64,000 bases of DNA from an uncultured delta proteobacterium (GCA_963767925.1 CAVYGB010000009.1:256214-320213); one strand, 5' to 3'. Shown: positions 1 through 64,000, counted from the stretch's first letter. The notes: generated by a model from the sequence alone, not told the origin. Program-made: numbers and translations.

Positions 1-230
1 ACCGAGACGTCGGCCCTGCCCATCAGCTCGATGGCCGTCGCGGGATCGAGCACCAGGTCCGCCGTCAGCTCGTCCACGACGTACAGATGGGTGGACGCTC
101 CGTCGGGCGTGAACGAGGACGTGTGAATGAGGACGCCCGAGCCGCCCCTCCTTCCAGGATCGACGTCGTCGCCACTGCAGGCGGTCGCGGCGGTGGTGCA
201 AGCCAGGAGGGCGAGGACAGCGCGGTTCAT
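1..230 (-). CDS. 5' part of an MxcI-like lipoprotein (runs off the window start)
   Basis: Not in the ORF track. Hand translation from ATG 230: MNRAVLALLACTTAATAC-SGDD...IHTSSFTPDGASTHLYVVDELTADLVLDPATAIELMGRA. Lipobox-like Cys; F-T-P-D-G...Y...AIE pattern resembles myxobacterial MxcI-like proteins. Confidence 0.6.
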   Translation of the reverse strand, partial: MNRAVLALLACTTAATACSGDDVDPGRRGGSGVLIHTSSFTPDGASTHLYVVDELTADLVLDPATAIELMGRADVS

Positions 231-383
231 CGAGAGCCTTTCGGTGGCGCCAGGACCAGGCCCTGCGACCCACGTCGTGGTGGAGGTGCCGAGCCCGCTT
301 CCTGCTCCGCGGCGGAGGCCCCGGGAACCGCACCGGCCGGAGGCCGGGAAGCGCCGGGGCTCAGGCCCCGCGCGCGTGATGGA

Positions 384-402
384 AATGAAAGTCAAAACCA
401 AC
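384..402. promoter_or_regulatory. Possible Fur-box-like site
   Basis: AT-rich AATGAAAGTCAAAACCAAC in GC-rich DNA, partial match to GATAATGATAATCATTATC, upstream of the MxcI-like gene. Confidence 0.3.
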
Positions 403-534
403 TTCGGAATCCGCGCTTTTACCCCGTGGCTCTTCGCGCTGTCAATTCGCCCGCCACCCGCTTTCGCAGGCCAGCGCGACCCCGATCCCCAGGAAGCTGG
501 ACAGGACCCGGGCGCTGCCCGCAAGCTCCCACTC

Positions 535-963
535 ATGAAGAATTCATCCCGCAAGGGTCCGTTCATCGCCTACCTCGTCCTGGCCCCGCTGGTGGCGCTG
601 ATGATGTTCTTCTCCGCCAGCACCAAGCTCACCCTCAACCCCGGCGCCGTGAGCATCATCCAGGACGTCGTCGGCGTCCCCGTGCGCTTCTTCCCGCTGC
701 TCGCCGCCGCCGAGATCGCCGGTGGCCTCGGCCTGCTGGCGGGGCTCTTCTGGCCCCGCATCGGCGTGCTGGCCGGCGCCGGGCTGGTCCTCTACTTCGT
801 CGGCGCCCTCCTCGGCCACGCCCGCGTCTCGGACTGGGCCGGCCTCAAGGCCCCCATCCTGCCGCTCGTCCTCTCCGTCACGGTCCTCCTGCTCCGCCGC
901 GCCACCACCCGCCGCCTCGGCGCCGCCAGCGACCGCCACGCCGGCACCGCCGTCCCCGGCTAG
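535..963 (+). CDS. DoxX-family membrane protein
   Basis: Four hydrophobic segments; S-x-x-x-K-L, EIAGGLGLLAG and YFVGA-x-x-x-H-x-R motifs; ATG 535 within ORF 127..963. Confidence 0.8.
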   Translation: MKNSSRKGPFIAYLVLAPLVALMMFFSASTKLTLNPGAVSIIQDVVGVPVRFFPLLAAAEIAGGLGLLAGLFWPRIGVLAGAGLVLYFVGALLGHARVSDWAGLKAPILPLVLSVTVLLLRRATTRRLGAASDRHAGTAVPG

Positions 964-1093
964 TTGGGCCCGAGCGAAGCGAGGGAACCCGACTACTTCG
1001 AAAACAGTCCCTAGAGCACGGCTCGGGCAGCCCGGGTCGGCGTCGGGGAACGGCGTCCCCGCCGCGGCGCCGATCCGGCCCGCCGGGGAGGCT

Positions 1094-2374
1094 TCAGACT
1101 TCGACCGCGCCCTTGAGGACGGCTTTGATGTCCGGGATGCCGACGCCGGGGCCGGGGGGCAGGCGCATCTTGCCGTCCTTGACCTGGATGGGGGAGGCGA
1201 ACCAGGCGTTGTATTTCTCGGTGCCCACCTTGTACTCCTGGTAGCGGCCGACGTCGGGGACCACCTGGGCGAAGTGCAACATGTAGATGAAGCCGAAGCC
1301 GCTCGACAGGTGGGTTGTCGTCGACATCCCGGCGAGCTGGGCCATGCGCGCGACCCGCATCGAGCGGACCATGCCGCCGTAGTAGTAGAGGTCGGGCTGC
1401 ACGATGTCGACCCCCCGGTTGAGGATCATCCAGCGAAAGCGCCAGTGGCTGTACTCCTGCTCGCCGCCGGCCACCGGGAGCTTGAGGCGATCGGCGACGA
1501 CCTTTGTCTCCTCGAGGTGGTCGAACTCGCAGGGCTCCTCGAAGTACACCGCGCCGACGTCCTCGAGCAGGCGGCCGATCCGGACGCCCTGCTCGGCGTC
1601 GTACGAGCTGTTGGCGTCGGCGTGCAGGTCGATGCCGTCGCCCAGCGTCTTGCGGGCCAGGGCGATCAGCTTCTCGCTGCGCCCGGGCGAGGCGTCGACG
1701 TTGCGGTTCATGCGCCCGCCCACCCGGAACTTCACCGCCCGGGCCCCCGAGCGCTGCAGGAGACCCTGCAGGCCCTCCACCTCTTGCTCCGGCGTGGTGT
1801 CGCGCTTTCCGCTGGCGACGTAAAAGGGGACGTCCTCGCGCACGCGATCACCGAGCAGCGCCCACAGCGGCTTTCCGGCGACCCGGCCCAGCAGGTCGAG
1901 CAGGGCGAACTCGATCCAGGCCTGCGGGCACCACAGGGCCAGGCCGTAGAGCTTGTAGTTGCTCTTCCAGCGGTAGAGCTCCCACAGCAGGTTCTCCAGA
2001 TCGCGCGCGTCTTTGCCCAGGAAGACCGGCGCCACCAGCTCCTTGAACACGCGATCGAAGTGGTCGGCCCGCGGTGGGTTGATGACCGAGATCCCCTCGG
2101 CGCCGTCCTTGGACCGGACGTGCACGAAGAACTCGCCCTCCTTCTTCAGCAGCCGGATGGAGTCGACGATCACGGGCGACTTCAGCCCGTCGAGCCGGAG
2201 GACCGGCCGGGCGGCCTCGCGATCCAGCGCGGCGGCGGAGGGCTTGCCCGGGCGTGCGGTCCGGCCCGGGGTCTGGGCGGCGGCGGCGGCGGCGCGGTCG
2301 AGGGCCAGGGCCCCCAGCCCGCCGGTGGTGCCAGCCAGGAAACCACGGCGGTGAAAACGGCGGGAAATCGGCAT
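1094..2374 (-). CDS. Mandelate racemase/muconate lactonizing enzyme family protein with Tat signal
   Basis: RRGFL twin-arginine leader; KFRVG, DANSSY, FEEP, GGEQ, QPD and PGPGVG enolase-superfamily motifs. Confidence 0.9.
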   Translation of the reverse strand: MPISRRFHRRGFLAGTTGGLGALALDRAAAAAAQTPGRTARPGKPSAAALDREAARPVLRLDGLKSPVIVDSIRLLKKEGEFFVHVRSKDGAEGISVINPPRADHFDRVFKELVAPVFLGKDARDLENLLWELYRWKSNYKLYGLALWCPQAWIEFALLDLLGRVAGKPLWALLGDRVREDVPFYVASGKRDTTPEQEVEGLQGLLQRSGARAVKFRVGGRMNRNVDASPGRSEKLIALARKTLGDGIDLHADANSSYDAEQGVRIGRLLEDVGAVYFEEPCEFDHLEETKVVADRLKLPVAGGEQEYSHWRFRWMILNRGVDIVQPDLYYYGGMVRSMRVARMAQLAGMSTTTHLSSGFGFIYMLHFAQVVPDVGRYQEYKVGTEKYNAWFASPIQVKDGKMRLPPGPGVGIPDIKAVLKGAVEV

Positions 2375-2517
2375 GGGCCCCCTTCCGGTTGTAAAGGGGA
2401 CGTTTCTACCAGCTTTTCGCCGCCGGGGGCGATCGCCTGCGTGTCGATGGGCGGGGCCAGGATGCGCCGCGGGAGCGCGGGCCCGAAGCGCGTTCTTCCC
2501 GCCTCGCGCCAGCGCGT

Positions 2518-3750
2518 TCAGCGGTCGGCGGTGCGGACGGCGGCCGAGCCGCCGGCGAGGGGGATGTGGATGCCGGGGTCGAGCAGCTCGGTGCCGGTCC
2601 ACTCGAGCACCTCGATGCGCTTCTCGGCCATCACGCCGGCCAGGATGTGGCGCCCGTCGGGGGCGAAGGCGGCGCCCTGGGCCCAGCCGCCGATGTTCGC
2701 CTCGGCGGCCTTCCGCAGCGTCTTGCCCTCGACCCGCAAGATGACGAGCTTGCTGTTCGGCGACTTGTAGGCGAAGTCGGCCGGCTTGTTGCTGCCGTTC
2801 TGGACCACCGCCGCCACCACGCTGCTGTCGGGCGAGACCTTCACCCCCTCGGTCGAGATTCCGACCGTGACCGTGTTGACCACCCGGGGGGGCGACGTCT
2901 CGAGGTCGATCAGGCTGACGGTGTCGAGGTCGCCGAGGCCGAAGCCCAGGTTGCCGACCACCGCGAACCGGCCGTTGGGGGCGATGTCGATCGAGTAGGG
3001 TTTGAGGCCGGCATAGAAGTCTCGGGTGGCGGTCACGGTGGTCCCGTCGATGGCCAGCAGCGTGAGGCGGTGGTCGGCGTCGTTGGTGACGATGGCCAGC
3101 TTGCCGTCGGGGCTGATGGCGACGTGGGCGGCCTGGGGCTTCTGGTCGGGCTTGGCCGGATCGGAGACCACCACCTTGCCGACCGGGGTGACGGTCTGGC
3201 CGTCGATGGTGAGGATCGAGACGGTGCCCTCGGCCCGGTTGGCGACCAGGGCCAGCTTGCCGTCGCGGCTGATGGAGACGCCGGAGGGCTGCTTGCCCCC
3301 CTGCACGGTGGCCAGCACCCGGGGCGGCATGGCCCGCAGGTCGATGACCGTGATGCGGTCGTCGGGGATCAGCCGGGAGGCGTCGAGCGGATCGACCTTC
3401 ATCGGTGAGGTGACGAGGGCCAGGCTCTCGTCGGGGGCGATGGCCACGCTGGTGGGTGGGCCCTGCACGCTCCCCGGCACCTCCAGCTCGGCCGCCAGCC
3501 GGGGGGGCGAGACGCTGAGGTCGATCAGGCTGATGGTGTCCGGCCGGGGGGTCGCGGCGACCCGGACCACGCCCGCTTCGAGGTAGTTCTTGTTGTCGTT
3601 GGTGCTGATCGCCCAGCGGACCGCACCACCGGCCGGAGCGCCCGCGCCGTCGGCGTCGGCCCGGCGGCAGCCGAGCCAGGCGCCGGCGGCCACCAGCGCA
3701 CCGAGGCCGAGCACGACGAGGCCGTTTTTCGAGAGCGTTGCGGTCATCAT
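2518..3750 (-). CDS. Exported YncE/YVTN-like beta-propeller protein
   Basis: Hydrophobic leader ending WLGC; repeated (V/I)AI(S/A)PDG-x-x-A-(L/I)-V blade motifs. Confidence 0.8.
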   Translation of the reverse strand: MMTATLSKNGLVVLGLGALVAAGAWLGCRRADADGAGAPAGGAVRWAISTNDNKNYLEAGVVRVAATPRPDTISLIDLSVSPPRLAAELEVPGSVQGPPTSVAIAPDESLALVTSPMKVDPLDASRLIPDDRITVIDLRAMPPRVLATVQGGKQPSGVSISRDGKLALVANRAEGTVSILTIDGQTVTPVGKVVVSDPAKPDQKPQAAHVAISPDGKLAIVTNDADHRLTLLAIDGTTVTATRDFYAGLKPYSIDIAPNGRFAVVGNLGFGLGDLDTVSLIDLETSPPRVVNTVTVGISTEGVKVSPDSSVVAAVVQNGSNKPADFAYKSPNSKLVILRVEGKTLRKAAEANIGGWAQGAAFAPDGRHILAGVMAEKRIEVLEWTGTELLDPGIHIPLAGGSAAVRTADR

Positions 3751-3891
3751 GGGGAGCTCCTTCCTTCCGGGTCTTCCGCGCGAGGTCGGCATATTACTCT
3801 CCCGACCGAAAACGCGAAATGCCGTCGCGCGGCCGCCGGGTCAGGCCCTGCGGGGTGGTCCCCGGGCGGAACATCTGCGACGATCGAGGCA

Positions 3892-4689
3892 ATGTCCGAC
3901 GCGAAGCCGCCCTCCGACGATCCGCCGCTCACGGTGCCCGGGACCGGGCTGACCTACGGGAGCTACCTGCGGCTCGACGAGCTGCTGGCCTTGCAACAGC
4001 TCCGCAGCAGCCCCCAGGAGCACGACGAGATGCTGTTCATCGTGATCCATCAGGTCTACGAGCTGTGGTTCAAGCAGGTGCTGCACGAGCTGGATCGGCT
4101 GGAGGCCAGCTTCGCCGCTGGACAGACCGGCGCCGCGCTGGGGACCTTCAAGCGCATCCTCACCATCCTCAAGACCCTCGTCGCGCAGGTCGACGTGCTC
4201 GAGACCATGACCCCCATCGAGTTCGGGTCGTTCCGCACCCGCCTCGAGTCGGCCAGCGGCTTCCAGTCGCAGCAGTTTCGCTTGATCGAGGTGCGGCTGG
4301 GCAAGCGCGACCCCCGCCTGCTGGCTTACCTCGACCACCCCGGCGGCGACCAGCAGGCCAAGCAGCGGCTGGGCGCGGCCCTGGCCCAGCCCAGCCTGTA
4401 CGCCCGCTTCCTGCAGTTCCTGGTCAGCCGGGGCGCGGCGCTGGGAGATGATCCCCGGCCCGGCCTGATCGACATCTACCGCCGGCAGCCCGACCTGGCG
4501 GTCGTCTGCGAGCGCATGGTCGACCTCGACGAGGGGCTGCTCGAGTGGCGCTACCGCCACGTCAAGATGGTCGAGCGCACCATCGGCCTCAAGCCGGGCA
4601 CGGGCGGCTCGGCCGGCGCCGGCTACCTGCGCACCACCCTGGCCGAGCCGCTGTTCCCCGACCTGTGGTCCATCCGCAGCGAGCTGTGA
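3892..4689 (+). CDS. kynA: Tryptophan 2,3-dioxygenase
   Basis: YGSYLRLDELL, HDEMLFIVIHQVYELWFK, SGFQS, WRYRHVKMVERTIG, GTGGS. Confidence 0.95.
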   Translation: MSDAKPPSDDPPLTVPGTGLTYGSYLRLDELLALQQLRSSPQEHDEMLFIVIHQVYELWFKQVLHELDRLEASFAAGQTGAALGTFKRILTILKTLVAQVDVLETMTPIEFGSFRTRLESASGFQSQQFRLIEVRLGKRDPRLLAYLDHPGGDQQAKQRLGAALAQPSLYARFLQFLVSRGAALGDDPRPGLIDIYRRQPDLAVVCERMVDLDEGLLEWRYRHVKMVERTIGLKPGTGGSAGAGYLRTTLAEPLFPDLWSIRSEL

Positions 4690-4697
4690 CGGCGGCG

Positions 4698-5900
4698 ATG
4701 TACACGCTCGCCCAGCTCCGCGCAAACCCCAGCCCGCTGGCCGCGGCCTACCGGCGCTTCCGGGTGGCCGAGCGGCTGCTGCTGACCGGACACTCGCACC
4801 AGGCCTGGCCGGACGTGGCCCGCGAGGGGCTGCTGCAAGCCTTCGACGACGCCGCCGGTGAGGTGGATGAAAAATGGGCGCGCGCGTTCGAGCGGGCCGA
4901 CCTGGTGCGCGCCGGCTTCCGGCGCTTGCTCGACGATCCCGGCGGGCACATCGCCCTGGCGGCGAGCAGCCACGACGCCCTGGTGCGGTTCCTGTCGGCC
5001 TTGCCCCTGCGGCAGCGGCCCGCGCTGCTGACCACCGACGGCGAGTTCCACTCCCTGCGCCGCCAGCTCGCCCGCCTGGCCGAAGAGGGCGTGGAGGTCA
5101 CCCGGGTCCCGGCGCTGCCCGCGGCGACCCTGGTCGAGCGGATGATCCACAACCTGCAAACCCGGGCCGACCGCACCGCCGCCGTGATGCTCTCGACGGT
5201 GCTGTTCTCGCGGGGACACCTCGTCCCCGGGCTGACCGCGCTGCAGGAGGCCTGCGACGCCGCCGGGGTGGCCCTGCTGCTCGACGCCTACCACCACCTC
5301 GGCGTGGTCCCGTTCTCCGTCGCGCGCGAGCGCCTGCACAACGCCTTCATCACCGGCGGGGGCTACAAATATTGCCAGCTCGGGGAGGGCAACTGCTTCC
5401 TGCGCTTCCCCGCGGGCTCGAGCCTGCGCCCGGTGGTCACGGGCTGGTTCGCCGAGTTCCAGCTCCTGCCGAGCGCGCAAGCCGGCGGAGCGGTGGCCTA
5501 TCCCGAAGGCCCCGATCGCTTCGCCGGCGCCACCTACGACCCGAGCAGCCACTACCGGGCGGCGGCGGTGTTCGACTTCTCCGCCCGGCAGGGCCTCGAG
5601 GTCCCGCTCCTGCGCCAGGTCAGCCAGCACCAGGTCGGCCGTCTGGCCGCCGGCTTCGACGCCCTCACGCTCGACCCGGCGGTGATCCGCCGCGATCCTT
5701 CGGTCGCCCTGTCCGACCTCGGCGGCTTCCTGGCGCTCGAGACGCCGCGGGCCGCCGACCTGCTGGCCGGCCTGCGCGCCCGCGGTGTCCTTGCCGACGC
5801 GCGCGGCGACTTGCTGCGCCTGGGCCCCGCCCCCTACCTCTGCGACGACCAGCTCGACGCCGCCCTGCAGGCCCTCGCCGAGGCCGCCCGGGCACCGTAG
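4698..5900 (+). CDS. kynU: Kynureninase (PLP-dependent, class V fold)
   Basis: GHSHQAWP, EFHS, LDAYH, GGYKY(C)QLGEG, TGWF, RLGPAPY; directly follows kynA. Confidence 0.9.
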   Translation: MYTLAQLRANPSPLAAAYRRFRVAERLLLTGHSHQAWPDVAREGLLQAFDDAAGEVDEKWARAFERADLVRAGFRRLLDDPGGHIALAASSHDALVRFLSALPLRQRPALLTTDGEFHSLRRQLARLAEEGVEVTRVPALPAATLVERMIHNLQTRADRTAAVMLSTVLFSRGHLVPGLTALQEACDAAGVALLLDAYHHLGVVPFSVARERLHNAFITGGGYKYCQLGEGNCFLRFPAGSSLRPVVTGWFAEFQLLPSAQAGGAVAYPEGPDRFAGATYDPSSHYRAAAVFDFSARQGLEVPLLRQVSQHQVGRLAAGFDALTLDPAVIRRDPSVALSDLGGFLALETPRAADLLAGLRARGVLADARGDLLRLGPAPYLCDDQLDAALQALAEAARAP

Positions 5901-5921
5901 AGCACCGAACGCCCAGGTGGA

Positions 5922-6470
5922 TCAGTTTCGGCAGGCCGCCTTGGCGGAGGTGGCGCAGTCGGATTCTTTCATCGCCGCGCTCTGGGGGACGGTGGCCGCC
6001 CGGCACAGGTGGCCGGCCTTGCACGCGTCGCCGTCGCTGGCGCCGCCCTTGAAGCCGGTCATGCACTCCATGAGGCTGGCCCAGTGGTCGTTGCCCCCGA
6101 AGCCGCAGACCTTCTCGTAGACCGGACAGAACTCGGCCGGTGTGTAGCCCGACATCACCGGCTCGCCGCAGCCGGGCCAGGGGGAAGGCGGTGGGCGGTC
6201 TCCGGCGGCCGCGTCGATCGGCCGCGCGCCCCCCGCGTCCTGCGCGCTCGACCCGCCGCCTCCGCCGCCGCTGCCGCCCGATCCGCCGCTGCCCGCCGAG
6301 CCAGCGCTGCCGCCCGATCCACCATCGCCGCCGGCCGATCGGGGTGGCCCCGTCGAGCCGTCGCGCTCGAGGGTCACGCCGCCCTCGGGCCGCGGACCTT
6401 TGTCCACCAGCTCGATGCAGCCAATAAGAGATATAGCCATCGACAGGGCCGTCAGCGCGCGTGTGACCAT
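5922..6470 (-). CDS. Hypothetical lipoprotein with Gly/Ser linker and Cys-rich C-terminal domain
   Basis: Leader ending SLIGC; GGSGGS linker; Cys-rich tail. Confidence 0.6.
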   Translation of the reverse strand: MVTRALTALSMAISLIGCIELVDKGPRPEGGVTLERDGSTGPPRSAGGDGGSGGSAGSAGSGGSGGSGGGGGGSSAQDAGGARPIDAAAGDRPPPSPWPGCGEPVMSGYTPAEFCPVYEKVCGFGGNDHWASLMECMTGFKGGASDGDACKAGHLCRAATVPQSAAMKESDCATSAKAACRN

Positions 6471-6617
6471 CGCGTGCTGAAGTGATCCGAGTCGCTCGCC
6501 AGCGCTCCTCTCATCAGCGCCGCGACGTTCTTCGCGGACCTGCACGATGCGTCCACCCGTCGCCGCCGCTGGTCGGCGCGTCTTCCGGTCCGACAAATCC
6601 AGGGTGCCGGACCGCGT

Positions 6618-11145
<4,528 letters not shown>

Positions 11146-11206
11146 TCACGTGGATCCGCGGACCAGGAGGCTGGCCCGGCGGTAGGCGCAGGGGAAGGGG
11201 AGGGCC

Positions 11207-14200
11207 ATGGGTGGAGGTGGTGCGCGAGGTCGGTGGCTCTCGGGCTGCGTGCTGGCCCTGCTGGCGGCGTACAGCGCGCCCGCCCAGGCGGTGCCGATGG
11301 AGCTGGTCCATCGCGGCTACCTGCAGGACGCGGACGACGCCCCGGTCAGCGGGACGTTGACCTTCAGCTACCGGTTGTACGTCAACGCCTCCGACGTGAC
11401 GCCGCTGTGGGAGGACACCTTCGCGGTTGTCGTCACCGCCGGCGACTACGAGGTCTCCCTGGGCAGCCAGGTGCCGCTGACGGCGGCGCTGTTCTCGCAG
11501 CCGCTGTTCCTCGAGGTGACGATCGAGGACGACACCCTGACCCCGCGGACCCAGCTCACCTCGGTCCCCTACGCCATCGCCGCTGGCACCGTGGAAAATG
11601 CCACCGGCGACATCACGCCGAGGAGCGTCTCGGTTGGCGGGCAGACCGTCGTCGATCAGCTGGGCATCTGGCGAGGCAGCGCCGACGGTCTGCGGGGACC
11701 GGCCGGTCCCACCGGCGCCACCGGACCGCTGGGTCCGGCGGGCGCGCCGGGCACCCTCGGTGATTCGGGCCCCGCGGGGCCGACCGGGGCGACGGGCGCC
11801 ACCGGGGTGATCGGCGCCGCGGGCGCGACCGGCGCCGCCGGAGAGGCGGGGGCGACCGGCCCCGCCGGGTTGACCTGGCAGGGGCCCTTCTCGGCGGTCG
11901 TGCTCTACGGCGCTGACGACGTTGTGTCGAGCGGGGGCTCGTCGTACCGCTGCCTGAGCGCGAGCGCCTGCGCGGGGCAGGCCCCGCCCGAAGGTGGCAA
12001 CGCGGACTGGCAGGTGCTGGCTGCCGCGGGGGCGCCGGGTCCGACCGGGACGCCCGGCGCGCAGGGCCCGGTCGGTCCGGCCGGGGTGAGCGGCGAGCGG
12101 GGTTCGACCGGCCCGGCCGGAGCAGCGGGTGAGCCCGGGGCCGCGGGCCTGACCGGTCCGATCGGACCGCAGGGCCCGACCGGTCTGGCGGGCGTCGACG
12201 GAGAGTCGGGCGCCATCGGCGCGCGCGGCGCCACCGGGCCCCAGGGCCCGCCGGGGGCCACCTGGCGCGGACCCTTCAGCGCGGTGACGGGTTACGAGAA
12301 GGACGACCTCGTCCGCGCCGGCGGCGCGAGCTACCTCGCCCGGCGCGCGGTCGAGCCCAGCCCGACGCCACCGACCGAGGGCGAGGACTGGGCGCTGCTC
12401 GTCGCGGCGGGCGCGGAGGGGGCGACGGGGGCGACAGGTCCCGCCGGCGCCGTCGGCGAGTCCGGTCCGCCGGGAGCCGCCGGACTGACCGGTCCGGCTG
12501 GTGCGCTGGGGGCCACCGGCGCGACGGGCGCGACCGGCGCCACCGGTCCGGCGGGCGCCGCGGGCGCGATCGGACCCATCGGAGCGCAGGGCGCCGCCGG
12601 TGCGCAAGGCGCGATCGGTCCGACGGGCGCGACAGGTTCGATCGGCGCGAGCGGCGCGCTGGGGGCCACCGGTCCGGTCGGCGCCACCTGGCGGGGATCG
12701 TTCAGCGCGGTCGTGAGCTACGAGGCGAACGACGTCGTCCTCTCGGACGGATCGAGCTACCTCGCCCGGCGCTCGGTCGAGGCGAGCGCGACGCCGCCCG
12801 CGGTCGGCGCCGACTGGAACCTGCTCGCCCAGGCCGGCGCGGCCGGCGGCACCGGTCCGACCGGCGCGACAGGCGCACGAGGTGAGACCGGTCCCGAGGG
12901 CGCCACCGGCGCGACCGGCGCGGTCGGAGTCGAGGGTGCGGCTGGCGCCACCGGTCCGACGGGCGCGACCGGCGCGGTCGGGGCCGAAGGCGCGGTGGGG
13001 GCCAAAGGTCCCCTGGGCGCAACCGGGGCGGTCGGGCCCGCGGGTGAGCTGGGTGCCACCGGTCCGGCAGGTGCGACCGGAGCGGCTGGCCCCGCCGGTG
13101 AGCTGGGTGCTACCGGACCGGCGGGTGCAACCGGGGCAGCCGGGCCCGCCGGCGCCACCGGGGCGACGGGCGCGACGGGCGCGATCGGCTCCGCGGGCGC
13201 AACCGGCGCCGTCGGTGCGACCTGGCAAGGGCCGTGGCGCGCCGGGATCAGCTACGCCGAACGCGACATCGTCAGCTCCGGAGGTTCGAGCTACCTCGCC
13301 CGGCGCTCGGTCGAGGCGAGCGCGACGCCTCCCGCGGTGGGCGCCGACTGGGCGTTGATCGCCCCGGCCGGGGCGAACGGCGCCGCGGGCGCGGAGGGTC
13401 CGGCCGGCGAGCCGGGTGCTCCGGGTGTTGCCGGCTCAAAGGGTCCGGCCGGCGCACCGGGGGCCATCGGGCCGACTGGCGCCACCGGCCCCGCCGGTGA
13501 GCCGGGTGAAACCGGCCCCGCCGGCCCCGCCGGCGAGGTGGGTCCCGCGGGCATACCGGGCGCGGTCGGACCGCCGGGAGAGACCGGCGCCTCCGGATCC
13601 GCGGGCGCACCGGGGGCACCGGGCGCCGTCGGGCCCACCGGCGCCACCGGCCCCGCCGGCGCGACCGGCGCGCCAGGCGCCACGGGCGCGACCGCGCGCT
13701 GGCGCGGCGCCTGGAGCGAGGCGCTCGGCTACGACCAGCACGACGTCGTCAGCTCCGAGGGCTCGAGCTACATCGCCCGGCGCTCGGTCCCGGCCAGCCC
13801 GACGCCGCCCTTCGTGGGCGACGACTGGGCCCTTGTCGCGCTGGCCGGCTCGCCCGGTGCGCGCGGCGCGCTCGGTACGGCCGGTGCGCGCGGCGAGACG
13901 GGCGCGATCGGCCCCACCGGCGCGCCGGGTGCCCCCGGATCGGCCGGTCCGCCCGGCGCCCCCGGTCCCGCCGGCCCGACCGGCGCCCCTGGACCGGCTG
14001 GCCCCCCGGGCGCCCTCGGCCCCCCGGGCGCACCCGGCGCGCCTGGATTGACCGGCCCGACCGGATCGCCCGGTGCCACCGGGCCGACCGGCGCCACCGG
14101 CGCGCCAGGTCCGGCGGGGGCCGCCGGCGCCACCGGCGCGACCGGCGCGGCCGGGGCCGTGCGGGCGACCTGGCTGGGCGCCTTCAGCGCCGTGATCAAC

Positions 14201-14965
14201 TACCAGCCGGACGACATCGTCCGCTCGGCGGGCGCGAGCTTCCTCGCCCTGCGCGCGGTCGCCGCCAGCGCGACCCCGCCAGCCCCCGGCGCCGACTGGG
14301 ACGTGATCGCCGCCGCCGGGGCCGCGGGCGCGCCCGGCGCCGCCGGCGCCACCGGAGCCACGGGCCCGACCGGAGCCACGGGCCCGACCGGAGCCACGGG
14401 CCCGACCGGAGCCACGGGCGCCGATGGCATCGCGGGCGCGACCGGCGTCGCGGGCCCCATCGGGCCGACCGGCGCGAACGGCGCGATGGGTGCGATCGGG
14501 GCGACCGGCGCGACGGGCCCCACCGGCACGGCAGGCCCGCGGGGGGCCACCGGGGCGACGGGCGCGACGGGCCCCTCGGGACCCCAGATCGGCGCCGTCT
14601 TCGCGATGAGGGGCTCCATCTCGACCAGCCCGAATCCGGTGCTGGTCAATCCGGCGACCGGAACGGTGGGCACGGTCCTCACCGCACTCGACGCGAAGAT
14701 GATGTCGGTCTGCACCGTGCAGGCGTTCTTCGTCAACAGCAAGAACGCCGGCGGGGTCCAGCCCATCGTTGTCACCCTGATGAAAAACGGAGCGGCGACG
14801 GCGGTCACCTGCAGCTTGAACACGTCGACGCTCAGTGAAGGCGTGAACTGTTCGGACACCACCAACACCGCGTCGTTCACGATGGAAGACCGGGTCTCCC
14901 TGCAACACCAGTTCACCGGCACGGCCGTCTCCCACTCCCTCGGGTGGGGAATCGTCTGCAACTAG
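11207..14965 (+). CDS. Secreted collagen-like fibre protein, chain A
   Basis: Signal peptide ending APAQA|VP; conserved N-domain (ELxHxGYL...LWxDTF...LGSQ...[10 protein letters not shown]); 7 Gly-X-Y segments; 6 W-x-G-x-(F/W)...Y-x-x-x-D-x-V...DW modules; ~125-aa head ending CN*. Confidence 0.93.
13034..13141. repeat. Imperfect 54-bp tandem duplication inside the chain A collagen segment
   Basis: [18 protein letters not shown] encoded twice (13034-13087, 13088-13141). Confidence 0.8.
14351..14419. repeat. Perfect 18-bp tandem repeat, about 3.8 copies, inside chain A
   Basis: ACCGGAGCCACGGGCCCG at 14351, 14369 and 14387, partial copy at 14405. Confidence 0.9.
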
Positions 14966-14994
14966 GGCCAGCGGCGATGTCGAGGAGGAATCTG

Positions 14995-17900
14995 ATGGGT
15001 GGGCGGATGCCGGTTCGAGCCTGCAGTGTCCCCGGCCAGCGGCCGGGCGGCGCCAGAGGAAATGGTAAGAAGCGGGGAGGGCGGCTCTCGGCCTGGGCCG
15101 CGGCGCTGCTGGCGGTCGCGGTCCAGAGCGCGCCGGCGGCGGCCGCGGTGCCGCTCGAGCTCAGCCACCAGGGCTACCTCGAGGACCTCGCCGAGAACCC
15201 GATCAACGGGACCCTCAGCTTCGTGTACCGGCTGTACGCGAGCGAGACCGGCGGGGCGGCGCTGTGGCAGGACACCTTCGCGGTGGCGGTCAGCAACGGC
15301 AACTACGCCGTGACGCTCGGTAGCCAGACCCGGTTGACCGTCGATTTGTTCAAGCAGCCGCTCTTCCTGGAGATCGAGATCGGCGGCGAGGCGCTCAGCC
15401 CGCGCGTCGAGCTGACCTCCGTCCCCTACGCGATCGCCGCGCGCACCAGCGACAACGCGACCGGGGACCTCACGCCGAAGAGCGTGACGGTCGGGGGGCA
15501 GGTGGTGATCGATCCGAGCGGCCGCTGGGTGGGCCCGGCGGCCAACCTGCCGGGACCGGTCGGTCCAACCGGACCGGTGGGCGCGGCGGGCCTGCCGGGG
15601 GAACCCGGCGCGACCGGAGAAGCGGGTCCCGAGGGCCCCGCCGGCGCGCCCGGCGGCGAAGGGGCGATCGGCTCGACCGGCCCCTCGGGGGCGGTGGGCG
15701 CGACCGGGGCCCAGGGTTCGCCCGGGCTGCTGGGGCGCGGGCCGTTCTCGGCGGTCGTGCTCTACCTGATCGACGACGTCGTCACGAGCGGAGGCTCGAC
15801 CTACCTGTGCCGGAGCGCGAGCGCCTGCGCGGGGCAGGCCCCGCCCGAAGGCGGCAACGACGACTGGCACCTGCTGGCGCAGCTCGGGGCGACGGGGGCA
15901 GCCGGGGCGGTGGGGCCGGCCGGCCCCGCGGGACCCGCCGGCGCGCCGGGGGAGCCAGGCGCCACGGGCGCGCCGGGGACGCCGGGGGAAACCGGCGCCA
16001 CGGGCGTGGCGGGGCCGACCGGCCCCGCGGGCGCAGCCGGACCGGCGGGCACACCGGGTGCGACGGGTGCGACGGGCGCGGTCGGCGCGACCGGGCTCCC
16101 GGGCGCGGTGGGCGCGAGCTGGCGTGGACCGTTCAGCGCGGTGCTGGGCTACCAAGCGGGCGACGTCGTCGCCTCCGCCGGGTCGAGCTACATCGCCCGG
16201 CGGGCGGTCGGACCGAGCGCCTCGCCGCCGGCCGAGGGCGAGGACTGGGACCTGGTGGCCCGCGCGGGCGCGACCGGCGCGATCGGCGCGACCGGTGCCA
16301 CCGGCGCGCCAGGCGCCGCGGGCCCCGTCGGCGCCACCGGAGCGGAAGGCCCGGGCGGCGCGACGGGCGCCGAAGGTGCGGTCGGACCGACGGGACCGGG
16401 TGGCCCTGCGGGCGCCACCGGTGAGCCCGGCGCGACAGGTCCGGAGGGCGCCGCGGGCGCGATCGGCGCGGTCGGGGCGACGGGGGCCACCGGGGCGACG
16501 GGCGCGATCGGAGCGACGGGGCCCCAGGGCGCGGTGGGCGCGAGCTGGCAGGGCGCCTGGAGCGCGGTGATGGGGTACGAGGCGGGCGACGTTGTTCGGT
16601 CGGACGGGTCGAGCTTCCTCGCCCGGCGCGCGGTCGAGGCAGGCGCCACGCCGCCCGCGCCGGGTGCCGACTGGGACGTCCTGGCAGAGGCCGGCGCGAC
16701 GGGCGCCGAGGGGCCCGCTGGCGCGACGGGCGCGCCCGGGGAGGTGGGGCCCACGGGCGCCACCGGCGCCACCGGCGCGACGGGCGCCCTGGGTGCGACA
16801 GGCGCCGAGGGCGCGGTGGGGCCCGCCGGCGCCACCGGTGAGCCCGGCGCGACGGGGCCGGAAGGCCCGGTGGGCGCGACCGGTCCGGCTGGCCCGGCCG
16901 GCGCGCCGGGCGCCGAGGGGCCCGCCGGAGCGAGGGGGGCTGCTGGGCCCGCCGGCGCGACCGGTGCGGTGGGGGCGACGGGCGCGACGGGTGCCGAGGG
17001 TCCCGCCGGTGCGACAGGCGCCGAAGGTCCGGCTGGCCCGGCCGGCGCGGCGGGCGCGATCGGACCGGTGGGGGCGGCCGCGCGGGGACCGTGGAGCGCG
17101 GTGACCGCCTACGACCCCGGCGAAGTCGTCGGCTTTCAGGGCTCGAGCTTCGTGGCTCGGCGGTCGATCGAAGCGAGCGGCACGCCGCCTGCGACCGGGC
17201 CCGACTGGGACCTCGTGGCGGCAGCGGGTGCGCCGGGCGCGACAGGCGCGGCGGGTCCCGGGGGTGCGCAGGGGACTCCCGGCGCGACCGGACCGATCGG
17301 TCCTACGGGCGAGCCAGGCGCGGCGGGCGCCGAAGGCGCCGCCGGCCCCGCTGGCGCGCGAGGACCCACCGGGCCGACGGGCGCGACCGGGGCCGCCGGT
17401 CCTGCTGGTGCGCCGGGCGCAGCCGGTGTGGCGGGTGAGCCGGGCGCCACCGGTCCGACGGGCGCCACCGGTCCGACGGGAGACGCCGGTCCGACCGGTC
17501 CCCCGGGCGCGCCGGGCGGCCCCGGACCGGCGGGCGCGACGGGCGTGGGCCTGCGCTGGGTCGGCGCCTGGAGCGCGGTTGTCGGCTTCGTCGAGGACGA
17601 CGTCGTGCGCTCGGGCGGATCGAGCTACGTCGCCCGCCGGGCGGTCGCGCCGAGCGCGACGCCACCGGCGGTGGGCGCGGACTGGGACCTGATCGCCCAG
17701 CAGGGCGCGCGGGGGCCGACGGGACAGATCGGATCGACGGGCGTGCCCGGGGCAACTGGCGAACCCGGTCCGACCGGGCCTGCTGGCGCGACGGGCGCCG
17801 TCGGTGCGACCGGAACCGCTGGCCCGCCCGGCGCGGCGGGCGTGGCGGGGCCGCCCGGCGCGACAGGTGAGTCCGGTGCCGCGGGCGCAGCCGGTGTGGC

Positions 17901-18840
17901 AGGTGAGCCCGGCGCGCCGGGACCGATCGGTCCGCCCGGCGCGACCGGCGCGCCAGGTCCTGCGGGCGAACCCGGCGCGACCGGCGCGCCGGGTTCGCCC
18001 GGCGCCGACGAGACGCTGGGGATGCGCTGGCAGAGCACCTGGACCGCGGTCGTCAGCTACGACGCGGGCGACATAGTCCACGCGGGCGGATCCAGCTACC
18101 TCGCCCGGCGCGCGGTCGCGGCCAGCGCCACCGCGCCCGCGGTGGGGGACGACTGGGATCTCCTCGCCGCGGGAGGCGCGGCGGGTGCGGCCGGCGCGGC
18201 CGGAACCCCGGGCGCCACCGGTCCGGCGGGCGCCACCGGTCCGGCGGGGGCCACGGGGCCGACCGGTGCGACGGGCGCGTCGGGCGCAGCCGGCCTCGCG
18301 GGGGCCATCGGCGCGACGGGAGCCACCGGGTCGATCGGCGCTACCGGCGCGCGCGGGCCGACCGGATTTACGGGTGGCACCGGGGCAGTGGGCGCGACCG
18401 GGCCGATCGGCGCGACCGGGGCCACCGGGACGGCGGGCGGTTCGGGGGCCGCCCTCCTCATCATGGGGCGGGCAAACGGCCTCTCCCTGACGCCCGACAA
18501 CTATTCCCTCTACCTCAATCCGGTGACCGGGGCGCCCTCCTCGTATTACGGCACCGATGTGCTCATGCCGAGAACGTGCCTGATCCGGAGGATGCACGCC
18601 CGGGTCATCAACCCCTCCCAGAGCGGGACCGTCGTCATCGCGATGTCCAGACCCCCGATCATCGGTCCCATCGGGTGCACGATGACCATGGTGGCCGGGC
18701 AGACCACAACCTGCTCGGCCGACATCTCCGTCACCAACGGGAACTTCACGGCCGGCCACACCACCTCCGTACGGGTCGTGGTCAGCGGCACGACCGGGGC
18801 AACGACGCTCAGCGTGCTCTGGGCGGCGGCTTGCGACTAG
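14995..18840 (+). CDS. Secreted collagen-like fibre protein, chain B
   Basis: GAGGAGG RBS before ATG 14995; signal ending APAAAA|VP; same architecture as chain A; head ends CD*. Confidence 0.93.
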
Positions 18841-18857
18841 CGCCACCGGGGGACGTC

Positions 18858-21800
18858 ATGGGTGGAAAGTCGGGAAGTGACGCTGGGAAGCACGGGTCCT
18901 CGGCAAAACGTGGGGCGGAAACCATGAAACGGTGCGGACGGCGGGGGCAGAAGATCGCGGGCTGGGCGGCGGCGCTCGTGGCCCTGGCGTTTCAGAGCGC
19001 GCCGGCGGGGGCGGTGCCCCTCGAGCTGATCCACGAGGGCTATCTCGTGGACGGCAGCAACACCCCGGTCAGCGGGAGCGTGACCATCGACTACCGGCTG
19101 TTCGCCAGCCCCTCGGGCGGGACGGCGCTGTGGTCGGACACCTTCGCGGTCGCGGTCGAGGCCGGGGCCTACGTCGTGCTCCTCGGCAGCCAGACGCCGC
19201 TGACCGCCGAGCTGTTCAGTCAGCACCTGTTCGTCGAGGTGACGATCGGCGGCGACACGCTCGAGCCGCGCACGCAGCTCACCTCCGTCCCCTTCGCCAT
19301 CGCCGCGGGCACCGCCGAGAACGCGACCGGCGACCTGACGCCGAGGAGCGTGGCGGTGGGCGGCCAGGTGGTCATCGACCGCATGGGCCGCTGGGTGGGC
19401 TCGTCGGAGGGCGTGGTCGGGCCCGAAGGTCCGGCGGGCGCGGCGGGGCCGATGGGACCGCCGGGGCAAACCGGCGACGCCGGGGAGATCGGCCCGGCCG
19501 GCCCGACCGGCGCGGTGGGCCCGACCGGCGCCCAGGGAGCGATCGGTCCCACCGGCGCGGTGGGCGCGACCGGGACCACCGGCCGGGTCGGGCTGCGGTG
19601 GCAAGGGCCGTATTCGTCGGTGATCCAGTACGGGATCGACGACGTCGTCTCGGAGGCGGGCGCGTCGTTCGTGTGCCGGAGCGCGAGCGCCTGCGCGGGC
19701 CAGGCGCCCCCGGAGGCGGGCAACGCCGAGTGGCACCTGCTGGCCGCGCTCGGAGCCACCGGAGCCACCGGGCCGACCGGCGTCGCTGGCCCGGCCGGTC
19801 CTGCGGGCGCCGCGGGCGAGCCTGGCGCGACGGGGGCGGCCGGCCCGCCCGGTGAGCCCGGCGCGATCGGCGCGGCCGGTCCGATCGGGCTGGAGGGCGC
19901 GGCCGGTCCCGCGGGCGACAGCGGCGCGACCGGTGCGACGGGGGCCGCCGGCGAGGCCGGTGCGGCGGGGCGCCCGGGGCTGCGCTGGCAGGGATGGTGG
20001 AGCGCGGTGGTCAACTACGAAGTCGACGACGTTGTCGGCTCGGGCGGCTCGAGCTACCTCGCCCGGCAGACGGTCGCGGCCAGCGCCATCCCTCCGGGCG
20101 AGCGGGAAGACTGGGAGCTGCTGGCCGGGGCGGGCGCGAGCGGCCCGACCGGCCCGACCGGCCAGCCCGGCGCGACCGGCGCAACCGGACCGGCGGGTGA
20201 GCCCGGCGCGCCCGGGGCTCCCGGTGCGGTCGGCGCGACTGGCGCGACGGGCGCAACCGGCGCGGCAGGTCCGGAAGGGGCGACCGGCGCCACCGGTCCC
20301 GCGGGCCTCCCGGGAATCCCCGGCGCCGAGGGCGCGGTGGGGCCGGAGGGCGCGACCGGCGCGACCGGGGCCGTCGGGGCCACCGGTGTCACCGGCGCGC
20401 TGGGCTTCCGGTGGCAGGGGCCCTGGAGCGCAGTGGTCGGCTACGAGCCGAACGAGGTCGTCGGCTCCGGCGGCGCGAGCTTCGTGGCCCGGCGGCCGGT
20501 CGCGGCGAGCGCGACCCCACCCGTGGCTGGCGACGACTGGGACCTCGTCGCGCCAGGCGGTGCAACCGGGGCGACGGGCGCGACCGGAGCGACCGGTCCG
20601 GCCGGCGCGCTGGGCGCTGAGGGTGCGGTCGGCGCGGTCGGCGCGACCGGTCCCCAGGGTGAGACCGGCGCTGAGGGTGCGACCGGCGCACCGGGTGCAG
20701 CGGGCCCGGCCGGCGCCACCGGCGCACAGGGTCTCATCGGCGAGACGGGCCCGGCTGGCCCGATCGGCGAGACCGGCGCGACAGGTCCCGCGGGCGCGAC
20801 CGGCGCGGTCGGCCCCGCCGGGGCGACGGGCGCCAGCGGTCCGACCGGCCCGACCGGCCCGACCGGCGCGGAAGGCCAGGTGGGCGCCACCGGCTCTCCG
20901 GGCGCGCCCGGTGCAGCGGGCGCGACCGGCCCGGCCGGGGCCACCTGGCAGGGCGCCTGGAGCGCGGTCGTCGAATACGTCGCCAGCGACATCGTCGAAT
21001 CGGGCGGCGCGAGCTTCGTGGCCCGGCGGCTCGTCGCGCCGAGCGCCACGCTGCCGGCGGTGGGTGCCGACTGGTATCTCGTCGCGCAGGCCGGTCAGGC
21101 CGGGGAGACCGGTCCCACCGGTCCCGGCGGATCGACGGGCGAGCCGGGGGCCACCGGCGAGGCCGGCCCGCCAGGTGAATCCGGCGCCACCGGCGCACCG
21201 GGCGCGCAGGGTCCGGCAGGCCCGCTGGGCGCCACCGGGTCGTCCGGCATTCCGGGTGAGACCGGCCCCGCGGGTGAACCGGGCGCGACGGGCCCCGCCG
21301 GGGCGACCGGTCCCACGGGCCCCGCGGGTGCGTTCGGCGCGGCCGGCCCCGCGGGTGCACCCGGCGAGACGGGTCCGCCCGGCGCGACCGGGCCCACCGG
21401 GGCGACCGGCCGCTCGGCGCGCTGGCAAGGCGCCTGGAGCGCGGTCGTCAACTACGAGGCCGAGGACATCGTTGGCTCGGCCGGCTCGAGCTATATCGCC
21501 CGGCGCGCGGTCGCGGCCAGCGCGACGCCGCCGGCCGAGGGCGACGACTGGGACGTCGTCGCGGAGACCGGGGCCGCCGGCAACGCAGGCGCGATCGGCC
21601 CGGCCGGCGCGCCGGGTGAAACTGGCCCCGCCGGTCCGGCGGGGCTCGCGGGGACCACCGGGCCTACCGGCGCGGCGGGTGAACCGGGGCCAGCGGGCGC
21701 GACCGGCGCCACCGGTCCGGCCGGCGCGACGGGTGGGCAAGGGCCCCCGGGTGCGGCCGGTCTTGCGGGGCCGACCGGCGAGCCGGGCGCCAGCGGGCCG

Positions 21801-22679
21801 ACGGGTCCGGCCGGCGCCACCGGTCTGGCAGGAGGCAACGGTCCCGCGGGCGCCGCCGGGGCGGCAGGTGTCCCCGGGACGCTGGCCGCGAGCTGGCGCG
21901 GGGCCTGGAACGCCCTCACCGCCTACGAACCGAACCACGTCGTCCACTCGGAGGGCGGAAGCTTTCTCGCTCGGCGGGCGGTCGCGGCCAGCGGGGTGGC
22001 GCCGGTCGAGGGCGCCGACTGGGCCCTGCTCGTCCAGGGGGGCGCGGCCGGGGTGGCGGGTCCCCCCGGTGCGGCAGGCGCCGCTGGCCCCGCCGGCGCG
22101 GCGGGGGCAACCGGCCCGGCGGGCAGCGCCGGACCGGCCGGCGCCAGCGGGGTCGCCGGGGTCAACGGAGCCCAGGGCGCCACCGGGGCGACCGGGCCCG
22201 CCGGCGGCGGCGGCCCGGCGGGCCCCACCGGGGTTCAAGGCGCAACCGGGCCGACCGGAGCCACGGGCGCGACGGGGTTCACCGGGGCGACCGGCATCGG
22301 CGGACCGCGCGTGATCAACCTGGCGGGTCGCTCGATCTCGTTCTCCGGCACTACCTATTACAACCTGAGGTCCGGGGTCCCCACCCGGACGGGCCCGGAG
22401 CTGGTCGAGATGCTCATGCCGCGCGCCTGCACGGTCAAAGCCCTGCACATCGAGATTCGTGCCGCCTCCGCCTTCACCAGCGGCACGTACACCGTGCTCA
22501 AGAACGGCCTGGCCACCAGCATGGCCTGCGTCATCACCAACGTGGCGGCAACTGCCTACGGTTCTTGCTCCGACACGACAAACACCATCCCGTTTGCGGA
22601 GCTCGACACGATCGCCCTGCAGAGCGTGACCGGAGGATCCTCCGCCCCCAGCGTGTTTCACTCGATCCAGTGCCATTGA
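18858..22679 (+). CDS. Secreted collagen-like fibre protein, chain C
   Basis: ATG 17 bp after the chain B stop; signal ending APAGA|VP; same architecture; head ends CH*. Confidence 0.93.
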
Positions 22680-22758
22680 AGCTGGGTCGCGGGGTTTCAT
22701 GAATATCGGGACATGTCGTTGCCCGTGCGACCGCGCGTACAACCAGGACGCATTCTGA

Positions 22759-22803
22759 TTTTTCCAGATGGGATTCCTGGGCTTCTGAAGGACGTGTTTA
22801 AAT
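22759..22803 (+). promoter_or_regulatory. Promoter-like motif, copy 2 (upstream of lipoprotein-FKBP)
   Basis: TTTTT-N6-GGGATTCC-N12-GGACGTGTTTAAAT. Confidence 0.5.
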
Positions 22804-22840
22804 GAGGTTCTCGTTCGACGGTGAAGGGGAGGGAGGCGTG

Positions 22841-23137
22841 ATGGGTGCAGGTGTTGTGACCCGAGCGGCGCGCGCGCTGGTGGTGCTGGCGTTCTTCGCG
22901 ACCGGCTGCCCCGACCAGTGGGAGCCGCCCATCCTCAAGCCCGGTCCGGGGAACCCGCCGGTCGAGCAGCCGCCCGACCCCCTGGGTGAGGGGTTCCGGA
23001 CGACGGGCCCGGGCACCCAGCGCAGCTCGGCCCTGGTCAACGAGGGCACGATGTCGGCGGTCAAGGTGACCGAGCAGCGCGGCCGGCGGTATCGGACCAA
23101 GTCGAGCTTCCGGGTCAAGCGCACGGTCGTGCCCTGA
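22841..23137 (+). CDS. Small lipoprotein of unknown function
   Basis: GGGAGG RBS; leader LVVLAFFATG|C; Pro-rich linker; basic beta-like tail YRTKSSFRVKRTVVP. Confidence 0.75.
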   Translation: MGAGVVTRAARALVVLAFFATGCPDQWEPPILKPGPGNPPVEQPPDPLGEGFRTTGPGTQRSSALVNEGTMSAVKVTEQRGRRYRTKSSFRVKRTVVP

Positions 23138-23212
23138 GGGCGCGCGCGGCCGGTCTGAAGATGGTGGGGCGATGCCCCTGGATGAATGACGACGAAGAGG
23201 GAGGGTGACGCG

Positions 23213-23839
23213 ATGGAGGTCCGAACCTGGTTGGGGCGAGCAGCGATTGTCGGGGCGGCTTTGCTGCTGTCCGCCTGTGACAGCGGAAAGAGCGACGACA
23301 ACAGCCAGCGGCCCGATCCGGCCAAGCCCGGCGCCTCACCGGCGACCAGCCTCGGCGCGCCCGAAGACGTGGCCGCTCCCCCGGCCGGCGCCGAGACGAG
23401 CGCCTCCGGCCTGGCCTGGAAGATCCTGCAACCCGGCACCGGCAAGGAGCACCCCGGGATGAACGACTTCGTCGAGGTCCACTACACGGGCTGGACCCCG
23501 CAGGGCAAGATGTTCGACTCGAGCGTGGCCCGCGGCGAGACCACCCGGTTTCCGCTCGGGCGGGTCATCAAGGGCTGGACCGAGGGCCTGCAGCTCATGA
23601 CCGTCGGTGAAAAGCGCCGCTTCTGGATCCCCGGCAAGCTGGCCTACGGCGACACCCCCACCCGCCCCGGCACCCTGGCCGGCATGCTGGTGTTCGACGT
23701 CGAGCTGATCTCGTTCCGCGCTCTCCCGCCCCCCGCCGCCGCGCCCACCCTGGTCCCCGCGAGCGACACAACCAGCCCCCGCCTCAAGACCGAGAAGGCG
23801 CGAGGCAAGAGCCCGGCCAGCGAGTCCAGCAAGCGCTGA
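23213..23839 (+). CDS. FKBP-type peptidyl-prolyl cis-trans isomerase, lipoprotein
   Basis: Lipobox LLSA|C; VEVHYTGW, FDSS, VIKGWTEGLQLM, RRFWIPGKLAYG, LVFDVEL. Confidence 0.95.
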   Translation: MEVRTWLGRAAIVGAALLLSACDSGKSDDNSQRPDPAKPGASPATSLGAPEDVAAPPAGAETSASGLAWKILQPGTGKEHPGMNDFVEVHYTGWTPQGKMFDSSVARGETTRFPLGRVIKGWTEGLQLMTVGEKRRFWIPGKLAYGDTPTRPGTLAGMLVFDVELISFRALPPPAAAPTLVPASDTTSPRLKTEKARGKSPASESSKR

Positions 23840-24016
23840 CCGGCGCGATCACCTGGCGGGTCCAACCATGAACCTGCTCGCTCGATCCCGCAGCGCCCGC
23901 GGCGCGGGCGCTCCTCCCCGCACGGCCCTCACCCGAGCCGCCCGGGGACAGCGTCGCCCGTCGCCACCAGTGCGGGCTCGGTTCGACGTTGCCCACGGGC
24001 GGCTGGGGGGCTCTCG

Positions 24017-26212
24017 ATGACCCTCCGCGAGCGCTTCAGCCGCGCCTGGCGGGACGGGGTCGCCCGGCTCCGCCCGCTGGGCGCTACAATCGCTTCCCGG
24101 GCGGCGGCGCGGCTCGATCGCGCCTGGCGGGGGGCGATCGCCTCGCTCGGCGCCGTCGTGATCGCCCTGCTGGCCGTGATCGCCTACGTCGATGCCACCC
24201 GCGGCGCCTTTCACTTCGACGACAGCCACGCCGTCGAGGAGAACCCCGCCATCCGCTCGCTGGCCAACGTGGGGCGCTTCTTCGTCGATCCCACCGCGTT
24301 TTCGGTGTTGCCGCAAAACACGGGGTACCGGCCGGTGTTGCTGGTGTCTTTCGCCCTCAACGCGCAGATCGGGGGGGTCAGCCCGGCGGCCTTCCTGGCG
24401 GGAAACCTGCTGGTGCACCTGCTGTGCGCCCTGCTCCTGCACGCGCTGATCAAGGGGCTGGCCCGGCGGCTGGGTCGACCGGACGCCGGCGCGCTGGCCT
24501 TCGTGGCGGCGGCGATCTTCGCCGTGCATCCGCTGTTCTCCGAGTGTGTCAACTACGTCTCGGCCCGCTCCGAGAGCCTCTCGTCGACCCTGGGCGTGGC
24601 CGCCCTGCTGGCCTGGCTGCGGGGCCGCGAAGATCGCCGCTGGCTGGCGGCCGCCGCGATCTCCCTGCTGGCCGCCATGTTGACCAAGCCGGTCGTGATC
24701 ACCCTGCCGGTCTTCGCCGGCCTGATCCTGTGGGCCATCCCCGGCGAGCGCAGCGCCCGTCCCGCCCGCACCGTCGAGCGGCTGGCCTGGCTGGCCGTCC
24801 CCGCCGCCGCCGGCGCCGCCCTGGTCCTGTACATGACCCCGCCGATCGCGATCGCCTCGGCCTCCGGCTTCGATCGCTGGACGTATCTGCGCTCGCAGCT
24901 CCCGGCGACGCTGCACTACCTGCGCCTGTTCGTCTGGCCGGTCGGCCAGAGCGCCGACGCCGACTACCCGGCGATGACCTCCTTCGCCCAGCCGGAGGTC
25001 TGGCTCTCCGCGCTCGTGCTGCTCACCGTGGCCGGCTGGACCGTCTGGGCGCTGGCCACCCGGCGCCGCCCCGGCGTGGCCCTGGCCGTGTGCTGGTTCT
25101 TCCTCTGCCTGGCCGTCACCGCGCTGTTCCCCCTGGCCGAGATCGTCAACGAGCACCGCCCCTACCTGGCCGCCGCCAGCCTCTGCGTCCTGGCCGCCCA
25201 CGCCCTCCGCCGCCTCCCGACGCTGCTATTCGGAACCCCCGCCGCAACCGCGGGTCCCCCCGCCCATGACCCCGCGATCATCACCTCCGCCGCCGATGAA
25301 CCCGCCCCCTCCGTCGTCTCTCCCTCCGAAATCTCCGACTACGGCGTCTCCGCCACCGCCTCTCCCACCGCCTCTCCCTCCGTCGTCTCAGCCTCGCCGA
25401 CGGACTCCTCGGATGTCTCCGGCTCGCCGGAGGTTGCCCCGCGCGCCCCCGTCTGGGCCGCCCTCGTCCCCTCCGTCGAGGCCAGGATTGCCTTCGCCCG
25501 CTCCCTCGCCGCCGTCCGGGCGGCAACCCCGGCCGTTGTCGCCGTCGCGGCGGTGCTGGCCGTGCTCGGCACCCTCACCGTGTCGCGCAACCGCGTCTGG
25601 GAGAACCCCGCGACCTTGTGGCAAGACGTCGTCGCCAAGGCCCCCCTCTCGCCCCGGGCCCACATGAACTACGGCCTGGCGCTCATGAACCGCGGCAACC
25701 GCCAGGCCGCCGAAGCCCACCTGCGCGAAGCCGTCCGCCTGTCCCCGACCTACAGCTACGCCCGCATCAACCTCGGAAGCTGGCTGATGGCCGGCGGCTC
25801 CCTGAAGGAAGCCGCCGCCGAGCTGGACCTCGCCATCGCCCTCGACCCGCAGCTCTTCTACGGCCACTACTTCCGCGGCCGCGTCGCCACCCTCCTCTCC
25901 GAGCCCCCCTCCGAACGCGCCCGTCACCTCGGCGCCGCGGTTGCCCTCAGCCCCAGCTACGCCGACGCCTGGTACCAGCTCGCCCTGGCCCGCGACGCCG
26001 CCGGCGACCACCCCGGCACCATCGAAGCCGCCGCCCGCGCCGCCGCTCTCCGCGGAACCTACGAAGACCGCTTCCTCCACGGCTACGCCCTCCTGCAAGC
26101 CCGCCAGGTCACCGCCGCCATGGCCGTCCTCAACGCCCTCGCCCGCGAGCGCCCCGACGACCACCGCGTGAGCTACAACCTCAGCTACGCCGCCCGCCTC
26201 CTCGCCCCCTGA
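24017..26212 (+). CDS. TMTC-like GT-C membrane glycosyltransferase with C-terminal TPRs
   Basis: FDD-x-x-AV-x-x-N, YRP, N-x-x-x-H, FAVHP-x-x-x-E-x-V-x-Y-x-x-x-R-x-E, EHRPYL and RN-x-x-W motifs; multiple TM helices; TPR tail. Confidence 0.85.
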   Translation: MTLRERFSRAWRDGVARLRPLGATIASRAAARLDRAWRGAIASLGAVVIALLAVIAYVDATRGAFHFDDSHAVEENPAIRSLANVGRFFVDPTAFSVLPQNTGYRPVLLVSFALNAQIGGVSPAAFLAGNLLVHLLCALLLHALIKGLARRLGRPDAGALAFVAAAIFAVHPLFSECVNYVSARSESLSSTLGVAALLAWLRGREDRRWLAAAAISLLAAMLTKPVVITLPVFAGLILWAIPGERSARPARTVERLAWLAVPAAAGAALVLYMTPPIAIASASGFDRWTYLRSQLPATLHYLRLFVWPVGQSADADYPAMTSFAQPEVWLSALVLLTVAGWTVWALATRRRPGVALAVCWFFLCLAVTALFPLAEIVNEHRPYLAAASLCVLAAHALRRLPTLLFGTPAATAGPPAHDPAIITSAADEPAPSVVSPSEISDYGVSATASPTASPSVVSASPTDSSDVSGSPEVAPRAPVWAALVPSVEARIAFARSLAAVRAATPAVVAVAAVLAVLGTLTVSRNRVWENPATLWQDVVAKAPLSPRAHMNYGLALMNRGNRQAAEAHLREAVRLSPTYSYARINLGSWLMAGGSLKEAAAELDLAIALDPQLFYGHYFRGRVATLLSEPPSERARHLGAAVALSPSYADAWYQLALARDAAGDHPGTIEAAARAAALRGTYEDRFLHGYALLQARQVTAAMAVLNALARERPDDHRVSYNLSYAARLLAP

Positions 26213-26307
26213 CCGCCGCCCAGCACGCCCCGGCGACCGGCATCTCAACCAGGGCGACGAGGTCGCAGCGAGCGAGGCCACCTCCCCCGCCGGGGGCCTT
26301 GTCCGTC

Positions 26308-26367
26308 ACCTCTCCCCGCGGTCCGCCGTGGGGAGAGGTCGGCGCGTCTGCGCGCCGGGTGAGGGGC
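26308..26367. repeat. BoxC/REP-like palindromic extragenic element
   Basis: ACCTCTCCCC...GGGGAGAGGT hairpin followed by GGGTGAGGGG; related element at 59006. Confidence 0.6.
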
Positions 26368-26402
26368 CTCCGGCGTGGCAACCGCCCCTCACTCCGCCCA
26401 CT

Positions 26403-26660
26403 CTACTCGAACATGCGGAGCTGGGCGGGGGCGGTGTGGCCGGAGGGCAGGGGGGGCCAGGGGCTGGCGTCGAAGGGGCGGTAGCGGATGTCGACGAAGT
26501 CGTTGTCGTGGTAGCGAACACGGGGGGTGCCGGCGCGCGCCAGCGCTGCCACCCGGTTGGCCGGGAGGTTGGAGACCTCGATCTCGAGGACGTTGCGCCG
26601 GGCACGCAGGTGCCGGGCGACGTCGACCCGGAAGGGCGGCCACGCGCGCGTCCGGCGAAG
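26403..26660 (-). pseudogene. C-terminal remnant of a glycoside hydrolase (GH106/GH2-type beta-sandwich tail)
   Basis: Not in the ORF track. Hand translation WPPFRVDVARHLRARRNVLEIEVSNLPANR...FVDIRYRPFDASPWPPLPSG...*; no start codon upstream in frame. Confidence 0.7.
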
Positions 26661-26737
26661 ACGAGGGTCGCCAGCGCACCTGGCACGGTGCCCGACCGCA
26701 ACATGGCGTCGCGTTCAACTTGGCCTAGAGTCACCCG

Positions 26738-27177
26738 ATGACCACCGTTCGGCGGGCCTTCTCGGTCGCGATCTTCTGCCGCCACCAGGGCGACGTCCTG
26801 CTCATCAAACACAAGCGGCTCGGGACCTGGCTGCCCGTGGGCGGCGAGATCGAGCCCGGCGAGACGCCGCTCGACGCCGCCGCCCGCGAGCTGCGCGAGG
26901 AGACCGGTCTTCTCGGCGTGTTCCCCGACGGCCTGGGCGTGGAGGGCACGCCCCCCGGGCTGATCGGCTACGAGGAGCACCTGGCCGGGAGCAAGGGCCT
27001 GCACATGAACTTCGCCTTCGTCGCCGACGTCCCCACCCGCACCCTGACCGCCTGCGACGAATACGACGAGGCGATCTGGGTCGGCCGCTCCGCCGACCTG
27101 ACCCAGCTCCCCTGCCCCCGCAACGTCAAGCAGCTCTGCACCCTCGCCCTCGCCGCCCCCACCTCCGCCCTCGCCCG

Positions 27178-27181
<4 letters not shown>
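26738..27181 (+). CDS. NUDIX hydrolase
   Basis: Nudix box GGEIEPGETPLDAAARELREETGL. Confidence 0.92.
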
Positions 27182-28184
<1,003 letters not shown>

Positions 28185-28308
28185 GGTTTACGTCGCGGCG
28201 TGCGAAGTGTCGCTTTCGCCTCCTCCCGAGCACCTAGCGCGCGGCCGCACCCGCTGACATTCAAGTGGCTCCGGCCGCCTCGAGGTCGGCACCGAAGCGA
28301 GGACCACC

Positions 28309-29520
28309 CTACCGGCGCAGCGGCTTGAAGAACGCGCGCACGTCGCCCACCAGGACGTCCGGCACCTCCATGGCCGGGAAGTGGCCGCCGCGGGGAAATT
28401 CGTTCCAGTGCACGATGTTGTGGTCGCGTTCGGCGAGCTTGCGGATGGTGATGTCGTGTGAGGTGAAGACCGCGACCCCGGTGGGGACCGTGCCGCGGGC
28501 CCTGGGGGCCCACGCCGCCGGGTCGTGGCTGGTCTCGTAGTAGAGCTGCGCGGACGAGCCCGCGGTGGCGGTGAGCCAGTAGAGCGTGACGTCGGTCAGG
28601 AACTGGTCGCGGTCGATCGCCTGTTCCGGGAGCTGGGCGACCGGATCGCTCCACTCCTTGAACTTCTCCACCATCCAGGCCAGTTGCCCGACCGGCGAGT
28701 CGGTCAGGGCGTAGGCCAGCGTCTGGGGACGGGTGCCCTGCTGGTGGATGTAGCCCATCTGCTCCTGCTGAAACGCCTTCAGCCGGCGCAGCCGATCCGA
28801 GTCCACCTCCGACAGCTTCCCCAGCTCGGCCGGATCCCCGGACGGAAAGGTCAGCAAGGCGTTCATGTGCACCCCGACCACCCGTTCGGGGGCGGCCCGG
28901 GCCACCTCGGGCGCCTCGAAGGCTCCGTGGTCGCCACCCTGGACCCCGTATCTCTGATAGCCGAGGCGTGCCATCACCTCCGCGTAGGCCCGCGCGTTGC
29001 GCGCGTGCGTCCAGCCCGCGCCGCTGAGCGGGATCGAGAAGCCATGGCCGGGGATGGAGGGCGCTACAACGTGGAAGGCCTGCTTCGGATCGGCGCCGTG
29101 GGCGCGCGGGTCGACGAGCGGGCCGATGACCTTGCTGAACTCCACGATCGAGCCCGGCCACCCGTGGATCAGCAGCAAGGGCAGGGCGTCCGGCTCGGGC
29201 GAGCGCACGTGCAGAAAGTGGATGGTCTGTCCCTCCACCCCCGTCGTGAACTGCGGAAATTCGTTGAGCCGGGCCTCCTGCTTGCGCCAGTCGAAAGCAG
29301 TCCGCCAGTACTCGACCAGCCCCTTCAGATAGCCGACCGGCACCCCCCGGGCCCAGCCCACGCCCGGCACCTCATCGGGCCAGCGGGTACGAGCGAGCCG
29401 CTCGCGAAGGTCGTCGATCTGGTCTTGCGGGATGTCGATCCGGAACGGGCGGATGGAAATGTCCCGCTCATCGGGCCGGGGCTGGGTCGAGGACTGTCCC
29501 GGGATTCTGCTCTCGGTCAT
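28309..29520 (-). CDS. Epoxide hydrolase (EHN plus alpha/beta hydrolase)
   Basis: [44 protein letters not shown]. Confidence 0.93.
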
Positions 29521-29686
29521 CTGCTTCTCCGATCTGGTGGTGGGTTGGACGGCCGGCGATCGCGTGAGGCAAGCCCCCGTGACGAGCAAGAGGACGGCGA
29601 TCTTTGCGGGCGGCGTGGGGACTGCTGCCATGGCGACTCCTGGTGGCTCGACCGCGAGGGTGGTGGCGCCCGCGGGCGAAATCAAA

Positions 29687-29708
29687 CGGAACGGAATGAT
29701 TCGTTCCG
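29687..29708. promoter_or_regulatory. Candidate TetR operator
   Basis: Near-perfect inverted repeat CGGAACGGA-ATGA-TTCGTTCCG between the divergent epoxide hydrolase and tetR genes. Confidence 0.65.
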
Positions 29709-29763
29709 CAAACTATAGGCAGGGGAAGACGGGTGTTCAAGGGCCCGGGGTATGATGGGGGAA

Positions 29764-30408
29764 ATGGCCAGGAAGCAGACGCGGGCGGCGCCGCTGGCGG
29801 GCAGGCAGGCCCAGGCTCGGGACAACGACCAGCGCATCCTGGAGGCCGCCCGGCAGGTGTTCGTCGAAAATCCCGAGGCCCCCATCGCCGCCGTGGCCCG
29901 GCGCGCGGGAGTCGGCATCAGCGCGCTCTACCGTCGCTACCGGAGCAAGAAGAGCCTGCTCGATCGGGTCTGTCTCGAGGGCTTGCGCCGCTACGTCGCC
30001 GCCGCCGAGAAGGCGCTCGCCGACACCGCGGAGGAGCCCTGGCTGGTCTACAGCCGGTTCATGCGGGAGATCGTCGACGCTGACACCCACTCGAACGTCC
30101 TGCGCCTCGCCGGCGTCTTCAAGCCGAGCAAGATCTTGTACCGGGAGGCGGAGCAGGCCCAGGCGCTCAATCTCCGCCTCTTCAACCGGATCAAAGCCGC
30201 CCGCGTCCTCCGCCCCGACATCGAGGCCTCCGACATCGCCCTCATCTTCGAGCAGCTCGCCGCCATCCGACTGGGCGACGCCCCCCGAACCGCCCGCCTC
30301 CGCCAGCGCTACCTCGCCCTCCACCTCGACGCGCTGACCCCCCGAACCAGCCCCCCGCTGCCCGGCCCTCCTCCAACCTGGGAGGAGATCAACGCCCGCT
30401 GGGGCTGA
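29764..30408 (+). CDS. TetR/AcrR-family transcriptional regulator
   Basis: ILEAARQVF...IAAVARRAGVGISALYRRYRSK helix-turn-helix. Confidence 0.93.
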   Translation: MARKQTRAAPLAGRQAQARDNDQRILEAARQVFVENPEAPIAAVARRAGVGISALYRRYRSKKSLLDRVCLEGLRRYVAAAEKALADTAEEPWLVYSRFMREIVDADTHSNVLRLAGVFKPSKILYREAEQAQALNLRLFNRIKAARVLRPDIEASDIALIFEQLAAIRLGDAPRTARLRQRYLALHLDALTPRTSPPLPGPPPTWEEINARWG

Positions 30409-30469
30409 ACAGGAACCTCACCTCATCCCGGGGCGCGTTGCGGCGGCTCGACCAGGCCAGATATACTGA

Positions 30470-30882
30470 GAGAGCGTTCGCGACGCTCACGAATCCCTGA
30501 CCATCGACCTCGTTGCGGATCCCGTGCCACTGGCCGAACCACCCTGGGCCGTGACATTGGGTGGTGCCAGCTTCCTGGTGGATACACCGCACCAGATCCT
30601 CGTGAACAAGCTCTGCGCGATACTGAGTCGGTCCGAGCCCCGCGATCTCGAAGACATAAAGGCGCTGCTCGAAAGCGCGGGCGACCTGCCTCGCGCCCTC
30701 GAGGACTGCCCGCAGCAGGAAGCGGGCTTTCGCCACTCACGCTCGCCTGGGCGATTCGGAGCCTGCCCCTCGAGCGACTGACCGCCGCGCTCGGCTGGCC
30801 ATCCGATCGAGCAGAAGCTTTGGCGCGTTTCCGCGACGTCTTCGTCGAGCGGGTCCTCCAGGAAGCACGACCCGAATCCTAG
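30470..30882 (+). pseudogene. C-terminal remnant of an AbiEii-like nucleotidyltransferase
   Basis: IDLVAD...VDTPHQILVNKLCAILSRSEPRDLED; frameshift near 30730 continues PLTLAWAI...; 5' half missing. Confidence 0.65.
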
Positions 30883-30891
30883 TGCACCGTC

Positions 30892-32310
30892 TCAGTCGAA
30901 CTGCGGGGCGCGGCGGGCGATGAGATCGAGGGCGGCGACGCGGTAGGCTTCGCCCAGCGTCGGGAAGTTGAAGATGTTCTCGACGAAGGCGTCGATCTCC
31001 AGGCCGCCGAGCAGCGCCATCTGACCCACGTGGATCAGCTCCGAGGCCCCCTCGCCGACGATGTGCACGCCGAGCAGGCGGCGCCCGCTGGGGTCGGCGA
31101 TCAGCTTCAGCAGCCCGTCCTCGATGCCGGAGATCACCCCCCGGGCGATCTCCTCGAAGCGGGCCCGGCCCACCAGCGGGGCGGCGCCCTCGCGGCGGAG
31201 CGCGTCCTCCTCGCTCAGCCCCACGCTGGCCATCTCCGGGATGCTGTAGATGCCGATGGGGATGGTATCGGGTGAATCGCTCGAGGGGAGCTGCAGGGCG
31301 TGGCGGGCGGCCCGGCGCCCTTGTTCCATGGCCGTGGAGGCGAGCGAGGGCGGACCGATGACGTCGCCCACCGCGTACACCCCGGGCACCTTCGTCCGGC
31401 AGTGCTCGTCGACCTCGAGCAGGCCCCGGGCGTTGGTCTGCAGGCCGGCCGCCGCCAGGTCCAGGCCCTCCACCGCCGCCACCCGACCCAGGGCGACCAT
31501 CAGCTTGTCGCTCTCCACCAGCTCGCCGTTGCCCAGGCGGGTGCGGACCTTGCTGGCCCCGTCCCAGCGCACCTCGCCGGCGCTGGTGTTGCCCACGTAC
31601 CGGCCGCCGCTGCGCCCGAGCGCGGTCACGAACCGCTCCACCAGGTCGGCGTCCACGAACTTCAGGGGCCGGTCCGCCCGGTCGACCATCGTCACCTTCA
31701 CCCCCAGGTGGGAAAAGACGCTGGCGTATTCGCAGGCGATCACCCCGCCGCCCAGGATGGTCAGCGACCCGGGCAGGTAGATCATCGACAGGATGGAGTC
31801 GCTGTCGAGGATGTTCTCGTGGTCCACCGGGATCTCGGGCGGGTTGCGCGGGCGCGAGCCGACCGCCACCACCACCGAGCGGGCCTCCAGCTCGACCGTC
31901 GGCCCCTTCACCGGCCGCACCGCCACCCGGTTCGCCGCCAGGAACCGGCCCCGGCCGTGGTAGCGGGTGATGCCGTTGCGGGCGAGCTGCCCGCCGATGT
32001 AGCCCACGTGGCTGTCGATGACCTGGTTCAGCCGGGACATCAGCGCCTTGACCTCGACCCCCTCGCGCAGCCGGAACCCGGACATCTCGCCGTGGCGCTG
32101 GATGCGAGCGAGCTGCAGCGCCGTCTCGCGCAGGGTCTTGCTGGGGATGGTGCCCCGGTAGACACACTGGCCCCCGACCCCCGGCTCCTGCTCGATCAGC
32201 GCCACGCGGGCCCTGGACTTGGCGGCCTGGATGGCGGCCTTCTGCCCCGCCGGCCCGCTGCCGATCACCACCAGGTCGAACTGTTCGGTCAAGCTCGGCT
32301 CGCCCATCAT
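30892..32310 (-). CDS. sthA: Soluble (Si-specific) NAD(P)+ transhydrogenase
   Basis: GSGPAG; CVYRGTIPSKTLRE (single Cys); DSDSIL; GGGVIACEYAS; GIYSIPE; FNFPTLGEAY. Confidence 0.9.
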   Translation of the reverse strand: MMGEPSLTEQFDLVVIGSGPAGQKAAIQAAKSRARVALIEQEPGVGGQCVYRGTIPSKTLRETALQLARIQRHGEMSGFRLREGVEVKALMSRLNQVIDSHVGYIGGQLARNGITRYHGRGRFLAANRVAVRPVKGPTVELEARSVVVAVGSRPRNPPEIPVDHENILDSDSILSMIYLPGSLTILGGGVIACEYASVFSHLGVKVTMVDRADRPLKFVDADLVERFVTALGRSGGRYVGNTSAGEVRWDGASKVRTRLGNGELVESDKLMVALGRVAAVEGLDLAAAGLQTNARGLLEVDEHCRTKVPGVYAVGDVIGPPSLASTAMEQGRRAARHALQLPSSDSPDTIPIGIYSIPEMASVGLSEEDALRREGAAPLVGRARFEEIARGVISGIEDGLLKLIADPSGRRLLGVHIVGEGASELIHVGQMALLGGLEIDAFVENIFNFPTLGEAYRVAALDLIARRAPQFD

Positions 32311-33200
32311 CCCACCGTCAGCGCGTCCACGAGCGCCAGCACCGCCGCCCGCTTGCCGATCACTGCGTCCACATCCTCCGGATAAAGATTCAGCGCCTCG
32401 ATCACCGGGTCTCCGCGCAGCAGGGCCTCGTCCAGCGCCTCGGACGCGAGCGACCAGGTGGCCAGCAGCGAGGACAGCCGGGTGATCAGCACCTCCTGGC
32501 GGAACGCTCCCACCTCCGCGCTGTCGCCGCGGTGGTGGTGGGCGATGGAGGCCACCACCGCGCCGGGCAGCAGCCAGCTGTCGGCGATGAGCAGGCCCAC
32601 CGACGTCTGCAGCTCGGCGTACAGCGCGGCCAGCGCCGCGGGCGTCAGCTTCGGCAGCCCCCTGGCCACGTCGGCGGCAGCGTCGACCGCGATCTGGAGC
32701 ACCGCCGGCCGCCCCACCCCGTGCAGCAACCCGCACAGGAACGCGCTCTCGACGTTGCTGCGGCGAAGCCGGGCCACCTCCTTGGCCCAGGCCCCGGAGG
32801 CCAGGGCGTGGCGCCAGAGCTGCTGCAGGTCGGCCTCGTAGCCGGGCACCTTGAAGGTGCCGCTCTGCAGGGAGGCCGCGAACGCGATCTCGTTGATCAC
32901 GGTGAGCCCCAGCCGGGCCACCGCCTGCTGCAGCGACACGATCGGCATCCGGGGGGCATACGCCGCCGAGTTGGACGTGCGCAGCACCTGCCCGGCCAGC
33001 GAGGGGTCCTTGTGGATCAGCGCCGAAAGCCGGCTGGCGTCCACCGCGGGCGACGCCGCCAGGGCGACGACCTGGCTGGCCACCTCGGGCAACAGCGGCA
33101 CCCGCCAGCTACCCGCCCGCACCCGGGCGCGAACCTCCTCGGACACCAGCGCCCCGACTTCGGCGCGCTCGCCTGGACCCGCAACCGCCATGTAGACCAT
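32307..33200 (-). CDS. Stand-alone HDOD domain protein
   Basis: PLLPEVA, DPSLAGQVLRTSNS, SLQQAVARLG, LWRHA, FLCGLLH, W-x-LP...HHH; stop overlaps the sthA start. Confidence 0.88.
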   Translation of the reverse strand: MVYMAVAGPGERAEVGALVSEEVRARVRAGSWRVPLLPEVASQVVALAASPAVDASRLSALIHKDPSLAGQVLRTSNSAAYAPRMPIVSLQQAVARLGLTVINEIAFAASLQSGTFKVPGYEADLQQLWRHALASGAWAKEVARLRRSNVESAFLCGLLHGVGRPAVLQIAVDAAADVARGLPKLTPAALAALYAELQTSVGLLIADSWLLPGAVVASIAHHHRGDSAEVGAFRQEVLITRLSSLLATWSLASEALDEALLRGDPVIEALNLYPEDVDAVIGKRAAVLALVDALTVG

Positions 33201-33321
33201 TGACTCGGCGTGAATGGGTCCCGGCCTTAGATGCGGGCTCGGAAAAGTCCCTTCGGACATTGGGCCGGGGTTCGGCGGGGCGGGGGTGTCGGACGGTGCG
33301 CACAGTGGCTATGGTGCAGGC

Positions 33322-34164
33322 GTGAGCACCGACCTGTCCGGCCGCACCATCCTCATCACCGGCGCCAACACCGGCATCGGTCGGGCCGCCGCGGAGAAGC
33401 TGGCCGCCGCGGGCGCCCGGCTGCTGCTGGCCTGCCGTTCGCCCGAGCGCGCCCGGGGCGTCCTGGACACCATCGCCAGCCGTCACGGGCCGGACCGGGC
33501 GCTGCTGATCCCACTCGACCTGGCCGACCTCGGTCAGATCCGGCAGGCCGCCGCCCGCGTGGCGGACACCACCGCACGCCTCGACCTGCTGCTGAACAAC
33601 GCCGGCCTGGCCGGCCAGCGCGGCGTGACCCGGGACGGCTTCGAGACGACCTTCGGAGTCAACCACCTCGGCCACTTCCTGCTCACCCTGCTGTTGCTTC
33701 CCCTCCTGCGCGCCGCCGGCACAGCCCGCATCGTGAACGTGTCCAGCGTGGCCCATCTGCGGGCCCGCAACATCGACTTCGCAGCCCTCCGCCAACCCAC
33801 GCGCACCTTCACCGGCTTCCCCGAATACACCGTCTCCAAGCTGTGCAACCTGCTCTTCACCCGGGAGCTCGCCCGCCGCCTACAGGGCACGGGCATCACC
33901 CCCTGCGCCGTCCACCCCGGCACCGTCGCCACCGAAGTCTGGCGCCGCCTCCCCAGCCCCGCCCGCTGGCTCGCCATGCAGTTCATGATCTCGCCCGAGC
34001 AAGGCGCCCAACGCCTCCTCCACGCCGCCCTCACCCCGTCCGTGGAACCCGGCACCTACTACGATCAATTCCAACCGCGCCAGGGCAACCCCCTCGCCAC
34101 CGGCCCCGACCTGGCCAAACAGCTATGGACCCAGAGCGCCACCTGGACCGCCACCGACCTCTGA
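33322..34164 (+). CDS. Short-chain dehydrogenase/reductase (retinol dehydrogenase-like)
   Basis: TGANTGIG, NNAG, VNHLGHF, YTVSK, VHPG. Confidence 0.92.
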   Translation: MSTDLSGRTILITGANTGIGRAAAEKLAAAGARLLLACRSPERARGVLDTIASRHGPDRALLIPLDLADLGQIRQAAARVADTTARLDLLLNNAGLAGQRGVTRDGFETTFGVNHLGHFLLTLLLLPLLRAAGTARIVNVSSVAHLRARNIDFAALRQPTRTFTGFPEYTVSKLCNLLFTRELARRLQGTGITPCAVHPGTVATEVWRRLPSPARWLAMQFMISPEQGAQRLLHAALTPSVEPGTYYDQFQPRQGNPLATGPDLAKQLWTQSATWTATDL

Positions 34165-34257
34165 CCCGCCCCCGCTCCGGCAGCGGGTTCTGTGTACCCG
34201 ACGCAACTTCCCTGAAGAGGAGACGATACCGCGGCATGAAAGGTTCCCCGATCCTCC

Positions 34258-34722
34258 GTGACAAGGGCGAGGCGCAAAAATGAGCGTGCGGTCGTCCTTC
34301 GTCGCGGGGTCCTGTGTTGGTGCCTGGCCGGCTGCGGAGAGACCGCGACGGCGCCCGAGTCGGGGCCTCCCCCGGACACCACCACCGCGGACGCCAGCGC
34401 TCCACCCGACGCTGCCCCGACCAGCAATCCGCGTTCTGAAACCGACGCCGCCGGCGACCTCCTACCCGGTGATGCGATGGGCGCCACCGACTGCATGCCC
34501 AAGGTGCATCCGGGCACGATCACCTACGTGAACGCCGATACCGGCGAGGTGCGGGTCCAACCGGTGGACGCGAGCAACGAAGGCCGCCATTGGGTCATGA
34601 CGCCCGAAGGCCGCGTCCCCATGGTGAAGTGCGTTTTCAAGCGCCTCGACGCCAGCACGGCCGAGATCAAGGCCTACGGCCCCTGCGACCAGCTCCTGGA
34701 AGTCACCATCGGAACAACCTGA
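34258..34722 (+). CDS. Hypothetical lipoprotein
   Basis: Leader ending CLAGC; Pro/Asp-rich linker; GC-typical codon use. Confidence 0.55.
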   Translation: MTRARRKNERAVVLRRGVLCWCLAGCGETATAPESGPPPDTTTADASAPPDAAPTSNPRSETDAAGDLLPGDAMGATDCMPKVHPGTITYVNADTGEVRVQPVDASNEGRHWVMTPEGRVPMVKCVFKRLDASTAEIKAYGPCDQLLEVTIGTT

Positions 34723-34775
34723 GGCGATCGTCGATGATCTGGAGGACGCGGGAGCACGGCAATCGGCCGACAGCC

Positions 34776-35582
34776 TCAGAGCGGCCCGAACGCGGCCCAG
34801 AGGATGCTGCGCTCGACGAGGTCCTCTCCGGCCGCGGTGAGGTCGCCGTCAGGTCCCAGAAACAACCCCACGCGGCGGGCGGGCGCTGCCAGCGTGGACA
34901 TGGTCGCGCCTTCCTCGTAGGTGAAGATGGCCGCTCGCTGGGCGTTGTCGGAAAGGCTTGCCACAACGGTGGCGCTCGCCGCGGGAACCCCGAAGTTCAT
35001 CCGGATGGCGGCTGCCTGCGCGACCTCGAGAGCGCCCGAGAATCCCCGGCCGATGGGATGCAGGGCCCCCGCGGGGGTGACGAGAATGCTCGTTCCCGGG
35101 GAGGTGCCGAACGCGCCCGCCTGAGACGTCGTCATGCCCATGGCGCCGAAGACCCCGGCGTTCATGACAACCACCGGCAGCTTCGTTGTCCGGTACCTGT
35201 CGCCGAGCGTGGCGGGGTCGACGCTGGAAGAGATGACGATCAGCCGGAGGCTCGGATCCGTCAGCGCCGGAGCTTCCGCATCGTCGATCAGGGTCACGAA
35301 GAGTTTGAGCTGGTCGAACAGGAAACCTTCGAGGACCGGGTCACCGCTCAGGGTGTTGTTGGCGTCTCCGACGACGAGGAAGACATGCGCGGGGCCGGGT
35401 GGCCGCATCGCCGTCACCTGGCCGTCAGGCCCGGCGTCCGGAGACCGCGGCGTCAGGTCCGCTTGCCGCCCATCGGCCAGAGGGCCCGCTGGGGCCGGCG
35501 TGTTTTCCGCCGCGCAGGCGGCGAGAGCGAAGCTGGATGCGAGACCCAGCCAGAAACGAGCGTGGCGGGTTCGAGAGCTCAT
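34776..35582 (-). CDS. Hypothetical lipoprotein
   Basis: MSSRTRHARFWLGLASSFALAA|C leader; globular domain (VISSSV, HPIGRG, APARRVGLFL). Confidence 0.7.
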   Translation of the reverse strand: MSSRTRHARFWLGLASSFALAACAAENTPAPAGPLADGRQADLTPRSPDAGPDGQVTAMRPPGPAHVFLVVGDANNTLSGDPVLEGFLFDQLKLFVTLIDDAEAPALTDPSLRLIVISSSVDPATLGDRYRTTKLPVVVMNAGVFGAMGMTTSQAGAFGTSPGTSILVTPAGALHPIGRGFSGALEVAQAAAIRMNFGVPAASATVVASLSDNAQRAAIFTYEEGATMSTLAAPARRVGLFLGPDGDLTAAGEDLVERSILWAAFGPL

Positions 35583-35825
35583 GGTCGCGAGTATCGCTAG
35601 AAATTGACCAACGCGACTGGGCAATCGACCTCCTTGATGGAGGAGGAGGTCCGACGCGTCATCGGAGAAGCATCTCGATGCGGCAGACCCGAATCGACAG
35701 GGCGGGGCAGCTCGAGGAACCGAGGACCAAGCTTCGATCCTGACGAGGGGGCCCGTCATCTGGCGGGGCCGACCCGGGGACGGGCTGCAACCGGACGTGC
35801 CGCGCCAACTCTGGCACGCCACTGG

Positions 35826-36497
35826 CTACACGTCGCGCCGAGTATGGAGTTGCAGGACGTGGCGTTCCAGAGCGATCGGCCGCAGCGTTGCAGCCGGCCC
35901 AGCGGAGGGACGCGCCTGTGCGGGAGTCGGCTGTGCGGGCGCCGCCGGTGGGGTCGGAGCGGTGTGCGGGAGTGGCGAGGCCGGGATGGGTAGCTGTTTC
36001 GCCTGGTGGGCAGTGGTGCGGGAACCAGTTCCGGCCCGGAACCACTGCTGTAGTTTCGCTGATTTGGCGGCTTCCGCAGCAGGTCTGGAGGTGCCGGTTG
36101 CGGCCGGAGGGCAGCGACCAGCTGCTTGACCTGATCCTCGGTTCGTCCAGCAGCGCGGTCCAGGATATCGGTCGCGTGCGCTTCGTCGAGCACGTCGCGC
36201 AGCTCGACGAGGGTGGTGAGGTTCAGTCGGCCGTCGGTGAGGTACTCGGCGATCACGGGAAAACGACAGCAGCCGCGCGGCCGTGGTGCGACGAAAAGCC
36301 GACGCCTTGGTGAGTCCGAGACGATCGGTGCAGAACGAAAACGGCGACGAGAACCCGAGCGCAATTACGGTCCTGCGCCGATCGAGCTCGGCCAAGAGGC
36401 CAAGCAGCTCGACGAGCAGGCTGCGTTCGTGCGTGCGGATTTCCAGGAGCCGCGTGGTGAGCGCGTGGTCTGGAAGGTCTGCCAGGATCAACATCAT
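35826..36497 (-). pseudogene. DUF222/HNH-associated protein remnant, frameshifted
   Basis: LLAELDRRR...GFSSPFSFC...LGLTKASAFRR; frameshift near 36283 to FPVIAEYLTDGRLNLTTL...AAGRTEDQVKQLVA; no HNH tail. Confidence 0.6.
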
Positions 36498-36771
36498 CCT
36501 GTTGTACTGCAGAGCTTTCCCACCTCGTCTCGCGCATCAGGCTGCTTTGACAGCGGCGATCTCAAGCAGGGGCTTGCACCGACCCACGGCTGCCCCGAGG
36601 TCGTCGATGGCACGGTACCGCGTGTTTGGGCGCGCAAATAGGGGGCGGGCGCGCGGGCAATCGCTCGTTCGAAAAATCCGTGTCAAGCGCAATCGGACCG
36701 ATACGCCAACATCCGCGAACGCCGGGCCGTTGGGCATATAGGCGGTACTGCGCCTGGTGGGCGTCGGGCGC

Positions 36772-37311
36772 TCAACTCGCCGACGCCCGCGCGGCTTCCT
36801 CGCGCAGCATCGCGAACAAGTCCGTGACGCCAGGATCGCAACCCTGCTGCGTGAGCAGGGCCGTGATCTGTCCGCGATGATGGGTCTGATGGTTGAAGAC
36901 GTGAGCGACCGCCCACCAGAGCGGAGACTCCTGCCTCTGGCCGCGGCGCATGTACACGAGCGGGGCGGCGAGCCGCTCCTGGGTGAGCCCGGAGACCCAG
37001 GCCGATAGCTCGTCGTCGGTGAGCGCTCGCTCCCGGCGGAGATCCTCGAAGTCGAGGTACAGCTCCTGGTCGAGGGAGCGGATGCCTCCAGGGCCCATGA
37101 ACTCGCCGGGGACAGTCACGCCCTTGAAGCGACCGAGCCAGACTCTGTCGGCGAGCAAGAGGTGGTTGAACGTGCCGTGGATCGACTTGAAGAACGCGCC
37201 TCCATCGTGCTTGCGCGCCTGGTCACTCAGCGTGGCGGCAAGCCCGTAGAGCTTGTCGTTCATCCAGCGGTTGTAGCGAGCCGAGGCGCCCAGCCAGTCG
37301 GGACTCATCAT
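36772..37311 (-). CDS. DinB-family protein
   Basis: YNRWMN, FFKSIHGTFNHLLLADRVW, HVFNHQTHHRGQ. Confidence 0.92.
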   Translation of the reverse strand: MMSPDWLGASARYNRWMNDKLYGLAATLSDQARKHDGGAFFKSIHGTFNHLLLADRVWLGRFKGVTVPGEFMGPGGIRSLDQELYLDFEDLRRERALTDDELSAWVSGLTQERLAAPLVYMRRGQRQESPLWWAVAHVFNHQTHHRGQITALLTQQGCDPGVTDLFAMLREEAARASAS

Positions 37312-37504
37312 CCTGGCAACAGTAGGACGGCCGCCTGGACGTTTCCAACGGTTTCCGGCGTGAGGCCACACGTCCGAGGGAATGGCCGGAGCCAGGGTGC
37401 CGGCGACTGGCGGTCGTGCTCGGCCGGGGCGCAGGCCCCGGCTGTTCTCGCGGCTACCAGGCAACCCATCCCAGGTTTGCCGCCTTCTGTATCATCGGAG
37501 CGGC

Positions 37505-38240
37505 ATGACCAGAATACGCACCGCGATCGTCCTCGGAGGCTCCGGGTCGGTCGGAACCGCACTGCTCCGCGGGTTGTTCCAGGACGATGGCTTCGACGCC
37601 GTCATCACCCTGTCGCGCCGATCGCTGCCCGAGGCCGTCGCGATGGCCCGCACCGCCGGCCGCAAGCTCGTGGAGAAGCTCGTCCCCGACATGACGCCCG
37701 CGCCCCTCGCCGCGGCGACGATCGATGCCGCGAGAGACCTCGACGGCGACCTGGAAGGATTCAGCGTGCTCGGCATCGGCGCCGGCACCGCGAAGCTCAC
37801 GCTCGAGGAACACCGCGCGGTGGACGTCGCGCTGAACGAAGCGTTCGCCCGCGGGCTGCGTGATTCGGGCAAGGTCCGGCATCTCGCGTTCATGAGCGCC
37901 GCAGGTGCGGACCCGACCGCGAACGCCAGCGGCAGGTGGTGGCGCAGGCATGCCGCGGTACAGGCGCGTGAAGGGCGAGGCCGAAGAGGCCGTGCGCGCG
38001 AGCGGGCCGGCGATCGTGAGCGTGTTCCGCCCCGCGATGATCATCGGCTCTCAGCACACGCCGTGGCTTCTCGAGAAGACGCTGCCGTTGTTCTCCTTCG
38101 TCACGCCGGCGAAGTACAAGTCGATCAGCGTGGAACAGATCGCGAAGGCGATGATCGCGACGGCGAAGCACCACCCCGCGACCAGCGCGACCTACCACTA
38201 CCCGGAGATGATGGCGCTGATCGCGACCATGCCGGGGTAG
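37505..38240 (+). CDS. NAD(P)-binding atypical SDR (TIP30-like), one frameshift near 37930
   Basis: GGSGSVG...MSAAGADP in one frame; Y-x-x-x-KGEAE...FRP in the next. Confidence 0.75.
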
Positions 38241-38300
38241 TCCTCTGGTGGCTTGCCACGAGGGATTCGGGTCGAGACGGATGACCCGGGCGGCCGACCG

Positions 38301-38837
38301 TCAGATCGACGGCTTCATCCCGGTCCCGAACCCGCCCCCAAGGGTGGCGAGAAGCTCGTCTAGCTGATCGAACGACTCGCCCATCCCACTTTTTCCCCCG
38401 GCGGCCAGGTCGGCGTCGAGAGCCTCCTTCGACGGATAGAGCTCGTGCAGCACCAGCAGCGTCTTGCCTCCCTTTTCCTCGAAGGTCAGGGTGCTGACGG
38501 GACCGTCTTCACCTTCCTCATTGGTCCATACGAGGCGCGCCTGCGGTATCACTTCGAGGTACTTACCGAAGAATGCCACGGGCTGCGCGTCGCCCTGGCC
38601 GAAGACAAAACGGTACTGGCCCCCGACGCGAACATCCACCTCGCAGGAGAGCAGGGTCACGCCAAACGCCTTTGGTACCCACCACTGCTTGAGGAGCTCC
38701 GGCTTGGTCCACGCCTCGAACACGATGCGCGCCGGGCCGTTGATGGTTCGCGTGACGACCAGCTCACGCTCGGACTTCCGTTCCACCGTCGTGCGGTTCT
38801 TCATGGGGGTAGGCTCACTCTCTCTTCTTGCGTCCAT
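38301..38837 (-). CDS. SRPBCC/AHSA1-family protein
   Basis: ELVVTRTINGPARIVFEAWTKPELLKQWW, DVRVGGQYRF. Confidence 0.9.
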   Translation of the reverse strand: MDARRESEPTPMKNRTTVERKSERELVVTRTINGPARIVFEAWTKPELLKQWWVPKAFGVTLLSCEVDVRVGGQYRFVFGQGDAQPVAFFGKYLEVIPQARLVWTNEEGEDGPVSTLTFEEKGGKTLLVLHELYPSKEALDADLAAGGKSGMGESFDQLDELLATLGGGFGTGMKPSI

Positions 38838-39186
38838 CGACCTTCTCCTTCCGCTCCAGCTCCTCGACAACCTTCTCCAGCTCGTCAAAGCGTGAGTCCC
38901 AGCGCTGGCGGTACCCCTCGAGCCATGCCGTCTCATCCTCCAGACGGCGCGGCCCGAGCTTGCAGGTCCGCACGCGCCCGACCTTCTCCGTGGTGACGAG
39001 CCCGGCCTGCTCCAGGACGCCGACGTGCTTCTTCATCCCCGTCAGGGTCATGTGGAACTTCTCGGCCAGGGTCGTTATCGAAGCGTCGGACCGTCCGAGC
39101 TGCTCCAGAACGCCACGCCGCGTGGCATCCGAGAGCGCCCCGAACGAGGCATCCAGGCTCGCTCGAACATACTGAACAGGGTGCAT
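38815..39186 (-). CDS. ArsR/SmtB-family regulator
   Basis: FGALSDATRR, KHVGVLEQAGLV, KVGRVR; overlaps the SRPBCC gene start. Confidence 0.9.
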   Translation of the reverse strand: MHPVQYVRASLDASFGALSDATRRGVLEQLGRSDASITTLAEKFHMTLTGMKKHVGVLEQAGLVTTEKVGRVRTCKLGPRRLEDETAWLEGYRQRWDSRFDELEKVVEELERKEKVDGRKKRE

Positions 39187-39329
39187 CCTGTATTTCGGGC
39201 GGGGCTCCTGGATTTCTTACCGCGCCGCAGATCCGATCTGGCTCGGCGCACGTACCCTGACACCAGCGACCGTAAAGCGGGGGGGTGGCACGCTTGCCGG
39301 GCCCCCCGAGTGCATAAAAGGAGCGTGAT

Positions 39330-40409
39330 ATGCGATCTCTCAGGGGTTTGTCGATCGGGTTGGCCGGGTTGCTACTGGCGATGCCCAGCGCGTGCAAGGA
39401 TGAAAGCAATCCCGGACCGACGGGCGGGACCGGTGGATCGGGCGGCGCCGGCGGTCGAGGCGGCACCGGCGGCGGGGGCGGCACCGGCGGCGGTGGCACT
39501 GGCGGCGGGGGCGGCACCGGCGGAGCGCGGGCGGACGCGCGTCCCGACGCGCGGGGTCCCGACACCAGCAGCCCCGATGCCGGGGCTCCCCCGGTCCTGC
39601 CATGCCCGAGCCCCCCGGATGGGGGAGCCGGTGACGGCGGCAGCCTCGCCTGTCCGGGCCGGACGGTCGTGGCCTTGACCAGCACCAACACCCTGGTCAC
39701 GTTCGCGCCGGCGACTCCGGGCACCGTGACCGCCCCGGTGGCGATCACGGGCCTGCAGACGGGCGAGAACCTGATGGGCCTCACCCTGCGGCCGGCCAAC
39801 GGCAAGCTCTATGGCCTCGGCACCACCAGCCGCTTGTACGAGGTCAATCTTTCGACCGGGGCAGCCACCGCCATCGGCGCCGCCGCGTTCACCCCCGCCC
39901 TGGTGGGCATGTGGTACGGATTCGACTTCAACCCCACGGTTGATCGCATCCGGGTCGTCAGCGACGGCGAGCAGAACCTGCGCATGCACCCGGACATGGG
40001 CACCGTCGTCGACTCCGACACGGTCACCGCCGGCGTGCAGGGCGACCCCAATCTCACCCCCGCGGGTGAGGTGGTGGCCGCGTCCTACACCGGCAGCGTC
40101 CCGGGTTCGACCACGACCACCCTCTACGTCATCGACTCGGCAGCGAACACCCTGGGTCGTCAGGGCGGCGTCGCCGGCACCCCCTCGCCCAACGCCGGCG
40201 TGGTCACCACCATCGGCCCGCTGGGCGTGGACATCGTCACCGGCCCCGCCGGCTTCGACATCACCCCCGGCACCGACGTCACCTACGGCGCCTTCCGCGT
40301 CGGCACGACCACCAGCCTGTACACCGTGAACCTCACCACCGGCGCCGCCACCGTCGTCGGCCCCATCGGCGGCAACCCGGTCATCCGGGCCATCGCCCTG
40401 GTCCCGTAG
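39330..40409 (+). CDS. DUF4394-domain lipoprotein
   Basis: Leader ending PSAC; Gly-rich linker; RPANGKLYG, GFDFNPTVDRIRVVS, TTLYVID, GFDI. Confidence 0.85.
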   Translation: MRSLRGLSIGLAGLLLAMPSACKDESNPGPTGGTGGSGGAGGRGGTGGGGGTGGGGTGGGGGTGGARADARPDARGPDTSSPDAGAPPVLPCPSPPDGGAGDGGSLACPGRTVVALTSTNTLVTFAPATPGTVTAPVAITGLQTGENLMGLTLRPANGKLYGLGTTSRLYEVNLSTGAATAIGAAAFTPALVGMWYGFDFNPTVDRIRVVSDGEQNLRMHPDMGTVVDSDTVTAGVQGDPNLTPAGEVVAASYTGSVPGSTTTTLYVIDSAANTLGRQGGVAGTPSPNAGVVTTIGPLGVDIVTGPAGFDITPGTDVTYGAFRVGTTTSLYTVNLTTGAATVVGPIGGNPVIRAIALVP

Positions 40410-40423
40410 CGGAACCCGGCCTC

Positions 40424-40449
40424 CCCCCGCCGCGTGCGCGCGGCGGGGG
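40424..40449. terminator. GC hairpin between convergent genes
   Basis: 11-bp stem CCCCCGCCGCG / CGCGGCGGGGG with 4-nt loop, just after the DUF4394 stop. Confidence 0.6.
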
Positions 40450-40628
40450 CCTTCGTTGCCCCGGGAAGACCCCGGAGCTCAGCGACGGGGTGTCGGGAAA
40501 TTCGGTGTCTCGCGCCGGGGCTTCCGCGCCGCTCATCGACGGTCGGACCGGCGTGCTGAGCGTCGGCGGCGACCAGCGCGTCGAGGCCGACGCCTGGGCC
40601 AGGTGACCCCGGCCCGCCGCCGCCGGGT

Positions 40629-43600
40629 CTACTGGGTGAGGCTCATGTTGTCGATGAGGACGTCGGTGGCGCTCGAGCCGGCGCCGATGCCGAACTTGAC
40701 CGAGCGGCCCAGCGGAGGGGTGCAGGTGACCGAGCAGGTGGTCCAGCCCGAGCTGTTGGTGCAAGTGCTCTCGCCCCACATCGTGTACGACCCGCCGTTC
40801 TCGCTGCAGTAGAGGGTGATCGACTTGCTGGTCCCCTCGGCCTTCTGGAAGTTCGCCGACAGGGTGTAGCGCGACCCATTGGCCGTCCGCACCTGGTAGA
40901 TCTGGGCGCCGTCCCAGGCGCTGCTGCTGCCGATCGAGATCTTGCCGCTGCGGCCGTCGCCGTCCTGGGCGGTGGTGCTGGAGGTGAAGCTCCCGCTGCT
41001 CCCCGACCCGAAGTAGCTCACCCAGCCGGTGGTGCCGCTGACGAAGGAGGGGTTCGCGAACAGGTTGCTCGCGCTGGAGGCGCACACGCCCGCCTCGCAG
41101 GTCTGGCCGCCGCTGCAGCCGCCGCAGGAGGCGACCGTCCGGGTGAGGCCGCAGCTGTCGACCCCGGTGACGCCGCCGCAGTTCTTGGCCAGCCGCGCGC
41201 AGAAGGCTGCGTCGTTCTCCACCGTGCAGGTGGCGCTGGCGCTGATCGCCACCCGGTCCGGCACCACGTAGTAGTCGCTGGCGCTGGCGTTCTTTGCACC
41301 CGACACGCGTAGCTTCAGGGTGTGGGCCCCGTAGCTGAGCAGGGGGCTGGTCCACAGCAGCTGGTCGCCGAGGACGGTCGAGTTGTAGAAGTCCACGCTG
41401 GTCTCGGCCCCGCCGTCGATCGAGACGGCGCCGATGCCGTGTTTGGGGGCCTTGGTACCGTAGAGCTTGATCTTGACCCCCGTGAAGCGGAACGTCGCGT
41501 AGGCGCTGGAGCTCTTGTTCTCGGACTTGCTGCTGTTGTACGAGCTCCCGTTGCCGCAGCGGAAGCAGCTGGTCCAGCCGCTGCCGGAGTAGCTGAACTG
41601 GTTGTTCGACGTCCCGATGACGTTGTCGTCGACCACCACGCCGTTGCCGCAGACGTTGTCTTCGCCCGCGCCCCCGCAGGTCTGGGGGGAGGTGCAGCTA
41701 CCGCAGAAGGCAACCGTCCGGGTCGCGCCGCAGTTGTCGATCCCGGTGACGCTGCCGCAGTTCTTGCCCTTGCGCGCGCAGAACGAGCTGTCGGGCTCGT
41801 AGGCGCAGGTGCTGGAGTTGCTGATCACCGCCGCGTCGATGGCGACGAAGGTGTCGGTCGCCCGCGGGTTCTTGGTGCCGGTCACCCGCACCTTGACCGT
41901 GTGGTTGACCCCGGGCAGCAGGTTGCTCGCCGCCCACATCAGCTGATAACCCCGGCGGGCCTTGCTGTAGAGGTCGACCAGCTCCTCGGGGCCGCCGTCG
42001 ATCGAGACCGCCGCGATCCCGTGCAGGGGGTCCTCGACGCCGTAGAGCTGGATCTGGGTGCCCCTGAAGGTGAAGGTCGCGTATTTCCCGGCCACCTTCT
42101 CGTACGAGTTGGAGCTGTTGTACGCCTCGCTGGTCTTGCTGGCGTGACCCCAGTACTTGCCGTCGTCGGCGTAGTTGAACTGGTTCAGGCCGGTCCCCTT
42201 GGCCTTGCTGTCGATGACGGTGAGGCCTGTCGCCGGGTCGGAGGCGGCGTCCCAGGTGTGGACGTAGGTCTCGCTGAGGACGACCTTCAGATCGTCGGTG
42301 GTCGCGCCCCGCATGAGCGGCGTGCTGGGCCCGGCGGGCAGCAGCATGTACTGGTTCATCGGGGCGGTGGTCCCCGCCACGGTGGACCACTTGCGCGACC
42401 CGGCCGCGCTGCTGGCGTTGCCCCAGGACAGCCCGTCGTCGCACTTGCCCGCCGGCACCGGCTCGCCGTAGTAGAAGTTCAGGTACAGGGCGCCGCCGCA
42501 GCGCCGGGGAACCGGCTTGGCCGCGGGCGGCGCGACCTGGTAGGTCGACCAGGCGGCGTTCAAGGCCTCGAAGGTGTCCGACACGCTGGTCAGCCCGGAG
42601 GCCGCCGCGGCGATCTTGACGCTGACCGTGCCGTCGCCGTTGTCGACGGCGTAGTAGACCGATTCGGCGCGGGTGGGCGGCTTGACGCTCTGGACGTTGC
42701 CCAGGATCAGGCCGGAGCTGGTGGAGTCCATCACCCAGGAGGCGAAGTCGACCATCACCGACTGGTTGTTGGTGGTGGCGCTGACGAAGGCCACCTCACC
42801 CGCGACGAAGTTCTTCTCGTTCACCTTGCCCTGCCGCCACTTGCTCGCCACGTCCATCATGCCGGTGTAGGTGGCGATGGTGGTCTCGAGCGTCGGGTCG
42901 TGCGGGGCGCTGGCCTCGATCCCGCTGATCTCCATCGACTGGGTGGGCGGCGCTTGCCAGCGGAAGACGGCCTTGATGAACCCGGCCACGCCCGCCCAGG
43001 TCGCGTCGTTGGGCGCCACGAGCACGAACGAGCAGTAGGTCCGATCGCCCCACACGATCGCCTCCCAGGTGCGGAGCGAGACCGCGCCGCCGCTGGTGCT
43101 GGCAAAGCCCCAGGGGAGCCTGCCGAGCGCGACGTACATCGTGGCATTGGCCGACTGCTGGCCCAGCAGCTTGGCGAAGGCCGTCGAGCCGATCCCCATC
43201 ACCACGCAGCGCTGGGGCACGGTGGCCCACAGGTCCTCGCCGCTGTAGAGCAGGCCGTTGACCGAGCCGGCGAGGCCGTGGATGTTGAGGCCGGTGTTCG
43301 CGCCGCCGAGGTTGGAGCCGCCGAGGTTGGAGCCGCCGAGGTTGGAGCCGCCGAGGTTGGTGCCGGCGAGGTTGTTGCCGGCGAGGTTGGAGCCGCCGAG
43401 GTTGGAGCCGCCGAGGTTGGAGCCGCCGAGGTTGGAGCCGGCGAGGTTGGAGCCGCCGAGGTTGGAGCCGGCGAGGTTGGAGCCGCCGAGGTTGGTGGCG
43501 GCGAGGTTGTTGCCACCGAGGTTGTTGCCCCCGAGGTTGGCCCCGCCGAGGTTGGCCCCGCCGAGGTTGGCCCCGCCGAGGTTGGCCCCGCCGAGGTTGG

Positions 43601-43850
43601 CCCCGCCGAGGTTGGTGCCGGCCATGTTGGCGCCGCCCAGGTTGGCCCCCGACAGGTTGGCGCCCGCGAGGTTCGCGCCAGCCAGCGCCGAGGAGGTCTC
43701 CTCGATCACCGGTTCGCCCTCGGGCGACGTGGCGGATCCGGACGCGGGGGACTGACCATCGTAGACCGGTACCATGCACCCCGCTGCACCGAGACAGGCT
43801 GTCGCCCACACAGAGATCAGTCGCCTACCTGTCGTAAGAGTCTTCGCCAC
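40629..43850 (-). CDS. Large lipoprotein: pentapeptide repeats, unknown domain, two galactose-binding-like domains, two Cys-rich repeats, CBM4/9-like tail
   Basis: GGAGG RBS plus GTG; leader ending AAGC; duplicated YATF-x-F-x-G...LYG...HGI-x-AVSIDGG domain; duplicated FCAR-x-x-KNCG module; C-terminal NLFANPSF...IDN. Confidence 0.85.
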   Translation of the reverse strand: MAKTLTTGRRLISVWATACLGAAGCMVPVYDGQSPASGSATSPEGEPVIEETSSALAGANLAGANLSGANLGGANMAGTNLGGANLGGANLGGANLGGANLGGANLGGNNLGGNNLAATNLGGSNLAGSNLGGSNLAGSNLGGSNLGGSNLGGSNLAGNNLAGTNLGGSNLGGSNLGGSNLGGANTGLNIHGLAGSVNGLLYSGEDLWATVPQRCVVMGIGSTAFAKLLGQQSANATMYVALGRLPWGFASTSGGAVSLRTWEAIVWGDRTYCSFVLVAPNDATWAGVAGFIKAVFRWQAPPTQSMEISGIEASAPHDPTLETTIATYTGMMDVASKWRQGKVNEKNFVAGEVAFVSATTNNQSVMVDFASWVMDSTSSGLILGNVQSVKPPTRAESVYYAVDNGDGTVSVKIAAAASGLTSVSDTFEALNAAWSTYQVAPPAAKPVPRRCGGALYLNFYYGEPVPAGKCDDGLSWGNASSAAGSRKWSTVAGTTAPMNQYMLLPAGPSTPLMRGATTDDLKVVLSETYVHTWDAASDPATGLTVIDSKAKGTGLNQFNYADDGKYWGHASKTSEAYNSSNSYEKVAGKYATFTFRGTQIQLYGVEDPLHGIAAVSIDGGPEELVDLYSKARRGYQLMWAASNLLPGVNHTVKVRVTGTKNPRATDTFVAIDAAVISNSSTCAYEPDSSFCARKGKNCGSVTGIDNCGATRTVAFCGSCTSPQTCGGAGEDNVCGNGVVVDDNVIGTSNNQFSYSGSGWTSCFRCGNGSSYNSSKSENKSSSAYATFRFTGVKIKLYGTKAPKHGIGAVSIDGGAETSVDFYNSTVLGDQLLWTSPLLSYGAHTLKLRVSGAKNASASDYYVVPDRVAISASATCTVENDAAFCARLAKNCGGVTGVDSCGLTRTVASCGGCSGGQTCEAGVCASSASNLFANPSFVSGTTGWVSYFGSGSSGSFTSSTTAQDGDGRSGKISIGSSSAWDGAQIYQVRTANGSRYTLSANFQKAEGTSKSITLYCSENGGSYTMWGESTCTNSSGWTTCSVTCTPPLGRSVKFGIGAGSSATDVLIDNMSLTQ
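43296..43685. repeat. 15-bp coding tandem repeat, 26 copies, L(G/A)G(A/S/N/T)N
   Basis: CCGAGGTTGGAGCCG-type units, counted from the translation. Confidence 0.92.
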
Positions 43851-44351
43851 ACCTCCGGTTCATTCAGGAATCGGTCCAAGAAATGGTGGACTACATTGTC
43901 TAGCAATTCAGAGGATTAGCCTCGGAGGCCGGCCGTCCTCCGCGTCGTGGCCAGCGGCCCCTGTTGGCGGGCAGACAACGTTTCGCCTGAATTCACGCAA
44001 CGGCGGCGTTCAGCGCGGCCAGGCGACACGTGCGTGTCGAGGCTCCGTTGTACGCCGGCGCCAGTGGGCGGAACCGGCCATTGAAGAAGCGCGGGTTCCT
44101 GGCCATGCGGCGCGCGAGAGAGGGCCAGGGTTGTTTCGAGCTTCTGTGCCGGGCTTTTGCCCCAGGTCGCCGCTGCGGCGCCGTCGAGAGGCGTCCTCCT
44201 GCCCACGCTGGGCGTCGCGGCGCCGAAGCTGCCCTGTTCGCCTCGCGGCAGACCCTTCGGGGGCCAACTGCTGGCGGGGTGCTCGAGGTGTGGCCGGCGG
44301 GAGCCGATGATCGTTGGCTGAGCGGTTGTACGTCGCAATCATCCCACGAAC

Positions 44352-44951
44352 ATGGAGCTGAACATGGCCACCGCCGGCGCCGCCGGGCTTTCCAAGCGCT
44401 TCCAGGATGCCCTCACCTACGCCGCGATCAAGCACGCGGACCAGACGAGGAAGGGCTCGGGCGTGCCATACATCGCGCACCTCCTGGGCACGGCGAGCAT
44501 CGCTCTCGAATACGGAGCGGGGGAGGACGAGGCGATCGCAGCGCTCCTTCATGACGTGGTGGAGGACCAGGGTGGCGCGGCGGTCCTCGAAGAGATCCGA
44601 GAGAAGTTCGGGGCCGAAGTCGCCCGCATCGTGCAGGCGTGCAGCGACACGGACCAGACGCCCAAGCCTCCGTGGGAGGAGCGCAAGCGGCGGTATGTGG
44701 AAGATCTCCGTACCGCCGACCGTGCGGTCGCCCTGGTCTCCGCCTCCGACAAGCTCTACAACGCCGCGTCCATCGTGCGGGACCACCGGCGTGTCGGCGA
44801 GGCGTTGTGGCGCCGGTTCAGTGCGCCGAAGGAGAAGACGATCTGGTACTACGGCGCCCTGGTGGACGCCTTGAGGGCGAACCCGGCCACCCCACGCCCA
44901 CTCATCACCGAGCTCACGAGCATCGTGGAGGAGCTGGGCGCGCTGGGCTGA
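44352..44951 (+). CDS. HD-domain protein, small (p)ppGpp-hydrolase-like (Mesh1/SpoT-type)
   Basis: H-x-x-Q-x-RKGSGVPYIAH, ALLHDVVED, SDKLYN. Confidence 0.88.
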   Translation: MELNMATAGAAGLSKRFQDALTYAAIKHADQTRKGSGVPYIAHLLGTASIALEYGAGEDEAIAALLHDVVEDQGGAAVLEEIREKFGAEVARIVQACSDTDQTPKPPWEERKRRYVEDLRTADRAVALVSASDKLYNAASIVRDHRRVGEALWRRFSAPKEKTIWYYGALVDALRANPATPRPLITELTSIVEELGALG

Positions 44952-45191
44952 CCGGCAGAAGGCCGCGTGCGCGGCGCACCGGACTCGGGGCGCCGTCGGC
45001 GACCAGGCGCAGCGACCCGGACTGCGCGTGGTCACGCTCGCCGACGGACTCGATGACAACCGCGCGTTCCTGGTCCCGCCTTCCGGCGGCCGAGGCGAGC
45101 CGCAGGGTCGTGGACTCATGGGCTTCTCTCGTGTCGCCAGGCTGCTACCCGGTGAGCGACATCGAGCGCGACGTCATCGCCCTTCCCGACC

Positions 45192-45370
45192 TCGGTGCCG
45201 CTGACCTTGACAGCGGTCTGTCCGACGTCGCACACGAGGGCGGATGCGCACGCGATGGCTCGACCGCCCGCCTCGCCAACCAACCGTCCCCTCGCGCGCT
45301 TAGAGCACCCGCCTGGAGACCTGGCGCGCCGGCGACAATTGCGCGCAAGTCAGGCCGTTCCGAAAGTCCC
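45192..45370 (-). pseudogene. Degenerate internal duplicate of the ROK-like gene (matches 51995-52171)
   Basis: Direct DNA similarity, e.g. CCGACGTCGCACACGAGGGCGGATGCGC and TGCGCGCAAGTCAGGCCGTTCCGAAAG in both places. Confidence 0.8.
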
Positions 45371-45395
45371 CGTCACCATCCAGAGCGCCTTCGAG

Positions 45396-46307
45396 TCACT
45401 GGGCCGCAGCCGCTGGACGCCGCGCGACGAGGGAAAACATCAGGGGAAGATTCGGGCCGCTCGTCAGCTCGTAACGGCCTCGATAGGTGGTTGACCTCGT
45501 CATGTTCTCGAAGATGGAGCCATTGGAGTACGGGTACTCCACGAAGGCCTCGATCCGGAGCCCGGAGAGGACGGCGGAGAGGATTTCTCCCACCCCCCAG
45601 AAGAACTCGTGGCTGCGGTGCGGGTTGACGAAACCACGCACGCCTTCGAGGAAACCCCAGGGCGCCTCTGCAGGGCCCGCCTCACCCACGTAGTCCGCAA
45701 GGCCGTTGATGCTGCTCCGGGGTCTGCCCCCCGCGAAGTAGTTGGCGTCTCGGACCCCTTTTGGGTCAAAGAGGAGCGCGAATGGATGATAGTCGATGAC
45801 CACAAGGCGACCGTCGGGGGCAAGAACCCGCGCCACGCCCTGGGCCCAGGCCTCGATGTTGGAGAGCCACATCAGCGCCCCGTAGGAGCTGAAGGCCACA
45901 TCGAAGGGTGGCTCTGAGCGCGCGGACTGGTCGAGCCAGGTGTTCACGTCAGCACGGTGGAAAGCGGCGGCGAGCCCGGTGGCGCGGGAAAGCCGGACAG
46001 CGGCGTCGATGGCCACGTCGCTGATGTCCACTCCCACGACCTGCGCGCCGAGGTTGGCCAGGCTCAAGCTGTCGTGACCGACGTTGCATTGCAAGTGCAG
46101 CACGCGCTTGCCCGCGAGGTCGCCGAGCAGCCCCACCTCCTCGGGGTAGAGGGTGGAGCCCCCGTTCCGGAAGTAGGGGCCCGGGTCGGGACGGTGCGAG
46201 TTGTGAGCCGTGGTCGCCGCGTTCCAGGCCTGTCGATTCTCCTCGTGTAGCACGCTCCCCTCAGCGGCTGAGCTCGAAGAAGTCCCGGATGTTCCTGGCT
46301 TGGTCAT
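45396..46307 (-). CDS. Class I SAM-dependent methyltransferase
   Basis: VLHLQCNVGHDSL, VGVDIS, FDVAFSSYGALMW, L-x-PDGRL. Confidence 0.88.
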   Translation of the reverse strand: MTKPGTSGTSSSSAAEGSVLHEENRQAWNAATTAHNSHRPDPGPYFRNGGSTLYPEEVGLLGDLAGKRVLHLQCNVGHDSLSLANLGAQVVGVDISDVAIDAAVRLSRATGLAAAFHRADVNTWLDQSARSEPPFDVAFSSYGALMWLSNIEAWAQGVARVLAPDGRLVVIDYHPFALLFDPKGVRDANYFAGGRPRSSINGLADYVGEAGPAEAPWGFLEGVRGFVNPHRSHEFFWGVGEILSAVLSGLRIEAFVEYPYSNGSIFENMTRSTTYRGRYELTSGPNLPLMFSLVARRPAAAAQ

Positions 46308-46754
46308 GAATCCATCTTAAGGTCAATGCCGATCGGTTAGCGGCCAAGTGATCGAAATTGATCCGGTTTTCCTGTGGAGAAAATAGCAATAGAAGTTACT
46401 CCAGAGTTCTTCCATTATGGCGGTGCACTTGGAACCAGCCATGCACGTCGAGAACTCGCTGAAAGCGGGGACGATGAAGCTGTCGCCCGGATGTGTCCCC
46501 TGGAAAGGTGAGTCTTGCATATGTCGGCGAGGCATCTTCGTTCCTGGCAAGGCGCGAGGTGCACCTTCAGCAGCGACACGGTCGTCAGGGTAAAGGTCGG
46601 CGCCGACACGCAGGACTTCAACCGCTTCGGCGTGGTCACCTTCTTCGACAACATCGTCATCGTCGTCACCGTCCGCCGCTGAGCTGGCGCCCCCACGGGG
46701 AATCGGCCGCCCGGTCACCGCGGGGCGGCCTTTTCCTGGGTGGCGGGACCTACC

Positions 46755-47309
46755 CTACCGCCACAGGCTGCTCAGCACGCTCGGGCCTCCGGCGTTGTCG
46801 CCGAGGTTGTTGTCGTTGATGGTGAGCTGCAGGTCGCCCGCTGGCGTCCCTTGCCTGTCGTATTCCAGGCAACCGCTCCCTGCGCCGACGGGGAACCACA
46901 CGTTGGCCGGGTACGACCCCCTGCCTGGCCCCCACATCCGCCCCGCCGTCACCTGGCCGATCAGCGAATAGACGGGCTCGCCCGGGGCCGGGAAGCCGCC
47001 AGGAGCCGGCCCTTCGCCGGCCACGTTCTTGTGCGTTCCCCAGAAGTCGATGCGCGTCTGCCCCCAGGCCGAGATCTGCAGCGCATCGCCATCGCGCAGG
47101 GTGACCGCCGAGGGCCGCCAGGTGCTCACGAAGTTTCCCAGCGCGGTCCAGGGGAATGGGTCGGTGAAGTTCGAATCGGTCCCGTCCGCGCAGCCGCGGC
47201 CACCCCGGGCCCCCGGGCCGAGCAGGTAGCCCTCACGCCGGAAGAGGCCGTAGCCCGCGGGCACGGTCACCCGCCGCGAATTCACCGCGGCGTTGTCGCG
47301 CGGGCCCAA
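46755..47309 (-). pseudogene. N-terminally truncated protein with a LecA/PA-IL-like C-terminal domain
   Basis: LQISAWG...YSLIGQV...FPVG...LQLTINDNNLGDNAG pattern; no convincing start or signal peptide. Confidence 0.45.
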
Positions 47310-47654
47310 ATTCCAGTAGCTGTCGAGCGGCGCTCCGGCGGCTGCTCACGGCGATCCGGACCCGGCTCTCACCCCGGGCGTTCCGGATTTTCGAGCTGCG
47401 GGACGGTATTGATGCAAAAACTGATCTGGTCCTCGAGGTCGGGCCGATCCCGCCCAGTCGGCCGAGCGACCGTCAGAGATGAGCAGGTGCATCGAGGGGC
47501 TCTGCTGAAGGCGGTGCAGGCGCTACTTGGCTGAACCTCACTGCCAACTCAGGCGGGGTGAGCCCCGCCGCCGAGCCGGGCTCGGACCTCTGACACTGAC
47601 CTGCGAAACCCTGACGGAAACGACGTCAGAATGAACCGAAACTACCTAACCCTC

Positions 47655-47829
47655 TTGTGGAGGCGCCGGGTACTGCCCCCGCCCTTGGGTTTTCGAGAAC
47701 CTGAGGCGGGACGGGACCTTGGCTGGTAACCCTCGGAGATCACGGGCCGAGGCAGTCCCGCGCCGTCCCATGGTGTGGAGTTGCGTGCCGTTTGGGAGTG
47801 CAGAGTCACGGCAACGGAACGGCAACGGA
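47655..47829. repeat. ~175-bp att-like direct repeat, copy 1
   Basis: TTGTGGAGGCGCCGGGTACTGCCCCCG...GAGGCGGGACGGGACCTTGGCTGG...CACGGCAACGGAACGGCAACGGA; also at 49431 and 54057. Confidence 0.9.
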
Positions 47830-48079
47830 GGGGAGTGGGCGGAGCGCCGGGACCTCGGCCCGGTGCCTCGCCGCTACGCCGCTACGCCGCTCGGAGCGAC
47901 GAGGCGTCGAGCTGATAGCCCTTCGGCGCTTCTCCGGCGGGCTCAACTTCTCGGTGAACGCCGGCGCGATTGCTTGATGTTGGCGTCCTTATCTCGCAGG
48001 CGAAGGAATGCATGCGAACGCAGCGCGTACGCACACGATGAGGGACGCGCCGACCCCAGGCCAGCGCCTGTCCTGGGGT

Positions 48080-48340
48080 GGCAGGCCCCGCATCTTACGG
48101 CCGACCAGCTGGGCCAAGTCGCGGGCGTGCCGAAGAGCACGCTGAACGCGAAGTCCAGGCTCATCCGCGATCTGCTTCGCATGGGTCCCTGGAGCCCCGA
48201 GGTTTCGAGGCGCGAGATCTCGGCGCAGAACCCGCTCGCTTGGATGATAGAGGTGAACGGCGTCATCGTGGACGCGCGCACGATGCCTCCGGAGGTGCAA
48301 GCCGAGGCCCGGCGCCGCGGATTCCATTCCCGTCATCGCC
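48080..48340 (+). pseudogene. DUF6398-like protein fragment
   Basis: PHLTADQL...GVPKST...IRDLL...NPLAWMIEVNGVIVDAR; 5' part missing. Confidence 0.55.
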
Positions 48341-48543
48341 TCTTGGTAGGACGCCCAGCGCCGATCGATCCGAGGTAACCCGCGCGGCGTGCGGGACGCG
48401 AGCGATCTGAAGAAGACAGCGGCAAAGGGACCATGGCGGAGCGCCGATATCGAGTAACGCCGGACACAAGCCCCGCGCGCCCAGCGCCATGACGACGAGA
48501 TCGGCGGAGCGCCGGCTCAGGGCGTCTGCGGTGGAGTCGGGAG

Positions 48544-49379
48544 CTAACGGCGGACCAGGACCGGATCGCCGGGGGTGCCGCGCAGGATCGGCCGCAGCCG
48601 CGGCTGCCGGTCCGAGCCGGAGGAGGCGTCCGGGTGGGGCTCGAGATCCAACCGCCCGACCACCTCGACTTGCTCGCCTGGGGCGATGATCTCTTCATCG
48701 TAGATCCAGACCGCGGGCCGTTCTCGTCGGGGCTGAAGTGCACATAAAGCGGGCTCACCATGCTTAGGGACCGCGATTCGAGCGGCGGCGGATTCGGCAG
48801 GAGGAGGATGGAGCGCGTGTCGACCCAGACCTCGCGGCCGTCCGCCCCGCGTACGCAGAAGTCGGTCGCGTGCAACTCCCAGCGCCAGGGGCTGAACGCA
48901 CCGGGCCCCGCTTCCCGCCCGTGGCATCCGTGGTAGCGGACCAGCACCGCCGGTTTCCCCTTCAGCGTGCGCAGCAACCGGGCTGGCCGCTCGACCGCGC
49001 CCCGCACCTGGACGAGCTGGCCCCGGGCCTGGCCCGCAGCGGAGAACGGCTGGGCCGCGTCCATCTGCCGTCCTTTGCGCCACTGCCTCCAGGCCCGACT
49101 GAGCCGGGCGAGCCCGACCGCTCCCACCTGCCCGCCGACCACGCCCAGCATGACCCACTCGGGAACGTAACCGATCATCGCCGCGGAGGCACTGAGGATC
49201 ACCGCGGCCCCACCAACCAGACCTCGGATGACCGATACGGCCCCCGAACGAGGCAGCGTCGACCCGCGGTGGACAATGGCCCCATCACAGACCAGCGCCT
49301 GTGGCGGATCTGGCCGCGCCGCCAGATCCGTGGAGGCCGCCCGGGTCAGAGCCCTGGCGGGCGGGTCTGGGCTGCTCAT
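48544..49379 (-). CDS. Hypothetical membrane protein (two TM helices plus beta domain), frameshift near 48725
   Basis: N-terminal part in ORF 48333..49379; C-terminal DEEIIAPGEQVEVVG... in ORF 48544..49158. Confidence 0.55.
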
Positions 49380-49430
49380 GGTCCTGCCATTCTCTCACGC
49401 GCGGCTGGCGGGCAAAGTTGGAGGAGAAAC

Positions 49431-49604
49431 TGTGGTTGCGCCGGATACTGCCCCCGTCTGAGGGTTTCCGAGAACCCGAGGCGGGACGGGACCTTGGCTG
49501 GTAACCCTCGGAGATCACAGGCCGAGGCAGTCCCGCGCCGTCCCACGGTGTGGAGTTGCGTGCCGTTGGGGAGTGCAGAGTCACGGCAACGGAATGGCAA
49601 CGGA
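49431..49604. repeat. ~175-bp att-like direct repeat, copy 2
   Basis: Aligns end to end with copies 1 and 3, with a few substitutions. Confidence 0.9.
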
Positions 49605-49732
49605 AGGCGAGCCGGGAATGGTGGCACCGGACGACCCAGGGACGGTGCGACATGACGTTCAAGGAGCCCCTCCGTCCACGAGCGCTAGACGAAATCCGCT
49701 GCAAATATGCGAGGTCCTGGGGCAGATGCGGT

Positions 49733-51562
49733 TCAAGGCGGGCGGAAGAACGTGACCCCCTTTTTCGACAGCGCCTGCGCGGCTTCGAACAGGGTGGACC
49801 AGGACTCCAGCACCCCGCCGAAGCGGGCGCACAGGCGGGCGAATGCCCGGCGGGCGTCGTCCCGGGCGAGGTGGTCGAAGTCGGGCGGCTGGAAGTTGCT
49901 CGTCTCCATGAGGCTCTTTTCGCAGGCCTGGCGGTATTCGCGCGCGCGATTGCCCCAGGCGGAACGCGGGGGGGCCTGGCGGATGAGGGAGTCGAGTCGG
50001 GCAAGCTGACGTTCCCCCTGACGCCAGCTCTGGCGCCGGAGGATCCTTTCAAGGTCGGGCCAGGGTTGGCGGCCCAGCTCCTGCAACTGACGACCGAACA
50101 GACACAAACGCGCCCGGCCCGAGGGCGCGGCGGTGCATGAGACCTCGGCGAACAGGAGCATCAGCAGAGAATGCAGGGGGCGTCGGGAGACGGTCAGCCA
50201 GAGCTGTTCCTCCCGCCACTCCCGGCGGTCCAGGGGGAGGTGTGCAATGGTCCAGGGCAAATACCCGAAAAAGCGATCTTCCCAGCAGCGGCGAAACAGG
50301 TTGCCGAATAGCAGATCCTCCCCCCGCCCCACGGGGAAGAAGGGCGGACAGAGCTCGCGGGCGTCGAGGGCGAACGTGGTAGCCATGGTGAAGGTGCCAG
50401 CGGTGATGCTCAGCCGCGGCGCCGCCCGGAGTATCTGGCGCGACGCGATCAACGCTCCGAACTGCCGTTCGTTCTCCAGCTCGGCCTGCTCGGGCGATAG
50501 CCGGTTTCCCTGGAAAAGATGGAAAATCGGTTGCTTCGCCCCGCCGTCGCCGAGCAACCCGCTGAAGGTGGCCGCGACGCGCGCCCGTCCGTCGAGAAGG
50601 GCCTCCATCATCGGTGCCGGCAGCCCATCCAGAAACACGCGTTCGGGGGGATGATCCTCGAGGCACGCGGCCACGGTCTTACCCAGCAGCCGCTCGTGGC
50701 CGTCCAGAGCACTGGTTTTCGCAGGCTGGGTGGACGCGAAAGCCGCGACCAGGTCGGGATACAGGCGAACGGTGGTAGGGTCCGTGGCGGCGAGCCCCAG
50801 CCCTTCGCCGTCTTCGTCGTCCGGCCAGACTGAGCGAGGGTCGCATACGGTGTCGTCGTCGGCGCTGAGAAAAGCCCTTCCGGCATGTGCAAGCAAGACG
50901 GCATTGCGGTTGGCACCGGTGTCGTGCCCTACTCCTTCGAGGTCGAACAGGGCGAAGCGCACCACCTCCTCTGCTAGGCCGGATTCCGCGGCCAGCCGTC
51001 GAGCATAGGTCGCCTTGTCATCAGCGTCCGCGTAGATGACCGCGCCCTCGGATGTTTCGTCAATGGCGCGCAGAACGGCGCGGTTCTGCTCGCGAAGCTC
51101 GGCCTTGGTCGACGAATCGACGACGGAGAAGGATGGAGCGCGCCCGCTCGAGCGGGCGTTGTCGAGGTGGCTCCGCAGACATCGTTCGAGTCCTGCCGGC
51201 CGGTCCCGCGTGATGATGGCGATTGACGAGATCTCGGTCGAAGCGGCCACCGCTCCACTGGTCGCCGTTCTCCGGAGCAGGTCACCCCTGGAGATCATGA
51301 AGCCCGCGCGCGCCGCCCCCTGCAAGGCGGCCAGCAAGCCGGGCCGGTGCTCGGGCGCAATCTGGCGTAACTCCGCGAACCTGACCACGTGCTCCGACAA
51401 GCTTCGAAACCCCGCACAGGACGACAGCAGCTGACCAAGGAGGCGCGGCAGGACTACGGCGCCAGGCCCGTCGGGCACCCGGGCTATCGCCCGTTGTTGA
51501 TCGAGCCAGGCCATCGTGGGCACGAGAGCCTGGTAATCGTCCTCCATGGTAGTCCCGTTCAC
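49733..51562 (-). CDS. GT-A-fold glycosyltransferase-like protein
   Basis: IAIITRDRP...L-x-RCL-x-S, VVDSS, GANRN, SADDD (DxD-like) and RGED motifs. Confidence 0.65.
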   Translation of the reverse strand: MNGTTMEDDYQALVPTMAWLDQQRAIARVPDGPGAVVLPRLLGQLLSSCAGFRSLSEHVVRFAELRQIAPEHRPGLLAALQGAARAGFMISRGDLLRRTATSGAVAASTEISSIAIITRDRPAGLERCLRSHLDNARSSGRAPSFSVVDSSTKAELREQNRAVLRAIDETSEGAVIYADADDKATYARRLAAESGLAEEVVRFALFDLEGVGHDTGANRNAVLLAHAGRAFLSADDDTVCDPRSVWPDDEDGEGLGLAATDPTTVRLYPDLVAAFASTQPAKTSALDGHERLLGKTVAACLEDHPPERVFLDGLPAPMMEALLDGRARVAATFSGLLGDGGAKQPIFHLFQGNRLSPEQAELENERQFGALIASRQILRAAPRLSITAGTFTMATTFALDARELCPPFFPVGRGEDLLFGNLFRRCWEDRFFGYLPWTIAHLPLDRREWREEQLWLTVSRRPLHSLLMLLFAEVSCTAAPSGRARLCLFGRQLQELGRQPWPDLERILRRQSWRQGERQLARLDSLIRQAPPRSAWGNRAREYRQACEKSLMETSNFQPPDFDHLARDDARRAFARLCARFGGVLESWSTLFEAAQALSKKGVTFFRPP

Positions 51563-52365
51563 CTTCCGGGCGTCGCGGCTGCGCCTGACGAAATGGGCGC
51601 GTGCTCGCCGCCCCGGGCGCCTCCGAGGAGGGCGGCGCCGGGGGCGTACCCCAGAGTCAGCACCAGGCAGACGGTTTCAGCGCTGGGCCGCACTTCCACC
51701 CTCGCCGACTCGGCGGCCAGCTCCGCATCGTTGAGAACCAGGATCTCGCGCCCTCCTCGTATGGGCCCGGGCAGCAATTCTTCCATCAGTCCGACCCGGC
51801 CGCCCCAGCGGTAACTGCAGTGGCCCGGCGTGAAATCGTCGCTCAGCTCGCCGGGTAAGGAGAGTACCAGTGCGGCTTCCGGGCCGGCGGTCCTCACCTC
51901 CCGGGCGAGGACGTCCCGGATGAAGGCTATTCCGGCCAGGTCGCAGCCGTCGGACCCGGGTTGCGGCATGGGTCGTTCGTGGATGCGCCGTCCGTCGGCG
52001 CCGCTGACCTTGACCGCGGTCTGGCCGACGTCGCACACGAGGGCGGATGCGCCCGCGATCGCTCGACCGCCCACCTCGCCAACGAACCGTCCCTCGCGCG
52101 CCCAGAGCACCCGCCTGGAGGCTGGCACACCGGCGATGGCTGCGCGCAAGTCAGGCCGTTCCGAAAGACCACCCCCGATGTAGATCAAGTCTGGCTGAAA
52201 CGAGCGCGCCAGGGCTGCGAACCCGGCGCGAAACCGGGCTGTCACCACCTCAGGCCGCGGGTCCCGGAGCGCCCGGAGGCTCAGGAAGCTAAAAAGCGTT
52301 GCCCGGCCGCATGGCAGGCCGGCGACAGGCACGTGCTTGACGTCGGGTGCCCGGAACCTGAGCAT
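51559..52365 (-). CDS. ROK-family sugar kinase-like protein, apparently circularly permuted
   Basis: PDLIYIGGGLS comes first, then CDVGQT, LSLPG, VLNDAELAA and LTLGYAPG; stop overlaps the start of the GT-A-like gene. Confidence 0.7.
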   Translation of the reverse strand: MLRFRAPDVKHVPVAGLPCGRATLFSFLSLRALRDPRPEVVTARFRAGFAALARSFQPDLIYIGGGLSERPDLRAAIAGVPASRRVLWAREGRFVGEVGGRAIAGASALVCDVGQTAVKVSGADGRRIHERPMPQPGSDGCDLAGIAFIRDVLAREVRTAGPEAALVLSLPGELSDDFTPGHCSYRWGGRVGLMEELLPGPIRGGREILVLNDAELAAESARVEVRPSAETVCLVLTLGYAPGAALLGGARGGEHAPISSGAAATPGR

Positions 52366-52412
52366 CCCGTAACGGCTCGAGGGTGAAGAGCAGATCGCCC
52401 CTGTGCGACGCC

Positions 52413-52838
52413 TCAGCCCGCCCGGGCCAGGCTGCGCAGCCGGTGGACCACGTCGTCTTCCTGAAACAGGCGAAAAGACAGAGGAGGCATGAAGACGATT
52501 CGGCGGCCGAACGGGGTCGCTTCCCTTAGCTGGATCGTGACTGGCTTGATGCTCAGGATCACGTTCTGGTGGACCGCCGCGATCTGGCTGACCGGCACGA
52601 CCACTTCCTTCCCGAAGCTCCTGATCACCAGGTGCCCCCCCTGCAGGTGCACCTCCTTCAGCCCGGCGATGAACGACCAGAAAAAGGCCGTTCCCCCCAC
52701 CAGGGCGGCGGCGAACACCCAGCGCTGCGGCTGCTGCCGGATGAACGTCAGCACCGTCCCCAGGCCGAACAGAACCGGCCAGACGATCAGGAAAACGCTC
52801 TTGTAGAACGCCGTCGTTGATGAAGAGATTCTTTCCAC
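52413..52838 (-). CDS. Small two-TM membrane protein
   Basis: Two hydrophobic helices followed by a beta-rich soluble domain. Confidence 0.65.
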   Translation of the reverse strand: MERISSSTTAFYKSVFLIVWPVLFGLGTVLTFIRQQPQRWVFAAALVGGTAFFWSFIAGLKEVHLQGGHLVIRSFGKEVVVPVSQIAAVHQNVILSIKPVTIQLREATPFGRRIVFMPPLSFRLFQEDDVVHRLRSLARAG

Positions 52839-52885
52839 GTGATCACGTTCGCCGGGCGAGCTGAGCCCTACCTCAGCCCTCCGGT

Positions 52886-53629
52886 TCAATAAAGGGAGTT
52901 GAGCGCCCCGATCTCCTCTTCGTTCAAGTACCCGTCACCGTCCAGATCGCCCTCGATGCACTGCCCTCCGTCGAGGACCGGCGGCGGCCCTTGCTCGGAA
53001 GGTGGTGCCGTGTGCGGCTCGGGACCGGAACCCAGCCAGTAGGTCGACTCGGTCTGGGTGCCGAAGAGCCCCGGCGGCCCGGCCGCCAAGCCGAAGCTGC
53101 CGCTGACCGCTCCGGGCCCCCCGTTCGTGCCGGGCGTGTACGAGGCAGAGGCACCGGCCGGGCCCAGGCTGCCACCCACCACCTCGCTCGGACCCGAGGT
53201 GGGGAATCCCACGGTGACATTCACGCCGGCAGTTCCGCCGACCGAAAGGCCTGCGGAGCCCTGGTCCGGCGGCGTGTTGTACCCCGCCACGTAGGGCCCA
53301 TTCATACCGATGCCGGCCACCACCCCGTAGGTGCCGCCGCCACCGCTAAGCGCCGGATGGACGACGGTGACGCTTACGTCAATGCCGATCGAAGCACTCA
53401 CCTGCTGCGGGACCCGGGGGGACGGGGCGGGTCGGCCGTCCGGGGCATCTGGCGTCGGGCCATCGCCGCCCCCGTCCGGAACGCCGCCGTCGGGCGATGA
53501 ACCGGCATTCTCCCACGTGTCCACCGGCGGCTGATAGCTCGCCGGGGGTTCCGGTGGAGGCGCGGGGACCTCGTTTCCCTCTCCGGTCGGATGACTCGCG
53601 TTCGTACCTAGGGCGTTGATCGCGGACAT
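52886..53629 (-). CDS. Gly/Pro-rich hypothetical protein with a C-terminal EF-hand-like loop
   Basis: AGGAGG RBS; DLDGDGYLNEEE matches the EF-hand loop consensus. Confidence 0.65.
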   Translation of the reverse strand: MSAINALGTNASHPTGEGNEVPAPPPEPPASYQPPVDTWENAGSSPDGGVPDGGGDGPTPDAPDGRPAPSPRVPQQVSASIGIDVSVTVVHPALSGGGGTYGVVAGIGMNGPYVAGYNTPPDQGSAGLSVGGTAGVNVTVGFPTSGPSEVVGGSLGPAGASASYTPGTNGGPGAVSGSFGLAAGPPGLFGTQTESTYWLGSGPEPHTAPPSEQGPPPVLDGGQCIEGDLDGDGYLNEEEIGALNSLY

Positions 53630-53714
53630 GAGCCTTCCTCCTGAGTTACGGCGCCTCCGGACACCGTCCCATAAAGTTACACCCGACGAAATGTTTTTTT
53701 ATCCATGGTGTTAT

Positions 53715-54040
53715 CAGTGTGGCCCGGCACGGGGCCTCGCCAGGCGAGATCCTCGCGCTTCATTGGACCGGGCCCGGGCGTGTATTTGGCGGCCGCCCAC
53801 GCGGTGGTCAGGCAGTCCTTCAAGCGCATCAGGATCGTGACCACGTCGAAGCCGGAAGCTTCGCGCAAGCTTCCGCTCGCTCCGTCGCTGCTGGCGGCGC
53901 TCGACAGCCACCGGCAGCTGTGGGGAAGCTGGTCTTCTGTGCGGCGGACGGGCGCATGCTCACGGGCTCAGCCACCCGCGAGTACCGCCGTCGTCTGACG
54001 CGTTTCAACGACAACCTGGCGGCAGAACAAAACAGACTCT
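53715..54040 (+). pseudogene. Tyrosine integrase remnant, paralogous to 60120-60350
   Basis: GEILAL-x-W, VVRQS, RKLPLAPS and KLVFCAADGRMLT are shared with the integrase at 59479. Confidence 0.8.
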
Positions 54041-54056
54041 AGGTACCTGGAACACC

Positions 54057-54232
54057 TTGTGGAGGCGCCGGCTACTGCCCCCGTCCTTGGGTTTCCGAGA
54101 ACCTGAGGCGGGACGGGACCTTGGCTGGCAACCCTCGGAAATCACAGGCCGAGGCAGTCCCGCGCCGTCCCACGGTGTGGAGTTGCGTTCCGTTCAAGAG
54201 TGCAGGGTCACGGCAACGGAATGGCAACGGAA
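54057..54232. repeat. ~175-bp att-like direct repeat, copy 3
   Basis: Aligns with copies 1 and 2; lies immediately after the integrase remnant. Confidence 0.9.
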
Positions 54233-54579
54233 GATGGTGGCTGGCTCCCGCACGACGCGGGATCCCCCTGCGACAGAGAGCAGTCGGCGAACCGGGTAGC
54301 CTTGGCGGTGTGCGAAGCCTGGGCGAGACTCTGGAACAGGCCGCAGGAACGCTCGAAGAAGGGAGCCGCCCCAAGGCGTCCGGTTTCCCGGGCATCGCGG
54401 CCGGAATCCGGCAGCGCGCGGGCAGTTCGCTCCTGACGAGCGGCACCCGACATCTGGTCATCTGGCGCGGCCGGCCCGGGGATGGGGAACGCAACGGGAC
54501 ATGCCGCGCGGTCCTCCGGCACGTTCCTGGCTACAGGGTCGCGCGTGAAAACCCCGCTCGCCCTCCAACCCCCGCCGCC

Positions 54580-55260
54580 CGCAGGAAGACCAATCCGGAT
54601 GGGCGTCGCCCACCTCAGCGGGTGGATCGTCTCCCTCACCGCCCGCCCCCGCGGACCCGCGCGGGCCGGAAGCTGGACCCGGGCAGTCAGCGCCAGCACA
54701 CGGAACCAGGCCCTCGCCGCCCTGCTGCTCTCGATGCACGCGTGCTGGAGCGCAAGCTCGGCTGGGTCGAGGGTGTCATCGGGCCAAGATGCCGGAGCGA
54801 CTACCTGTCGTGCTTGGATGGGCGGAGCGGAGGTTCAGGCCGTGCTCTCGCGGCTGGAAGGCATCCCGTCCCTGGTATGCCGCCTTCTGTCCGGAAGCGG
54901 CGTCTGATGGAGGCGCTGGAACTGGGGTGAAGGATTTCGACCTGGAGAGGTGCGAGATCCAGGTCCGGGACGGGAAGGGTCGCAAGGATAGACGCACCAT
55001 GCTTTCCCCACAGCTGCGCCCGCCCGCTGCGCCGCCACCTGGACGCAATCCACCAGATCCATCGCGTCGACCTGCTCGCAGGCGCCGGCCGAATCGCCCT
55101 GCCGAATGCTCTGCGGACGAATATCCCGGCGCTCCCGCCGAGTGGCGGTGGCAATGAATATTCCCCGCCGCCCGCCACTACCGCGACGCCCGAACCGGCG
55201 AGACCCGTCGTCACCACGTCCACGAGACCTTGATCCAGCGAGCCGTGCGCGAGGCTGTCC
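54580..55260 (+). pseudogene. intI: Integron integrase remnant (several frameshifts, 3' truncated)
   Basis: VSASTRNQALAAL, PERLPVVL, LMEAL-x-L-x-VKD-x-D, VRDGKGRKDR, and the integron-specific insert YP-x-A-x-x-EWRWQ...RHHVHETLIQRAV. Confidence 0.85.
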
Positions 55261-55319
55261 ATCGTTGTCGGACGGACGCCCACCCGATGGGCTTCCGCGG
55301 TCGACGCCAGCGTCGACGC

Positions 55320-55349
55320 TTGACATACTGAACTAACGTTCCGTATATA
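55320..55349 (+). promoter_or_regulatory. Sigma70-type promoter with a LexA-box-like palindrome in the spacer
   Basis: TTGACA (55320) - 17/18 nt - GTATAT/TATATA; CTGAAC-TAAC-GTTCCG at 55328-55343. Confidence 0.6.
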
Positions 55350-55386
55350 GCTCAGATGCGACTGGCTGGCCTCTGGGCGCTGGCGA

Positions 55387-56325
55387 TTGCGGGTTTCCCG
55401 ACGAAACGAAGAGTATGATGGACGATCGAGGCTGGTGTTCTTCCACCCGATCCTCCAAGTGGCTGCCGGCCTACATCCGCCCTGTCCGTCACCGTTTCTT
55501 GAGGTTCGCGTCCACCGGTTGGAGGCGACACCGGGTCTTACCGCCTTGTGTGCTGGGTACGAGCAGGGTGCGTGGCGGCACGAACAGTTGGCCTCCCACG
55601 CAATGGAATGGCTCCCGGAGTTCGCGCTTAGGTTCAGCGAATTGGAGGGCCTCGGTCCTCAAAACGCTGTGAGGCTCATAGCGCGTGCCGCACGATCGAT
55701 CTACTCCTCACCAAAGTACGCGCGGCGCGGAGAGATGGGGGAGATTCTTCTGCACGCGGCGCTTCGACAGGTATTTGCGACCCTTCCGGCCGTCGCCAAA
55801 GTATTTTTCAAGGACAGCAGTAACGACACGGTAAAGGGCTTCGATGCCGTCCACGTCGTCCCGTCGGGCGCAGAGTTAGAATTGTGGCTCGGAGAGGTCA
55901 AGTTCTACGCAAACATCCAAGCGGCCATCTCTGACGTAGTAGCGGAATTATGCGCTCACACCGGCCGCGACTACCTACGCGGCGAGTTCGCCGCCATAAC
56001 GAACAAGATAGACGACCGTTGGCCTCATGCGGAGAGACTGAAGAAGTTACTTCACGAAGGAACATCACTGGATGAGGTGTTCTCGCGAATCTGCATCCCG
56101 GTGCTTCTGACGTATGAGAGCCCTACGATCGCATCACACACAGAAGTAACAACGGCGTTTGTCCAAGCATACAACGCAGAAGTAACTGCTCATCACGGCA
56201 AGTTCTCCTCGGCGGCCCTTCCCGGAAAAGTACGAATCCATCTCTTCCTAGTGCCAATCAGAAGCAAAGATGACCTTGTTGCGGCTTTCGACAAGCGGCT
56301 TAAGAGCGCACAGGCATTGACGTGA
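55387..56325 (+). CDS. hamA: DUF1837 protein (Hachiman HamA-like nuclease); true start probably downstream
   Basis: WLPEFAL, GEMGEILLH, K-x-F-x-K-x-S-x-ND-x-VKGFDAVH, ELWLGEVKFY; lower GC than flanks. Confidence 0.8.
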   Translation: MRVSRRNEEYDGRSRLVFFHPILQVAAGLHPPCPSPFLEVRVHRLEATPGLTALCAGYEQGAWRHEQLASHAMEWLPEFALRFSELEGLGPQNAVRLIARAARSIYSSPKYARRGEMGEILLHAALRQVFATLPAVAKVFFKDSSNDTVKGFDAVHVVPSGAELELWLGEVKFYANIQAAISDVVAELCAHTGRDYLRGEFAAITNKIDDRWPHAERLKKLLHEGTSLDEVFSRICIPVLLTYESPTIASHTEVTTAFVQAYNAEVTAHHGKFSSAALPGKVRIHLFLVPIRSKDDLVAAFDKRLKSAQALT

Positions 56326-56556
56326 CGCCACGGGAACTTCGACAGCGGTCGGTGTCTCAAGCACGACTTATCGAATCTTTAGCTACTTTCTTTCTCAAGG
56401 GAAACTGCTCTTGGGCGAGGACTACGGTCAGCGTGGTCGCGAGGAAGTCGATCGCGGACACTTCAAAGTCCAGTGCCCAACAACCCAGGGCAGCTTCTCT
56501 CCCGACCGCTACCTCGACTCGAACAAGGACAAGCCATGAACGATGTATCGACGCGG

Positions 56557-56640
56557 GCCTGGCCAGGCGTTGCAGTCGGACCACAACCTGGTCGCTTCGC
56601 TCCGTCGCTTGGTCACCGCTAGACGCCAAGGGCCTTGGGT
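56557..56640. other. Degenerate attC-like site
   Basis: GCCTGGC-CAGGCGTTGCAGTCGG...CGCTTCGCTC...CCGCTAGACGCC...CTTGGGT has attC layout with mutated RYYYAAC/GTTRRRY boxes. Confidence 0.5.
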
Positions 56641-56873
56641 TGGCCACACGGGGTCCGGATGTGGGTCACGAACTCCAGAGGCGCTCTCGCATGGCCGTTT
56701 CCGGAACACGCATTGCGTTATAAGGCGGAATCCGGGCCCTCCGTCTCAGGCACAGCTCCCTTGTACGCGGCGATGCTCCGACCCACCTTCATATGCGAAC
56801 GATGGCTTTCTTGCGAATCCGCCGACTTATCCACAGGATTTCGGTGTACACAGGAGCTTCGGGAGACACGACG

Positions 56874-57059
56874 ATGGCGGACACCTACGAAAAGCTGAAA
56901 GCCAAGATACAGCAGCTACGGGAAGAGGGCCGGATCGAGGAGTGGCCCACCCGTGAGCAGAGAATCGACTGGGCGTACGGCACGACGAAGATCGAAAACT
57001 CCGCCGTCACCCGTGAGATGGCCGAGCAGGCGGTCGACCGCAAGCCCTCTTCGAAGTGA
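56874..57059 (+). CDS. VbhA-like Fic antitoxin
   Basis: 61 aa; inhibitory motif (S/T)xxxE(G/N) present as TTKIEN; GTGA overlap with the fic gene. Confidence 0.8.
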   Translation: MADTYEKLKAKIQQLREEGRIEEWPTREQRIDWAYGTTKIENSAVTREMAEQAVDRKPSSK

Positions 57060-57676
57060 GGGCCTCGGATCCGCTTCTGTGTGATGCGAGCGACAAGGCC
57101 CGCATCGAAGCCGCGAATGGCGTCGAGCAGCTCGACTACATCGCTCACCTCATCAACGAGTACAAGATCGGGGATGTGCGCGAGTCGCACGTTCTCGAGC
57201 TACAGCGCTTGGCGGTGCAAGGTATCTATCCTTGCGGTGGCACTTATCGGAGCCCCGTAAGAGACGTCCGGATTCTCGGCAGCGAACACAAGGTTCCCGA
57301 ACCTGCGTTGGTCCCAGGACTGGTCCGAGAAGCCCTGGAATACGCTAGCGAGCGAGCCAACGGCTCTGGACTGCATCGGGCGTCACATGCCCTCTGGCGT
57401 TTCAACTGGATTCACCCATTTTCCGGAGGAAACGGAAGGACTTCCCGAGCGGTTGCGTATCTCATTCTCTGCATAGATGTCGGCGGCGTCCTGCCCGGTG
57501 TCCCAACCGTACCGTCGTTGATCTACGACAAGCGAGATGAATACGTTCGGGCGCTTCGTACCGCCGATGCAGGTGTTCGCGACAGGGGAATCCCCGACCT
57601 CTCTCACATGGAACGCTACCTCGGGGACGTCGTGACCACGCAACTTGCAAGCGCTTTGAAAAAGCTGGGTTGTTGA
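57056..57676 (+). CDS. Fic-domain protein
   Basis: GGTYR; HPFSGGNGRTSR. Confidence 0.92.
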   Translation: MRASDPLLCDASDKARIEAANGVEQLDYIAHLINEYKIGDVRESHVLELQRLAVQGIYPCGGTYRSPVRDVRILGSEHKVPEPALVPGLVREALEYASERANGSGLHRASHALWRFNWIHPFSGGNGRTSRAVAYLILCIDVGGVLPGVPTVPSLIYDKRDEYVRALRTADAGVRDRGIPDLSHMERYLGDVVTTQLASALKKLGC

Positions 57677-57689
57677 AGGCGACGCGGCC

Positions 57690-57735
57690 GCCCAACACGG
57701 GCTTGCACCGGACGAAGCCCGCGTCGCTTCCCTCG
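57690..57735. other. Left half of an attC-like site
   Basis: GCCCAAC (RYYYAAC) 13 bp after the fic stop, then CTTGCACCGGACG...CGCTTCCCTC; right half not found. Confidence 0.5.
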
Positions 57736-57739
57736 GAAC

Positions 57740-58981
57740 GTGTATAGACTCAAGGGCGCGACGGCCCCGGCGGCCTGGAGTCTTTCGATCCAGGGTCGGA
57801 CGGCAGGAATGATCCCGATGTTCTTGGCGCGGCCGAGAAGCCCGAGCGAGCCTGTCACTTTCAAGCTCGGACAGCCGGCGGAGGTGGTGGTGCCACGGCC
57901 GGCGGCAAACCGCCCGGGCATCATCCGTGCGTACTGCGCTGTTCAGGGGGCCAAGGTTGTTTCGATCTTCGAGATCTCGAAGGGCTTGCTCACACTGCGG
58001 CCGGGCCAACATGCGGCCCTGGCCAGGAGGATGCTGGAGCAGGCTCGGAAGGACTACTTCTTCGCCAAGGAGAGGCGGCTGGCCGTCGTGGCTCGGCGGA
58101 TGCGGCCGGTCTTTTTCCTTGGGCGCATCGTTGCGCCGGGGGATGTCGAGCGGCTCGAGCTGGCCCTGCGGCGTGTCGGCGAGATGCCTGCGCGGGAGAC
58201 GGCGGAGCCGTTTCTTCGGGCGTATCGGAGTCGGCTGTACCGCGAACTCTTACGACGGGCTCGTAGCGCAGTTGCGGGCCGAGGAGCGGCAAGCGGCGCG
58301 CGAGGTCGACCGACGAACGATCGAACCTGCGGTGGCCCGTTGTCAGGGTCAGGAGAGCCGCCCGTCGACCAGCGGGCGGTCGGACCGGGAGTCGGTGGCG
58401 GGAAGGCGCATCAGAGCCGCCACCACGAGCAGCCCGCGGTGGGACCGGAGGCCGGTGGTGAGCGGCCGGGGGACGATCAAGCGGTCGCCCGGATGCGGGT
58501 TGGCATCGAGGTGCTGCGGCGGCATCGGCCCGGGCAGTTCGCGCGGATTGCGTCCTGGGTAGGGCGGGAGCAGGAGCTGTTAGAGCATCTCATCGATCGC
58601 GCTAAGCGGCGGTTCAAGGTTCCTCGGTCCAAGGATGAGGAGGTCGGGCTGCTGGCCTACAAGATCGGTCGGCTTCTCGCGAAGGAGCGCGACGCGGTGG
58701 CGGTCCCTGTGCCGCCGGGGTTCCGGGCATGCGAGCCGGACATTGCGCGGGCGAATGCGCGGATGGCGGCTGCGGGGGTGGATCCGCCCTTTCCGGCGGC
58801 GCGGATGCAGGCGGTGGCGGTGCTGGATGTCCAGAGGGCGGTGGGGAGGATGAGGGAGGCGGGGCTTCTGGACGACGGGCCAGGTTGGGCGGTGAAGGTG
58901 GCTACCGGTTTGGCGGTGGTTCGCGAGTTGATGGTAGAGGTGGGCGTGCAGCTCAGGCGGGGCGAGGAGATGGAGAGATGA
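57740..58981 (+). CDS. Hypothetical protein(s) of the mobile element, probably frameshifted or fused
   Basis: Protein-like stretches at about 58031-58250 and 58494-58981 separated by a low-quality segment; no family recognised. Confidence 0.35.
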   Translation: MYRLKGATAPAAWSLSIQGRTAGMIPMFLARPRSPSEPVTFKLGQPAEVVVPRPAANRPGIIRAYCAVQGAKVVSIFEISKGLLTLRPGQHAALARRMLEQARKDYFFAKERRLAVVARRMRPVFFLGRIVAPGDVERLELALRRVGEMPARETAEPFLRAYRSRLYRELLRRARSAVAGRGAASGARGRPTNDRTCGGPLSGSGEPPVDQRAVGPGVGGGKAHQSRHHEQPAVGPEAGGERPGDDQAVARMRVGIEVLRRHRPGQFARIASWVGREQELLEHLIDRAKRRFKVPRSKDEEVGLLAYKIGRLLAKERDAVAVPVPPGFRACEPDIARANARMAAAGVDPPFPAARMQAVAVLDVQRAVGRMREAGLLDDGPGWAVKVATGLAVVRELMVEVGVQLRRGEEMER

Positions 58982-59005
58982 GCGGCGCCCGGGCCGAAGG
59001 TGAAA

Positions 59006-59043
59006 CCTCACCCTGTCCCTCTCCACCAAGTGGAGAGGGGACC
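59006..59043. repeat. BoxC/REP-like palindrome
   Basis: CCTCACCCTGTCCCTCTCCAC-CAA-GTGGAGAGGGGAC. Confidence 0.55.
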
Positions 59044-59197
59044 TGGGAGTGGCTTCCACTCACGGGTTGATCGTCTCCGGCGCAGCGCCGCCAGGTTCGC
59101 GGATGTGACGTCGGCCGCGTTTCCGCGGAAGGGTCGGTGTGATGTCGGCTGCTCTTCCGCGGAAACTTTTCGGCCGATCACCCCGAATGGAGAGGCG

Positions 59198-59482
59198 GTG
59201 CAGTGGGATGAGAGCACGCTCATCGCGCTGATCAGGGAGGAGGTCCGACGCGTCATCGACGAGGGGTCGCGAGTCGGCGGGCCGAGCGGCGAGACCATGG
59301 ATGTGCGCGAGCTGACCGCGCTCCTGGGGCTCAACCGGAAGACCGTGTACAGCCTGATCGCGGGCGGCGAGATCCCGGGCGTGCGGCGGCTCGGGAGGCG
59401 GATCGTTGTGCATCGGGCGACCGTGATACGGTGGCTGGGTAACGGCCAAGGTTCCGTTCCGCGCTCTCGGAGAAGACCATGA
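59198..59482 (+). CDS. Excisionase-like HTH protein
   Basis: MDVRELTALLGLNRKTVYSLIAGGEIPGVRRLGRRIVV; ATGA overlap with the integrase. Confidence 0.85.
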   Translation: MQWDESTLIALIREEVRRVIDEGSRVGGPSGETMDVRELTALLGLNRKTVYSLIAGGEIPGVRRLGRRIVVHRATVIRWLGNGQGSVPRSRRRP

Positions 59483-60395
59483 GCGTGAGACAGGAATCGA
59501 GACGAGACCCGGTCACGGGCAACACACGGAGCTTCTGGATCGTGGACCTTTGCGTGCGCCAGGCTGATGGATCGGAGACGCGCGTCCGGCGCGTTCCGCG
59601 GATCCAGTCACGGCGTGGGGCGGAGCAGCTGGAACGGGAGCTGCTTTCGCAGAGGCCTGCGGAGCTGAGCGCCGGGAAGGAGGAGAAGAAAGAGGAGAAG
59701 GAGGAGACTGCCAAGGCGTCGCGGACCTTGGCGGCGTTCGCCACGGACTTCATGGAGAAGTACGCGGTCGCGAACAACAAGCCGTCGGAGATCCAGACGA
59801 AGCGGATGATCCTGACCCTGCACCTCATCCCGGCGCTGGGCGACCTGCGTCTGGACCTGGTCAGGGGGGCCGAGATCGAGGGGTACAAGAGCGGGAAGCT
59901 CAAGAGGGGCTGGCGGCCAAGACGGTAAACAACCACCTGATCGTTCTCAGGCGCATGCTGGGCCTGGCGGCGGAGTGGGGGGAACTGGACCGCGTGCCGG
60001 TGGTCAAGTGGTTGAAGGTGCCGGAGGCGGAGTTCGACTTCCTCGATTTCGAGGAGGCCGAGCGGCTGCTGGCTGCCGTGGAGGAGGGCGAGTGGCGGAC
60101 CATGGTTCTTCTGGCCATCAAGACGGGGCTTCGCCAGGGGGAGATCCTCGCGCTTCGGTGGACGGATGTGGATCTGGTGGCCGGGCACCTGGTGGTCCGG
60201 CAGTCCGTCACGCGGGGGATCGTGACCACGCCGAAGAACGGGAGGTCGCGGAAGATCCCGCTCGCTCCGTCGGTGCTGACGGCTCTCAGGAGCCACCGGC
60301 ATCTCCGGGGCAAGCTGGTCTTCTGCGCGGCGGACGGGCGGATGCTCACCAAGAACGAGTGCAAGCACCCGCTCTGGCGAGCATGCCGCCGCGCC
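59479..60395 (+). pseudogene. Phage-type tyrosine integrase, frameshift near 59900, interrupted by IS66
   Basis: HLIPALG, KTVNNHL, TGLRQGEILALRW, PKNG; sequence breaks after RACRRA, before the H-x-x-R/Tyr region. Confidence 0.88.
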
Positions 60396-60454
60396 GTAAC
60401 CGTCCGACTGCCGGCGTCTTTCGGGGGCCGTCGAGGTGATGCAGTCTTGCGCGC

Positions 60455-60796
60455 ATGAAGCAGCGAGAGGAGAGACGACGGTTCTGGTCGGCGTTGATGG
60501 CGCGTTTCGAGAGAAGCGGAAGGTCGCGGAGGGAGTTTGCGGCCGAGGCAGGGGTCGGGCTGGCGATCTTCCAGTACTGGCTGTACAAGCTCCGACGCGA
60601 GGGCCAGTTGGTGGCGGTCCGGAAGGCGGAGGCGACAGAGGTGCGACTGGTCCCGGTGACGATCAGAGCGCGGCCTACCGCTCCGGTTCGACTCGAACTC
60701 CGCGTGGCAGGGGTGCGGCTACGGGTGCCGGTGGGGGCGGACCCGGGGTATGTCGCGCGGCTCGCAGCCGCGCTCGCCGAGGCGCGTGCGTGCTGA
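60455..60796 (+). CDS. tnpA: IS66 accessory protein TnpA
   Basis: FWSALMARFERSGRSRREFAAEAGV...FQYW HTH; overlaps tnpB. Confidence 0.85.
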   Translation: MKQREERRRFWSALMARFERSGRSRREFAAEAGVGLAIFQYWLYKLRREGQLVAVRKAEATEVRLVPVTIRARPTAPVRLELRVAGVRLRVPVGADPGYVARLAAALAEARAC

Positions 60797-61164
60797 CGCT
60801 TCCGCCGAGCGTGCGGATCTATCTCGCGGTCGGCCAGGTGGACATGCGACGTGGGCACGATGGATTGGCGGCCATTGTCCGGGGTCAATGGAAGCTGGAC
60901 CTTTATGGCGGTCATCTCTTCGTCTTCCTCGGACGGCGGTCCGACCGTTGCAAGATCTTGTTCTGGGACCGCGGCGGATCGGTCGTGTACTACAAGCGTC
61001 TCGAACGCGGCCGCTTTCGCTTGCCGCACGTTCCCGCCGAAGCTACGTCCGTGACGATCGACGCCACCGAGCTCGCGATGTTGCTCGACGGAATCGACAT
61101 GGTCGGCGTGAAACGGCCCCGCAAATGGGAGCCACCGAAGATTTCGGCCGCCACGCCTGGATAG
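60790..61164 (+). CDS. tnpB: IS66 accessory protein TnpB
   Basis: VDMRRGHDGL, LFVFLGRR, KILFWD, YKRLERGRF. Confidence 0.92.
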   Translation: MLTLPPSVRIYLAVGQVDMRRGHDGLAAIVRGQWKLDLYGGHLFVFLGRRSDRCKILFWDRGGSVVYYKRLERGRFRLPHVPAEATSVTIDATELAMLLDGIDMVGVKRPRKWEPPKISAATPG

Positions 61165-61256
61165 CGCAAAGAAATTCCTGGATCGTTTCGATCACTTACG
61201 CGGGCCCTGCAGAAAGGGGATCGACACGTTCGTCGAGACATGATCAAACATGGTGG

Positions 61257-62105
61257 ATGGGGCCTCCGCCGGACGACCACAACTGCGGATGGAAGGTCCG
61301 CGCGACGGACCTCGAGGCGAAGCTCGAACAGACCGCGGCGAAGCTCGAGGCGGTGGTCGCCAAGATGGCCGCCATGGAGCGCCGGATTCTCGGGCCGAAG
61401 AGCGAGAAGCTGCCTCCGATGGATCGGGAGGTCCGCAAGGAGCGGCCCGCCGATCCCGCGGCGACGCAGGCCACGCGGCGCAAGAACGCCGAGTTGCGGG
61501 CCACCCGCGTCGTGAGCGAGGACGTGCCGCACAAGGTGCCCGATACCGAGCGCACGTGCCCCAAGTGCAACGGCTCCGACCTTCGTCCGGTCGGCGCCGG
61601 CAAGGTCACGGTGGTGCTGGACTACGTGCCGGGATACTTCCGGCGGCGACACCATGTCCGTGAGACGCTGGCCTGCACGTGCGGCGAGCACATCGTGACG
61701 GCGCCCGGTCCCGACCATTCGGTAGAGGGCGCGCGCTACGGCGACAGCTTCCGCGCTTTCGTGGTCATTTCCAAGTGCGCCGACGCCATCCCGCTCTATC
61801 GGCAGGCCAAGATGATGAGCCGCTTCGGAATCCCGATCTCGCGCAGCACGCTGACGGATCTGTTTCACCAGGCCGCGCGTCAGCTTGCACCCCTGTCGAG
61901 GCGTCTGCTCGAGTTGGTTGCCGCCGCCGAGGTCGTGCAGGCCGACGAGACCTCGCTGAAGATGCAGAAGCCCAACAAACGCGGCTTCGTCTGGACCTTC
62001 CTCGCCGAGAAGCTCATTGCGTATGTATTCTCCGGCAGTCGCAGCGGCGAGACGCCCTCGACGGTCCTGGGGGCGAGTGCCGGGACGCTCGTGGTCGACA
62101 TGTAC
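61257..62105 (+). pseudogene. tnpC: IS66 transposase TnpC, truncated by insertion
   Basis: GPKSEK, CPKC zinc ribbon, PLYRQ, ADET, VVDMY, then a break. Confidence 0.88.
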
Positions 62106-64000
62106 GTACCCGCTGCACGGACCCCGTGCTTCCAGCCTGACGGCATCAGAGCCAGATTGATGGGGTGACGAACACGAGCGCGAAAGGGTCAGGGCTGCGG
62201 AGGTGGTTCCTGTTCCGCAGGCCCCTCGATCTTCGGCGGGACAGAGAGCGGGCCGAGTTCGGCGACGAGTTCGGCGGGGTTGAGGCGGTCGCGGGTGCGA
62301 GTCCAGAATTTCGGGGCCAGCTCGAGGTAGCGATCGCGCGGCCAGTGCGGCAGGACGCGGAAGAGGTCGCGCAGGTACGCCTCGGGGTCGAGGCTGTGAA
62401 GACGAGCCGAGGCGACGAGGGAAAGCAGGTGACCGGCGGCTTGGGCGTGGTCGTCGCTGCCGACGAAGAGCCATGCCTTCCTGCCGACGGCGATGCGGCG
62501 CAGCTCGCGCTCCGATCCGTTGTTCGTCGGCTCGAGCCGACCGTCGTCGAGGAAGCGGGTGAGCGCGGCTTTCTGTCGGACGCAGTAGCCGAGGGCGGTG
62601 CGCAGCAGACCGCGTTGATCCTTGACCCGCGCGTACTCGTCGGGGCCCACGCGAAGAAGGCTTCGAGATGCGGTCGGGCATGAGTCCGGCGCAGCGCCGT
62701 TCGCTCGGTCGGCGAGTAGCTCTTCCACTGGCGCTCCAGGTCGAAGATGCGGCCCAGGCGGGCCAGCCCTTCGCGAGCGACGGCGCTCTTGGCAATCGCG
62801 GCCTCCCACAGCTTGCTCCGCGCGTGTGCCAGCACCCGACCTCGGGGCGCTCGGGGGGGTCAGCAGCAGCGTCGTCAGGGGGATCGTCGGGCGGGCGGAA
62901 CAGGACGTCGTAGACGCTCTTGGCGTCGGCCTGCACGTAGCCGGCGAAGCCCTTGAAGATCTCGCCGACCGCGGTGGAGGTCTCCTTGGGCGTGTACTCG
63001 AAGAAGACGTGGTCGCGATCGGCGATCTGCACGAAGTAGTGGCCGCGCCGGCACGGTTGGCGCCCCTTCTGGGTGTCGCGCAGCGGCTGGACCAGGACGC
63101 CGGTGGCGTCGGTGGAGATGCAGAACGCGGTAGCCAGCGCGTCCTTGCGCATGGCCTCGACGACCGTCGCGCCACAGGTGGCGCCGGCGTGCTCCATCCA
63201 GCGGCACATCGTGCCGCGGTCGATCGGCACGCCGAGGCGGGCGAAGCGATCCTCCTGGCGGTGCAGCGGCAGGCCGTCGCAGTACTTGTCGACGACGGTG
63301 CGCGACCAGCGAGACGGCGGCGATCGACCGCGGAAAGATCTCCGGCGGCATCGGCGCGGTGACGATCTGGTCTTCTCGGGCGCTCGGTCGGCGGCGTCGG
63401 GCCTGCGGTACTTTACCCGAGAGACGACGAGCCGGCGTGCGCCGCCACGCTGCCACGCGATCTTGCTCGACTCCTCGGAGGCGCCCAGCCGCTCGGCCTT
63501 GCCCTGGGCGACGAGCGGGTCCGTCTCGGGGTTGGGAATCTCGATGCGCTCCTCGAGCATCTCGTTCGGCGCAGATCTCGGCGACCCTTGGTCGGGGCCG
63601 GGCAGCGGTCTTGCCGTCGGCACCGTTGCCGTTGCTCCAATGCCGATGGTGCCGGCAAGCTTGTCGAGTTCGGCCAGCTTCTGCTCGAACTCCAGCTCGA
63701 GCTGCTCGGTGTCGACCCGCTCGGCCTTGGCGATAAAGGTCGCGGCGCATGAGCTCGACGTCGAGCCGCAGGCCATCGTAGGCAGCGCGCAGCTCGTCGC
63801 GCTCGCGGACCAGATCGGCGATCCGGGCGTCCCTGTCGGCGGCGCAGATTCGAGCCGCGCGATGCCGCGCGGCAGCGTCGGTGGGGGGCGTGCTCGTCGA
63901 GGAATCCGCGCCCGCCGTTCAGTCTCTGATTGATACTCGCGGGCCGATGGTTTCGTTGATTCATGGTGTCGATGATAATGAACGCCGCCCGCCGACGCTT
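62106..64000 (-). mobile_element. Second IS66-family element in opposite orientation (probably runs off the window end)
   Basis: End GTACCCGCTGCACGG at the break in the first tnpC; TnpC motifs on the minus strand. Confidence 0.8.
62189..63900 (-). pseudogene. tnpC: IS66 transposase TnpC with several frameshifts
   Basis: KYCDGLPLHRQE, STDATG, VQADA, AHAR, DGRLEPTNNGSERELR, GRKAWLFVGS and DPEAYLRD spread over three frames. Confidence 0.85.

Follow-up and report, generated by a model that had tools for sequence, protein, structure and literature searches.

In animals, heterotrimeric collagens and C1q, with its A, B and C chains, are well known, and collagen folding in the ER involves FKBP65 and cyclophilin B. 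In bacteria, collagen-like fibres that combine Thr-rich triplets with a jelly-roll head at the C-terminus have been described for Bacillus BclA and Clostridioides difficile BclA3, and the BclA3 gene adjoins the gene of the glycosyltransferase SgtA, which is soluble and cytoplasmic and belongs to Gram-positive spore formers (PMC7157674). A membrane-bound counterpart is found in Pseudomonas aeruginosa, where TfpW is described as modifying a secreted fibre subunit, the type IV pilin, with D-arabinofuranose oligomers (10.1101/2020.04.19.049825). Metazoan TMTC1-4 are described as protein O-mannosyltransferases of the GT-C/PMT clan, with a strictly conserved DD motif in EL1 (PMC7801869). Finally, the MAT fibres of Bdellovibrio are reported to combine an invariant, cell-proximal N-terminal domain with a stalk that is a trimer and with C-terminal tips that vary across a paralog family (PMC10769870).

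The window analyzed here, a stretch of 64,000 nucleotides, contains a locus that brings several of these elements together. We propose, with moderate confidence, that it encodes a surface-fibre system in which collagen-like chains are most likely O-glycosylated outside the cytoplasm by a TMTC-like enzyme.

Gene layout and the collagen-like chains

All six co-oriented genes listed in the preliminary description were recovered on the + strand, with their positions unchanged. The first, colA (11207-14965, +), encodes a secreted fibre protein, collagen-like and 1252 aa long, as judged from its translation, Pfam matches, a segment map and a model of the head. It is followed by two paralogs, colB (14977..18840, +), with ATG candidates at 14977, 14995 and 15007 in an ORF that opens with GTG at 14944, and colC (18858..22679, +), with ATG candidates at 18858 and 18924. 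The row continues with genes for a small predicted lipoprotein of 111 aa (22802-23137, +; lipobox …FATGC), an FKBP-type peptidyl-prolyl isomerase, P0006, also a predicted lipoprotein (23186-23839, +; lipobox …LLSAC/D; Pfam FKBP_C), and a TMTC-like glycosyltransferase of 731 aa, P0007 (24017-26212, +), with a GT-C-fold membrane domain and a TPR arm. Gaps measure 12-84 bp among the collagens and then about 120, 50 and 180 bp, and no terminator-like sites were found between the six genes. Their GC3 of 0.85-0.92 is like that of other genes of the window. Signal peptides and lipoboxes were assigned by eye. The predicted signal peptides of the collagen chains end in …APAQA/VP, …APAAAA/VP and …APAGA/VP, and the three paralogous chains would be exported by Sec.

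Pfam Collagen (PF01391) matched the three long proteins with E values from 7e-91 to 6e-82 (6.9e-91 for colA). The plan of colA comprises the signal peptide, an N-terminal domain (DNA 11291-11680), the stalk and a C-terminal jelly-roll head (DNA 14567-14962). In each chain, the stalk holds 222 Gly-X-Y triplets in seven runs of 21-43, namely 21, 26, 31, 43, 36, 35 and 30 triplets in both colA and colC and 21, 26, 31, 43, 36, 34 and 31 in colB, with an X/Y identity of ~38%. CBM5/12-like nodes break the stalk at the same six places in all three chains. Seven such modules per chain had been counted previously, a number that the segment map corrects to six, lying between the seven Gly-X-Y segments; those of colA are 49-52 aa each. 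CBM_5_12 was also matched by Pfam in colA, colB and colC, where whole-protein PF02839 scores of 28-53 bits (52.7 for colA; cut-off 26.2) are summed scores, with no single stretch passing. The first module of colA (11876..12028, +) is CBM5/12-like, with the pattern W.G.[FW]S.V..Y...D.V...G.SY…DW.L.A, and matches the PHROGs tail-fibre family phrog_5073 (E 5.9e-6); this position is the sole one of the six at which colA, colB and colC all have two conserved Cys.

Thr occurs at Y more often than any other residue (73-79 of 222 triplets per chain), and its median share at Y was 67% in 48 collagen-like ORFs, all of them from the fetched flanks of transferase relatives except the one of G039. Bacterial collagens in general often have triplets rich in Thr, which also occur in collagen loci of the same genome unlinked to the transferase; such triplets therefore do not discriminate. 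Pro occupies Y in 27-35 of the 222 triplets here, whereas the fraction in other TMTC-linked collagens is mostly 0-0.07. The stalk is rich in both Pro and Y-position Thr.

The C-terminal heads are divergent among the three chains and the N-terminal domain, which would be cell-proximal, is conserved. A model of the colA head (pLDDT 81.4) gave middling fold matches to BclA (1wck, Z 7.2), F-BclA (9h38, Z 7.3) and 4-1BBL (Z 8.5), and it matched viral collagen C-termini in BFVD with E values down to 1.8e-9 and TMq up to 0.82. As modeled, the head is a jelly roll of the BclA, TNF and phage-fibre kind, resembling the trimeric TNF and BclA heads in fold only. The same head family is common to collagens adjoining TMTC-like genes in five other loci (L133, L112, L091, L065 and L095). 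Membership of the MAT family was rejected: only colB matched NF053851 (Bdello_MAT_N), with 21.8 bits against a cut-off of 60.

The TMTC-like glycosyltransferase

The AF2 model of P0007 (mean pLDDT 88.7) shows a GT-C-fold membrane domain (residues ~35-405), a disordered Ser/Thr/Pro-rich insert of 57 residues (417-473; DNA 25265-25435), then one more TM helix, and a TPR arm (~531-729; DNA 25607-26203) whose repeats were found by Pfam. With VIA-align, the membrane domain matched AglB (3waj, Z 21.0, rmsd 4.4, 315 aligned), ALG12 (9s6t, Z 19.1), ArnT (5f15, Z 19.0, 329 aligned), Pmt1-Pmt2 (6p2r, Z 18.1, 354 aligned), Pmt4 (9e61, Z 17.4) and PglB (5ogl, Z 16.1). Within the first extracytoplasmic loop, the acidic pair Asp68-Asp69 (FHFDD; codons at 24218..24223, +) corresponds to what is presumed to be the catalytic or metal site in GT-C enzymes. 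D68, D69, R105, P106, H171 and K224 are invariant in 40/40 aligned homologs, and the GYRP (R105, P106) and LTK (K224) motifs may be equivalent to the TMTC motifs SHKSYRP and KET(Q)xxT. Pfam PMT_2 was matched by 16 of the 40 homologs. P0007 itself matched neither Pfam PMT nor DUF1736 (PF08409) at E<=0.01, and for lack of the latter match it was filed as TMTC-like, not TMTC. In the precomputed Pfam lists of relatives, DUF1736 is carried by two distant homologs only, and database names of relatives include ‘protein O-mannosyl-transferase’.

Homology and an N-terminus rich in Arg and Lys point to a non-cytoplasmic side for the TPRs, on which simple hydropathy counting was not decisive; the active site would then lie outside the cytoplasm and the TPR arm in the periplasm. 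In this arrangement, P0007 would most likely move a sugar from a polyprenyl-phosphate donor to Ser/Thr of the exported fibre chains, with the Gly-X-Thr triplets as the obvious acceptor sites; the chain, unfolded or still folding, would be held by the TPR arm. P0007 is the sole such gene in its genome, and three of the few collagen genes of that genome adjoin it. No donor-synthase gene was found in the window; the best GT2 match, with 34% identity, comes from a different contig.

Gene neighbourhoods and alternative explanations

To survey the linkage, 148 loci were fetched around relatives of P0007, 77 from genomes and 71 from metagenomes. A collagen-like ORF was present in the flanks of 25 genome and 14 metagenome loci, and flanks were too short to judge in 27 and 49, respectively. 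No collagen was found despite at least 5 kb on both sides in the remainder, i.e., in 25 of 50 informative genome loci and 8 of 22 informative metagenome loci. In the 25 positive genome loci the collagen-like ORF is Thr-rich, and in 19 of them it lies within 3 kb of the transferase relative, measured to the Gly-X-Y run. By this pattern, 11 loci were found in the 9.34-Mb genome of the window (~2.4% per 20 kb), and background density would predict a collagen at about 2% of loci; the collagen excess near transferase relatives exceeds ten-fold and extends over several phyla. Positives span six phyla besides its own, including Acidobacteriota, Gemmatimonadota, Pseudomonadota, Verrucomicrobiota and Bacteroidota, with the collagen on the same strand as the transferase in 13 cases and on the opposite strand in 12. 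Each of the five linked genomes that were checked has 1-5 collagen loci, and in G041 and G045 the neighbour is the only collagen.

The nearest orthologs, L125 and L126 (53% identity), have a collagen gene that ends ~150 bp upstream of the transferase on the same strand, with nothing between. This collagen has CBM-like modules and the colA-type architecture, and its N-domain is related to that of colA (BLASTP E 1e-4). Downstream of the transferase, L125 carries a GT2-GtrA fusion, an enzyme type that makes lipid-linked sugar donors. With these queries, collagens and transferase were both absent from the same-genus genome G001 (86% complete, 870 contigs), which counts against the proposed reading, as do the mixed strand orientation, the missing donor-synthase gene and the absence of a Pfam PMT or DUF1736 match in P0007. 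The pairing of collagen and TMTC-like genes was not found in the published literature searched; its recurrence in many bacterial phyla suggests that the fibres are sugar-coated outside the cytoplasm.

Alternatively, the transferase might serve other targets, through general periplasmic protein O-glycosylation or on a glycan or lipid, the collagen adjacency here being incidental. Paralogs number up to 10 per genome in this large family, half of the informative genome loci are without collagen, and the GT-C class also contains transferases for lipid A and glycans, one of which, ArnT, ranks among the best fold matches. Moreover, most TMTC-like paralogs, of which the 40 related Myxococcota genomes carry many, are not near collagens: among the matches listed, a collagen within 4 kb was seen only in G039, and that one is Gln-rich, not Thr-rich. 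On the enzyme tree, the collagen-linked label switches at least 10 times, so that either the linkage is labile or only some subfamilies serve collagens. We nevertheless regard incidental adjacency as unlikely in view of the excess over background, of the same collagen architecture paired with the enzyme at this locus and at both nearest orthologs, and of the TPR arm, which is typical of protein-directed GT-C enzymes as described for TMTC (PMC7801869) and TfpW (10.1101/2020.04.19.049825).

The preliminary description went further and proposed a dedicated pathway, parallel to that of the animal ER, in which the FKBP folds, the TMTC-like enzyme glycosylates and the lipoprotein anchors the fibre. 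Its linkage of collagen and TMTC-like genes is borne out by the survey, but the other two links did not recur. An FKBP gene was found in 1/148 loci (L055), and that locus has no collagen. P0006 is a full-length match to PF00254 (profile positions 1-94 of 94; 84.3 bits, E 7.6e-24, cut-off 21.1), and assignment to the named BamJ, FkpA or Mip subfamilies was rejected, as it scored below the NCBIfam cut-offs for BamJ (81.4 vs 100), PRK11570 (83.8 vs 198) and PRK10902 (79.7 vs 215). Homologs with 55-69% identity occur in 24/24 same-family genomes, mostly as tandem pairs, and none is on a contig with one of the collagen matches listed. For the small lipoprotein, no family match was obtained in Pfam or NCBIfam and no relatives were found in the 148 loci or, at E<0.001, in the 40 related genomes; nothing supports its proposed anchoring role, and it is an orphan without assignable role. 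The absence of intervening genes at L125 and L126 also speaks against a pathway of all three accessory genes. In its favour are the co-oriented row with short, terminator-free gaps, the position of P0006 as an extra paralog beyond the tandem FKBP pair conserved across the family, and the far higher Pro content at Y than in other TMTC-linked collagens, with which prolyl isomerisation would be more limiting. On balance, we consider this dedicated pathway improbable. The FKBP lipoprotein is a local, lineage-specific addition outside the conserved module, and it may aid prolyl isomerisation of these unusually Pro-rich chains.

A more specific version, to which we give little credence, is an ABC heterotrimeric fibre with a three-part head, modified in the periplasm by Thr O-glycosylation through the TMTC-like enzyme and by prolyl isomerisation through the recruited FKBP lipoprotein. 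The matched chain lengths are compatible with an ABC heterotrimer as well as with homotrimers of equal length that differ in their heads. Charge-pair scoring of the three chains did not favour ABC assembly, and to our knowledge there is no bacterial example of an ABC heterotrimeric collagen fibre.

That P0007 is mainly a non-catalytic TPR scaffold or chaperone docking or exporting fibres, as its well-conserved arm and unusual disordered insert might suggest, is very improbable, since the invariance of the acidic pair and other membrane-domain residues in all 40 homologs argues for retained catalysis.

Comparison with known systems

The locus resembles animal heterotrimeric collagens and C1q in having three paralogous chains in tandem, matched in their helix lengths and interruptions, and a PPIase gene beside them; it differs in that the FKBP link is not conserved and charge-pair scoring gave no ABC preference. 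If the ABC fibre with its two-enzyme route were true, it would be the bacterial equivalent, reached by convergence, of collagen biogenesis in the ER. The invariant base and variable tips follow the same logic as in MAT fibres, but MAT stalks are not collagen, a word absent from that paper, and the MAT description gives no glycosyltransferase link (PMC10769870). TfpW, as described, is another bacterial membrane glycosyltransferase acting on a secreted fibre subunit.

BclA and BclA3 share the collagen-like fibre, Thr-rich triplets and, by a middling fold match, the jelly-roll head, and the adjacency of BclA3 and SgtA genes recalls that of the collagens and P0007 (PMC7157674). Unlike SgtA, P0007 is a GT-C membrane protein of a diderm, predicted to act post-export. 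With TMTC1-4 as described (PMC7801869), P0007 shares a multi-pass GT-C domain at the N-terminus with a probably non-cytoplasmic TPR arm behind it, the EL1 DD, an expected lipid-phosphate sugar donor and, at positions that may be equivalent, a YRP-containing EL1 motif and a conserved Lys in a TM-proximal motif further along. It differs in lacking a match to DUF1736, which forms the TM7-TM8 loop in TMTCs, in the disordered insert and the additional TM helix that precede its TPRs, and in its setting, the bacterial periplasm, where Gly-X-Thr triplets of collagen would be the putative acceptors instead of cadherin domains.

The collagen locus and its three chains

Six genes, all on the forward strand, occupy positions 11207-26212 and show the GC3 bias of real genes in a genome of about 70% G+C. 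Translation of the three long open reading frames, colA (11207-14965), colB (14977-18840) and colC (18858-22679), gave collagen-like proteins (Pfam Collagen, E 7e-91 to 6e-82, plus CBM_5_12), here called chains A, B and C. They are followed by the third-from-last gene, P0005 (22802-23137; 111 amino acids, with a lipobox and no family), by P0006 (23186-23839; 217 amino acids, an FKBP with a lipobox, PF00254 at 84.3 bits) and by P0007 (24017-26212; 731 amino acids, rich in hydrophobic helices, with TPRs at its C-terminal end), the transferase. The shared orientation and gene contents claimed in the preliminary description were thus borne out by translations, Pfam and GC3, with export signals (signal peptides and lipoboxes) called by eye. 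A scan for promoters and terminators found no promoter-like site, and no terminator-like site between genes, and was uninformative either way.

Upstream of colA and divergent from it lies a gene for an SNF2-family helicase (6618-10694, reverse strand), the N-terminal part of which carries a short tandem Pro/Thr/Ala repeat (PARPTTAA, three times). A NUDIX hydrolase and a Ser/Thr kinase are encoded downstream of P0007. In a genome of the same genus (G001), orthologs of the SNF2 and NUDIX genes were found on different contigs with other neighbours around each, so the borders of the island could not be set from synteny; the divergent neighbour of the SNF2 ortholog encodes a PALP-type enzyme there instead of a collagen. 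At 3409-5900, a tryptophan 2,3-dioxygenase gene adjoins a kynureninase-like gene (kynurenine pathway), their open frames (3409-4689 and 4452-5900) overlapping, and G+C is 0.59 at 56001-58000 compared with 0.65-0.83 elsewhere in the window. A prophage origin of the locus was rejected, as the surrounding genes encode an SNF2 helicase, kynurenine-pathway enzymes and NUDIX, kinase and hydrolase proteins, and the PHROGs matches were weak and to fibre parts only.

Behind a signal peptide rich in Ala, each mature chain begins with VP(M/L)EL and is made up of an N-terminal domain of ~130 amino acids, seven Gly-X-Y segments, six modules of 49-55 amino acids (pattern W.G.[FW]S.V..Y...D.V...G.SY…DW.L.A) and a C-terminal domain, or head, of ~125 amino acids. 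The N-domain occurs in the genome in these three genes only, and the Pfam collagen cut-off is met at only about four further places. CBM_5_12 is reached by the modules on summed score only, and one module matched a phage tail-fibre PHROG (E 5.9e-6). Two cysteines are present in the first inter-collagen module only (colA 11876-12028 and the colB and colC equivalents), in a stretch nearly identical across the chains, and form a candidate inter-chain disulfide knot. The head was modelled as a β-sandwich (pLDDT 81.4). Its structural matches to 4-1BBL (Z 8.5), the phage tail fibre 9rkv (Z 8.3), F-BclA (Z 7.3) and the BclA C-terminal domain (Z 7.2) are all in the tool's 'middling' range; clearer matches were obtained to the C-termini of phage and giant-virus collagen-repeat proteins (E 1.8e-9, TMq 0.82). 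A protein search with the C-terminal region of colA returned Gly-X-Y matches only.

The Gly-X-Y segments of chains A and C are 21, 26, 31, 43, 36, 35 and 30 triplets long and those of chain B 21, 26, 31, 43, 36, 34 and 31, giving 222 triplets in every chain, and the three align gap-free across the first ~890 columns. Identity between chains is 58-67% in the N-domain, 58-62% in the modules, 37-40% at helix X and Y positions and 20-29% in the heads. Thr occupies 73-79 and Pro 27-35 of the 222 Y positions, with Pro at 57-63 of the X positions. Segment lengths that stay exactly the same when only ~38% of X/Y residues are identical speak for register or length being under constraint; if true, the locus would be one of few examples in which three chains match in register, making chain selection testable in a bacterial collagen. 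In L133, the only locus that is comparable, the paired tandem collagen paralogs are of unequal length (109 and 77 triplets). The very divergent heads and conserved N-domains fit equally well with a single heterotrimer carrying a C1q-like ABC head and with three equal-length homotrimers that differ in their tips. Charge-pair scoring of all 27 possible chain orders across collagen segments one to five had too few charged pairs to work with (0-6) and did not set the ABC orders apart, and complex prediction of the three heads (score 0.27 against a mark of 0.32) gave no verdict either way.

The TMTC-like transferase

An AF2 model of P0007 built with 39 homologs had a mean pLDDT of 88.7 and one disordered stretch, at residues 417-473. 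Foldseek with the full model returned TPR proteins only, and these also dominated a PDB profile search by sequence. With an exhaustive VIA-align search, residues ~35-555 fell on GT-C enzymes: AglB (3waj; Z 21.0, 315 aligned residues), ALG12 (9s6t; Z 19.1, 320), ArnT (5f15; Z 19.0, 329), Pmt1-Pmt2 (6p2r; Z 18.1, 354), STT3 (6s7t; Z 17.6, 339), Pmt4 (9e61; Z 17.4, 345) and PglB (5ogl; Z 16.1, 326). Residues D68, D69, R105, P106, H171 and K224 are invariant across a 40-sequence alignment. PMC7801869 gives as TMTC motifs a DD pair located in the first external loop, a motif that contains YRP, and a Lys, and states that prokaryotes also possess TMTC homologs. Among the 40 homologs, 16 matched Pfam PMT_2 and three matched PMT; P0007 itself had no Pfam match to PMT_2, PMT or DUF1736. 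As the GT-C fold and TMTC-resembling motifs come without such a match, we place it in the GT-C/PMT clan as TMTC-like and not as a TMTC. A search of its genome with P0007 as the query gave a single copy.

The disordered stretch (DNA 25265-25435) is a 57-residue insert rich in Ser, Thr, Pro and Ala (pLDDT <50), which separates the GT-C domain from the last TM helix. It is absent from the closest homologs of ~600 amino acids and could itself be a glycosylation target.

Gene neighbourhoods of transferase relatives

Loci around relatives of P0007, 77 from species genomes and 71 from metagenomes, were scanned in six frames for runs of eight or more Gly-X-Y triplets; some are the same DNA in both sets (e.g., L063 and L182). 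A collagen-like ORF was present in the flanks of 25 genome loci, 25 had none with ≥5 kb on both sides, and 27 had flanks too short; the corresponding metagenome counts were 14, 8 and 49. The Gly-X-Y run was within 3 kb of the transferase in 19 of the 25 positive genome loci. As background, the same pattern gave 11 loci in the 9.34-Mb genome containing P0007, or ~2.4% per 20 kb, which corresponds to ~2 expected among 77. Five linked genomes have Pfam Collagen at only 1-5 places per 4-7 Mb, and the sole collagen gene of G041, as of G045, is the transferase neighbour.

Positive loci came from Thermoanaerobaculia and other Acidobacteriota, Gemmatimonadota, Burkholderiales, an Acidithiobacillales MAG, Chthoniobacterales and several Bacteroidota, the last being a weaker part of the link with three cases 8-9 kb apart. 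On a FastTree phylogeny of 74 transferases the collagen label was clustered (it changed 16 times, compared with 21.7 on average after shuffling, and 1 of 500 shuffles gave a value this low), and one clade held 10 collagen-linked loci, one unlinked and four without a call. Collagen and transferase genes were on the same strand in 13 cases and on opposite strands in 12.

The closest relatives of P0007 have the most informative neighbourhoods. At L125 and L126, with 53% identity to P0007, a collagen gene ends ~150 bp upstream on the same strand. Besides a signal peptide, its product contains CBM-like modules and a C-terminal domain, and the N-domain matches that of colA by BLASTP (E 1e-4); the N-domain of a Bacteroidota locus (L083) gave E 0.013 with colA, too weak for a homology claim. 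An interrupted Gly-rich ORF lies upstream of the transferase at L128 (55% identity), and the flank of L127 was too short to judge. The gene after the L125 transferase is a GT2-GtrA fusion, an enzyme kind producing polyprenyl-phosphate sugars, and GT2 genes adjoin the transferase also in L055, L059, L061, L065, L143 and others. No donor-synthase gene was found within the window, the best GT2 match (34% identity) being located on a different contig.

In nearly all linked collagen ORFs, the Y position is most often Thr (median 67%, n = 48 ORFs). The head family of the window collagens recurs in transferase-adjoining collagens at L133, L112, L091, L065 and L095. Those of Thermoanaerobaculia at L053, L058, L121 and L134 end in a different C-terminal region, whose sequence pattern looks like that of the S74 domain, a self-cleaving intramolecular chaperone found in phage tail spikes; the same enzyme clade thus appears to pair with fibres of different trimerisation ends.

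Two further gene pairs were seen at these loci. Upstream of the L126 collagen gene (L126:1-2280), an ORF with a Cys-His-Ser-Ala repeat tract at its end (…ACHSACHSACHS…) precedes a radical-SAM/SPASM-like ORF, presumably a His-Xaa-Ser-type repeat peptide and its maturase. Downstream of the GT2-GtrA gene (L125:4277-5560) are two tandem ORFs of ~190 amino acids with the pattern …FGFNFAPVGWLPCNGQLLPIQQY…NFGLPNLQGR…, presumably akin to phage-tail-collar or MdpB-like proteins.

Closer to the window, TMTC-like matches were present in 25 of 40 related Myxococcota genomes, with as many as 10 in one genome, and collagen matches in 37, and among the matches listed the two were <4 kb apart in G039 only, where three genes intervene and the collagen is Gln-rich. 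Neither the collagen nor the transferase query had a match in the same-genus genome, which is 86% complete and consists of 870 contigs.

With P0006 in phmmer, an FKBP was found in one of the 77 genome loci (L055, without collagen) and in none of the 71 from metagenomes, and P0005 was found in neither set. Repeated linkage in relatives was accordingly seen for collagen and TMTC-like genes (25/77 against ~2) and not for the FKBP (1/148 loci) or the lipoprotein (0/148). Homologs of P0006 (55-69% identity) are present in all 24 family genomes, usually as tandem pairs, and none shares a contig with collagen among the collagen matches listed. The genome itself has such a tandem pair of FKBP lipoprotein genes on contig 4 (19770-20597) and a further copy on contig 2; P0006 is an additional paralog, apart from the conserved pair, and scored below the NCBIfam cut-offs for BamJ, FkpA-like and Mip-like models. 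None of 40 related genomes contained a match to P0005 at E<0.001, and in the ESM Atlas this protein fell in unnamed clusters only, with recognition below the usual level.

The conserved module is collagen plus TMTC-like transferase, to which some loci add a GT2 donor synthase; the FKBP and the small lipoprotein are local to this genome and not part of the module. Of the fold-glycosylate-anchor pathway put forward earlier, the transferase link is upheld by its recurrent neighbourhood, whereas the FKBP and lipoprotein links do not recur. Pro at Y is 12-16% in the window chains versus mostly 0-7% in other linked collagens, which keeps the FKBP idea alive.

Proposed mechanism and related systems

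We infer a pathway in which Sec would export the chains. In the periplasm, each would be bound by the TPR arm as the GT-C domain glycosylates Thr (or Ser) in its Gly-X-Thr triplets, with a polyprenyl-phosphate carrier as the sugar donor. Heads and nodes would nucleate and re-nucleate the triple helix. The N-domain would remain cell-proximal, as is proposed for Bdellovibrio MAT fibres in PMC10769870. The match to the MAT N-domain model reached only 21.8 bits, below the cut-off of 60.

The recurrent pairing of Thr-rich collagens with a periplasmic TMTC-like enzyme points to a widespread, unstudied route of protein O-glycosylation in diderm bacteria. It supplies a candidate substrate class for prokaryotic TMTC homologs, a large orphan family, and offers tractable bacterial models of animal TMTC enzymes. 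Little is known about the extracytoplasmic stabilisation and maturation of long bacterial triple helices, and to our knowledge hydroxyproline is absent from bacterial collagens. Glycosylated threonine reportedly stabilises deep-sea worm collagen (work of Bann, Peyton and Bächinger from 2000).

In the literature, we found no paper linking a GT-C/TMTC-like enzyme with bacterial collagen-like proteins. The nearest precedents for the pairing are BclA3-SgtA and TfpW. In Clostridioides difficile, the glycosyltransferase SgtA neighbouring BclA3 is soluble (PMC7157674), whereas the window enzyme is a GT-C membrane protein; TfpW acts on pilin (bioRxiv 10.1101/2020.04.19.049825), whereas the window case concerns a collagen-like fibre.
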